NCBI RefSeq assembly: GCF_902713615.1
Contig: NC_052157.1
Span: 61,220,146 to 61,284,145 of the forward strand
Reading direction: 5' to 3'
Source of the DNA: Scyliorhinus canicula
Lineage: Eukaryota
DNA: 64,000 bases
A model generated the notes under the pieces. That model was not told where the DNA came from, did not search any database, and saw nothing but the letters and a program-made list of their open reading frames with translations. A program made the translations under genes and the position numbers. The stretch's first letter is position 1. Each line of letters begins with the position of its first letter. This document shows, piece after piece, positions 1-64,000 of this stretch.

Positions 1-294
1 TTTGGGATAGTTCCAACAATCCCCACAGCCAATTTGAGGACATGATGCTGCAGCTCTGGGGACGTGTCAGCCTGGTGTGGTGACAGTGAATGAGTTATGT
101 GAATGGCAGGCCTTTTAACTTTTCTCACTCCTCAGCAGCACTTTGCTCGATCAATCCTTCTAACATGTAATAACTCAAGCCTTATCGAGTGAGAAGTGGG
201 AACAAGCCACGCTTTAACCTTAGTGTCCTGTATACTACCGATGTGACTAGGGAGTAATTACAACACCTGAATCAGTAAATGGAGAAAGTTATAC

Positions 295-427
295 CTGGCT
301 CATTTTGGGACGAGTAGGAATTATTTCGACATATTTTGATTTCTTTGCCTTTGGTTTCATTGACATAATTTCAGACTGCTCCTCTGGGTTCGCCTTTCTG
401 TTCTGGTTTGTTCCATTTTGCACTGGC
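295..427 (-). CDS. Siglec/MAG-like receptor, cytoplasmic exon (133 nt, phase 2-0): PVQNGTNQNRKANPEEQSEIMSMKPKAKKSKYVEIIPTRPKMSQ with ITIM-like SKYVEI
   Basis: ccgttttcAG|G acceptor in the phase required by the TM exon, with an open frame. It ends either at a weak CAG|GTataa donor (further exons beyond the window) or by read-through to V-stop (TAA at 289-291). Confidence 0.75.
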
Positions 428-1240
428 CTGAAAACGGAGTTTAAAGCAAAATTACAAGACAGTGAAATAATCAGACAGGTTCAGATTGCAACAACTGAGA
501 TTGCAAATAGATTATAACATTTTAATTTTCGTAGCTGGTTCACTGTCTGAAATGCAGCTAATTTTCTAACTATCCAATGGTGTTAAGTTCAGGAACATGA
601 ATAACTGGGAAAAGGATGAGTCAGGACTTCAGGAAAACAAGGACAAATTGGAAGATTGGAGAGAGAGATGACATTTAGCGCAGAGATTTCAGAGATGATA
701 CTTTTCAGCAGGAGAAAAAAGGAGACAATCCAGACCATTCACCCATCGTGCCAGTGCTGCCTCTTTAAAAGCTCGGTCCACTTCATCCCCACTCTCCCTA
801 GGCCCCTTCACTCTCTCCCTGTAGCCCAGCAAATGGTGGAGTGATGGAAATTGGAGGAATGCAAAAATCTGGAGGGTCGTAGGGGCTGGAGGCAGTTACA
901 TAGATACAAAAGGTTGTAGGGGCTGGAGGAGATTAGAGACAGGGAGGGTTGTAGGGGCTGGAGTTTAGAGAGATGGGGAGGCTTGCAGGTGTTGGAGGAG
1001 GTTGGGGAGATAGGAAGGGTTGTTAGGGGCTGGAGGGGATTAGAGATAGACAGCATTGTCGGGGCTGAAGGGGATTAGAGATAAAGAGAGTTGTTGGGGC
1101 TGGAGGGGGTTAGAGAGATGGGAGGCTTGTAAAGGCTGGCGGACATTACAGAAATAGGGAGGGTTATAGAGGCTGGAGGAGGTTACAGAGAATGTGAGGG
1201 TTGAGGGTCTAGAGGAGGTTACAGAGATAGGGAGTCATAG

Positions 1241-1603
1241 TCATAGTATAGAGCCATAGAATTTACAATGCAGAACGAAGCCACTCGGCATTTCGAGTCT
1301 GCACCGGCCTTTGGAAAGTGCGCCCTTCTTAAACACTCGCCTCCACCCTATCCCCATAACCCAGTCACCCCATCCAACCTTTTTCGACGAGGAGGCACTA
1401 AGGGGCAATTTAGCATGGCTAATCCACCTAACCTGCACATTTTTGGACTGTGGAAGGAAACTGGAGCACCCGGAGGAAACCCACACAGACACGGGGAGAA
1501 AGTGCAAACTCCACAAAGTCACCCCAAGGCCGGAATTGAACCTGGGACCCTAGAGCTGGGAGACAGCAGTGCTATTGGTGCCACCCCATCGTGCCACCAT
1601 GCC
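1241..1603 (-). mobile_element. tRNA-derived V-SINE (HE1-like) with a CR1-type tail
   Basis: Reverse complement of a tRNA-like head, the conserved V-domain (gtggagtttgca...tttcctccgggtgctccggtttcc) and an (atctatg)n-like tail. Family name from recollection. Confidence 0.8.
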
Positions 1604-2510
1604 AGAGGGTTGTAGGAGGTCACAGAGATGAGGACAGCTGCAGGGGTTGGTGGATGTTGCAGAAATACGGAGGTTTGTAGGGGCTGGAGGGGCTTTGAGA
1701 GATGGGGAAGTTTGTTGGGGCTGGAGGAGGTTCTAGAGATGGGGCACAGTTTTGGAGCTGGGTGAGAATACAGAGATAGGGAAGGGTGTAGGGCTGAAGG
1801 TGGTAACAGAGATAGGGAGGGTTTTAGAGGCACTATGGTTGCAGAGATGGAGAGGGTTGCAGGGGTTTATGGAGGTCACAGAGATAGGGAGAGGTGTAGA
1901 GGATGGAGGAGGTTACAGATATAGGGAGGGAATAAAGGGTCTGGAGGAGGTTACATAGATAGGGAGGCTTGTAGGGGCTGGAAGATGTTACAGAGATAAG
2001 GAGGGTTGTAGGGCTGGAGGTGGTTGCAGTGATAGGGAGAAGTCTAGGTGCTGGAGGAGGTTACAGAGGTAGGGAGGGTTCTAGGGGCTGGAGGGGATAG
2101 AGAGATAGGGAGGGTTGTAGGGGCTGGAGGAGGTTACAGAGATAGGGAGGGTTGTAGGGGCTGGAGGAGGTTACAGAGATAGGGAGGGTTGTAGGGGCTG
2201 GAGGGGATAGAGAGATAGGGAGGGTTGTAGGGGCTGAAGGAGGTTACAGAGATAGAGAGCGGAGTAGGAGCTGGAGGAGGTTACAGAGATAGGGAGGGTT
2301 GTAGGGGCTGGAGGAGGTTACAGAGATAGGGAGGGCTGTAGGGGCTGGAGGAGGCTACAGAGATAGGGAGGGTTGTAGGGGCTGGAGGAGGTTACAGAGA
2401 TAGGGAGGGCTGTAGGGGCTGGAGGAGGTTACAGAGATAGGGAGGGTTGTAGGGGCTGGAGGGGATAGAGAGATGGGGAGGGTTGTAGGGGCTGGAGGAG
2501 GTTACAGAGA

Positions 2511-2679
2511 TGAAAATGAAAATCGCTTATTGTCACGAGTAGGCTTTAATGAAGTTACTGTGAAAAGCCCCTAGTCGCCACCTGTCCGGGGAGGCTGGTA
2601 CGGGAATCGAACCGTGCTGCTGGCCTGCTTGGTCTGCTTTTAAAGCCAGCGACTTAGCCGAGTGAGCTAAACCAGCCCC
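2511..2679 (-). mobile_element. Short tRNA-derived SINE (~170 bp)
   Basis: Head ggggctggtttagctca...ggttcgattccc (A/B-box-like) and tail gtggcgactaggggcttttcacagtaac...(atttc)n. Confidence 0.8.
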
Positions 2680-3308
2680 AGATAGAGAGCGGTGTAAGAG
2701 CTGGAGTACGTTACAGAGATAGGGAGGGTTGTAGGGGCTAGAGGAGGTTACAGAGATAGGGAGGGTTGTAGGGGCTAGAGGAGGTTACAGAGAGAAGGAT
2801 GTCATTTTAGGAGCTGGAGGAGGTTAAAAAGATAGGGATGGTTGTGGGGCTGGAGGAGATTGCAGGAATATGAAGGACAGGATTTTCCGAGTCCCTGCGC
2901 CGCAATCGCGCTGGGCGCGGGAGCGGAGAATGGGCGTCAGACCCGTAATGGGGTCCAACGGTGCTCCCGCGATTCTCCAGGTACCGGAGAATCACCACCA
3001 ATCGCGCGAGCACGGTCGACGTGGTGCCAGTCGGGGGCCATTGAAAGAGGTACCCATGGCGATTCTCCGCCGGCAACTGGCCAAGATACCGCCAGCGTGG
3101 TTCACTCATGGTTTCACCCGGTGGAAGCTCAGAGTGGCGGCTGCAGACTCAGTCCGCGGCAGCCCTGGTAGGGGGCGGGGGGATCCGTCACCGGAGGGGG
3201 TCCTCCAGGACTGCCATGCTCACAATCGGGGGCCACCGATCCGCGGGCGCGCGCGATCCTGGGGGGCCTATATTGTCGGGGCCGGCCCGCTGTGTGGGTC
3301 CGCCATGT

Positions 3309-6300
3309 TGCACGCGAGACGAGTTGCTGTACAAAAGTTAGGCTTTAATAAGCTAGATGTTAGCCCTGCGGTCGACTACATTAAATGGACGACCGCCGGG
3401 CGTACTGGGTATTTATACCTCGCCCTGGAGGTGGGATTAACTCAGCCTCTCGACCAGTCGGGGAGCCGTCACATGACTGGTCTCAACCAATCGGTCGAGA
3501 GGCACATGACCAACCAGGGCCAATGGTAAGCCGGTGTTCTGCACCAATGGCAGGCAGCTATGTTAATCATACCACCACATTCACCCCTTGCGGAGAAAGA
3601 AGCTGGGGGGGGTATCAACAAGAGCTGGGGGGGGGGGGGAGAGAACTGGTGGTATGAGTAGCAGCCAGAGAAGGGAAAAAAAGGGTTTGGCTTCCCACTG
3701 GCCCAGACATTTAACAATAATACATATTGTCCATACAAGGTCCATGGTGTTGTTGAAAATTAAATGGACTCGATCAGCCTTTTCGTTGCCCGTGACGTCC
3801 TGGCAGACCGCCGCAGTGGAGTTGGTGACGTTGGTTCAGCTGATGGTGGTGGTTCCGCTGATGTCCTGGAGTCCGGGAGCGATGGTCCTTGAACTGTATC
3901 CGTCACCCGGGCTGGTGGTGGAGACGCCATGGATGGGGAAGGGGTGGCCTGGGTGGGGCGCTGGGGGAAACAAAACAGGAGGGGTCTGTGGTGAAGGGGG
4001 GGAAGGCCGCACGCCGGCAGGTGCCAGGTCCCGAGGGAGACCGTGTCCTGCCGACCGTCGGGGCACTCCACGTACGCATACTGCGGGTTAGCGTGGAGTA
4101 ACTGGACTTGTTCCACCAACGGGTCGGACTTGTGCACCCGCACATGCTTCCGGAGCAAGATGGGTCCGGGGGCGGCCAGCCACGTCGGGAGAGGGGATCC
4201 AGAGGACGACTTCCTGGGGAAAACAAGAAGACGTTCATGAGGTGTCTGATTTGTTGTGGGACAGAGGAGTGAGCGGATAGAATGTCGGGCATCGGGGATA
4301 ACCTCTTGCCATCGGGAAATAGGGAGATCTCTGGACTGGAGGGCCAGTAGTATGGTCTTCCAGATGGTACCATTCTCCCGCTCGACCTGTCCGTTACCCC
4401 GAGGGTTATAGATGGTCGTCCTGCTAGAGGCAATGCCCCTGTTGAGCAGGAATTGACGCAGCTCGTCGCTCATAAATGAGGACCCCCGATCGCTATGTAT
4501 GTATGCGGGGTAGCCGAACAGGGAGAAGATGGAGAGGAGGGCCTTAATGACGGTCGATGTGGTCATGTCGGGGCAGGGAATGGCGAAGGGGAAGCAGGTG
4601 TATTCGTCGATTACCGCCAGGAAGTAAATGTTGCGGTTGCTAGAGGGAAGGGGCCCCTTGAAGTCAATGCTGAGACGTTCGAAGGAGCGGGATGCTTTGA
4701 TCAGATGTGCGCGCTCGGGGCGGTAGAAGTGCGGTTTGCACTCTGCGCAGATGTGGCAGTCACGGGTTACTGTCCTGACTTCCTCGATGGAGAAAGGCAG
4801 GTTGCGGACCTTTATGATATGGTAGAAACGGGTCACCCCTGGATGGCAGAGGTTTGCGTGGAGGGAGCGGAGGCGGTCTATCTGCATGCTGGCACAGGTG
4901 CTGCGGGACATGGCATCAGGAAGCTCATTGAGCTTCCCAGGGCGATACAAGATATCGTAGTTGGACGTGGACAACTCGATCTGCCACCGTAAGATCTTGT
5001 CATTCTTAATCTTGCCCCTTTGTGGATTATCAAACATGAAGGCCATTGACCGTTGGTCTGTGAGGAGGGTAAACTTCCTGCTGGCCAAATAGTGCCTCCA
5101 ATGTCGCACAGCTTCGACTATGGCCTGGGCTTCCTTTTCCACAGAGGAGTGGCGGAGTTCAGAAGCCTGGAGGGTTCTGGAGAAGAAGGCCACGGGTCTG
5201 CCCGCTTGGTTCAGGGTGGCCGCCAGAGCTACTTCTGATGCTTCGCTCTCGACCTGGAAGGGGAGGGACTCGTCGATGGCGCGCATCGTGGCCTTTGCAA
5301 TGTCCACTTTGATGCGGATAAAGGCCTGGCAGGCCTCTGTTGACGGTGGGAAGGTCGTGGTTTGAATGAGGGGACGGGCCTTGTCGGCGAAATTGGGAAC
5401 CCATTGGGCGTAGTAGGCGAAGAAACCCAGGCAGCGTTTGAGGGATTTGTGGGTATTGGGGAGAGGGAGTTCCATCAGGGGGCGCATGCGTTCAGGGTCG
5501 GGGCCTATCACTCCGTTACGCACTACGTAGCCGAGGATGGCTAGACGGTCGGTGCTAAACACGCACTTATCCTTATTGTAAGTGAGGTTAAGGAGTTTTA
5601 CGGTTTGGAGACATTTCCGGATTGGTGTCATGGTCCTGCTGGTCGTGGCCGCAGATGGTGACATTATCGAGGTACGGGAAGGTAGCCCGTAATCCGTACT
5701 TGTCGACCATTCGGTCCATCTCCCGTTGGAAGACCGAGACCCCATTTGTGACACCAAATGGAACCCTAAGGAAGTGGTAGAGGCGGCCATCAGCTTCGAA
5801 CGTGGTGTACTTGCGGTCACTCGCGCGGAGGGGGAGCTGGTGGTAAGCGGACTTAAGGTCCACAGTGGAGAAGACTTAGTATTTCGCGATATCGTTTACC
5901 ATGGCGGAAATATGGGGGAGAGGATACGCGTCCAGTTGCGTAAACCGGTTGATGGTCTGGCTATAGTCGATGACCATCCGGTTTTTCTCCCCAGTCCGGA
6001 CCACCAGCACTTGGGCTCGCCAGGGACTGTTGCTGGACTCGATGACCCCTTCCTTCAGCAACCTCTGGACCTCGGACCTGATAAAGGTCCGGTCCTGGGC
6101 GCTGTACCGTCTGCTCCGTGTCTCGACGGGTTTGCAATCGGGGGTGAGATTAGCAAACAAGGAGGGGGGGTCCACTTTGAGGGACATGAGGCTGCAGACA
6201 GTGAGGGGGGGTATAGGGCCGCCGAATTGGAAGGTCAGGCTCTGCAGGTTGCGCTGGAAGTCCAGTCCTAGGAGTGCCGGTGCGCAAAGGTCAGGGAGGA

Positions 6301-8100
6301 CAAGAAGTTTGTAATTTTTAAAAACCTTCCCTTGGACCGTGAGGTCCGCGATGCAGCAGCAGGTGAAGCGGACGGAGTGCGAACCTGAGGCTAACCCGAT
6401 TTTATGTTTTACAGGATGGACAGGGAGCACGCAGCGTCTTACCGTGGCAGGGTGAACAAAGCTTTCCGTGCTCCCGGAGTCCAGCAGGCAGCCCGTCTCG
6501 TGGCCGTTGAGGTGGACCAGCGTTGTTGTTTTGGCGAGCGTGCGTGGCCGTGACTGGTCGAGTTGAATGGCCGCGAGCCGTGGAGAAGAACCATCATCGT
6601 AGTCGTCGTTGTACTAGTAGGTGCTGGCAGAAACATGCATGCCAGTCCAGGATGGTTGTGCCCAGGATCTGCACGTAGAGTCGGGGCCCCAAGATGGCGG
6701 CGCCCAGGACCCGCAAGTGGCGTCCGGAGCCCAAGATGGCGGCGCCTGCGGGGCCCTCATGGTTGCTGGGGGCGGGGTTAGCGGTGCCGGTGGGCCGATC
6801 GGGGCGGCAGAGAGGCGCGCAGGCCGGGCGCTGGGGCCCGGGGGCGGGGGGGAGAGATTTGCACGGTGCGCTGGAAGGGCCCGGAAGGGCCCGGAGGAGA
6901 GGAAGAGGTGCGCACGCCAGGCGCAGGGGCCCGGGGGCGGGGGGAGAGATTGGCGCGGTGTGCTGGAAGAGCCCGCAAGGGCCCGGAGGGGGGGATCCCC
7001 GGTCGCTGCGCGGTACAGCAGCGACCAATTTGGCCTGGCAGACCGTCGAGAAGTGGTCCTTCTTCCCGCAGCTCTTACAGAGGGCGGAGCGGGCCGGGCA
7101 GCGCGGGCGAGGGTGTTTCGCGAACCCACAGAAATAGCAGCGGGGCCCCGCGGACTTGTCGGGGCGTCCCGCGGCGCAGGCCTGAGGGGGGTCGGGAGCG
7201 GCGGATGGCGGTGGGGAAGCGTGCCAGGAGGCCCAGGGTGGTGCAGCGCGGCTGGGGACATAGACGCGGGCGTTTAAATCGGCGACCTCCAGGGAGCTGG
7301 AGAGAGTCCGTGCCTCAGTTAGGCTGAGGTCGTCTTTCTCCAGCATCCACTGGCGGATAGCGGCAGACTGCATCCCAGCCACGTAAGCATCTCTAATCAG
7401 AAGTTCCATGTGCTCCGTAGCTGAAACTGGGAGGCAGGAGCAATTCCTCCCCAGGACAGCGAGGGCCTGGTAAAAATCGTCTAATGACTCACCGGGGAGC
7501 TGTTGTCTGGTAGCCAGCAGATGTCGGGCGAATACTCTGTTTACCGGTTTAAGAAACTGTCCTTTCAGCTTATCCATGGCCGCGTCGTAATCTTTTTCCT
7601 CCGCAATCATCGCGTAGGCCGCCATGCCCACGCTGGAGTGGAGGATATGAAGCTTCTGTGCCATGGTGGGGGGGCTGTTTGCGGATGCCAGGTAACCATC
7701 GAAACATGCCAGCCAATGTTTAATGATTTCTGAAGCGTTCTGAGTTGGCGGGCTGATGCGGAAGCATTCGGGCTTGATCCGGAGCTCCATCTTCAAAATT
7801 CTAGCTTATTAAATTGATGTACCATCAATTGAACGCGAGATGAGTTGCTGTACAAAAGTTAGGCTTTAATAAGCTAGATGTTAGCCCTGCGGTCGACTAC
7901 AGTAAATGGACGACCGCCGGGCGTACTGGGTATTTATACCTCATCCTGGAGGCGGGGTTAACGCAGCCTCTCGACCAATCGGGGAGCCGTCACATGACTG
8001 GTCTCAACCAATCGGTCGAGAGGCACATGACCAACCAGGGCCAATGGTAAGCCGGTGTTCTGCACCAATGGCAGGCAGCTATGTTAATCATACCACCACA
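3309..8100 (-). mobile_element. Ty3/Gypsy LTR retrotransposon 1 (4.8 kb, decayed); LTRs 3309-3579 and 7830-8100
   Basis: Two 271-bp TG...CA direct repeats differing at 9 positions, a PPT (caaggggtgaa on minus) abutting the 3' LTR, and gag-PR-RT-RH-IN order. Confidence 0.95.
3760..7790 (-). pseudogene. gag-pol of element 1 (two CCHC knuckles, protease LLDSGS ~6473-6490, RT, RNase H, integrase HHCC/DDE); disrupted
   Basis: ORFs 6594-7796, 5876-6430, 5588-5863 and 3760-5820. In-frame TAA at 5876-5878, a frameshift near 5625, and further frameshifts in late gag and the IN C-terminus. Confidence 0.92.
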
Positions 8101-8614
8101 CCCGCGGCGATTCTCCTCCGGCAACTGGCCAAGATACCGCCAGCGTGGTTCACTCATGGTTTCACCCGGTGGGAGTTCAGAGTGGCGGCTGCGGACTCAG
8201 TCCGCGGCCGCCCTGGTAGGGGGCGGGGGGATCCGTCACCGGAGGGGGTCCTTCAGGACTGCCATGCTCTCAATCGGGGGCCACCGATCCGCAGGCGCGT
8301 GCGATCCTGGGGGGCCTATATTGTCGGGGCCGGCCCGCGGTGTGGGTCCGCCATGTTGCGCGGTGCCGCTGCCACAGGCAGACCCGCGGCCAGTAGTGCA
8401 GGGCCCTGTACCGGCAGCCGGAGCTGCAAGAAGCATTCCAGGGCCCTGCTAGTCCCCTGCAAAACAGAGAATCACCATGGACTTTCTCCAGGAAAATGTT
8501 CTCTCAGCGGTGGGGCATAGCCCCGTTATCAGAGAATTCCACCTGGAGTGTTACAAGCGCTGGATGATGTTACAGAGATAGAGAAGGTTCTTACCCAATT
8601 GTATCTACACTTAC

Positions 8615-8732
8615 TTTTTGTTTTTCCTCAATGCCTTGATAATGAGGCAAATCACGGTTGTCAAGACGATGAGAACAGCGCCTCCCGCAGCCACCAATCC
8701 GATTTTCCACATCAGCCCCCACCTTGTTCCAC
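8615..8732 (-). CDS. Siglec/MAG-like receptor, transmembrane exon (118 nt, phase 1-2): GTRWGLMWKIGLVAAGGAVLIVLTTVICLIIKALRKNK
   Basis: ctcctcccctcAG acceptor, AA|GTaagt donor, ~22 hydrophobic residues followed by a basic stop-transfer KALRKNK. Not in the ORF track. Confidence 0.9.
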
Positions 8733-8879
8733 CTGAGGGGAGGAGAATTATAATTGACCAGATGCATAATTCCTTAAATTCTCAAGCTCCACAAGGACCT
8801 TCTTCCCCAATCTCTCTCCATCTCATCCCCAGCATCATCTTGTTCGATTATTTTCTCCCTCATGTAGGTATCCAGTTTC

Positions 8880-9270
8880 TCCCACATTCTGCCCTCTCTC
8901 TTTGGGAAAGAGTCCAACATTCTCCCCACTCCCGGTGGGTGCGAGAGCCACATTCTCCCCGCTCCCTCTGGGACTGAGTCCCCCATTTGCCCCACTCTAT
9001 GTGGGAGTGAGTTCCAGATTCTCCCCACTTCCTGTGGGACGGGCTTCCATCTTTTCCCACTCTCTATGGGAGCAAGTTCCACATTCTCCCCAATCCCTGT
9101 GGGGGCGAGACCCACATTCTCCCCACTCACCATGAGAGCGAGTCCCATATTCTTCCCACTCTCTGTGGGAGTGACTTCTACATTCTCCCCACTCTTTGTG
9201 GAAGCAAGTTCTGCATTCTCCCCACTCCCCGTGGGAGTGAGTCCCACATCCTCCCCACTCTGGCTAAAGA
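8880..9270 (+). repeat. ~35-38-bp tandem repeat (cccacattctccccactctctgtgggagtgag) continuous with a CR1-like fragment
   Basis: About 10 degenerate units, each with cccac...gtggg inverted arms. Two more units occur at ~31860-31915. Confidence 0.8.
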
Positions 9271-9556
9271 AATTTCTCCTGAATTCCCCTATGGATTGAT
9301 CATTGAATATCTTACATTGATGGTCCCTGGTTTCCCATACCCCACAAGTGGAAACATCTGTATGTTGACCCTATTGAAACCCTATCTTAATTTTAAAAAC
9401 CTCTAAAAAAGGCACCTACAGCCTCCTTTCTTCTAGAGAAAAGAGCCTCAGTCTGTTCAGTCTTTCCTGATAGTCACAACTCGCAGTTCTCAAATTACCT
9501 TTTTGGACCTTCTCCAGCGCACAATGCTCCCGGTGTGGTCTAACAAAGGTCTAACA

Positions 9557-9728
9557 GGGACTGGTTTAGCACACTGGACTAAATCGCTGGCTTTTAAAGC
9601 AGACCAAGGCAGGCCAGCAGCACGGTTCAATTCCCGTACCAGCCTCCCCGAACAGGTGCCGGAATGGGGCTTTTCACAGTAACTTAATTTGAAGCCTACT
9701 TGTGACAATAAGCAATTTTCATTTCATT
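9557..9728 (+). mobile_element. Short tRNA-derived SINE, same family as 2511-2679 (another partial copy at 50181-50288, minus)
   Basis: Direct similarity among the copies. Confidence 0.8.
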
Positions 9729-10289
9729 ATACAGGTCACCAAAACTTCTCTCCTTTTTATTTATGTCCCTTCTAGACATAGCCACTCGTCTTTGCTGACT
9801 TTAAGTTGCCAATGACACGTCCATTCTACAAGACGTTTTATTTTCAATCAAAGTGATTGTTGTTGCGGCTGAGGCCTTTTAGTCTGGACTGAGCATTTCA
9901 ATGTCTCTGTGAAACGTTAGCCGTTTCTATTGTTTGATGAATGCTGAGGTGAGACTGACTGTGGTCTTCTTAATTAGCGCGATACTGCTTCAGTATCAAT
10001 GCAAATTCAGCAACTACAGTTTCGAATGCAGATGGACTTTAGAAAGAAACCCAAGTTAGTCTGCAGTGCAATGCCAGGATTCTGATATTCAGTATGAATA
10101 TGGCTCGCCAACACTAAGGGCATTCACATGGTCATTGGATAAACATATGGATGATAAGGGAATAGTGTAGATGGGCTTTAGAGTGGTTTCACAGGTCTGC
10201 GCTGTAATGTTCTATGTTCTATGTATGAATCCTGCTCCCAGTGGAGGAGCTGGGGAGGGGAGAGATGACAGCTAGAAGCAATGGACAGC

Positions 10290-10770
10290 AGCAAGAAAGA
10301 AGAGTTTACATTGCTGTAGCCTCCCAGCAATACCCAAAGCCACAGGGATAATGAAAAGCTTCATGGACATTGTTGGAATGTAGGAAACGCAGCAGCCAGT
10401 TTGTGCATAGCAAGATTCCATGAATAGCAATGCGATAAAGACCAAGTTTGTTTTCAGTGATGTCGGATGAGGGTTAGAGATTGGCTCCAGGACACCAGGC
10501 AGAGCTTCCACCAACAGTCCACGTACCGCACAACTAGCAGCCCCCCTGCACCCCCGGGCCATGCATGCACCCTGCACTGCTCGCTCACTACCCTGTCCCA
10601 CCCACAGTTTTTTTTAAAAACTTGTGGCCGTGGGATTTTTACTTTGACCTGGGAGGGCAGATGAGAGAATTAGTTAAATGTTTCATCCTGGGAAATTCAC
10701 CTCAGAAAGGGCAGAGGTCACTCAGTACTGATTCTCCAACAGTGCAGGATTCCCTCAATGCTGCCCATCA
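10290..10770 (-). mobile_element. Old DeuSINE-like (SacSINE1/AmnSINE1-related) fragment
   Basis: Matches my recollection of the reverse-complemented Deu-domain and tail (aatgtaggaaacgcagcagcca...agtgatgt...aggacacc; ctccaacagtgcag...ttccctca). Needs a Dfam/Repbase check. Confidence 0.55.
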
Positions 10771-11924
10771 GACAGTTCAGCGCTTAACATGGCAAATCAC
10801 CGAACCTGCACATCTTTGTTTGTGGAGATGAGACCCATGCAGAGAGGGGGAGAAGTGCAAACTCAATCGGGACAGTGACCAGGGGCCGGGATCGAACCCG
10901 GTGTTCTTGAAAATACAAAAAAATGTGTCATTTGAAACATGGAAGTCTGGCAATATCTGGTCTGAGATGATACAGGGAAAGATCCCACAAAAGGTTAATG
11001 GCAGCTGCAAAGAGCAGGATTATAAAATGCAGATTCTTTCTCACAAGCAGGCTTAGCAAACACACAGGTTTCATGTATTAAGCTAAAACAATGGCTCACA
11101 CCTTTATTGAAAGTAAATATCTTAGGAAGAATCTGGAAAAGCATGGATGAGAGTTTCAATTGAATTAAATGACGAATGTTTAAAGCAGGCAGGTCTTTCA
11201 AGTCATAACTGTGTTGTTCCTCGTGTCTTAATAAAGCTCGCAGTCTCAAGTGTGGAGAAGATGCTTTATTGTGGGTTCGTTCAGTTTCCAGAGCTCGACC
11301 TAGAACTACCTTCCAGTGCTAACTACCAGCTTTGCTTGCTGTGTGTCCTGCTTACCAGCCCCCCTGCTGTGAAGAGTGTGTCCTCACTTCCTGTCCTGAT
11401 GTATTTGTATGGCTCTCCCGTGCTCCCTCTAGTGGTCGCTCAGTTGTGTTGCATCTGGTTAACTTGTGATCACCACATCCCCCTTTTTCTCTTAACATAT
11501 TTTCTGAACATCGTTAAAGAAAATTGTATATCCTGTCCCAGTGTATTTATAGCTCTCCCGCTCGTGTTTGCTCTGTTGTTTTTGTATCTGGTCAATCTAC
11601 GATCACCACATCCCCCTCTTTCTCATTACATAGTTTCTGTACATCATTAAGGAAAATTATACAAAACAGTAACTTATGATATGCGTATCTATACAAGTGA
11701 TGATGCTATTGCCTTGGTTAACAAAGCCAATGTATTTATATGTCCAAACTTAATAAACACATTTATGAGTCCAAACTTGATGAATGTGTTCAGAGCTTTT
11801 TTTTTTTTTTTTTGTTTTGTTGTTGATGACGTGGTGATATTGATATTGCAAGTCCGCTGTGAGTGTTGTTGGTGTTCCTTGTTATCTTAAGTACCCAATG
11901 CGTCATCCCGAGGTGTTTGCATGG

Positions 11925-14900
11925 TCACATCACTGATGTTGACTGGCATGGACTTTTTTTTTTTTTTTTTTTGTGCTTGTGGTGTTGATTTATTGTCTCA
12001 TCCGCCTTGGATGCTGGTGTGCTTGCTTGTTCTGGAGCAGACGTGAGTTTGTGCGATTCGTTGTCATCCCATGACATGTTTGTAGTCTTGTTATCGTTTT
12101 GCAGTGTGCTGTGGCATCGTCCATCATGTGCCAAGTAGTGCCATTGTGTACAAGTCGTTGTTTCATTGCTGTTGTTTCTGTCGTTCCTGTTTTTGTTGTT
12201 TCCGTTGCCGTACTTGTCGCTGTTTTTGTCGTTTCCGTCTTTGTTGTTGTCGCTATCTTTGCTCCTGACTTTGTTGTGTTTGTTGCCATTCTTGTTGTTT
12301 CTGCCTCTGTCGTTGTCGCTATCTTTGTGCCTGACGTTGTTGTTTGTCTTGTTGCGCTTCATGTTGCTTTTATTCTTGCTGTTGTCGTTCTCGTTTCTGC
12401 TGTGCTTCTTGCTATTGTTGTTTGTCTTGTCGCGCTTCATGTTGCTTTTCTTCTTGCTGTTGTCGTTCTCGTTTCTGCTGTGCTTCTTGCTATTGTTGTT
12501 GGTCTTGTCGCGCTTCATGTTGTTTTTGTTCTTGCTGTGTTTCTTTTGACTTTTGTTTTTCTTGTTATACTCTATGAGTGTCCCGAGTGGATAATTTGAG
12601 TCATTGAGCATTCCGTCTCGCGAGTGGTGCGAATGATCTGATGTTGCATCGGTGCAGGTGACATCAATCAGTTGTGGAGAATTGGATTCCGCATCTTTGC
12701 TTTCTTGGTGCTCGTCTTCCGGAGTCAAAGTCTTCTTGATTACATTTGACGCGGTGTCTGTGGACTCTCGGCGCTCCTCTTCTGGAGTCCAAATCTGCAT
12801 GATTTCAGTTGACGTGGTTTCTCTAGACTCTTGGTGCTCCGCTTCTGGAGTTAAAATCTTCATGATTTCTGTTGATGTTATCTCACTGGACTCCAGGTGC
12901 TCCTCTTCTGGAGTCAAAATCTGCATGTTTTCTTTCTGTTTGATGTCTCTGGACTCCAGGTGCTCCTCTTCTGGAGTCAGAATCTGCATGGTTTCTTTCG
13001 GCATTGTCTCTGTGGACTCCAGGTGCTCCTCTTCTGGAGTCAAAATCTGCATGTTTTCTTTTGGCATTGTCTCTCTGGGCTCCAGGTGCTCCTCTTCTGG
13101 AGTCAAAATCTGCATGTTTTCTTTCGGCATCGTCTCTCTGGACTGTTGGGTGGCCCGACTCTGTGCTTCTGTACAGACAAGCTGAGAACTGTCAGTCTCA
13201 CTGTGATCCTGTACGTCGAGTGCGAGCACCTTGTCACTGTTTTCGCTCTGTGCTTCGGTACAGACAAGCTGAGAACTGTCAGTCTCACTGTGATCCTGTA
13301 CGTCGAGTGCGAGCACCTTGTCACTGTTTTCGCTCTGTGCTTCGGTACAGACAAGCTGAGAACTGTCAGTCTCACTGTGATCCTGTACGTTGAGTGTGAT
13401 CACCTTGTCACTGTCTTCGCATGCAGTGGGCAGAGGTGCATTGTCTTCTTCTTGTTCCTGTGAGCGTGTTGGACTTTCATAGTCGGCTCTTTCTTCTTGT
13501 TCCTGTGAGCGTGTTGGACTTTCATAGTCCGCTCTTTCTTCTTGTTCCTGTGAGCTTGGTAGACTTTCATAGTCTGCTTGCGGTTGCTCAGGTACAGCGG
13601 GTTTACCTTCATGGTCTTGTTCATGCTTGGTGTCCGCCCGGGAGTGTTTGCTTGCATCCCTGTTGGCGTCTTTCATCACTCGCACTGTGGAGCCTGTCAT
13701 CGCTCGCTCCGTGGAGTCTTCCTGTGCTCTCTGTGTGGCGTCGTCTTCGTCTTGGGTATTGCTGTCATCCAATGTATCGACGAGCTGCCATGGCACCATG
13801 GTGTTGGATTCATCCACCATGAGTAGAGTCGTGTTGAGCTTTGCAACGGTGTCGCTGATGCTGTGATCAGCATGTCCAAATAACTCCTCCATGTCTGAGT
13901 AGTATTCTTTGAAACCCATTTCATCTTCGTTGGCTTCTTCTACCACGAGTTGATTCGTGTTGAACTTTGCGACCGTGTCGCTGATGCTGTGATAAGCATA
14001 TCCGACTGACTCAGCTGTGTCTGAGTAGTATTCTCCGAAAACCAAATCATCCTGGTTGGATTCTTCTACCACGAGTTGATTCGTGTTGAACTTTGCGACC
14101 GTGTCGCTGATGCTGTGATAAGCATATCCGACTGACCCAGTCAGGTCTGAGAGGTAATCGTCGAAAAACAAATCATCTTTTGTTGTTTCGGAATTCTTTT
14201 TGTTCGCTTCACTGTGTGTGGCGAAGGCAGCTTTTTCCAAGGTTTTGTGCAAGTTGTTTTTCACTGTTGGTTTAAGTTCAGGCGTTTTTCTGTGTTCTGA
14301 GGCAAGAAAATTTGGTTTTACCACTTTAAGTGTCTTGTTTTCAATTTTCGGGCATTTCCCTTTTAAGTGGGCGTGGTCAGGATTCTCAGACGTCATGACG
14401 TCACGCGTAGGAACGACTTGCACATGCGCAAATCGGCTTTCTTGCCTTGTGCGGTTCGGTGTCCATTGCGCATGCGCGGCTTGCGCATGCGCATGACGGT
14501 CCGCGACGAAGACTTTTTTTGACTGCGCATGCGCGGCTTGCGCATGCGCATAACGATCCGCGACGCGATCTTTTGTAAACTGCGCATGCGCGACTTCCGG
14601 TTCCGGCGCATGCGCGACTTCCGGTTCCGGCGCATGCGCAACTTCCGGTTCCGGCGCATGCGCAGACGCGATTTGTAGTTCTTTGCTTACCAGAGACTGC
14701 AAAATGTGCTCCGACGCCATTTTATCGCGGATTTCAGCGTTTTTTCTTTCTAAAAGTTGTAAGTTACCTTTTCTTTCCGATCTGGACTGGATTTCAGCGT
14801 TTTGGCTTTGTGAAAAATTCATGTTATTTCTTCTTTTTGATCTGTACTGTGCATTCGCGATTTCCTGATCTTTTTGTGATTTTTTAAGTTTTGCATCACT

Positions 14901-15326
14901 CAGTCTCTCTGCAGTTTGGACTGTGAGCATGCCTTGCTGTTCAAATTTCTCACAGTACTCTTCAAATTTGTTTAGTAACGTTTGTAAGCTGTTCCTGTCT
15001 TCACCTTTTGAGTGTTTAAATCCATTATACACTTTCTTATTGACAGGCCCTTCGATGAGAATTGCTATTTTAATTTTGTCTGAGGCGTCTGCTACATCAT
15101 TAGCTATGAGATAAAAATCGAACATTTGTTTGAATCTTTTCCAGACATTTATTACATTACCAGTCGTGTCCAGCTGAGGTGGGTATCCATGCCACATCCT
15201 CGAATTAGCGACGTCTTCCCAAGTCAAATGTCCAGCAGGAGATCTCCATGCCATTCTTGGTTGAGATTTCCATGCCATGTTTTTTTTTTTTTGTTTTCTG
15301 TATCTGCAGCTGAGTTGTCCTGTCAT
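11925..15326 (-). CDS. Intact 1133-aa Gag-derived, repeat-rich, probably disordered protein of element 3 (no PR/RT/RH/IN)
   Basis: Uninterrupted ORF. The N-terminal ~130 aa resemble a Gypsy Gag N-domain, with a degenerate knuckle AHLKGKCP. Internal repeats of 8, 42, 15, 29, 20 and 26 aa, and a Lys-rich C-terminus. Confidence 0.8.
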   Translation of the reverse strand: MTGQLSCRYRKQKKKNMAWKSQPRMAWRSPAGHLTWEDVANSRMWHGYPPQLDTTGNVINVWKRFKQMFDFYLIANDVADASDKIKIAILIEGPVNKKVYNGFKHSKGEDRNSLQTLLNKFEEYCEKFEQQGMLTVQTAERLSDAKLKKSQKDQEIANAQYRSKRRNNMNFSQSQNAEIQSRSERKGNLQLLERKNAEIRDKMASEHILQSLVSKELQIASAHAPEPEVAHAPEPEVAHAPEPEVAHAQFTKDRVADRYAHAQAAHAQSKKVFVADRHAHAQAAHAQWTPNRTRQESRFAHVQVVPTRDVMTSENPDHAHLKGKCPKIENKTLKVVKPNFLASEHRKTPELKPTVKNNLHKTLEKAAFATHSEANKKNSETTKDDLFFDDYLSDLTGSVGYAYHSISDTVAKFNTNQLVVEESNQDDLVFGEYYSDTAESVGYAYHSISDTVAKFNTNQLVVEEANEDEMGFKEYYSDMEELFGHADHSISDTVAKLNTTLLMVDESNTMVPWQLVDTLDDSNTQDEDDATQRAQEDSTERAMTGSTVRVMKDANRDASKHSRADTKHEQDHEGKPAVPEQPQADYESLPSSQEQEERADYESPTRSQEQEERADYESPTRSQEQEEDNAPLPTACEDSDKVITLNVQDHSETDSSQLVCTEAQSENSDKVLALDVQDHSETDSSQLVCTEAQSENSDKVLALDVQDHSETDSSQLVCTEAQSRATQQSRETMPKENMQILTPEEEHLEPRETMPKENMQILTPEEEHLESTETMPKETMQILTPEEEHLESRDIKQKENMQILTPEEEHLESSEITSTEIMKILTPEAEHQESRETTSTEIMQIWTPEEERRESTDTASNVIKKTLTPEDEHQESKDAESNSPQLIDVTCTDATSDHSHHSRDGMLNDSNYPLGTLIEYNKKNKSQKKHSKNKNNMKRDKTNNNSKKHSRNENDNSKKKSNMKRDKTNNNSKKHSRNENDNSKNKSNMKRNKTNNNVRHKDSDNDRGRNNKNGNKHNKVRSKDSDNNKDGNDKNSDKYGNGNNKNRNDRNNSNETTTCTQWHYLAHDGRCHSTLQNDNKTTNMSWDDNESHKLTSAPEQASTPASKADETINQHHKHKKKKKKSPCQSTSVM
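14387..14663. promoter_or_regulatory. Cluster of NRF1-like (8x GCGCATGCGC), ETS/GABPA-like (3x ACTTCCGG) and CRE (TGACGTCA) motifs inside the element-3 ORF
   Basis: Motifs counted directly in the sequence; function untested. Confidence 0.45.
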
Positions 15327-18164
15327 AAGCGTCTGAAATCACTCCTAGGTACCATGTGTTGTTCCTCGTGTCTTAATAAAGCTCGCAGTCTCAAGTGTGG
15401 AGAAGATGCTTTATTGTGGGTTCGTTCAGTTTCCAGAGCTCGACCTAGAACTACCTTCCAGTGCTAACTACCAGCTTTGCTTGCTGTGTGTCCTGCTTAC
15501 CAGCCCCCCTGCTGTGAAGAGTGTGTCCTCACTTAGACCATGTGTTGTTCCTCGTGTCTTAATAAAGCTCGCAGTCTCAAGTGTGGAGAAGATGCTTTAT
15601 TGTGGGTTCGTTCAGTTTCCAGAGCTCGACCTAGAACTACCTTCCAGTGCTAACTACCAGCTTTGCTTGCTGTGTGTCCTGCTTACCAGCCCCCCTGCTG
15701 TGAAGAGTGTGTCCTCACTTCCTGTCCTGATGTATTTGTATGGCTCTCCCGTGCTCCCTCTAGTGGTCGCTCAGTTGTGTTGCATCTGGTTAACTTGTGA
15801 TCACCACAATAACCAAGTGAAATTTTAGCATACAGCTAAAAGCAAAGTTTCACACCTTAATTGAAATAAACTCTCTTAGTAAACAGATGGAAAGGATGGA
15901 TGATGCTCAGTCGAATTTGGTGTCAATTCTAAGTGTAAAATTCTACTAACATCAAGTCAATTAAAAGAAAATTGGAGACGACCTGTCTACGAGAGACATA
16001 ATTTAAAGTCAAAGTCAAAGGCAAAGTTATGAGCTGGGGACAATTGGAAAATTAAACGATTAGAAATCACAGAAATAAAAGTAACACCTATTGAAACTAA
16101 AGCATTTTTAAATCAGATCGGAGAGGTAACGTTATGCCCAAAATGAATAATTAGTTGTAGTAAAATGTTTACATCAAAGATACTTTTTAACAATCAAAGT
16201 GAAACAAGCTCATTTACAATAAAGTCGTTAAAACTTAATAACTCTTCGAAAGAGAATATAAACCCGAAGAAAGGGGACAGCCAGCAGAGCCAGAGCCAGT
16301 TCTCACAGCTTGGTACATGGGAAGGATAGGACACAGCAACCGAGTTCACCAGCGAATACATCTCAAGAAGACCAGACTTTAAAGAAGATTGATTGTCAAG
16401 GTGGGCCTGAAGGTCCCTTCAACCAACCAGCAGGATCCAGAAGCAAGATCTTTTTATCTTTCTGTTAAGAAAGTGTTTACAGCTTTAAAAAAAAATTATA
16501 ATAATAAAATAACTTAAAAGTTTTAACCTGAAACAGTGGTTATTAGCCTACTTTACTTACTTAACAACGCAGGACCCAGGACATCGATGCTACTAAGGGG
16601 GAAGTAGGTAAAATTCTTCGGTGAAGGTATGGGTTATACCGGGAGATACCTTGAAAATATAGTTTGACCTGAATAGCACCCACCGAAGCCTGCATCGGAG
16701 TCAGGGAGTGAGAACCCCTGTTCACCATTTAGAATATCGACCCTTTTTTGGTATAGGGGGAATTCTAAGAATAGTGGTGAGTTTTAACTTCACCGGGTCC
16801 TCAGCATTGCGAGGCAGCAGTGTTAACAATGCACCACCATGCCGCCCAGCAGCTCCCTCTATACTACTGTGACAGTGTAGCACTCCTTCAGTACTGACCC
16901 TCTGACAGTGGTGCGCTCCCGCAGTACTGACCCTCTGACAGCGCAGCACTCCCTCAGTACTGACCGTCCGGCAGTGCAGAACTCCCTCAGTACTGACTCT
17001 CCGACAGTGCAGTCCCTCCTCAGTACTGACCCTCCAAGAGTGTAGTGGTCCCTCCGTCCTGACCCTTTGACTTTGCAGCACTCCCTCAGTACTGACCCTC
17101 TGACAGTGCAGCACTCCCTCAGTACTGACCCTCTGACAGTGCAGCACTCCCTCAGTACTGACCCTCTGACAGTGCAGCACTCCCTCAGTACTGACCCTCT
17201 GACAGTGCAGCACTCCCTCAGTACTGACCCTCTGACAGTGCAGCACTCCCTCAGAACTGACCCTCTGAAAATGCAGCACTCCCTCAGTACTGACCCTCTG
17301 ACAGTGCAGTGCTCCCTCAGTACTGACCTTCTGACAGTGCAGCACTCCCTCAGTACTGACCCTCTGACAGTGCAGCACTCCCTCAGTACTGACCCTCTGA
17401 CAGTGCAGCACTCCCTCTGTACTGACCGTCCGGTAGTGCAGAACTCCCTCAGTACTGACTCTCCGACAGTGCAGTCCCTCCTCAGTACTGACCCTCCAAG
17501 AGTGTAGTGGTCCCTCCGTCCTGACCCTTTGACTTTGCAGCATTCCCTCAGTACTGACCCTCTGACAGTGCAGCACTCCCTCAGTACTGACCCTCTGACA
17601 GTGCAGCACTCCCTCAGTACTGACCCTCTGACAGTGCAGCACTCCCTCAGTACTGACCCTCTGACAGTGCAGCACTCCCTCAGTACTGACCCTCTGACAG
17701 TGCAGCACTCCCTCAGAACTGACCCTCTGAAAATGCAGCACTCCCTCAGTACTGAACCTCTGACAGTGCAGTGCTCCCTCAGTACTGACCTTCTGACAGT
17801 GCAGCACTCCCTCAGTACAGACCCTCCAAGAGTGCAGTGCTCCCTCCGTCCTGACCCTTTGACTTTGCAGCACTCCCTCAGTACTGATTCTCTGACAGTG
17901 CAGCACTCCCTCAGTAGTGACCCTCTGACAGTGCTGCTTTCCCTCAGAACTGACCCTCTGACAATGCAGCACCCTCTCAATACTGACTTTCCGACAGTGC
18001 AGCACTCCCTCAGTACTGACCCTCTGACAGTGCAGCACTCCCTCAGTACTGACCCTCTGACATTGCAGCGACCCCTCTGTACTGACCCTCTGACAGTGCA
18101 GCACTCCCTCAGTACTGACCCTCTGACAGTGCAGTACTCCCTCAGTACTATTACATACTAAGAC

Positions 18165-21100
18165 TATTACACTAAGATGTGTGGCCTACTACAGGAGCTG
18201 GCGTAATGGCTGCTGTGCGGGGAGCACACATATTTATACTCCGTCTACTGGGCTGAGCCAGTAGGCAGGGACTACCCCCGTACCTGTAGTACAGGGCCTT
18301 ACCACACATCTTCTCATATATACATCAGTGGTGACTACCACATTTACCCCTTGTTAAAATTGAGTCCGCTGGGGGTGATGGAGATCTATATACAGCACAA
18401 GTTTTAATATACAGAGGTCGCGAACCAATTACAGGTTTAGTTGGTCCGGAGCCTTGATCTGGCGCAGTGGTGGCGGCGATTCTGGCGTCTGTTTTGTCCT
18501 TGGTGACTCCGGGAGCGTGCCGAAATCCTCTTCATCCTCGGGCGTGGGCAGGGGGAGGATGGATGGTCCTGGGGGGTTGCTACTGGGTGCGCCTGGGAAG
18601 GGGAGAGAGGCGCCGGGCCGGAGGCGTGTGTGTGTGGAACCTGCTGGTGCCAGGTCCCTGAGGGAGACAGTATCTTCGCGGCTGTCGGGGCACGCTACGT
18701 AGGCATACTGGGGGTTAGCGTGGAGTAACTGCACCCTCGCCACCAACGGGTCCGCCTTGTGGAGTCGTACGTGCTTACGGAGGAGTACGGGTCCTGGAGC
18801 TGTGAGCCAAGTTGGGAGCGACACCCCCGTATGTGGAATTCCTTGGGAAGGCAAAGAGACGTTCATGGGGTGTGTCGTTAGTCGCAGTGCACAGGAGCGA
18901 CCAAATGGAGTGCAGTGCATCGGGGAGGACCTCCTGCCTGCAGGAGGCTGGGAGATTTCTGGACTGTAGGGCCAGCTGGACGGCCCTCCAGACTGTCACG
19001 TTCCCCCTCTCCACCTGCCCGTTTCCCCGGGGTTTATACCAGGTCGTCCTGCTCGAGGTGATACCCTTGCTGAGCAGGAACTGACGCAGCTCATCGCTCA
19101 TGAATGAGGATCCCCTGTCGCTGTGGACGTAGGCGGGGAAGCCGAACAGAGTGAAGATGGTGTTGAGGGCTTTGATGACGGTGGCAGACGTCATGTCAGG
19201 GCTTGGGATGGAGAAGGGGAATCTGGAGTACTCATTGACCACACTGAGGAAATAAGTGTTACGGTCGGTGGAGGGGAGGGGCCCTTTGAAGTCCACGCTG
19301 AGGCGTTAAAAAGGGGCGGGAGGCCTTCACCAGGCGTGCACGGTCTGGCTGGTAGAAGTGCAGTTTGCACTCCGCACAGACATGGCAGTCTCTGGTGATT
19401 GCCCGTAGTTCCTCGACAGAGTAGGGCAGATTGCGGGCCTTGATGAAGTGGTACAAACGTGTGACTCCCGGGTGACAAAGGTTGTCGTGCAGAGTCCGGA
19501 GTCAGTCCACAAGTGCGCTGGCACATGCACCTCGGGATAGGTCATCTGGGGGCTCGTTGAGCTTCCCTGGGCGATACAAAATCTCGTAGTTGTAGGTGGA
19601 CAGCTCGATCCTCCACCTCAAGATTTTATCGTTTTTGATCTTGCCCCGTTGTGTGTTGTTGAACATGAAGGCTACCGACCGTTGGCCAGTGAGGAGAGTA
19701 AATCTCCTGCCAGCCAGGTAATGCCTCCAATGCCGCACAGTTTCAACGATGGCTTGGGCCTCTTTTTCGACAGAGGAGTGCTGAATTTCGGAGGCATGAA
19801 GAGTTCATGAAAAGAATGCCAGGGGCCTGCCTGCCTGGTTGAGGGTGGCGGCTAGAGCGACGTCTGATGAGTCGCTCTCCATTTGAAAAGGTAACGTTTC
19901 GTCGACTGCGTGCATCGCGGCCTTGGCGACGTCAGCCCTAATACAGTTGAAGGCCTGGTGAGCCTTGGCCGTCAAGGGGAAAAGAGTGGATTGGATGAAT
20001 GGGCGGGCCTTGTCCGCATAATTGGGGACCTACTGGGCGTAGTAAGAAAAAAATCCCAGGCAGCATTTGAGGGCCTTGGGGCAGTGGGTGTTCCATGAGG
20101 GGGCTCATGCGATCGGGGTCGGGCCCCAGAACTCCGTTCTGGAGCACATAGCCGAGTTGGTTAAGCAGTTCGTGCTGAACACGCACTTCTCCTTGTTATA
20201 AGTGAGGTTGAGGAGAGTGGCAGTGTGGAGAAATTTGGCACTGTTGACATCATGGTCCTGCTGATCATGGCCGCAGATGGTGACATAATCTAGGTATGGG
20301 AAAGTGGCCTGCAGCCCGTACCGGTCGACCATTCGGTCCATCTCCCATTGGAAGAGCGGGACCCCGTTGGTGACGCCGAAGGGAACCCTAAGAAAATGGT
20401 AGAGGCAGCCATCTGCCTAGAAGGCAGTGTATGGGCGGTCCGCCTTACGGATGGGGAGCTGGTGGAAGGCGGATTTTAGGTCCACAAATGAGAAGACCCC
20501 GTACTGTGCAATCTGATTGACCATATCAGATATGCGTGGGAGGGGGTACGCATCGAGCTGCGTGTACCGATTGATGGTCTGGCTGTAGTCCACGACCCTT
20601 CGGTGTTTCTCCCCAGTTTTCACCACCACCACTTGAGCTCCGCAGGGGCTGTTGCTGGCCTCGATGATGCCTTCCCGAAGCAGCCGTTGGACCTCGGACC
20701 TGATGAAGGTCCCGTCCTGGGCACTGTACCATCTGCTCCTGGTGGCGACGGGTTTGCAATCCGGGGTTAGGTTTGCGAATAGGGAAGGGTCGACCTTCAT
20801 GGTCGCGAGGCCGCACACAGTGAGGGGTGGTAGGGGCCAGCCGAATTACAGTGTTCGGCTCTGGAGGTTACGCTGGATGTCCAGGCCGAGTAGCAGGGCA
20901 GCGCAGAGGTTGGGGAGGATGTAGAGGCGGAAGCCGCTGAATTCTATGCCCTGGACCATGAGCGTGGCTATACAGCACCCCCGGATCGCCACGGAGTGGG
21001 ACCCGGAGGCCTGGGAGATTCTCTGATTGGCGGGGTGTACCGCGAGGGAGAAGAGCCTTACCGTATTGGGACGGATGAAGCTTTCGGTGCTCCCGGAGCC

Positions 21101-22573
21101 CAGCAGACAGGCGATCTCGTGCCCATTGATCTTCACGGTTGTCGAGGCGGTGGCTACATTCTGCGGGCGACACTGGTCAATCGTGACCGAGGCGAGTCGC
21201 GGCTGGTCGTCGCTGGTGTCGGACGATGGGCCCGGGTCCTGGTACGATGGTGGTGCCCATGTGCCATGGGGGAGACAAGATGGCAGCGCCTGATGATGCT
21301 GAGGAGGACAAGATGGCGGCGCCCACGGGCCGCACGTGGCGGGGGTTGAACAAGATGGCGCCGCCCATGGACCGCAAGTGGTCCGAGGCGGGGAAGATGG
21401 CGGCGCCCACTGGCCGTGCGTGGTCCAAGGAGGAGAAGATGGCGCCGCCCACTGGCCGTGCGTGGTCTGAGGAGGGAAAGATGGCAGCACCCACTGTTCG
21501 TACGCCGGGGGGGGGGGGGGGGGGGGGGGGGTCGGAGCGATAGTGGCGACTGAGCGGGCCTGGCACACCGCAGCGAAGTGCCCCTTCTTGCCGCAGGCCT
21601 TGCAAAGGGCCCTGCATGCCAGGCATCGTTGACAGGGGTGTTTTTGTTGCCCACAGAAGTAACATCTGGGGCCCCCAGAGTTTGCTGGCTGGCGTGTGAT
21701 ACAGGCGTAGGATTGGCTGAGTGTGGTCCCCGGTGGGGTGGCCGTCTGCGGAGGCCACGATGCGTAGGAGGAGTGGGCCATGCGGGCGGGGGTGTTGGCC
21801 TGGATATTGAACAAGGTGACCATCATCAATAGCGCCAGCTTTTTGGTCGCCGCGGGGTCGAGCGTGGCCTCCTCTACAAGTCGCAGGTGATGTGGTCTGA
21901 CCCTATCCCCGTAACGAAAGTGACCCGCATGAGGCACCTCGAATGTTCCGTGGCCGGGACGGCCTGACAGTCACAGTCTCTGACCAGGGGAATTAAAGCA
22001 CGCCAGAAACCTTCTACGGACTCACCAGGGGGTTGACTATGAGTGGAGAGGATGTGTCTGGCAAAGAGCCTGTTCGTCCGCTGGGCGTAGTTCTCTTTCA
22101 GTAGCGCCATGGCTTCATCGTAGGTCGGCGCGTCCTGGATAAGCGGAAAAACGCTGGAGCTCAGCTGCTTGTAGAGGATCTGGATCTTCTGAGCTTCCGG
22201 AATTGGTCCTGGTGCAGACCTGATGTAAGCTTCGAAACAAGCTTGTCAATGTTCAAAGGCCTTTTTGGCGTTGCTTGATTGCAGATCCAGCTGCAGGCGA
22301 TTCGGCTTGATGTGGAGGTCCATCTTCTGAAAACTTTAGTATAATAAATTCATGCACGATCAATTGCACAAAGACGAGAGTTGAATACAACTGAGGCTTT
22401 ATTGCTCTAAAATTGTGCCTTCCTACAGCAGGTGGTGAAATGGCTGCTGTACTGGGAGCACACATATTTATACTCCACCTACTGGGCGGAGTCAGCAGGC
22501 AGGAAGTACCGTACCTGTAGTACAGGGCCTTACCACACATCTCCTAATATACACATCAGTGGTGACTACCACA
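18165..22573 (-). mobile_element. Ty3/Gypsy LTR retrotransposon 2 (same clade as element 1, more decayed); LTRs ~18165-18342 (truncated) and 22365-22573
   Basis: LTR copies roughly 85-90% similar, PPT next to the 3' LTR, and gag (ATG 22323)-PR-RT-RH-IN fragments with many stops and frameshifts. Inserted in the 33-bp array; no clear TSD. Confidence 0.92.
18429..22323 (-). pseudogene. Disrupted gag-pol of element 2
   Basis: ORF fragments: CCHC knuckles and protease-like LLGSGS (20846-21937), RT (20417-20818, 20105-20341), RNase H (19502-19738) and integrase DFKGP/SDRG/GQVE (18775-19296). Confidence 0.9.
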
Positions 22574-25500
22574 TTCCCTCAGTACTGACTCTTCGACAGT
22601 GCAGCACTCCCTCAGTACTAACCCTCTGACAGTGCTGCATCCCTTAGTACTGACACTTTAAGATTGAAGCGGTCCCTCAGTACTGACCCTCTGACAGCGC
22701 AGTGCCTCCTCAGCACTGTCCCTCCAAGAGTGCAGTGCTCCCTCAGCATTGGCCCTCTGACAGTGCAGCACTCCCTCACTACTGACCGTCTGACGTTGCA
22801 GCACTCCCTCAATACTGACCCTCTGTCATTGAAGCACTCCCTCAGTACCGACCCTCTGACAGTGCAGCACTCACTCAGTACTGACCCTCTGACAGTGCAG
22901 CGCTCCCTCAGTACTGGCCCTCTGACAGTGCAGCACTCCCTCAGAGCTGACCCTCTGAGTGTAGCACTCCCTCAGTACTGACCCTCTGACATTGCAGCAC
23001 TCCCTCAGTATTGACCCTCTGACAGTGCAGCACTCCCTCAGTACTGACCCCTCTGACAGTGCAGCACTCGCTCAGTACTGACCCTCTGACAGTGCAGCGC
23101 TCCCTCAGTACTGGCCCTCTGACAGTGCAGCACTCCCTCAGAGCTGACCCTCTGACAGTGCAGCACTCCCTCAGTACTGACCCTCTGACATTGCAGCACT
23201 CCCTCAGTACTGACCCTCTGACAGTGCAGCAGTCCCTCAGTACTGACCCTCTAACAGTGCTGCACTCCCTCAGTACTGACCCTCTGACAGTGCAGCACTC
23301 TCTCGATGCTGACCCTCTGACAGTGCAGCACTCCCTCAGTACTGACCCTCTGGCAGTAGAGAGCTCCTTCAGTACTGATCCTCCTGTACAGCACTCCCTC
23401 AGTATAGATCCTCTGACAGTGCAGCACTCCCTCAGTACGGACCCTCAACAGTGCAGCACTCCCTCAATGCTGACCCTCCGAAAATGCAGCACTCCCTCAG
23501 TTCTGACACTCTGGCCGTGCAGTACTCCTTCAGTGCTGACTCTTTAGAACTGACCCTCCGAATGTACAGCCTTCCCTCAGTACTGACCCTTAGACAATAC
23601 AGCGCTCCCTCAGTACTGTCCCTCTGACAATTCAACACTCCCTCAGTACTGACCCTCTGATCGTGCATCACTCCCTCAGCACGGACCCTCGACAGTGCAG
23701 CGCTCCCTCAGTACGGACCCTCAACAGTGCAGCACTCCCACAATACGAACCCTCATCAGTGCAGCACTCCCTCAGTATGAACCCTCTGACAGTGCAGCAC
23801 TCCCTCAGTACTGACCCTCTGACATTGCAGCACTCCCTCAGTACTGACCCTCTGACAGTGCAGCACTCCCTCAGTACTGACCCTCTGACAGTGCAGCACT
23901 CACTCAGTACTGACCCTCTGACAGTGCAGCGCTCCCTCAGTACTGGCCCTCTGACAGTGCAGCACTCCCTCAGTACTGACCCTCTGACGGTGCAGCACTC
24001 CCTCAATACTGACCCTCTGACAGTGCAGCCCTCCCTCAGTACTGACCCTCTGACAGTGCAGCACTCCCTCAGTACTGACCCTCTGACAGTGCAGCACTCC
24101 CTCAGTACTGACCCTCTGACTGTGCAGCACTCCCTCAGTACTGACCCTCTGACAGTGCAGCACTCCCTCAGTACTGACCCTGTGACAGTGCAGCACTCCC
24201 TCAGTACTGATCCTCTGACAGGGCAGCACTCCCTCAGTACTGACCCTCTGACAGTGCAGCACTCCCTCAGTACTGACCCTCTGACAGTGCAGCACTCCCT
24301 CAGTACTGACCCTCTGACAGTGCAGCACTCCCTCAGTACTGACCCTCTGACTGTGCAGCACTCCCTCAGTACTGACCCTCTGACAATTCAGCACTCCCTC
24401 AGTACTGACCCTGTGACAGTGCAGCACTCCCTCAGTACTGATCCTCTGACAGGGCAGCACTCCCTCAGTACTGACCCTCTGACAGTGCAGCACTCCCTCA
24501 GTACTGACCCTCTGACAGTGCAGCACACCCTCAGTACTGACCCTCTGACAGTGCAGCACTCCCTCAGTACTGACCCTCTGACAGTGCAGCACTCCCTCAG
24601 TACTGACCCTCTGACTGTGCAGCACTCCCTCAGTACTGACCCTCTGACAATTCAGCACTCCCTCAGTACTGACCCTGTGACAGTGCAGCACTCCCTCAGT
24701 ACTGATCCTCTGACAGGGCAGCACTCCCTCAGTACTGACCCTCTGACAGTGCAGCACTCCCTCAGTACTGACCCTCTGACAGTGCAGCACACCCTCAGTA
24801 CTGACCCTCTGACAGTGCAGCACTCCCTCAGTACTGACCCTCTGACAGTGCAGCACTCCCTCTGCCCTTCTTTTCTTCTTTGAAGAATATTGAATACTTA
24901 ATTTGTTTTTTTCAACTAAGGGGCAATTTGACATGGCAAATCACCTAACCTGCACATCTTTGGTTGTGGGGGTAAGACCCATGCAGCCATGCGGAAAAGT
25001 GCAAACTCCACAAGGACAGTAACCAGGGGCTGGGATCGAACCCACGTCCTCAGCGCTGTGAGGCAGCAGTGCTAACAATGTGCCACCATGGCGCCCAGCC
25101 ACCTCCTCTGCACTGCTCCGACAGTGCAGCACTCCCTCAGAACTGGCCCTCCAATTGTGCTGCACTCCAACAGTACTGACCCTCTGAAATCAGAGCACCA
25201 TCTCAGTGCTGACCCTCTGACAGTGCAGCACTCCATCCGTACAGACGCTCAGACAGTGCAGCACTCCCTCAGTACTGACCCTCCGACAGTGCAGCACTCC
25301 CTCAGTACTGACCCTCTGACAGTGCAGCACTCCCTCAGTACTGACCCTCTGACAGTGCAGCACTCTCTCGGTGCTGACCCTCTGACAGTGCAGCACTCCC
25401 TCAGTACCGTCCCTCTGACAGGGCAGCACTCCCTCAGTACTGACCCTCTGACAGTGCAGCACTCCCTCAGTACTGACCCTCTGTCAGTGCAGCACTCTCT

Positions 25501-26603
25501 CAGTACTGACCCTCTGGCGTAGAGAGCTCCTTCAGTACTGATCCTCCTGTACAGCACTCCCTCAGTATAGATCCCCTGACAGTGCAGTGCTCCCTCAGTA
25601 CTGACCCTCTGACAGTGCAGCTCTCCCTCAATGCTGACCCTCCAAAAATGCAGCACTCCCTCAGTACTGACACTCTGGCCGTGCAGTACTCCTTCAGTGC
25701 TGACTCTATAGAACTGACCCTCCGAAGGTACAGCCTTCCCTCAGTACTGACCCTTAGACAATACAGCGCTCCCTCAGTACTGTCCCTCTGACAGTGCAGC
25801 ACTCCCTCAGTACTGACCCTCTGACAATGCAGCACTCCCTCAGTACTGACCCTCTGATCATGCATCACTCCCTCAGCACGGACCCGCGACAGTGCAGCAC
25901 TCCCTCAGCACTGATCCTCCAATAGTGCAGTGCTCCCTCAGTACGGACCCTCAACAGTGCAGCACGCCCTCAGTACTGACCCTCTGACAGTGCAGTGCTC
26001 CCTCAGCACTGATCCTCCAATAGTGCAGTGCTCCCTCAGTACGGACCCTCAACAGTGCAGCACGCCCTCAGTACTGATCCTCTGACAGTGCAGCACTCCC
26101 TCGGTATGAACCCTCAACTGTGCAGCGCTCCGTCAGTACTGACCCTCCGTCAGTGCTACACTCCCTCAGTACTGACCCTCTGACAGTGCAGCACTTACTC
26201 AGTACTGACCCTCTGACAGTGCACCCCTTCTCAGTACCGACCCTCAACAGTGCAGCACTCCCTCAGTACGGACCTTCAACAGTGCAGCACTCCCTCAGTA
26301 CGGACCTTCAACAGTGCAGCACTCCCTCAGTACGGACCTTCAACAGTGCAGCACTCCCTCAGTCCGGACCCTCAACAGTGCAGCACTCTCTCATGCAGAG
26401 ACCAGCACATTGTCAGTCCCAACTGGACTGTACTTTGTAAGCCGTTCCCTTCCATAGGTAGACTTTTTGTGACCGTGGAATAAATCAAAATTCGCCCGAC
26501 TACTCCATGAGCTTCCTGGGTTTTCATAGGTTTCTGAATCCCCTGTGTATAATGTTCATCTTTTTCTTTAATTTGGATTTAATTAACCTTGGCAAAAACT
26601 GAC

Positions 26604-26909
26604 CTTGTCCACCGACAGCCTGTATTTCCAAACGTCTCTGTATGCGTCTGCCCCCTTGACTATTCACCACTGAGCAGTTTACCATCTGTACCGTCATGTT
26701 GCTCCCTTTGATGATTAATGTGCTGGTTACCAATGAACCGGCCCTGGCCCACTCTGTCTCATAGATGCCATCCGATCCCTTCTGTCCGAGGGTCCTTCCC
26801 GGCATAGACCACGTGATGTTAATTGAAGCGTGAGCACGGACGAGACAGAGGCAGGTGAGGTTGGTCAGATACTGTGTACATCTTGACTCTGGCAAGATGA
26901 CAGCCCCAT
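26604..26909 (-). CDS. Siglec/MAG-like receptor, membrane-proximal Ig domain 4 exon (306 nt, phase 1-1)
   Basis: cccacAG|AT acceptor, CAA G|GTcagt donor. (Y)GAVILPESRC...TCLCLVRA...ITW...VTSTLII...VNCSVVNSQG resembles the 4-Cys membrane-proximal domain of MAG/Siglecs. Confidence 0.9.
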
Positions 26910-26999
26910 CTGTGGGATACAGATCAGAGGAAAACTGCCTTTTAATGTATCCCATGTTTTAAAAAGATTTTTACTATTAACTTATGGGATGTGTGCATC

Positions 27000-28310
27000 A
27001 CTGGTTAGACCACCATTTATTGCCCATCCCTAGTTGTCCTTCAGAAGGGGGCAGCACAGTAGCATAGTGGTTAGCACCATGGTTTCACATCGCGAGGGTC
27101 CCAGGTTCGATTCCCAGCTTGGGTCACTGTCTGTGCGGAGTCTGCATGTTATCCCCGTGTCTGTGTGGTTTTCCGCCAGGTACTCCGGTTTCCTCCCACA
27201 AGTCCCGAAAGACGTGATATTAGGTAATGTGGACATTCTGAATTCTCCCTCTGTGTACCTGAACAGGTGCCAGAATGTGGCGACTAGGGGATTTTCACAG
27301 TAACTTCATTGCAGTGTTAATGTAAGCCTACTTGTGGCAATAAAGATTATTAAATTAAAGGTGGTCAGTTGCTTTCTTGAATCGCTGCAGTTCTCGAGGT
27401 GTCGGTACACCCACTGTGCTGTTGGGGAGGGAGTTCCAGGATGTTGCCCCAGCGACAGTGAAGAAACGGCTGATATGTTTCCAAGTCAGGATGGTGAGTG
27501 ACTTGGAGGGGAACCTCCAGGTGGTGGGGTTCCCAGGTAACTGCTGCTCTTGTCCTTCTAGATGGTAGTGGCCGTGGGTTTGGAAGGTGCTGCCCATGGA
27601 GCCTTGGTGAGTTACTGCAGTGCATCTTGTAGATGGTACACACAGCTGGTGGTGGAGGGAGTGAATGTTTGCGGAAGGGGGAACAATCAAGCTGGGCTGC
27701 TTTGCCCTCGATGGTGTCGAGCTACTTGAGTGTTTCTGGAGCTGCACTCATCCGGACAATGAATAGTATTCCATTACACTCCTGACTTGTGTCTTGGAAA
27801 TGGTGGACAGGCTTTGGGCAGTGCGGGGGTGGTGGTGGTGGTGTTGGGGGTGGGGTGGGGGGGGGGGGGGTGGGGGCGGGTGGCGTCAGAAGGTGAGTTA
27901 CTTGCCGTAGGATTCCTAGCCTTTGACCTGCCCAGGTAACCACAGTATTAATATGGCTAGTCCAGTTCAATTTCTGGTCAATGGTAACCCCCAGGATGTT
28001 AATTGTGGGGGATTCAGCAATGGTAATGCCATTGAAAGTCAAGGGCTTGTGGTTCGATCCTCTCTTGTAGGAGATGGTCGTTGCCTGGCACTCTTATGGC
28101 ATGAATGTAACTTGGCACTTGTCAGCCCGAGCCTGGATATTTACAGATCTTGCTGCATTTGGACACGGGCTGCTTCATTATCTGAGGAGTCGTGAATGGT
28201 GCTGAACATTGTGCAGTCATCCGCAAACATCCCCACTTCTGACCTTATGAGGAAGGGGCGTCATTGATGAAGCAGCTAAAGATGGTTGGGCCGAGGACAC
28301 TACCCTGAGG
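27000..28310 (-). mobile_element. 5'-truncated CR1/L2-group non-LTR retrotransposon
   Basis: RT C-terminal remnant (INILGVTIDQKLNWTSHI, ORF 27722-28042). Same-family plus-strand copies lie at ~30530-31300 and 41860-42900. Confidence 0.8.
27046..27355 (+). mobile_element. V-SINE with a gtggcgactagggg...ttcacagtaac tail, inserted into a LINE 3' end
   Basis: tRNA-like head and V-domain; the LINE sequence continues on both sides (27000-27045 and from 27356). Confidence 0.8.
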
Positions 28311-28939
28311 AACTCAGACACACTATAGCAATAGGGAATTCTGATGGAATACTGCACTTTATCAAAAGGAAGCAGGTTCGCAAAGAGGGCAGGTGTTGAT
28401 GCTTTAGCTTTATAAGTCTCCACTCAGACTCCCTCTGCAGTAACTGGGTTCAGTTCTGTGCCCCACATCTCTGGAAGGAGATATTGTCCTTGGAAGTGGT
28501 GCAGCAGAGATTGACCAGAATGATCCCAGAGTGAAAATAGTTAAATTCTGGGGGGAGGTGGCACAAACTAGGTTTGTATCCCTTGAGTCTAGAAGATTAT
28601 GGGGTGATCAAATCCTCTCAGGATCTTGTATGTTTCAATAAGATCATCTATCATTCTTCTAAGTTGCAATGTGTAGGATTCAAACTGTTCAACCTTTCCT
28701 CGCATGCTAACCCCATCATCCCACGAATCAGGTTAGTGGGCCTTCTCTGAACTGCTTCTAATGGAATTATACCCTTCCTTAAGTAAGGAGACCAAAATTC
28801 TATACTGCGACTCCAGATGCAGTCCCACCAGGAGTCTCACCAGTGCTCTCCAGTTGCATAAGATGTTATTACATTTATACTTAAACCCCCTTGCAATAAA
28901 CAACAACATTCTATTGACCTTCCTCATCACTTGCTGAAT

Positions 28940-29287
28940 GGGGGCAGCACGGTAGCCTTGTGGATAGCACAATTGCTTCACAGCTCCAGGGTCCCAGGTT
29001 CGATTCCCGGCTGGGTCACTGTCTGTGTGGAGTCTGCACATCCTCCCCGTCTGTGCGTGGGTTTCCTCCCGGTGCTCCGGTTTCCTCCCACAGTCCAAAG
29101 ATGTGCAGGTTAGGTGGATTGGCCATGATAAATTGCCCTTAGTGTCCAAAATTGCCCTTAGTGTTGGGTGGGGTTACTGGGTTATGGGGATAGGGTGGAG
29201 GTGTTGACCTTGGGTATGGTGCTCTTTCCAAGAGCCGGTGCAGACTCGATGGGCCGAATGGCCTCCTTCTGCATTGTAAATTCTATG
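28940..29287 (+). mobile_element. V-SINE (HE1-like), young subfamily
   Basis: Nearly identical to 29839-30182 and to the reverse complement of 40989-41341. Confidence 0.85.
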
Positions 29288-29423
29288 AACTGCATGTATC
29301 AGGAAATGACAGATTAATCATTTGAGTTTGCATTCAGGATTCTGATTTGCAGAAGAAGATATTTATTGTTGTTTGGTATTACAGAGCATGAGTATTGGTG
29401 AAAAAAGAGACATTCTGTCAAGT

Positions 29424-29750
29424 ATAGCACAGGACAAGAAACCAAATATCAAAGTGAACAACAATTTATACTGCAGGGGAAGAGAGTGCTGACTGGTTGG
29501 CAAGTGGTCACTTGTCCACATTGTCCTCGTTTTGTCTACTTTTATCCACCCCTGCCCACATTTGTCCATAATTATCCACTGTTTTTCTACAATTTGTTCA
29601 TAATTGTGCACAATTTATCCACACTTACCTACAATTTGTCCACTATTGTCCACAATGTGTCCACTATTGCCACTTGCCAACCATTCAGTACCCTCACCCA
29701 TGCAGTTTAAATTGTTGCTTACTTTGAGATTTGATATTCCTGTGATTCTG
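29424..29750. mobile_element. MITE/fold-back element with ~80-bp imperfect inverted arms
   Basis: The left arm caaatatcaaagtgaacaacaatttatactgcagggg...gactggttggcaagtgg mirrors the right arm; the core 26 bp match at 23/26. The spacer is a tccac-rich microrepeat. Confidence 0.65.
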
Positions 29751-29838
29751 TCCTGATCAGGGTGAAAAACTTTGACAGAATTTTGCCAGCAATACTCAAG
29801 AAGATATTTGCTGCATCTGGGATATTGGAGAAGATGTG

Positions 29839-30182
29839 CAGCACGGTAGCCTTGTGGATAGTACAATTGCTTCACAGCTCCAGGGTCCCAGGTTCGATTC
29901 CGGCTTGGGTCACTGTCTGTGTGGAGTCTGCACATCCTCCCCATGTGTGCGTGTGTTTCCTCCGGGTGCTCCGGTTTCTTCCCACAGTCCAAAGATGTGC
30001 AGGTTAGGTGGATTGGCCATGATAAATTGCCCTTAGTGTCCAAAATTGCCCTTAGTGTTGGGTGGGGTTACTGGGTTATGGGGATAAGGTGGAGGTGTTG
30101 ACCTTGGGTAGGGTGCTCTTTCCAAGAGCCGGTGCAGACTCGATGGGCCGAATGGCCTCCTTCTGCACTGTAAATTCTATGA
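29839..30182 (+). mobile_element. V-SINE (HE1-like), young subfamily, ending 44 nt from the domain-3 exon donor
   Basis: Same sequence as 28940-29287. Confidence 0.85.
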
Positions 30183-30225
30183 AAATGTGGAATTGTTTTT
30201 AAAAGTCAAGATTAAAAGTACTCAC

Positions 30226-30483
30226 ATTCAGTGGGAATCCTAATGGGCAGAGACTGGGAACTGCCCATTAAATTTGTTGCTTCGCAGTAGTAGGAGATTT
30301 CCTCTTTTAATCCATTAGGAACCACAATAGTTTGACCAGCCAGCTTCTCATTTGTGACCTCTTTTTGGGAGATCTTGAACCAGGTGAAATTGTGGACTGC
30401 TGGATTTCCGTCACTGGAACAACTTAAATAAATCCTCTCTCCTTTTTCCAATATCATTCTGACAGACGTGTTGCGGGGAGAAT
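30226..30483 (-). CDS. Siglec/MAG-like receptor, Ig domain 3 (C2-set) exon (258 nt, phase 1-1)
   Basis: ttgaaAG|AT acceptor, GAA T|GTgagt donor. (Y)SPRNTSV...LSCSSDGNPAVHNFTWFK...YYCEATNLMG is a typical CD22/Siglec C2 domain. Confidence 0.92.
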
Positions 30484-30529
30484 CTTTCAATACAAAATTA
30501 TCAACAGATTAACCACTGAGCTAAAGTCA

Positions 30530-31300
30530 GTAATGACACCCCATCCACTACTCTCCCCACCACGCTCTCCACCACTGACCCACAGTGTCATCTGTGTGTA
30601 CCATCTATAAGGTGCACTGCAGTGCCAGCAACTCACCAAGGCTTCTTCAACAGCACCTTCCAAACCCACAACCACTGCCACCTAAAAAGGACAAGGGCAG
30701 CAGATACCTGGGAACCCCACCACCTGGAGGTTTTCCCTCCAAGTCACTCACCATCCTGACTTGGAAATATATGAGCTGTTCCTTCACTGTCACTGGGTCA
30801 AAATCCTGGAACTCCATCCCTAACAGCACAGTAGGTGTACCTACACCACAGGGACTGCAGGGGTTCTAGAAGCTGGCTCACCACCAACTTCTCACATGAT
30901 GTACGAAGCAGGCTTTTTACGCAGATGGTGGTGAGAGCCTGGAACGCGTTGCCAGGGGAGGTTGTGGAAGCAGATACATTAACGGTATTCAAAAGGCATC
31001 TTGACAAACACATGGATAGGATGGGTATAGAGGGATACGGCACAAGGAAGTGTTGAGGGTTTTGGCTAAGGTTGGTATCATGACCGGTACAGGCTTGGAG
31101 GGCCGAAGGGCCTGTTCCTGTGCTGTATTGTTCTTTGTTCTGAAGGGGCAATTACTGATGGGTAATAAAAACTCCTGGACTGGGCAGTGAAACTTGTGAA
31201 AGAATAAAGAAAAGAACCAGATGTTGAGTCAGAAATTGACAAAGAACCAGATACTAATGATGGGCAATAAATGCTCACCTAGCCAGTTGTGCACATGACC
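30530..31300 (+). mobile_element. LINE 3' fragment interrupted by a CR1 3'-end insertion (~30900-31140)
   Basis: Similar to the reverse complement of 27356-27660; the insert ends in a (tgttct)n CR1-type tail. Confidence 0.65.
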
Positions 31301-31391
31301 CATGAATGGATAAAAATATAAATGAACTCTTGGAGATTGAAAATCCAGATTTGAGTAGAGGCTCTATATAATCCAGGAAAGAATACTGCTC

Positions 31392-31596
31392 TAGCTGGTT
31401 TAGCTTAGTTGACTGGACATCTGGTTTGTGACACAGAGCTAGGCCAGCAGCATGGGTTCAATTCCCAGACCGGCTCAGGTTATTCATAAAGGCCTGCCTT
31501 CTCAACCTTGCCTCATGTGACCCACAAGTTAAATTACCAGTCATAGGGGGAAAGCAGCCTATGGCCATCTAGGACTATGGCGACTTTACTTACTTA
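31392..31596 (+). mobile_element. Diverged tRNA-derived SINE
   Basis: gctggtttagcttagttg...gggttcaattccc head resembling the 2511/9557 family, with a different 3' part. Confidence 0.55.
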
Positions 31597-31739
31597 CAGC
31601 TCCAACACCAGCACATGGATAAACGCTAAATATTCCTGACAAGCAGATACTTTTGCACATGATTACATCAAGTCTACAACTGGCCATGTTCCATCTGCTC
31701 CGTGTTGCCATTACTGCTCCAGATGAGCATCCTCCCATC

Positions 31740-33360
31740 CTCCCCCCCCCCCCCCCCCGCCCCCCACTTCATCTCACCCCCATCACCATATCCTTCTATT
31801 CTTCTCTCCCCATGTGTTTATCCAGCTTCCCCTTTAAATATATGAATACTACTCACTTCAATCACTCCCTGTGGGAGTGATCCCACATTCTCCCCAATCC
31901 CTGTGGGAGTGACTGTCACATATTGATGGCTCCTACTTCTAGTCTCCCCACTCCACAAGTGGAAATATCTGCTCAACCTCTATCCTATTAAAACCGCTTC
32001 ATAATTTTAAAGCCTCGATCACATTACCCCTCCACCTTCTCTTTTCTAGAGAGAAGATCCCCATCCTGTTCAGTCTTTCCTGATAGTATAAACCTCTTCA
32101 CCTCTGGGATTGCCCTTGTAAGTCCTCTTTGCACCTTCTCCAGTGTCTCATTTAATAGGAGAGTGACTTCACCTTGATCACAAGCAGGATATTATAATCA
32201 ATACTCACACTTTACACTCAAGGTAACTGAGCTTTCCACTTGATGTTTGGTTTGAGGGTAGTCACACATACAATGGATAGTTAGCCGATGATGCTTGAAT
32301 GAAGCGTTAAAGGTCAGTACAGCGGAAATCTCGCCACCGTTCTCTGTGATGGTGTTGACGGAGGAAGTCAGCAATTCACTCCAGGTTAGGTTGGGCTGGT
32401 TATCAGGGCAGGTGGAGAGACATTTACAAATGATATGTGCAAGAGTCCCCTCCTGAAAATCCTTTGGCAGTAATATATCTGGTTTATCTGGAACATCTGC
32501 AAGAGGAAAATCCAGGTGTTAACAGACAAATAGAAAGAAGATTGGATTTGTCCTATAATTTACCAACAGGATTATGGACACTTAGAGCTCAGCTGGAGGT
32601 CATGTAGCCCATCGGGTCCATGCTATCTCTCTGTCGGGCAATCCAGTCAGCCCCATTCACCCTGCTCTATCCCTGTGTCCCTGCAAGTTTATTTCCCTCA
32701 AGTCTCCATCCAATTTCCTTTTGTAAATCATTATTAATTTCTGCTTTCACCGCCCTCGTCGGCAGTGAGCCCCACATCATTACCCCTCACTGGGTAAAAA
32801 CATTCTTCCTCACTCTCCCCCACCCTGCCCAAAACCTTAAATCTTTGCCTCCAGCAAGTCCTTGTACCATCAACTACTGGCAATAGATTTTCTGTATCTG
32901 CCTCATCTAAACCTGTCACCATCTTGTACAACTCTATCCTCGTACAACCCCAATTCAGTGACATCACCTCAATCCTGTCCACATCACTCAATCCTGTCCA
33001 CACCACAATAATCCTGCCCCAGATCCACAATCCTGTCCCATATCCCCAATCCTCAACCCTCAACCTCCTTTACTCCAAGGAGAAAAAACACAGCTTCTCC
33101 AAACCTGACCCAAGAACTAAAATCCCCCATCCCTGGAACCATTCTGGTGAATTTCCTCCACAGCCTTTATAAAGGGAGTCCTGAAGTGTGGGTGCCCACA
33201 ACTGGGTATGATTCGTAAGGTCTGATCTAACCAGTGATTTATAAAGATTGAGCATCATATCTTTGATTTGATCTCAATGTCTCAGTTTATCAACATGAGT
33301 AAACCATTTGCATTGTTTGGATCACAGAGCGAACCCAACTATTTCCAATTTATAAAACTG
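31740..33360 (-). mobile_element. CR1-type LINE 3' fragments (31740-32150 and 32560-33360) flanking the domain-2 exon; similar pieces at 9270-9540, 28400-28930 and 48700-49830
   Basis: Degenerate CR1 ORF2 C-terminus (MLNLYKSLVRS...QLWAP) and 3' UTR motifs. Confidence 0.6.
32209..32496 (-). CDS. Siglec/MAG-like receptor, Ig domain 2 exon (288 nt, phase 1-1): VPDKPDILLPKDFQEGTLAHIICKCLSTCPDNQPNLTWSE...LTFNASFKHHRLTIHCMCDYPQTKHQVESSVTLSVK
   Basis: Found by hand (no ATG, so absent from the ORF track). cctcttgcAG acceptor, AAG T|GTgagt donor, open frame of 95 codons, and the Siglec domain-2 pattern C..CP..P.LTW...LTF...H..L.C. Confidence 0.92.
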
Positions 33361-36300
33361 TGAAGAAAGGTCACTGCACCCCAATCCTGTCCACGTCAAC
33401 CCAATCCTGTCCACATCTCCCCAATCCTGTCCCCATCTCCCCAATCCTGTCCCATCACCCCAATCCTGTCCACATCACCCCAATCCTGTCCCCATCTCCC
33501 CAATCCTGTCCCATCACCCCAATCCTGTCCACATCACCCCAATCCAGCCCCATCTCCCAAATCCTGCCCCATCTCCCCAATCATTCCACATCACCCCAAT
33601 CCTGTCCACATCACCACAATCCTGCCCCCAATCCTGTCCACATCTCCCCAATCCTGTCCAGAGCTCCCCAATCCTGTCCACATCTCCCCAATCCAGCCCC
33701 ATCTCCCTAACCCTGTCCACATCATCCCAATCCTGTCCACATCACCACAATCCTGCCCCCAATCCTGTCCACATCTCCCCAATCCTGTCCCCATCTCCCC
33801 AATCCTGTCCACATCTCCCCAATCCTGCCCCCATTCCTGTCCACATCTCCCCAATCCTGTCCACATCTCCCCAATCCGGCCCCATCTCTCCAATCGTGTC
33901 CACATCTCCCCAATCCTGTCCACATCTCCCCAATCCTGTCCACATCACCCCAATCCTGTCCACATCTCCCCAATCCTGCCCCATCTCTCCAATCCCGTCC
34001 ACATCACCCCAATCCTGTCCACATCACGGCCATCGGCCCCATCTCCCCAACCCTGTCCACATCTCCCCAATCCTGTCCACATCTCCCCAACCCTGTCCAC
34101 ATTTCCCCAATCCTGTCCACATCTCCCCAATCGTGACCACATCTCCCCAATCCTGTCCCCATCTCCCCAATCCTGTCCATATCTCCCCAATCCTGTCCAC
34201 ATCTCCCCAATCCTGTCCACATCACCCACATCCGGCCCCATCTCTCCAATCCTGTCCACATCTCCCCAATCCTGTCCACATCACTCACATCCGGCCCCAT
34301 CTCCCCAATCCTGTCCACATCTCCCCAATCCTGTCCCCATCTCCCCAATCCTGTCCACATCACTCCAATCCTGTCCACATTTCCCCAATCTTGTCCACAT
34401 CACCCACATCCGGCCCCATCTCCCCAATCCTGTCCACATCTCCCCAATCCTGTCCACATCACCCCAATCCTGCCCCATCTCCCCAATCCTGCCCCATCTC
34501 CCCAATCCTGCCCCATCTCCCCAATCCTGTCCACATCTCCCCAATCCAGCCCCATCTCCCCAATCCTGTCCATATCTCCCCAATCCTGCCCCATCACCCC
34601 AATCCAGCCCCATCTCCCCAATCCTGTCCACATCTCCCCAATCCTGTCCACATCACTCCAATCCTGTCCACATCTCCCCAATCCTGTCCACATCACCCCA
34701 ATCCTGTCCACGTCTCCCCAATCCTGCCCCATCACCACAATCCTGTCCACATCTCCCCAATCCTGTCCCCATCTCCCCAATCCTGTCCACATCTCTCCAA
34801 TCCTGTCCACATCTCCCCAATCTTGTCCACATCACCCACATCCGGCCCCATCTCCCCAATCCTGCCCGATCTCCCCAATCCTGTCCACATCTCCCCAATC
34901 CTGTCCCCATCTCCCCAATCCTGTCCACATCTCTCCAATCCTGTCCACATCTCCCCAATCTTGTCCACATCACCCACATCCGGCCCCATCTCCCCAATCC
35001 TGTCCAAATCTCCCGAATCCTGTCCACATCTCCACAATCCAGCCCCATCTCCCCAAATGCTGTCCACATCTCCCCAATCCTGTGCACATCACTCCAATCC
35101 TGTCCACATCTCTCCAATCCTGTCCAAATCACTCCAATCCTGTCCACATCTCCCCAATCCTGCCCCATCACCCCAAACCAGCCCCATCTCCCCAATCCTG
35201 TCCACATCTCCCCAATCCTGTCCACATCTCCCCAATCCTGTCCACATCACCCCAATCCTGTCCACATCTCCCCAATCCTGCCCCATCACCCCAATCCTGT
35301 CCACATCTCCCCAATCCTGCCCCATCACCCCAATCCTGTCCACATCACCCCAATCCTGTCCACATCTCCCCAATCCTGCCCCCATTCCTGTCCACATCTC
35401 CCCAATCCTGTCCACATCTCCCCAATCCTGTCCACATCTCCCCAATTCTGTCCACATCCCCCAATCCTGCCACATCTGCCCAATCCTGCCACATCTCCCC
35501 AACCCTTCCACATCTCCCCAATCCTGTCCCCATCTCCCCAATCCTGTCCACATCACCCACATCCGGCCCCATCTCTCCAATCCTGTCCACATCTCTCCAA
35601 TCTTGTCCACATCACCCACATCCGGCCCCGTCTCCCCATCCTGTCCACATCTCCCCAATCCTGTCCACATCACCCCAATCCTGCCCCATCTCCCCAATCC
35701 TGCCCCATCTCCCCAATCCTGTCCACATCTCCCCAATCCTGTCCACATCGCCTCAATCCAGCCCCATCTCCCCAATCCTGTGCACATCACTCCAATCCTG
35801 TCCACATCTCTCCAATCCTGTCCAAATCACCCCAATCCTGTCCACATTTCCCCAATCCTGCCCCATCACCCCAATCCAGCCCCATCTCCCCAATCCTGTC
35901 CACATCTCCCCAATCCTGTCCACATCACTCCAATCCTGTCCACATCTCCCCAATCCTATCCACATCATCCCAATCCTGTCCACATCTCCCCAATCCTGCC
36001 CCATCACCCCAATCCTGTCCACATCACCACAATCCTGTCCCATCTCCCCAATCCTGCCCCATCTCTCCAATCCTGTCCACATCTCGCCAATCCTGTCCAC
36101 ATCACCCACATCCGGCCCCATCTCCCCAATCCTGTCCACATCTCCCCAATCCTGTCCACATCTCCCCAATCGTGACCACATCTCCCCAATCCTGTCCACA
36201 TCACCCACATCCGGCCCCATCTCTCCAATCCTGTCCACATCTCCCCAATCCTGTCCATATAACTCACATCCGGCCCCATCTCCCCAATCCTGTCCACATC

Positions 36301-39300
36301 TCCCCAATCCTGTCCGAATCTCCCCAATCCTGTCCACATCTCTCCAATCCTGTCCACATCTCTCCAATCTTGTCCACATCACCCACATCCGGCCCCGTCT
36401 CCCCAATCCTGTCCACACCTCCCCAATCCTGTCCACATCACCCCAATCCTGCCCCATCTCCCCAATCCTGCCCCATCTCCCCAATCCTGTCCACATCTCC
36501 CCAATCCTGTCCACATCGCCCCAATCCAGCCCCATTTCCCAAATCCTGTCCACATCTCCCCAATCCTGTGCACATCACTCCAATCCTGTCCACATCTCTC
36601 CAATCCTGTCCAAATCACCCCAATCCTGTCCACATTTCCCCAATCCTGCCCCATCACCCCAATCCAGCCCCATCTCCCCAATCCTGTCCACATCTCCCCA
36701 ATCCTGTCCACATCACTCCAATCCTGTCCACATCTCCCCAATCCTATCCACATCATCCCACTCCTGTCCACATCTCCCCAATCCTGCCCCATCACCCCAA
36801 TCCTGTCCACATCACCACAATCCTGTCCCATCTCCCCAATCCTGCCCCATCTCTCCAATCCTGTCCACATCTCCCCAATCCTGTCCACATCACCCACATC
36901 CGGCCCCATCTCCCCAATCCTGTCCACATCTCCCCAATCCTGTCCACATCTCCCCAATCGTGACCACATCTCCCCAATCCTGTCCACATCACTCCAATCC
37001 TGTCCACATCACTCCAATCCTGTCCACATCACCCACATCAGGCCCCATCTCCCCAATCCTGTCCAGATCTCCCCAATCCTGTCCACATCACTCACATCCG
37101 GCCCCATCTCCACAATCCTGTCCACATCTCCCCAATCCTGTCCCCATCTCCCCAATCCTGTCCATATCTCCCCAATCCTGTCCAAATCTCCCCAATCCTG
37201 TCCACATCACCCACATCCGGCCCCATCTCTCCAATCCTGTCCACATCTCCCCAATCCTGTCCACATCACTCACATCCGGCCCCATCTCCCCAATCCTGTC
37301 CACATCTCCCCAATCCTGTCCCCATCTCCCCAATCTTGTCCACATCTCTCCAATCCTGTCCACATCTCCCCAATCTTGTCCACATCACCCACATCCGGCC
37401 CCATCTCCCCAATTCTGTCCACATCTCCCCAATCCTGTCCACATCACCCCAATGCTGCCCCATCTCCCCAATCCTGCCCCATCTCCCCAATCCTGTCCAC
37501 ATCTCCCCAATCCTGTCCACATCTCCCCAATCCAGCCCCATCTCCCCAATCCTGTCCACATCTCCCCAATTCTGTGCACATCACTCCAATCCTGTCCACA
37601 TCTCTCCAATCCTGTCCAAATCACCCAATCCTGTCCACATCTCCCCAATCCTGCCCCATCACCCCAATCCAGCTCCATCTCCCCAATCCTGTCCACATCT
37701 CCCCAATCCTGTCCACATCACTCCAATCCTGTCCACATCTCCCCAATCCTGTCCACATCACCCCAGTCCTGTCCACATCTCCCCAATCCTGCCCCATCAC
37801 CCCAATCCTGTCCACATCTCCCCAATCCTGTCCCCATCTCCCCAATCCTGTCCACATCTCTCCAATCCTGTCCACATCTCCCCAATCTTGTCCACATCAC
37901 CCACATCCGGCCCCATCTCCCCAATCCTGTCCACATCTCTCCAATCCTGTCCAAATCACTCCAATCATGTCCACATCTCCCCAATCCTGCCCCATCACCC
38001 CAATCCAGCCCCATCTCCCCAATCCTGTCCACATCTCCCCAATCCTGTCCACATCACCCCAATCCTGTCCACATCTCCCCAATCCTGTCCACATCACCCC
38101 AATCCTGTCCACATCTCCACAATCCTGCCCCATCCCCTCAAACCTGTCCACATCTCCCCAATCCTGCCCCATGACCCTAATCCTGCTCCATCACCCCTAT
38201 CCGGCCCCATCTTCCCAATCCTGTCCACATCACCCCAATCCGGCCCCATCTCCCCAATCCTTCCCATCACCCCAATCCTGTCCCATCACCCCAATCCAGC
38301 CCCATCACACCAATCCTGTCCACATCAACCCAATCCTGTCCACATCACCACAATCCTGCCCCATTCCTGTCCACATCTCCCCAATCCTGTCCACATCTCC
38401 CCAATACTGTCCACATCTCCCCAATCCTGTCTAGATCACCCCAATCCGGCCCCATCTCCCCAATTCTGTCCACATCACCCCAATCCAGCCACATCACCCC
38501 AATCCGGCCCCATCTCCCCAATCGTGTCCACATCTCCCCAATCCTGTCCACATCTCCCCAATTCTGTCCACATCTCCCCAATCCTGTCCACATCTCCCCA
38601 ATCCTGCCACATCTCCCCAATCCTGCCCCATCACCACAATCCTGTCCACATCTCCCCAATCCTGCTCCATCACCCCAATCCTGCCCCATCACCACAATTC
38701 GGCCCCATCTTCCCAATTCTGTCCACATCTCCCCAATCCTGTCCACATCTCCCCAATCCTGCCACATCTCCCCAATCCTGCCCCATCACCCCAATCCTGT
38801 CCACATCTCCCCAATCCTGCCCCATCACCCCAATCCAGCCCCATCTCCCAAATCCTGTCCACGTCTCCCCAATCCTGTCCACATCACTCCAATCCTGTCC
38901 ACATCTCCCCAATCCTATCCACATCATCCCAATCCTGGCCACATCTCCCCAATCCTGCCCCATCACCCCAATCCTGTCCACATCACCACAATCCTGTCCC
39001 ATCTCCCAATCCTGCCCCATCCCTCCAATCCTGTCCACATCTCCCCAATCCTGTCCACACCACCCACATCCGGCCCCACCTCACCAATCCTGTCCACATC
39101 GCCCCAATCCTGTCCACATCTCCCCAATCGTGACCACATCTCCCCAATCCTGTCCACATCACTCCAATCCTGTCCACATCACCCCAATCCTGTCCCACAT
39201 CACCCACATCAGGCCCCATCTCCCCAATCCTGTCCACATCTCCCCAATCCTGTCCACATCACTCACATCCGGCCCCATCTCCCCAATCCTGTCCACATCT

Positions 39301-40319
39301 CCCCAATCCTATCCACATCCCTCCAATCCTGTCCATGTTTCCCCAATCCTGTCCACATTTCCCCAATCCTGTCCACATTTCCCCAATCCTGTCCACATCT
39401 CCCCAATCGTGTCCACATCTCCCAATCCTGTCCCCATTTTCCCAATCCTGTCCACATCACCCCTATCCTGCCCCATCGCCCCAATCCTGCTCACATCACT
39501 CCAATCCTGTCCACATCTCCCCAATCCTGCCCCATCTCCCCAATCCTGCCCCATCTCCCCAATCCTGTCTAAATCTCCACAATCCTGTCCACATCTCCCC
39601 AATCCGGCCCCATCTCCTCAATCCTGTCCACATCTCCCCAATCCTGTCCACATCCCTCCAATCCTGTCCACATCTCCCCAATCCTGTCCACATTTCCCCA
39701 ATCCTGTCCACATCTCCCCACTCGTGTCCACATCTCCCAATCCTGTACACATCTTCCCAATCCTGTCCCGCATCACCCCAATCCTGCCCCATCGCCCCAA
39801 TCCTGCCCCATCTCCCCAATCCTGTCCACAGCACCACAATCCTGTCCACATCTCCCCAATCCTGCCCCATCTCCCCAATCCTATCCACATCTCCCCAATC
39901 CTGTCCACATTTCCCCAATCCTGTCCACATTTCCCCAATCCTGTCCACATCTCCCCAATCCTTCCACATCTCCCCAATCCTGTCCACATCACCCCAATCC
40001 TGTCCACATCTCCCCAATCGTGTCCACATCTCCCCAATCCTGCCCCATCTCCCTAATCCTGTCCACATCTCCCCAATCATGTCAACATCTCCCCAATCCT
40101 GTCCACATCACTCCAATCCTGTCCACATCACCCCATCCTGCCACATCCCCCACATCCAGCCCCATCTACCCAATCCTGCCCACATCTGGCCCCATTGCCC
40201 CAATCCTGTCCACATCTCCCCAATCGTGTCCACATCTCCCCAACCTGTCCACATCTCCCCAATCCTGTCCACGTCTCCCCAATCCTGTCCACATCACTCC
40301 AATCCTGTCCACATCACTT

Positions 40320-40645
40320 GGCAGCACGGTAGCATGGTGGTTAGCATAAATGCTTCACAGTTCCAGGGTCCCAGGTTCGATTCCCGGCTGGGTCACTGTC
40401 TGTGTGGAGTCTGCACGTCCTCCCCGTGTGTGCGTGGGTTTCCTCCGGGTTCTCCGGTTTCCTCCCACAGTCCAAAGATGTGCGGGTTAGGTGGATTGGC
40501 CATGCTAAATTGCCCTTAGTATTGGGTGGGGTTACTGGGTTACGGGTATAGGGTGGATACGTGGGTTTGAGTAGGGTGATCATTGCTCGCCACAACATCG
40601 AGGGCCGAAGGGCCTGTTCTGTGCTGTACTGTTCTATGTTCTATG
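40320..40645 (+). mobile_element. V-SINE (HE1-like)
   Basis: Head, V-domain and (tgttcta)n tail. Confidence 0.85.
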
Positions 40646-40988
40646 TAATCCTGGCCACATCTCCCCAATCCTGGCCACATCTCCCCAATCCTGTCCACAT
40701 CTCCCCAATCCTGCCCCATCTCCCCAATCCTGCCCCATGTCCCCAATCCTGTCCACATCTCCCCAATCCTGTCCACATCTGCCCAATCCAGCCCCATCTC
40801 TCCAATCCTGTCCAGATCTCCCCAATCCTGTCCACATCACCCCAATCCTGCCCCATCTCCCCAATCCAGCCCCATCTCCCCAATCCTGTCCACATCCCCC
40901 CCAATCCTGTCCACATCACTCCAATCCTGTCCACATCTCCCCAATCCTGTCCACATCACCCCAATCCTGTCAACATCACCCCAATCAA

Positions 40989-41341
40989 CATAGAATCATA
41001 GAATTTAAAGTGCAGAAGGAGGCCATTTGGCCCATCGAGTCAGCACCGGCTCTTGGAACGAGCACCCTACCCAAGGTCAACACCTCCACCCTATCCCCAT
41101 AACCCAGTAACCCCACCCAACACTAAGGGCAATTTTGGACACTAAGGGCAATTTATCATGGCCAATCCACCTAACCTGCATATCTTTGGACTGTGGGAGG
41201 AAATCGGAGCACCCGGAGGAAACCCACGCACACACGTGGAGGATGTGCAGACTCTGCACAGACAGTGACCCAAGCCGGAATCGAACCTGGGACCTTGGAG
41301 CTGTGAAGCGAGTGTGCTATCCACAATGCTACCGTGCTGCC
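40989..41341 (-). mobile_element. V-SINE (HE1-like), inverted relative to 40320-40645
   Basis: Reverse complement of the 28940/29839 copies. Confidence 0.85.
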
Positions 41342-41859
41342 CAAAATCCTGTCCACATATCCCCAATCCTGCCACATCTCCCTAATCGTGTCCACATCAC
41401 CCCAATCCTGTCCATATCACCCCAATCCTGTCCACATCTCCCCAATCCTGTCCACATCACCCCAATCCTGTCCACATCACCCCAATCCTGTCCACATCTC
41501 CCCAATCCTGTCCACATCACCCCAATCCTGTCCACATCACCCCAATCCTTTCCACATCACACCAATCCTGTCCACATCTCCCCAATCCTGTCCACATCAC
41601 CCCAATCCTGTCCGCATCACCCCAATCCTATCCACATCTCCCCAATCCTGTCCACATCACCCCAATCCTGTCCACATGTCCCCAATCCTGCCACATGACC
41701 CCAATCCTGTCCACATCACCCCAATCCTATCCACATCTCCCCAATCCTGCCCCATCACCCCAATCCTATCCACATCACCCTAATCCGACATTGCAGCACT
41801 TCCTCAGTACTGACCCTCTGCAAAGTGCAGCACTCCCTCAGCACTGACCCTCCAACTGT

Positions 41860-42900
41860 TGGAGCAATACTTGGTACAACATAAAATGGTTGTGGTCAAT
41901 CGGCTCAGCTCCTGGACATCACTGCAGGAGCTCCTTAGCATAGTGTCCTACGCCCAACCATCTTCATCTTCTTCTTTAATTACCTTCCTTCCATCATACG
42001 TTCAGAAGTGGGGATGTTTGTGGATGACTGCACAATGTTCAGCACCATTCACCACTCTTCAGATGATGAAGCAGTCTATGTCTAAATGCAGCAAGACCTG
42101 GACAATATCCAGGCTTGGGCTGACAAGTGGCAAGTTACATTCACACCACACAAGTGCCTGGCAATGGCCATCTCCCACAAGAGAGGATCTAACCATCAGC
42201 CCCATAATATTCAATGGCATTTCCATCGCTGATTCCCCCACAGCCAACATCCTCTGAGTTACCATTGATCAGGAACTGAACTTGACGAGCCACATAAATA
42301 CTGTGGCTACCAGGGCAGGTAATGGCTTGGAATCCTTCAGCGAGTAACTCACCTCCTGACCCCCTAAAGCCTGTCCACCATCTACAAGGCACAGGTTAGG
42401 ACTGTAATGGATTATATCCACATGCCTGGATGAGTGCATCTCCAACAACACTCAACAAGACTGACACCATCCAGGACAAAGCAGCCCGCTTGATTGCTCC
42501 TCCTTCCACAAATATTCAACCTTTCACCACCGACATACAGTGGCAGCCGTGTGCATCATATACAAGATGCACTGCAGTAACTCACCAAGGTTTCTTAGAC
42601 AGCACCTTCCAAACCCACAACCACTACCATCTGGAAGGACACAAGCAGTAGATACCTGGGAATTTCACCACCTGGAAGTTCCCCCCCAAGTGACTCATCA
42701 CCCTGACTTGGTGTTTTGCTGTTCCTTCACTTTCGCTGGGTCAAATTTCTGGATCTTCTTGCCTAGCAGGACAGTAAGTGTACCTACACCTGAAGGACTG
42801 CAGCGGTTCAAGAAGGCAACTCATCTCCATCTTCTGAATGGTAACTAAGGATGGGCAATAAATGTTGGTCTAACCAGAGATGCCCACATCCCGTAAATTA
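41860..42900 (+). mobile_element. 5'-truncated CR1/L2-group LINE (RT C-terminus plus 3' tail)
   Basis: Degenerate FADD-region and KC/LGV motifs, and a tail gatgggcaataaatg shared with the 27000 copy. Confidence 0.75.
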
Positions 42901-43170
42901 ATTTTTTTAAAGTGCAGCACTCCCTCAGTACTGACCCTTCGACAGTGCAGTGCTCCCTCAGTACTGATCCTCCAACAGCACAGTTCTTCCTACGTACTGA
43001 CCCTCCAATAGTGCAGCACATCTCAATATTGACCTTTCAACAGTGCAGCACATTCTCATCACTCACCCTCCAACAGTGCAGCACCCGCTCAGCATTGACC
43101 CTCTGACAGTCCAGCACTCACTCAGTACTGACCATCTGACAGTGTAGCAATCCCTCAGTACTGATCCTCT

Positions 43171-46100
43171 TGATGTGTTGGGTAGGCTGTGTCTAGGTGG
43201 ACTGCGTTGGATGCAGTGTAGGGAGAGACAGACTTTCAACACTCGATGATATGCAACACAATTTTATTTAACAGCTAACTATTTACATATTTGACTGTGG
43301 GTTGAGACTATGCTGACTTGACTGGAGTCCTGATGCTAGCCTGACCAGACTTTCTGACTACCACATGGTGTTTGTACTGACTATGTTCACGAGCTCTGAC
43401 TGTCTCAGAGGCTGGATCCCGAACGAACGGGAAAGCTGGTGCCCTCTGGCTTTATAGTGGTCGTGTCCTGTCTGGTGATTGGCTGCTGTGTTCTGTGTGC
43501 TCACTGGTCATCTTGTGTGTCAATCACTGCCTGTCTGCACTCCATCATATACATGGATGTACATTATGACATCTCCCCCCCTTTTTTTTCTAAATAAACT
43601 TGTGTTGAGATAATAAATATTAAGGTGCATGTGCGTGAAAATGCATGTATGTACATGACTATATACATTATATGCTAAAATAGACTTATATACAAGGGAA
43701 GGTGTCATTAGTGCAGATATAGGGCAGATGAAACAGCAAAAAAAACAATATTTACAGATGTCAAAACGATGAAGTAACCAATTTGTGCAAACGTTCAGTC
43801 TATAAGTTTATAGACTGTGCTGGGCGACAAATTCTGGTTGACCGCCTCAAGGGTGGATCAGGGGCTGCCTGCACTTGAATACGCAGGACCGCCACCAATG
43901 CGGTGGGCGCCGAGGTCGGCACGATTACTGGCGGATCGGTGGCCTTGTGGTAGGACGCGTCCAGAGGAAGCAGTGTGTAAGGTGGGACATCACGGTTAGG
44001 TGGTGTACGTGAAAGTCTGCGCAGTGCCCGCCTGTTACGTCGAAGGAAGGAGCAATCAGCCATGTGAACGAGGAACGATCTCGGGGAAACTTGCTTGACA
44101 ACCACAGCTGTGGCGGACCAGCCGCTGTCAGGCAACTGTACACGAACTCGATCAGCCGGGACCAGCTCAGGGAGATCCATGGCATGAGCGTCGTATGCTG
44201 ACTTCTGTTGGGCCCGAGACTGCTGCATCTTCTGTATGACCGGGAAGTGGTCAAGATCTGGAATGTGGATGGCTGGAACCATTGTTCGCAGAGTGCGATT
44301 CATGAGCATCTGCGCTGGAGACAACCGAGTGGACAGTCGGGTAGCTCTGTAGGCCAACAGCGCCAGGTTGAAGTCGGAACCGGAGTCCGCACCCGTACGC
44401 AGTAATTGTTTGACGATGTGAACCCCATTTTTGGCCTTCCCATTTGACTGCGGGTACAGGGGGCTGGACGTGACCTGGCGAAAATTGTACAGCCGGGCAA
44501 AGTCAGACCACTCCTGGCTGTAAATACAGGGGGCTTTGTCACTCATCACCGTGAGTGGTATCTCATGTCTAGCAAATGTTTCTTTGCATGCCTTAATCAC
44601 CGCTGCCGACGTGAGGTCAGATAGTCTCACCACTTCAGGGTAATTGGAAAAGTAGTCAACCAGGAGGACATAGTCACGCCCCTTGGCATGAAAAAGGTTG
44701 ACACTGACTTTGGACCACGGGGTCACATACTATCTCATGTTGCTGCAGAGTTTCTTTAAGTTGAGCTGGCTGAAATTTTTGACATGTAGGGCAGTTGGGG
44801 ACCGTGTTAGCAACGTCTTGGATGACTGGGGACACTGTCCCTTCTGCCAGCTATTCGTGAGGCGCTGCATTACCCGCTGGAGCAGCGGATCCTTGGCCAT
44901 TTCCTCACAAATCTGAATGACTTTCATCAGAGGCCGGAAAGTTGGAGGCACAGAATTGCACCTGCGCGTCGATTTGAAAAACCACATCAGTTTGCTCACA
45001 GGGTGTGGTGATAGATCTGGAAAGGGCATCTGCAACAATGAGTTCCTTGCCTGGGGTGTAGACCAGGTCAAAATCGTAGCAGCGTAGCTTGAGAAGGATT
45101 CGTTGCAGCCGTAGCGTCATGTCATTGAGGTATTTTTAGATGATGTGGACCAATGGCCTGTGGTCCACCTCAACCGTGAATTTAGGGAGGCCATACACAT
45201 AGTCGTGGAACTTGTCGATTCCCGTTAGGAGGCCCAGGCATTCCTTCTCAATCTGAGTTTACCATTGCTCAGTGGGCGTCATGGCTCTGGAGGAATACGC
45301 AACTGGTGCCCAGGATGAGGAGTCATCCCGTTGGAGGAGCACAGCCCCAATACCGTCCTGGCTCACATCAGTGGATATTTTTGTCTCCTTGGCGGGGTCG
45401 AAAAGCGCCAGCACCGGGGCTTTGGTGAGTTTTGCCCTCAGCTCACGCCATTCTTGCTCGTGAGCGGGCAGCCACCGGAATTCCGTCGATTGTCTGACGA
45501 GATGGCGGAGGGCTGTGGTGTGTGATGCCATGTTGGGGATGAACTTCCCAAGGAAGTTGACCATCCCGAGAAAGTGGAGGACCACCTTCTTGTCCTCTGC
45601 ATTCTTCATGGCATTGATCGCTGAAACCTTGTCAGCATCCGGCTGTACGCCTCGCTGCGAGATGTGGTCGCCAAGGAACTGGATTTCTAAATGACCGAAT
45701 GAGCACCTGGCCCTGTTGAGTCGGAGGCCATGCTCATGGATGCTGTGGAATACCTGCTTGAGGCGATCAATGTGTTCTTGAGGAGTTGTGGACCAGATTA
45801 TGACAGCGTCAACGTACACTCGCACACCCTCAATGCCCTCCATCATTTGTTCCATTATATGGTGAAATACCTCTGAGGCAGAGATGATGCCAAAAGGCAT
45901 CCGGTTGTAGCAGTAGCGACCAAACGGGGTTTTGAAGATGCACAACCTGCGACTGGATGCGTCCAGCCGAATTTGCCAGAACCCCTTGGATACGTCCAGC
46001 TTCGTCAAGAGTTTGACATGAACCATTTCGCTGGTCAACTCTTCTCGCTTTGGTATCGGGTAATGTTCCCTCATGATGTTGCGGTTCAAATCTTTGGGGT

Positions 46101-48074
46101 CGATACAGATTCAAAGCTCCCCTGATGGCTTCTTGACGCAGACCATGGAGCTTACCTGGTTCTGTGACCTTTGATATGATGCCTTGGTCCTTGAGGTCTT
46201 GCAGTTGCTGCTGGAGGCGGTCCTTGAGGGGTGCCTGCACCCGATGTGGTGTGTGAACCACAGGGGTGGCGTTTGGTTTCAGTAGGATTTTGTATCGGTA
46301 TTGGAGTGTGCCCATACCTTCGAACACGCTATGGTATTGCGTTATGATGTCATCAATTTCAACCTGGAAGTTTTCACAGGTGAGGCCGTCGCCTGTGAGG
46401 ATGACATGGTGTGGACTCACTGAACCAGGTTCAGGAGTTTACAGGCCCGAACACTGAGCAGGGAAGCTCTGTTGGTCCTACAATCTGAAATCGCAGCGTC
46501 GCTTTAAATGACTTGTTGGAAACTCCAAGCTGGCATGAGCCACTGGCAGCAATGGCATTGCCATTGTAGTCAAGGAGCTAGCAGGCCGGTGGAAGAATGC
46601 TTGGTCTGATGCGGATGGTGTTGAGAACAGATTTTGAAATGAGGTTTGCAGAAGCGCCGGTGTCCAGCTTGAAACGGATGCGAGCCTTATTCACTGTGAG
46701 GACAGCACACTATTCGTCGTCCGGATCCAGGCTTAGGATTGGGAGGTGTTGCACCATCTTTGGGAAAGGCAGCGTATGCTTAGCAATGATGCCAACCCGG
46801 AATTGGTATTTGAGGCACTCGGCGTCTGGATCTGTCGGGCTGTCGGGGTCGGAGTCTGGCACAGCCTCCTGTATCGAATGGACGCTTCTGCACCGTGGTC
46901 GGGATTGCTGGATGCCGGGCAGTGGAGCAGATCTGCAAAGGGCTGCGTAATGGCCAAGCTTACCACACTGTAGACACCGTTGTGATTTTGCCGGACATTG
47001 CCGCTTTAAATGGGCGGAGCCACAATTCAAACACGTCATGATGCCAACGTCAGCGCGTTCCGTACGCCAACGCGCATCCGCAGTGCGGTCAAATGATGTG
47101 CACACCTGCGCAGGCTGGTCATCGGTTCCGCCGTCCCCTCGGTCGTGGCGCGCATGCGCTGGAGCACGGGAAAAGCGCGCAAAATGGCCACTCTCGTCAA
47201 GACTCAGGCCCTGCATTTGAGAAATGGCCTGTACGCGTTCCGCCTCGTGGGTGGTGAGCTTTGCCGTTTCTGCCGCCCTGATGTAGGAGTACCGGTTGTT
47301 AGCATGCTCGTGGAGGACGCACGTTTCGATGGCGATAGTGAGGGTGACCCGCTTGGCTTTCAGGAGCTGCTGGTGAAGGGAGTCAGAGTGGACCTCAAAA
47401 ACGATCTGATCACAGATCATGGAGTCGGTTGTGGAGTCGTTACATGACTGCGCGAGGATGCAGAGATGGGTCAAAAAAGACTGAAAAGGTTCATCCTTAC
47501 CCTGAAGCCTCTGCTGGAAAACGTATCCTTCAAAGCTCTCATTCACCTCAATGTCACAGTGGCTGTCGAACTTGAGCAGGACTGTTTTAAATTTGGTCTT
47601 CAGCGAATGTAAGGGAGTTGTAGATGTGGATGGCGTGGTCCCCGGCTGTGGAGAGGAAGAGCGCGATCTTCCTGGCATCTGATGCGGCCTCGAGGTCTGT
47701 GGCTTCGAGATGGAGTTAGAACTTCTGTTTGAAGATCTTCCAATTTGCACTGAGGTTGCCGGCGATGCGGAGCGCGGCGGAGGGCGGACGTTTTCCATGT
47801 CCCCGGATGGCTGCTGGCTGGTCAGCGCTGATTCACTTAAGGTAGGTCCGTCAATCTTCAGTTTCCAAAACTGGTACCATGATGTGTTGGGTAGGCTGGG
47901 TCTAGGTGGACTGCGTTTGATGCAGTGTAGCGAGAGACAGACTTCCAACACTCGATGAGATGCAAGACGATTTTATTTAACAGCTAACTATTTACATATC
48001 CGACTGTGGGTTGACACTATGCTGACTTGACTGGAGACCTGATGCTAGCCTGACCAGACCTTCTGACTACCACA
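43171..48074 (-). mobile_element. Ty3/Gypsy (Mag-like) LTR retrotransposon 4, decayed; 3' LTR 43171-43571 (401 bp), 5' LTR 47880-48074 (only 195 bp)
   Basis: Direct repeats, PBS TGGTACCAG (tRNA-Leu UAA-like), PPT gaaaaaaaaggggggggaga, and a 5-bp TSD CCTCT (43166-43170 and 48075-48079). Confidence 0.93.
43800..47798 (-). pseudogene. Disrupted gag-pol of element 4
   Basis: Gag with CLNCGSAHLKRQC/CLQCGKLGHYAALC, protease FKLDTGAS (~46650-46680), RT (45259-46089, YVDA), RNase H and integrase core (43800-44726). Frameshifts and an internal deletion near 44730-44820. Confidence 0.9.
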
Positions 48075-48231
48075 CCTCTGACAGTACTGCGCTCCCTCAT
48101 CACTGACCCTCCAACAGTGCAGCACTCTCTTAGTACATGTCTTCCAACAGTGCCGCACTCCCTCAGTACTGACCCTCTGACAGTGCAGTACTTATGCTGT
48201 TTGAGTTTGTGTGGAATGAACTAGGACTTAC

Positions 48232-48588
48232 CAAGGACCTGGAGTTGGACAGGGTCTTTAAAAACGTGATCGCCGTAGCCCTCTGCATCGACATAAAAGT
48301 AGTACACGTCACTGTCTGCGGGACTGACATTATTAATCCTCAATGAACAATTCTTCCCATCCAAGTCTCCAATTATTTTTGCACGTCCCACAAATGTGGT
48401 CATCGCATAATTGGGATCTTTTGTGTATGCAACAGTATATTTCCAGTAATACCAATATTTATACCAAGCTGCGTTCAATGCTGTGTAAGAATGTGAAGGA
48501 ATGTCAAAGATACACGGTATCACCACACAAGAACTGCTGATGGCTCTCCTTGGCAGTGCCTTCATCGACCATTCCCCTGAGGTCCCAC
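48232..48588 (-). CDS. Siglec/MAG-like receptor, V-set Ig exon (357 nt, phase 1-1)
   Basis: ctttcAG|GT acceptor and CTT G|GTaagt donor. Translation has Siglec V-set hallmarks CVVIPC, W in the C strand, GRAKIIGDLDGKNCSLRI and DSDVYYF (B-E intra-sheet Cys pair, no F-strand Cys). Confidence 0.93.
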
Positions 48589-49946
48589 CTGAAAGGCAAT
48601 AAGGGAGGGGACAGGAGATCAAAAAGCTGAACATCATTTAACTGGACAGAGACTGTAGACTGTGGTACAGAGGAACCTGGGTGCCCTGACACATGAATCA
48701 CTGAGAGTCAGTGTGCAGTCACAGCAAATGATTAAGAAGGCAAATGGAATGTTGTCCTTTATTGTGACGGGGGCTGGGGTATAAAAGTAGGGGAGTCTTC
48801 CGACAACTGTACAGGGTATTGGTGAGACTGCACCTGGAGCAGAGAAGGTTAACTGATTCCTGGGATGAAGGGGGTTTGTCTGATGAGGAAAAGTTGAGCA
48901 GGTTTGTGCCCGTTGGAGTTTAGAAAATGACAGGCGATCTTATTGAAACTTATAAGATTCTGAGGGGGGCTTGACAGGGTGGATACTGAAAGAATATTTT
49001 CCCCTCATGGGGGTATCCTGTGAAGCAACATAGAGGTTTTATTGTGTTAAAGGCTATATAAATGCAGTGTCATTTCTATTTAAATAAGTTATCTGATGGC
49101 TTGTTCCAACTGATCACTTAGAAATCAGCTGTCTATTTTCAGACACACCCTGTCATGACCAGTGTCACCAGTGACCCCAAACTCTCGTATGAAATTCTAT
49201 TTCAATCCCAGCGGGAGGATTGCATCCAATTCTAGGCCTGTCACACATTGGGATTGATGTCCAGGGGCGAAGAAGTTCCACTAGTGTGGAGAGACTGGGA
49301 AAAGCCGCGATTCTCCTCAGAGCTGAAAAGGCGAAGGGGGAGATTGAATCAAGGCATTCAAAAACATGAGGGGGTTTGGTTAGAGTAAACAAGGAAAAAG
49401 TGTTTCCAGTGGTAGGTGGCTCGGTAACCAGAGGGACACAGATTGAAGAGAATTGGGAAAAGAACCGGCAGGGGGGATGGGGGGGGGGGGGGGAGGGGGC
49501 GATGGGGGGGGGGGGAGGGTGGCAGTAGGGTGGGGGGGGGGGCAGTAGGGTGGGGGGGGGGGGGAAGAGATGAGAAGAAGTTACTTTACATAGATAGTTG
49601 TGATCTGGAAGATGCTGCCCGACAGGGCGGTAGAAGCAGATTCAACAGGAACTTTCAAAAGGGGGAACTGGATAATTACTTGAAGGGAATTTGGCAAGGC
49701 TGTGGTGGGGGGCGGTGGGGGGGGGGGTTTGGTGGGGGCCGGAGAAGTGGAGCCTGATTGGATACATGTTTCAAAGAGCCATCACAGGCATTTGGTCCGA
49801 ATGGCCTCCTTTTTGCTATTTTCTATCACTCACCATTTATTCAAGCATGATTGATCACAAATTATGTTCTCTGACATTAAAAGTTAACTTTCAAAATCCA
49901 GGAATCAATCAAATTTCATGAGTTCAGATCAGTAGTTTATTTGTAC

Positions 49947-49992
49947 CTGGCAGCAAAATGCAGCAGATCAACATCAGTCTCACCACTCCCAT
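49947..49992 (-). CDS. Siglec/MAG-like receptor, coding exon 1 (signal peptide MGVVRLMLICCILLP-G); exon includes 13 nt of 5' UTR up to 50005
   Basis: Minus strand reads polypyrimidine tttttcatttAG|actggacgtaaagATG...CTG CCA G|GTacaa. Hydrophobic 15-aa leader; the phase-1 donor matches the V exon acceptor. Not in the ORF track. Confidence 0.85.
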
Positions 49993-50409
49993 CTTTACGT
50001 CCAGTCTAAATGAAAAATTAAAAAGACAGAGGCTTTGTCAGACATTGCACTCATTTCCCTCCCTCAACCAACAAAAACTGGTGTTAAACTGGCTCTCTCG
50101 GGAGGTAAATAACCCCGGGGTTAAACGAACATCAAACCAAGGAATGAGAGGTTGGAAAACAATGCCTCCGAACAATTCACCCAACAGCCTGTCCGGGGAG
50201 GCTGGTACGGGAATCAAACCGTGCTGCTGGCCTGCATTGGTCTGCTTTCAAAGCCAGCGATTTAGCACAGTGTGCTAAACCAGCCCCAAACACAGAAAGA
50301 TGTGGTTTTAAGATTTGCTCAATATATCATCACAAAACCCAGGATGTCTTCCCACTTCACGTACCAGGGGATGCAGCACGGTTAAAGTCAATGAGAGGAG
50401 AATGCTGCA

Positions 50410-53400
50410 TTGTTGGAAAGTCAGTTAGAGAGGGTGCTGCACTGGCGGAGGGTCAGGACTGAGGGAGCGCTGCATTGTCAGAGGGCCAGTACTGAGGGAG
50501 TGCTGCACTGTCAGAGGGTCAGGACTGAGGGAGTGCTGCAATGTCAGAGGGTCAGTACTGAGGGGGAGCTGCATTGTCAGAGGGTCAGTACTGAGGGAGT
50601 GCTGCATTGTCAGAGGGCCAGTACTGAGGGAGTGCTGCACTGTCTGAGGGTCAGGACTGAGGTAGCGCTGCATTGTCAGAGGGTCAGTACTGAGGGAGAG
50701 CTGCACTGTCGGAGGGTCAGGACTGAGGGAGTGCTGCAATGTCAGAGGGTCAGTACTGAGGGGGAGCTGCATTGTCAGAGGGTCAGTACTGAGGGATCGC
50801 TGTACCGTCGGAGGGTCAGTACTGAGGGAGTGCTGCACAGTCAGAGGGTCAGTACTGAGGGAGTGCTGCATTGCCAGAGGGTCAGTACTGAGGTAGTGCT
50901 GCACTGTCGGAGGGTCAGGACTGAGGTAGCACTGCATTGTCGGAGGGTCAGGAATGAGGGAGTGCTGCACATTAGGAGGGTTAGTACTATAGGAGTGCTG
51001 CACTGTCAGAGGGTCAGTACAGAGGGAATGCTGCACTGTCAGAGGATCAGTATAGAAGGAGCGCTGCACTGTCGGAGGGTGAGTACTGAGGGAGTGCTGC
51101 ACTGCCAGAGGGTCAGTACAGCAGGAGTGCTGCTCTGCCAGAGGATCAGTACAGCTGGAGTGCTGCACTGTCAGAGGGTCAGTACTAAGGGAGTGCTGTA
51201 CTGTCAGAGGGTCAGTACTGAGTGAGTGCTGCACTGTCGGAGGGTCAGTACTGAGGGAATGCTACACTGTTGGAGGGTCAGTACTGAGTTAGTGCTGCAC
51301 TGTCGGAGGGGCAGTACTGAGAGAGTGCTGCATTGTCGGAGGGTCAGTTCAGAGTGAGTGCTGCACTGTTGGAGCGTCAGTATTGAGGGAGAGCTGCAAT
51401 GTCAGAGAGTCAGTACTGAGGGAGTGCTGCACTGTCAGAGGGTCAGTACTGAGGGAGTGCTGCACTGTCAGAGGGTCAGTACTGACAGAGTGCTGCACTG
51501 TCAGAGGGTCAGTACTGAGGGAGTGCTGCACTGTCAGAGGGTCAGTACTGACAGAGTGCTGCACTGTCAGAGGGTAAGTACTGAGGGAACGCTGCACTGT
51601 CAGAGGGTCAGTACTGAGGGAGCGCTGCAGTGTCAGAGATTCATTACTGAGGGAGTGCTGCACTGTCAGAGGGTCAGGAGTGAGGGAGTGCTGCACTGTC
51701 AGAGGGTCAGTACTGAGGGAGTGCTGCACTGTCGGAGGGTCGGTACTGAGAGATTGCTGCATTGTCGGAGTGTCAGTTCAGAGTGAGTGCTGCACTGTTG
51801 GAGCGTCAGTATTGAGGGGGAGCTGCACTGTCAGAGAGTCAGTACTGAGGGAGAGCTGCACTGTCAGAGAGTCAGTACTGACAGAGTGCTGCACTGTCAG
51901 AGGGTCAGTACTGAGGGAGTGCTGTACTGCCAGAGGATCAGTACTGCAGGAGTGCTGCACTGCCAGAGGATCAGTACTGCAGGAGTGCTGCACTGTCAAA
52001 GGATCAGTACTGCAGGAGTGCTGCACTGTCAGAGGGTCAGCAATGAGTGAGTGCTGCACTGTTGGAGGGTCAGTACTGAGGGAACGCTGCACTGTCAGAC
52101 GGTCAGTCCTGAGGGAATGCTGCACTGTCGGAGGGCCAGTACTGAGGGAGTGCTGCTCTGTCACAGGGTCAGTACTGAGGGAGTGCTGCACTGATGGGTC
52201 AGCACAGAGCAAGCACTGCACTGGCAGAGGGTCAGTACTGAGGGAGTGCAGCACTGTCAGAGATTCAGTACTGAGGGAGTGCTGCACTGTCAGAGGGTCA
52301 GGACTGAGGGAGTGCTGCACTGTCAGAGGGTCAGTACTGAGGGAGTGCGCAATGTGAGAGCGTCAGAACTGAGGGAGTGCTGCACTGCCAGAGGATCAGT
52401 ACTGCAGGAGTGCTGCACTGTCAGAGGTTCAGTACTGAGGGAGTGCTGCAATGTCAGAGGGTCAGTACTGAGAGAGTGCTTTACTGTCACAGGGTCAGTA
52501 CTGAGGAAGTATTGCACAGTCAGAGGGTCAGGGCTGAGGGAGTCCTGCACTGTCAGAGGGTTAGTACTGAGGGAGTGCTGCACTGTCAGAGGGTCAGTAC
52601 TGAGGGAGTGCTGCACTGTCAGAGGGTCAGTACTGCGGGAGTGCTGAACTGACAGAGAGCAAGTACTGAGGGAGTGCTGCACTGTCAGAGGGTCAGTACT
52701 GAGGGACCATTGCACAGTCAGAGGGTCAGTACTGAGGGAGTGCTGCACTGTCAGAGGGTCAGTACTGAGGGAGTGCTGCACTGTCAGAGGGTCAGTACTG
52801 AGGGAGTGCTGCACTGACGGGTCAGTACTGAGCTAGCGCTGCACTGCCAGAGGGTCAGTACTGAGGGAGTGCTGCACTGTCAGAGGGTCAGTACTGAGGG
52901 AGTGTTGCACTGTCAGAGGGTTAGTACTGAGGGAGTGCTGCACTGTCAGAGGGTCAGTACTGAGGGAGCGCTGCACTGTCAGAGGGTCAGTACTGGGGGA
53001 GTGCAGCACTGTCAGAGGATCAGTACAGAAGAAGCGCTGAACGGTCGGAGGGTCAGTACTGAGGGAGTGCTGCACTGTCAGATGGACAGTACAGAGGGAG
53101 TGCTGCACTGTCAGAGGATCAGTACAGAAGGAGCGCTGCACTGTCGGAGGGTGAGTACAGAGGGAGTGCTGCACTGTAAACGGGTTAGTACTGGGGGAGT
53201 GCGCACTGTCAGAGGGTCAGTACTGGGGTAGTGCTGCACTGTCAGATGGTCAGTACAGAGGGAGTGCTACACTGCCAGAGGATCAGTACTGCAGGAGTGC
53301 TGCACTGTCAGAGGGTCAGTACTGCAGGAGTGCTGCACTGTCAGAGGATCAGTACTGAGTGAGTGCTGCATTGTCGGAGGGTCAGTTCAGAGTGAGAGCT

Positions 53401-56400
53401 GCACTGTTGGAGCGTCAGTATTGAGGGAAAGCTACACTGTCAGAGAGTCAGTACTGAGGGAGTGCTGCACTGTCAGAGGATCAATACAGAGGAGAGCTGC
53501 ACTGTCAGAGGGTGAGTACTGAGGGAGTGCTGCACTGTCAGAGGGTCAGTACTGAGGGAATGCTGCACTGTCAGAGGATCAGTACTGAGGGAGTGCTGCA
53601 CTGCCAGAAGATCAGTACGGCAGGAGTGTTGCACTGTCAAAGGATCAGTACTGCAGGAGTGCTGCACTGTCAGAGGATGAGTACTGAGGGAAAGCTGCAC
53701 TGTCAGACGGTCAGTCTTGAGGGAATGCTGCACTGTCAGAGGGCCAGTTCAGAGTGAGTGCTGCACTATTGGAGTGTCAGTATTGAGGGAGAGCTGCACT
53801 GTCAGAGGGTCAATACTGAGGAAACGCTGCACTGTCAGACCGTCAGTCCTGAGGGAATGCTGCAGTGTCGGAGGGCCAGTACTGAGGGAGTGCTGCACTG
53901 TCACAGGGTCAGTACTGAGGGAGTGCTGCACTGTCAGCGGGTCAGGACTGAGCGTGTGCTGCACTGTCAGAGGGTCAGTACTGAGGGGGTTCTGCACTGT
54001 CAACGGGTTAGTACTGAGGGAGTGCGCACTGTCAGAGCATCAGTACTCAGGGAGTGCTGCACTGCCAGAGGGTCAGTACTGGTGTAGTGCTGCACTGTGA
54101 GATGGTCAGTACAGAGGGAGTGCTGCACTGTCACAGGGTCAGTACTGAGGGAGCGCTGCACTGTCAGCGGGTCAGGACTGAGCGAGTGCTGCAGTGTCGG
54201 AGGGCCAGTACTGAGGGAGTGCTGCACTGTCACAGGGTCAGTACTGAGGGAGTGCGCACTGTCAGAGCATCAGTACTGAGAGAGTGCTGCACTGCCAGAG
54301 GGTCAGTACTGGTGTAGTGCTGCACTGTGAGATGGTCAGTACAGAGGGAGTGCTGCACTTCCAGAGGGTCAGTACTGAGGGAGTGCTGCACTGTCAGAGG
54401 GTCAGTACATGAGGGAATGCTGCACTGTCAGAGGATCAGAACAGAAGGAACGCTGTACTGAAAGAGGTTCAGTACTGCAGGAGTGCTGCACTGTCAGAGG
54501 TTCAGTACTGAGGGAGTGCTGCACTGTCAGAGGGTTAGTACTGAGGGAGTGCTGCACTGTCAGAGGTTCAGTACAGAGGGAATGCTGCACTGTCAGAGGA
54601 TCAGTACAGAAGGAACGCTGCACTGTCGGAGGGTGAGTACTGAGGGAGTGCTGCACTGCCAGAGTATCAGTACAGCAGGAGTGCTGCACTGCCAGAGGGT
54701 CTGTACTGAGAAAATGCTGCACTGCCAGTTGATCAGTACTGCAGGAGTGCTGCACTGTCAGAGGGTCAGTACTAAGGGGGAGCTGTACTGTCAGAGGGTG
54801 AGTACTGAGGGAGTGCTGCACTGTCAGAGGATCAGTACAGAGGAGCACTGCTCTGTCGGAGGGTGAGTACTGCAGGAGTGCTGCACTGTCAGAGGATCAG
54901 TACTGAGGGAGTGCTGCACTGCCAGAGGATCAGTACTGCAGGAGTGCTGCACTGTCAGAGGTTCAGTACTGAGGTAGTACTGCACTCTCGGAGTGTCAGT
55001 ACTGAGAGAGTGCTGCATTGTCGTAGGGTCAATTCAGAGTGAGTGCTGCAATGCTGGAGCATCAGTATTGAGGGAGAGCTGCACTGTCAGAGGGTCAGTA
55101 CTGAGGGTGTGCTGCACTGTCAGAGGATCAGTACAGAGGGAATGCTGCACTGTCAGAGGGTCAGTACTGAGGGAGTGCTGCACTTTAGGAGGGTTACTAT
55201 TGCAGGAGTGCTGCACTGTCAGAGGGTCAGTAATTAGCGAGTGCTGCACTGTCAGAGGGTCAGTACTGTGGGTGTGCTGCACTGTCAGAGGGTCAGTAAT
55301 TAGCGAGTGCTGCACTGTCAGAGGGTCAGTACTGTGGGTGTGCTGCACTGTCAGAGGGTCAGTACTGAGGGAGTGCTGCACTGTCAGAGGGCCAGTACTG
55401 AGGTAGTCCTGCACTGTCGGATGGTCAGTACTGAGGTAGTGCTGCCCTATCGGAGGGTCAGTACTGTGAGAGTGCTGCATTGTCGGATGGTCAGTTCAGA
55501 GTGAGTGCTGCACTGTTGGAGCGTCAGTATTGAGGGAGAGCTGCACTGTCAGAGGGTCAGTACTGAGGGAGTGCTGCACTGTCAGGGTGTCTGTACAGAG
55601 GGAATGCTGCATTGTCAGAGGTTCAGTACAGAAGGAGTGCTGCACTGTCAGAGGGTGAGTACTGAGCGAGTGCTGCACTGTCAGAGGGTCAGTACTGACA
55701 GAGTGCTGCACTGTCGGAGGGTCAGTACTGAGGGAACGCTGCACTGTCAGACGGTTAGTCCTGAGGGAATGCTGCACTGTCGGAGGGTCAGTACTAAGTT
55801 AGTGCTGCACTGTCGGAGGGTCAGTACTGAGAGAGTGCTGCATTGTCGGAGGGTCAGTTCAGAGTGAGGGCTGCACTGTTGGAGCGTCAGTATTGAGGGA
55901 GAGCTGTACTGTCAGAGGGTCAGTACTGAGTGAGTGCTGCATTGTCGGAGGGTCAGTTCAGAGTGGGTGCTGCACTGTAGGAGCGTCAGTATTGAGGGAA
56001 AGCTGCACTGTCAGAGAGTCAGTACTGAGGGAGTGCTGCACTGTCAGAGGATCAATACAGAGGAGAGCTGCACTGTCAGAGGGTGAGTACTGAGGGAGTG
56101 CTGCACTGTCAGAGGTCAGTACTGAGGGAGTGCTGCACTGTCAGAAAATCAGTACTGAGGGAGTGCTGCACTGCCAGAGGATCAGTACGGCAGGAGTGTT
56201 GCACTGTCAAAGGATCAGTACTGCAGGAGTGCTGCATTGTCGGAGGGCCAGTTCAGAGTGAGTTCTGCACTATTGGAGTGTCAGTATTGAGGGAGAGCTG
56301 CACTGTCAGAGGGTCAATACTGAGGAAACGCTGCACTGTCGGACCGTCAGCCCTGAGGGAATGCTGCAGTGTCGGAAGGCCAGTACTGAGGGAGTGCTGC

Positions 56401-59400
56401 ACTGTCGGAGGGTCAGTACTGAGTTAGTGCTGCACTGTCGGAAGGTCAGTACTGAGAGGGTGCTGCATTGTCGGAGGGCCAGGTCAGAGTGAGTGCTGCA
56501 CTATTGGAGTGTCAGTATTGAGGGAGAGCTGCACTGTCAGAGGGTCAGTACAGAGGGAATGCTGCACTGTCAGAGGATCAGTATAGAAGGAGCGCTGCAC
56601 TGTCAGAGGGTCAGTACAGCAGGAGTGCTGCTCTGCCAGAGGATCAGTACAGGTGGAGTGCTGCACTGTCAGAGGGTCAGTACTAAGGGAGTGCTGTACT
56701 GTCAGAGGGTCAGTACTGAGTGAGTGCTGCACTGTCGGAGGGTCAGTACTGAGGGAATGCTACACTGTCGGAGGGTCAGTACTGAGTTAGTGCTGCACTG
56801 TCGGGGGACAGTACTGAGAGAGTGCTGCATTGTCGGAGGGTCAGTTCAGAGTGAGTGCTGCACTGTTGGAGCGTCAGTATTGAGGGAGAGCTGCACTGTC
56901 AGAGTCAGTACTGAGGGAGTGCTGCAATGTCAGAGGGTCAGTACTGACAGAGTGCTGCACTGTCAGAGGGTCAGTACTGAGGGAGTGCTGCACTGTCGGA
57001 GGGTCAGTACTGAGGGAACGCTGCACTGTCAGAGGGTCAGTATTGAGGGGGAGCTGCACTGTCAGAGAGTCAGTACTGAGGGAGAGCTGCACTGTCAGAG
57101 AGTCAGTACTGACAGAGTGCTGCACTGTCAGAGGGTAAGTACTGAGGGAGCGCTGCACTGTCAGAGGGTCAGTACTGACAGAGTGCTGCACTGTCAGAGG
57201 GTCAGTACTGAGGGAGTGCTGCACTGTCAGAGGATCAGTGCTGCGGGAGTGCTGCACTGTCAGAGGATCAGTGCTGAGGGAGTGCTCCACTGCCAGAGGA
57301 TCAGTACTGCAGGAGTGCTGCACTGTCAAAGGATCAGTACTGCAGGAGTGCTGCACTGTCAGAGGGTCAGCAATGAGTGAGTGCTGCACTGTTTGAGGGT
57401 CAGTACAGAGGGAACGCTGCACTGTCAGACGGTCAGTCCTGAGGGAATGCTGCACTGTCACAGGGTCAGTACTGAGGGAATGCTGCACTGATGGGTCAGC
57501 ACAGAGCAAGCACTGCACTGGCAGAGGGTCAGTACTGAGGGAGTGCTGCACTGTCAGAGATTCAGTACTGTGGGAGTGCTGCACTGTCAGAGGGTCAGGA
57601 CTGAGGGAGTGCTGCACTGTCAGAGGGTCAGTACTGAGGGAGTGCTGCACTGTCAAAGGGTTAGTACTGAGGGAGTGCGCACTGTGAGAGCGTCAGTACT
57701 GAGAGAGTGCTGCACTGTCAGCGGGTCAGTACTGGGGTAGTGCTTCACTGTCAGATGGTCAGCAAAGAGGGAGTACTTCACTGCCAGAGGATCAGTACTG
57801 CAGGAGTGCTGCACTGTCAGAGGTTCAGTACTGAGGGAGTGCTGCAATGTCAGAGGGTCAGTACTGAGAGAGTGCTTTACTGTCACAGGGTCAGTACTGA
57901 GGAAGTATTGCAGTCAGAGGGTCAGGACTGAGGGAGTCCTGCACTGTCAGAGGGTCAGAACTGAGGGAGTGCTGCACTGTCAGAGGGTTCGTACTGAGGG
58001 AGCGCTGCACTGTCAGAGGGTCAGTACTGAGCTAGCGCTGCACTGCCAGAGGGTCAGTACTGAGGGAGTGCTGCACTGACGGGTCAGTACTGAGCTAGCG
58101 CTGCACTGCCAGAGGGTCAGTACTGAGGGAGTGCTGCACTGTCAATGGGTCAGTACTGAGGGAGTGTTGCACTGTCAGAGGTTAAGGACTGAGGGAGTCC
58201 TGCACTGTCAGAGGGTCAGTACTGAGGGAGTGCTGCACTGTCAGAGGGTCAGTACTGACGGAGTGCTGCACTGTCGGAGGGTCAGTACTGAGGGAACGCT
58301 GCACTGTCAGACGGTCAGTCCTGAGGGAATGCTGCACTGTCAGACGGTCAGTCCTGAGGGAATGCTGCACTGTCAGAGGGTCAGTACTAAGTTAGTGCTG
58401 CACTGTAGGAGGGTCAGTACTGAGAGAGGGCTGCATTGTCAGAGGGTCAGTTCAGAGTGAGTGCTGCACTGTTGGAGCGTCAGTATTGAGGGAGAGCTGC
58501 ACTGTCAGAGGGTCAGTACTGAGGGAGTGCTGCACTGTCAGAGGGTCAGTACTGAGGGAGTGCTGCACTGTCAGAGGGTCAGTACAGAGGAAATGCTGCA
58601 CTGTCAAGGATCAGTACAGAGGAGCGCTGCACTGTCAGAGGGTGAGTACTGAGTGAGTGCTGCACTGTCAGAGCGTCAGTACTGACGGAGTACTGCACTG
58701 TCAGAGGGTCAGTACTGAGGAAACGCTGCACTGTCAGAAGGTCGGTCCTGAGGGAATGCTGCACTGTCAGAGGGCCAGTACTGAAGGAGTGCTGCACTGT
58801 CAGAGGGTCAGTACTGCGGGAGTGCTGCACTGCCAAAGGATCAGCGCTGCAGGAGTGCCTCACTGTCAGTGGATCAGTACTGAGGGAGTGCTGCACTGTC
58901 AGATGGCCAGACCTGAGGGAGTGCTGCACTGTCAGAGGGTCAGCAATGAGTGAGTGCTGCACTGTCGGAGGGTCAGTACTGAGGGAGTGCTGTACTGTCA
59001 CAGGGTCACTACTGAGGGAGTGCTGCACTGTCAGAGGGTCAGGACTGAGGGAGTGCTGCACCATCAGAGGGTCCGTACTGAGGGAGTGCTGCACTGTCCG
59101 AGGGTCAGCACTGGGGTAGTGCTGCACTGTCAGATGGTCAGTACTGAGGGAGTGCTGCATTGTCAGAGGGTCATTCCTGAGGGAGTGCTGCACTGTCAGA
59201 GGCTCAGTACTGAGAGAGTGCTGTATTGTCACAGGGTCAGTACTGAGGCAGTGCTGCACTGTCAGAGGGTCAGTACTGAGGGAGCGCTGCACTGTCAGAG
59301 GGTCAGTACTGAGGGAGTGCTGTACTGACAGAGGGCAAGTACTGAGGGAGTGCTGCACTGATGGGTCAGTACTGAGCTAGCGCTGCACTGCCAGAGGGTC

Positions 59401-62400
59401 AGTACTGGAAGAGTGCTGCACTGTTAGAGGGTCAGTACTGAGGGAGTGCTGCACTATCGGAGGGTCAGTACTGAGGGAGTGCTGCACTGTCAGAGGGTCA
59501 GTACTGAGGGAGTGCTGCACTGTAGGAGGGTCAGTACTGAGTGAGTGCTGCACTGTCAGAGGGTCAGTACTGAGGGAGTGCTGCACTGTCAGGGGGTCAG
59601 TACTGAAGGAGTGCTGCGCTGTCAGAATGTCAGTACTGAGGGAGTGCTGCACTGTGGGAGGGTCAGTATTGAGGGAGTTCTGCACTGTCGGAGGGTGAGT
59701 ACTGAGGGAGCGCTGCACTGTCGGAGGGTGAGTACTGAGCGAGTGCTGCACTGTCAGAGGGTCAGTACTGACGGAGTGCTGCACTGTCGGAGGGTCAGTA
59801 CTGAGGGAACGCTGCACTGTCAGACGGTCAGTCCTGAGGGAATGCTGCACTGTCAGACGGTCAGTCCTGAGGGAATGCTGCACTGTCAGAGGGTCAGTAC
59901 TAAGTTAGTGCTGCACTGTAGGAGGGTCAGTACTGAGAGAGTGCTGCATTGTCGGAGGGTCAGTTCAGAGTGAGTGCTGCACTGTTGGAGCGTCAGTATT
60001 GAGGGAGAGCTGTACTGTCAGAGGGTCAGTACTGAGTGAGTGCTGCATTGTCGGAGGGTCAGTTCAGAGTGGGTGCTGCACTGTAGGAGCGTCAGTATTG
60101 AGGGAAAGCTGCACTGTCAGAGAGTCAGTACTGAGGGAGTGCTGCACTGTCAGAGGATCAATACAGAGGAGAGCTGCACTGTCAGAGGGTGAGTACTGAG
60201 GGAGTGCTGCACTGTCAGAGGTCAGTACTGAGGGAGTGCTGCACTGTCAGAAAATCAGTACTGAGGGAGTGCTGCACTGCCAGAGGATCAGTACGGCAGG
60301 AGTGTTGCACTGTCAAAGGATCAGTACTGCAGGAGTGCTGCATTGTCGGAGGGCCAGTTCAGAGTGAGTTCTGCACTATTGGAGTGTCAGTATTGAGGGA
60401 GAGCTGCACTGTCAGAGGGTCAATACTGAGGAAACGCTGCACTGTCGGACCGTCAGCCCTGAGGGAATGCTGCAGTGTCGGAAGGCCAGTACTGAGGGAG
60501 TGCTGCACTGTCGGAGGGTCAGTACTGAGTTAGTGCTGCACTGTCGGAAGGTCAGTACTGAGAGGGTGCTGCATTGTCGGAGGGCCAGGTCAGAGTGAGT
60601 GCTGCACTATTGGAGTGTCAGTATTGAGGGAGAGCTGCACTGTCAGAGGGTCAGTACAGAGGGAATGCTGCACTGTCAGAGGATCAGTATAGAAGGAGCG
60701 CTGCACTGTCAGAGGGTCAGTACAGCAGGAGTGCTGCTCTGCCAGAGGATCAGTACAGGTGGAGTGCTGCACTGTCAGAGGGTCAGTACTAAGGGAGTGC
60801 TGTACTGTCAGAGGGTCAGTACTGAGTGAGTGCTGCACTGTCGGAGGGTCAGTACTGAGGGAATGCTACACTGTCGGAGGGTCAGTACTGAGTTAGTGCT
60901 GCACTGTCGGGGGACAGTACTGAGAGAGTGCTGCATTGTCGGAGGGTCAGTTCAGAGTGAGTGCTGCACTGTTGGAGCGTCAGTATTGAGGGAGAGCTGC
61001 ACTGTCAGAGTCAGTACTGAGGGAGTGCTGCAATGTCAGAGGGTCAGTACTGACAGAGTGCTGCACTGTCAGAGGGTCAGTACTGAGGGAGTGCTGCACT
61101 GTCGGAGGGTCAGTACTGAGGGAACGCTGCACTGTCAGAGGGTCAGTATTGAGGGGGAGCTGCACTGTCAGAGAGTCAGTACTGAGGGAGAGCTGCACTG
61201 TCAGAGAGTCAGTACTGACAGAGTGCTGCACTGTCAGAGGGTAAGTACTGAGGGAGCGCTGCACTGTCAGAGGGTCAGTACTGACAGAGTGCTGCACTGT
61301 CAGAGGGTCAGTACTGAGGGAGTGCTGCACTGTCAGAGGATCAGTGCTGCGGGAGTGCTGCACTGTCAGAGGATCAGTGCTGAGGGAGTGCTCCACTGCC
61401 AGAGGATCAGTACTGCAGGAGTGCTGCACTGTCAAAGGATCAGTACTGCAGGAGTGCTGCACTGTCAGAGGGTCAGCAATGAGTGAGTGCTGCACTGTTT
61501 GAGGGTCAGTACAGAGGGAACGCTGCACTGTCAGACGGTCAGTCCTGAGGGAATGCTGCACTGTCACAGGGTCAGTACTGAGGGAATGCTGCACTGATGG
61601 GTCAGCACAGAGCAAGCACTGCACTGGCAGAGGGTCAGTACTGAGGGAGTGCTGCACTGTCAGAGATTCAGTACTGTGGGAGTGCTGCACTGTCAGAGGG
61701 TCAGGACTGAGGGAGTGCTGCACTGTCAGAGGGTCAGTACTGAGGGAGTGCTGCACTGTCAAAGGGTTAGTACTGAGGGAGTGCGCACTGTGAGAGCGTC
61801 AGTACTGAGAGAGTGCTGCACTGTCAGCGGGTCAGTACTGGGGTAGTGCTTCACTGTCAGATGGTCAGCAAAGAGGGAGTACTTCACTGCCAGAGGATCA
61901 GTACTGCAGGAGTGCTGCACTGTCAGAGGTTCAGTACTGAGGGAGTGCTGCAATGTCAGAGGGTCAGTACTGAGAGAGTGCTTTACTGTCACAGGGTCAG
62001 TACTGAGGAAGTATTGCAGTCAGAGGGTCAGGACTGAGGGAGTCCTGCACTGTCAGAGGGTCAGAACTGAGGGAGTGCTGCACTGTCAGAGGGTTCGTAC
62101 TGAGGGAGCGCTGCACTGTCAGAGGGTCAGTACTGAGCTAGCGCTGCACTGCCAGAGGGTCAGTACTGAGGGAGTGCTGCACTGTCAATGGGTCAGTACT
62201 GGGGAGTGCTGAACTGACAGAGGGCAAGTACTGAGGGAATGCTGCACTGACAGAGGGCAAGTACTGAGGGAGTGCTGCACTGTCAGAGGGTCAGTACTGA
62301 GGGAGCATTGCACAGTCAGAGGGTCAGTACTGAGGGAGTGCTGCACTGACGGGTCAGTACTGAGCTAGCGCTGCACTGCCAGAGGGTCAGTACTGAGGGA

Positions 62401-64000
62401 GTGCTGCACTGTCAATGGGTCAGTACTGAGGGAGTGTTGCACTGTCAGAGGTTAAGGACTGAGGGAGTCCTGCACTGTCAGAGGGTCAGTACTGAGGGAG
62501 TGCTGCACTGTCAGAGGGTCAGTACTGACGGAGTGCTGCACTGTCGGAGGGTCAGTACTGAGGGAACGCTGCACTGTCAGACGGTCAGTCCTGAGGGAAT
62601 GCTGCACTGTCAGACGGTCAGTCCTGAGGGAATGCTGCACTGTCAGAGGGTCAGTACTAAGTTAGTGCTGCACTGTAGGAGGGTCAGTACTGAGAGAGGG
62701 CTGCATTGTCGGAGGGTCAGTTCAGAGTGAGTGCTGCACTGTTGGAGCGTCAGTATTGAGGGAGAGCTGCACTGTCAGAGGGTCAGTACTGAGGGAGTGC
62801 TGCACTGTCAGAGGGTCAGTACTGAGGGAGTGCTGCACTGTCAGAGGGTCAGTACAGAGGAAATGCTGCACTGTCAAGGATCAGTACAGAGGAGCGCTGC
62901 ACTGTCAGAGGGTGAGTACTGAGTGAGTGCTGCACTGTCAGAGGGTCAGTACTGACGGAGTACTGCACTGTCAGAGGGTCAGTACTGAGGAAACGCTGCA
63001 CTGTCAGAAGGTCGGTCCTGAGGGAATGCTGCACTGTCAGAGGGCCAGTACTGAAGGAGTGCTGCACTGTCAGAGGGTCAGTACTGCGGGAGTGCTGCAC
63101 TGCCAAAGGATCAGCGCTGCAGGAGTGCCTCACTGTCAGTGGATCAGTACTGAGGGAGTGCTGCACTGTCAGATGGCCAGACCTGAGGGAGTGCTGCACT
63201 GTCAGAGGGTCAGCAATGAGTGAGTGCTGCACTGTCGGAGGGTCAGTACTGAGGGAGTGCTGTACTGTCACAGGGTCACTACTGAGGGAGTGCTGCACTG
63301 TCAGAGGGTCAGGACTGAGGGAGTGCTGCACCATCAGAGGGTCCGTACTGAGGGAGTGCTGCACTGTCCGAGGGTCAGCACTGGGGTAGTGCTGCACTGT
63401 CAGATGGTCAGTACTGAGGGAGTGCTGCATTGTCAGAGGGTCATTCCTGAGGGAGTGCTGCACTGTCAGAGGCTCAGTACTGAGAGAGTGCTGTATTGTC
63501 ACAGGGTCAGTACTGAGGCAGTGCTGCACTGTCAGAGGGTCAGTACTGAGGGAGCGCTGCACTGTCAGAGGGTCAGTACTGAGGGAGTGCTGTACTGACA
63601 GAGGGCAAGTACTGAGGGAGTGCTGCACTGATGGGTCAGTACTGAGCTAGCGCTGCACTGCCAGAGGGTCAGTACTGGAAGAGTGCTGCACTGTTAGAGG
63701 GTCAGTACTGAGGGAGTGCTGCACTATCGGAGGGTCAGTACTGAGGGAGTGCTGCACTGTCAGAGGGTCAGTACTGAGGGAGTGCTGCACTGTAGGAGGG
63801 TCAGTACTGAGTGAGTGCTGCACTGTCAGAGGGTCAGTACTGAGGGAGTGCTGCACTGTCAGGGGGTCAGTACTGAAGGAGTGCTGCGCTGTCAGAATGT
63901 CAGTACTGAGGGAGTGCTGCACTGTGGGAGGGTCAGTATTGAGGGAGTTCTGCACTGTCGGAGGGTGAGTACTGAGGGAGCGCTGCACTGTCGGAGGGTG
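50410..64000 (-). repeat. >13.5-kb 33-bp satellite in the opposite (G-rich on plus) orientation, with a ~4.1-4.3-kb higher-order duplication
   Basis: Unit agtgctgcactgtcagagggtcagtactgaggg. Identical ORF translations recur at offsets of 4106 and 4270. Confidence 0.95.

What the first reader, a model, noticed from the sequence alone, without database searches (positions are those of the whole stretch)
11925..15326. Very young pol-less LTR element keeping an intact 1133-aa Gag-derived disordered protein
SEEN: Identical 268-bp LTRs, a perfect 5-bp TSD, PBS and PPT enclose one uninterrupted 3.4-kb ORF with no protease, RT, RNase H or integrase motif. It aligns by eye to the Gag of element 4 in this window: DVMTSENPDHAHLKGKCPK versus GIMTCLNCGSAHLKRQCPA, so the zinc knuckle has lost two Cys, and both elements have a TGGTACC PBS. 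The rest is built from in-frame repeats of 24, 126, 45, 87, 60 and 78 bp, all multiples of 3. These give an acidic centre, an Asn/Lys-rich block and a KKKKKK C-terminus. KNOWN: Non-autonomous LTR elements are mobilised in trans, and some keep only gag (plant TR-GAG) or an ORF of unknown function (MaLR). INFERENCE: Frame-preserving expansion suggests selection on the protein, for example as a parasite Gag that co-assembles with or interferes with helper particles, or as a condensate or chromatin-binding protein.
Basis: partly seen in the sequence, partly recalled or inferred. Interest (0 to 1): 0.72.

Follow-up and report, generated by a model that had tools for sequence, protein, structure and literature searches.

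The report
Parasitic retrotransposon keeps frame, not protein
A jumping gene with about a thousand copies and no copying enzymes of its own passes on no stop codons in its one long gene although the protein sequence drifts almost freely, so being translated to the end, more than the protein itself, is likely what lets it ride on a helper element.

Summary
In detail: identical 268-bp LTRs, 5-bp TSD, tRNA-Leu primer site, PPT, one pol-less ORF. It is one copy of a family with at least 991 copies in three age classes. Among 100 sister copies, codon changes shared by 3 or more copies make a stop 0 of 513 times, against 26 of 918 private changes and 65 of 970 in the two other sense frames. Youth does not explain this: only 37 of 77 young copies are intact. 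Yet shared changes show dN/dS about 0.7-0.85 (Gag lobe 0.88; autonomous pol 0.17-0.20). Selection thus acts in cis, mostly on the open frame. The protein keeps one capsid lobe; most of the second lobe and both zinc knuckles are lost. I found a young autonomous Ty3/Gypsy family (172 matches) sharing PPT, LTR start and primer site: the likely helper. Best reading: a defective-interfering-like RNA that must be translated end to end; close rival: a cis-acting capsid-docking protein (predicted to bind helper capsid). Expression is unshown. The scan noted two loosely similar cases on other genomes, none on this DNA.

The parts
11205..11209 (.). 5-bp target-site duplication, left copy (ATAAC)
11210..11477 (-). 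3' LTR, 268 bp, TG...CA, poly(A) signal at LTR position 208
11478..11488 (-). polypurine tract, identical to that of autonomous family H
11531..11661 (-). relic duplicate of PPT plus the LTR start used by the older subfamily B (76% to 11389-11528)
11925..15278 (-). conserved ORF (1117 aa from M17); the window copy adds 16 codons from an upstream ATG at 15326
11954..11972 (-). A-run of variable length that gives the lysine tail and three alternative C-termini
12147..12569 (-). Asn/Lys-rich basic block with 78-bp repeats (net charge about +21)
12537..14210 (-). acidic block (net charge -86) built of 126-bp x3 (old Gag-protease linker), 45-bp x3, 87-bp x3 and 63-bp x7 arrays
14298..14399 (-). relics of both zinc knuckles (first keeps His and last Cys; second has no Cys)
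14396..14663 (.). 24-bp and 57-bp arrays; CpG-rich cluster of 8 GCGCATGCGC, 3 ACTTCCGG and 1 TGACGTCA motifs (NRF1-, ETS- and CRE-like; motif names recalled)
14943..15188 (-). first (N-terminal) lobe of the Gag capsid domain, residues 47-128
15337..15354 (-). primer-binding site, degenerate match to tRNA-Leu(TAA)
15355..15540 (-). extra exact copy of LTR positions 89-268 behind a 6-nt junction (TGGTCT); private to this copy in the sample
15541..15808 (-). 5' LTR, 268 bp; TATA-like box at LTR 69-76 reads TACAAATA here (8 of 101 copies; TATAAATA in 82)
15809..15813 (.). 5-bp target-site duplication, right copy

Best explanation
This is one young copy of a pol-less Ty3/Gypsy-derived LTR family whose reading frame is kept open by selection in cis while its amino acids drift nearly freely; the likely reason is that the RNA must be translated to near its 3' end to survive and to be packaged by a helper, likely autonomous family H. 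Shown: family anatomy, absence of pol, purge of inherited stops, weak amino-acid constraint, existence of a contemporaneous autonomous family with the same PPT, LTR start and primer site. Inferred: H supplies RT, integrase and capsid; a premature stop leaves a 3' untranslated stretch of up to 3.6 kb that would trigger nonsense-mediated decay or loss of ribosome cover, so broken copies leave no offspring; in-frame tandem duplication is the only tolerated way to lengthen the RNA, and it has grown (median internal length 2.9, 3.66, 3.87 kb from old to young) towards the helper's 4.4 kb; the filler is kept mildly acidic and hydrophilic, likely so that the by-product stays soluble. The capsid lobe may add some docking on helper particles.
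For: Stops: 0 of 513 shared codon changes, 26 of 918 private, 29 of 494 and 36 of 476 shared in the two control frames (Fisher 1e-5 and 6e-13); holds in the unbiased 46-copy sample and in A2+B alone. Frameshifts: shared indel clusters 46 in frame to 4 not in the ORF, 5 to 18 in the 3' non-coding part; the shared +1 shifts sit in A-runs and their carriers are not each other's nearest neighbours (0/3, 0/5, 0/3, 2/6) whereas carriers of an in-frame 3-bp deletion are (8/10). Breakage is frequent: 28 of 53 young copies with identical LTRs are broken. Amino acids: shared dN/dS 0.85 (396/150) against private 1.09, net dN/dS between subfamilies 0.77-0.84, Gag lobe 0.88; controls by the same method: element-4-family Gag lobes 0.17 and 0.15, its pol 0.20, H pol 0.17. 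The basic block and the tail that could bind RNA show no constraint. Helper. [quoted passage not shown]
Against: Some amino-acid constraint exists: codon-level N/S is lower in shared than private changes (p=0.014) and the acidic block purges loss of negative charge (0.43, p=0.007 uncorrected for 24 tests). The capsid lobe is predicted to bind helper capsid (0.61, best control 0.00). The helper's own capsid also evolves fast (18 N/10 S, not different from the target lobe, p=0.33), so a high dN/dS in a capsid lobe does not prove loss of function. Most shared ORF indels are whole repeat units, which are in frame by construction; among small shared indels the count is 7 in frame to 7 not. Mini-Ty1 elements move without coding (PMC4974528, passage), so translation in cis is not a general need. 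Neither transcription nor translation is shown. Part of the A-run frameshifts may be assembly errors.
Confidence: 0.5

Rival explanations
1. The protein is a cis-acting hitch-hiking adaptor: its capsid lobe co-assembles with helper Gag while the nascent chain is still tied to, or binds, its own RNA; the acidic and basic blocks work by bulk properties, and fast change in the lobe reflects an arms race with the helper capsid.
For: Predicted binding of the lobe to H capsid: score 0.61, best of 3 controls 0.00, runs agree in at least 97% of contacts, partner pLDDT 80; the mark was reached by 51 of 78 solved and 2 of 108 mismatched pairs (eukaryotes 39 of 65 and 2 of 126). It is a lobe-to-lobe contact like solved capsids, so the pass may come from likeness. 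H residues at that face vary more than the rest of the lobe (10 of 17 against 21 of 73, p=0.025, post hoc) and H capsid evolves faster than H pol (p=7e-4). Core lobe residues W62, F65, K66, F69, A75, L90, G93 are fixed in all three classes. Acidic charge is preserved.
Against: Shared changes avoid family-conserved lobe positions only as a trend (7 of 46 against 17 of 63 private, p=0.17); shared changes are not more conservative than private ones in the lobe; the basic block and lysine tail show no constraint, so nothing at the C-terminus explains by itself why late stops are purged; both knuckles are dead.
Confidence: 0.33
2. The protein acts in trans or for the host (restriction of helper particles, condensate or chromatin protein).
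For: Single-lobe capsid fragments can poison assembly (Ty1 p22, PMC4974528, passage); acidic and basic disordered blocks.
Against: A trans-acting product lets broken copies ride free, so inherited stops would accumulate (logic used for ERVs in PMC3128044, passages); none was found. 62 of 101 sampled copies are broken and persist.
Confidence: 0.07
3. The frame is open by luck: few source copies, young age and codon-poor repeats.
For: Copies are very young (mean 0.35 LTR mismatches in class A1); repeats make up much of the ORF.
Against: Control frames of the same DNA gain inherited stops at 6-8% and hold 37 and 66 stops; the test holds across classes up to 13% apart; older pol-less sister families carry homologous sequence in the same frame.
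Confidence: 0.05
4. The arrays are selected as DNA, for example the 24- and 57-bp units as an internal promoter or enhancer rich in NRF1- and ETS-like sites.
For: 8 GCGCATGCGC motifs in 200 bp (9 in the whole window), local CpG o/e 1.8 against 0.38 window-wide; the ETS-like motif is in 74 of 77 young copies and 1 of 24 older ones.
Against: It can explain two arrays, not the purge of stops along 3.3 kb; motif names are recalled and binding is untested.
Confidence: 0.05

Closest known systems
TR-GAG elements of plants (PMC4350172; abstract and Discussion read)
   Same: LTR element under about 4-5 kb, 5-bp TSD, PBS, PPT, one Gag-derived ORF, no pol, recently mobile.
   Different: TR-GAG is thought to supply a working Gag; here the second capsid lobe and both knuckles are lost, about 85% of the ORF is repeat filler, dN/dS is near neutral, and the host is a vertebrate. 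The sections read report no test of inherited stops.
RLG_Quinta/RLG_Cereba and RLG_Sabrina of wheat (PMC11302176, PMC9744471; passages read)
   Same: Long-lived non-autonomous lineage with Gag plus a domain of unknown function, sharing PBS, PPT and LTR termini with an autonomous partner.
   Different: Those are read as mutualists donating Gag in trans; here selection is in cis and the Gag cannot be complete. LTRs of target and helper share only the first 10 nt and short words.
Defective-interfering RNAs of coronaviruses and arteriviruses (titles of van der Most 1995 and Molenkamp 2000 seen in reference lists only)
   Same: Helper-dependent genome that keeps one open frame whose encoded sequence matters little.
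   Different: Those are RNA viruses and usually shrink; this is an integrated retrotransposon lineage that grows by in-frame duplication and has lasted over several bursts.
MaLR elements of mammals (recalled; search listing only)
   Same: Abundant non-autonomous LTR elements of vertebrates with one internal ORF and no pol.
   Different: ERV-L related rather than Ty3/Gypsy; not compared by sequence here.

Membership tests
Non-autonomous LTR retrotransposon | Paired TG...CA LTRs with target-site duplication | tested here: met
   94 of 101 elements have a perfect 5-bp TSD
Non-autonomous LTR retrotransposon | PBS for a host tRNA and a PPT | tested here: met
   PBS complements tRNA-Leu(TAA) genes of G000; PPT
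Non-autonomous LTR retrotransposon | No protease, RT, RNase H or integrase | tested here: met
   0 Pfam families; no pol hit between the LTRs of the sampled copies
Non-autonomous LTR retrotransposon | An autonomous partner sharing PBS, PPT and LTR ends and active at the same time | tested here: met
   Family H: 172 matches; 15 of 23 loci parsed, LTR mismatches 0-4, 8 with a full ORF of 1432-1435 codons. That it is the actual helper is inferred.
Ty3/Gypsy origin | Gag homologous to that of elements with PR-RT-RH-IN order | tested here: met
   blastp to H Gag over residues 49-358, E=1e-20; H domain order and best PDB hit Ty3 RT
TR-GAG | Single ORF for a Gag precursor able to act as capsid and nucleocapsid | tested here: not met
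   second capsid lobe largely deleted, both knuckles degenerate; the older family C keeps both lobes but also lacks the knuckle cysteines
TR-GAG | Transcribed | tested here: inconclusive
   holders are only guessed to be RNA and also cover the repeated flanks
Capsid-lobe fold | Four-helix CA lobe | tested here: met
   268 homologues, of the 150 listed nearly all aligned over residues about 49-127; model mean pLDDT 86; top VIA hit Copia capsid 8vvw_A, Z 8.3, rmsd 3.0, 78 aligned, only slightly above generic helices
Defective-interfering-type RNA | Open frame required in cis | tested here: met
   (evolutionary evidence)
Defective-interfering-type RNA | Encoded sequence dispensable | tested here: inconclusive
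   dN/dS 0.7-0.85 with mild constraint
Defective-interfering-type RNA | Interferes with the helper | not testable with these tools
   only hints: about 6 to 1 excess of junction matches (991 to 172); fast helper capsid

The most novel reading that the evidence does not exclude
A vertebrate genome hosts a long-running, defective-interfering lineage of LTR retrotransposons whose open reading frame is itself the cis-acting element: the parasite mimics the helper's single long mRNA with in-frame filler, keeps one capsid lobe to dock on helper particles, outnumbers its helper about six to one, and drives the helper's capsid surface into an arms race.
Probability: 0.3. Interest if true: 0.82.

Novelty: new variant of a known kind. 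Interest (0 to 1): 0.63.

Why it matters
Long ORFs of unknown function in non-autonomous LTR elements are usually read as useful proteins or as leftovers. This family separates the two signals cleanly: stops are purged, amino acids are barely constrained. If the frame is the selected trait, an intact ORF is no proof of protein function, RNA surveillance becomes a force that shapes transposon architecture, and the thousand copies (about half of the young ones broken at known places) are a ready natural experiment for nonsense-mediated decay and for parasite-helper coevolution among retrotransposons.

Tried and rejected
The search for homologous proteins on residues 30-345 among proteins of 623-1983 aa: no hit. 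Pfam: nothing on the ORF, its first third or family C Gag. ESM Atlas: Retrotrans_gag clusters at 0.88, a lead only. Foldseek on PDB: no match at E<=0.001; the long predicted helix (residues 114-223) matches only generic coiled coils. Expression: no RNA holder listed on record; 18 of 24 listed runs hold 68-80% of the words but are guessed or unlabelled, contigs cover the element, the helper and also the repeated flanks: not used as evidence. The empty-site joint in those contigs can come from other copies of the older repeat into which the element inserted: not taken as a polymorphism. One apparent shared stop (11 copies) proved to be a two-base codon change to Glu. Helper hunt: element 4's family rejected (older, other LTR ends); an 11-match family with a similar LTR end gave degenerate Gags or older members of the target family. 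The idea that the extra 180 bp equals R-U5 exactly fits only roughly (it starts 20 nt after the TATA box). RNA-level purine bias as the cause of the acidic constraint: fourfold sites too few to decide. Rows dropped: 6 of 61 loci (one LTR only), 14 of 60 (no second LTR or unparsed ends), 8 of 23 helper loci. Two primary papers (van der Most 1995, LeBlanc and Beemon 2004) were not held.
Full report
Observation. The element lies on the minus strand between 11210 and 15808. Its LTRs (268 bp) are identical, the TSD is ATAAC, the PBS starts at 15354 and the PPT abuts the 3' LTR. The ORF 11925-15326 gives 1133 aa with no Pfam family; the other five frames hold 30-66 stops each. Tandem periods inside the ORF are 24, 45, 57, 60, 63, 78, 87 and 126 bp, all multiples of three.

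Family. G000 (4.2 Gb) has 991 exact LTR-PBS junctions, a lower bound since variant junctions exist. I fetched 60 loci chosen by likeness to the window and 60 of the first places on contig 1 as an unbiased set. With the window, 101 two-LTR elements could be parsed (55 of 61 and 46 of 60); 94 of 101 have a perfect 5-bp TSD. They fall in three classes: A1 (77; mean 0.35 LTR mismatches; median internal length 3870), A2 (11; 2.6; 3660) and B (13; 6.7; 2911). No pol lies between the LTRs. The frame is open to the end in 37 of 77 A1, 2 of 11 A2 and 0 of 13 B copies; in the unbiased set 9 of 46. Even among A1 copies with identical LTRs 28 of 53 are broken, mostly by one-base slips in A-runs (24 of 40 broken A1 copies), some of which may be assembly errors. 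The conserved start is M17 (15278); the upstream ATG and the lysine tail depend on variable A-runs. Some copies are mosaics of A1 and A2, as expected from template switching (inference).

Deeper relatives. The primer site matches tRNA-Leu(TAA) genes of the genome. Two older pol-less families carry homologous ORFs: C, with both capsid lobes, the same cysteine-less knuckle and the same acidic block (L183, L184; 30 of 30 loci without protease or RT hit in the 1.5 kb after the capsid), and D (L185; 13 of 40 loci). So the pol-less state is old and the window's family is a derived form.

Protein anatomy. 268 library proteins match, and of the 150 listed nearly all align only over residues about 49-127. 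The three-way alignment with family C and an autonomous Gag shows the first capsid lobe intact, most of the second deleted, both knuckles degenerate, and homology ending at the Gag-protease linker, which is the 126-bp repeat unit. AlphaFold gives a four-helix lobe and one long helix (mean pLDDT 86); the best structural match is the Copia capsid (Z 8.3, rmsd 3.0, 78 residues, barely above generic helices); Foldseek found nothing significant. Then follow an acidic block (net -86) and an Asn/Lys block (net +21).

Selection on the frame. Variants shared by several copies passed through replication; private ones mostly did not (the logic used for ERVs, PMC3128044, passages read). Codon changes shared by three or more copies create a stop 0 of 513 times; private ones 26 of 918; shared changes read in the two other sense frames 29 of 494 and 36 of 476 (Fisher p=1e-5 and 6e-13). 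Changes shared by exactly two copies include 4 stops of 198. The result holds in the unbiased set and in A2+B alone, and weakly in A1 alone (p=0.03). Shared indel clusters are 46 in frame to 4 not in the ORF, against 5 to 18 in the 3' non-coding part and 85 to 52 for private ORF indels. This count leans on whole repeat units; small shared indels alone are 7 to 7, but the shared frameshifts are recurrent A-run slips whose carriers are not nearest neighbours, unlike carriers of an in-frame deletion used as a control. Large internal deletions are all private. Since broken copies persist in the genome but found no clades in this sample, selection acts on the element in cis.

Selection on the protein. 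Shared dN/dS is 0.85 (396 N, 150 S) against 1.09 private (p=0.057; codon-level p=0.014, ratio about 0.72); net values between classes are 0.77-0.84. The capsid lobe gives 0.88. By the same method an autonomous family of this genome gives 0.17 and 0.15 for its capsid lobes and 0.20 for pol. The acidic block purges loss of negative charge (relative rate 0.43, p=0.007) and gain of hydrophobic residues (0.62, p=0.045), uncorrected for 24 tests; the basic block shows no such constraint. Shared changes avoid family-conserved lobe positions only as a trend (p=0.17).

Helper. Of 40 loci taken upstream of the shared PPT-LTR junction, 3 held a complete gag-pol. This family H has 172 exact junction matches; of 23 loci 15 were parsed, with 0-4 LTR mismatches, matching 5-bp TSDs in 14, and 8 with one ORF of 1432-1435 codons. 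It has PR-RT-RH-IN order and Ty3 RT as best solved relative, the same PPT, the same first 10 LTR bases, the same primer site, internal length about 4.4 kb, and a Gag that aligns with residues 49-358 of the target (E=1e-20). That H mobilises the target is inferred. Against my reading: H's capsid also changes fast (18 N, 10 S shared; pol 32, 82; p=7e-4; not different from the target lobe, p=0.33), and the target lobe is predicted to bind H capsid (0.61, best control 0.00; runs agree in at least 97% of contacts; partner pLDDT 80; mark reached by 51 of 78 solved and 2 of 108 mismatched pairs; alignments not used). The contact is lobe to lobe as in solved capsids, so the pass may reflect likeness. 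H positions at that face vary more than the rest of the lobe (10 of 17 against 21 of 73, p=0.025, post hoc).

Mechanism. I favour (0.5) the frame as the selected trait: an RNA that mimics the helper's single long ORF, ends translation 395-458 nt before the 3' LTR (38 of 39 intact copies), and is lost when a stop comes early. A review reports that a premature stop in Rous sarcoma virus gag lowers packaging through nonsense-mediated decay (PMC5035971, section 3.5, first part read); the titles of van der Most 1995 and Molenkamp 2000 state the same need for an open frame in viral DI RNAs (seen in reference lists of PMC4031142 and PMC4395149 only). The close rival (0.33) is a cis-acting docking protein with loose sequence needs; the two can both be true. 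A trans-acting or host role (0.07), luck (0.05) and DNA-level selection on factor-binding motifs (0.05) explain less.

Comparison. The element works like plant TR-GAG (PMC4350172, abstract and Discussion read) and wheat Quinta or Sabrina (PMC11302176, PMC9744471, passages read) in being a Gag-only passenger, but fails their defining feature of a usable Gag. Ten literature searches (open-access text only, no supplements seen) listed no retrotransposon described as keeping an open frame with near-neutral amino-acid change; repeat databases were not available, so the family may already have a name. Earlier notes of this scan hold nothing on this genome or sequence and two loosely similar cases elsewhere. 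Verdict: real, a new variant of a known kind, with an unusually clean and testable signal; expression and mechanism remain unshown.

Noticed in passing
L345-L362, L307, L313 (family H; e.g. L349:705-4865): Young autonomous Ty3/Gypsy family with a single gag-pol ORF whose capsid evolves about four times faster than its pol, with several radical states at residues 47, 50 and 51.
   Followed up: partly
L183, L184, L203-L232 (family C); L185, L304-L306, L315 and others (family D): Two older, large pol-less families with ORFs homologous to the target; C keeps both capsid lobes; one D copy (L315) lacks the capsid part but keeps a 532-aa open frame.
   Followed up: partly
window 14396-14663: CpG-rich cluster of NRF1-, ETS- and CRE-like motifs (names recalled) inside the coding region; the ETS-like motif is new in the youngest class.
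   Followed up: partly
window 15355-15540: Extra copy of LTR positions 89-268 behind four bases of PBS; looks like an aberrant strand transfer during reverse transcription (inference).
   Followed up: partly
window 48230-48600, minus strand: An open V-set immunoglobulin-like exon (Siglec/CD22-like by eye, recalled, not searched).
   Followed up: no
window 16870-26393, 33379-41786, 50434-64000: Long 33-bp and 20-bp minisatellite arrays that generate spurious long ORFs.
   Followed up: no
   Followed up: partly
G000:C2:87874389-87885780: Four LTR-PBS junctions within 12 kb, three at about 3.7-kb spacing: a probable tandem array of the element.
   Followed up: no
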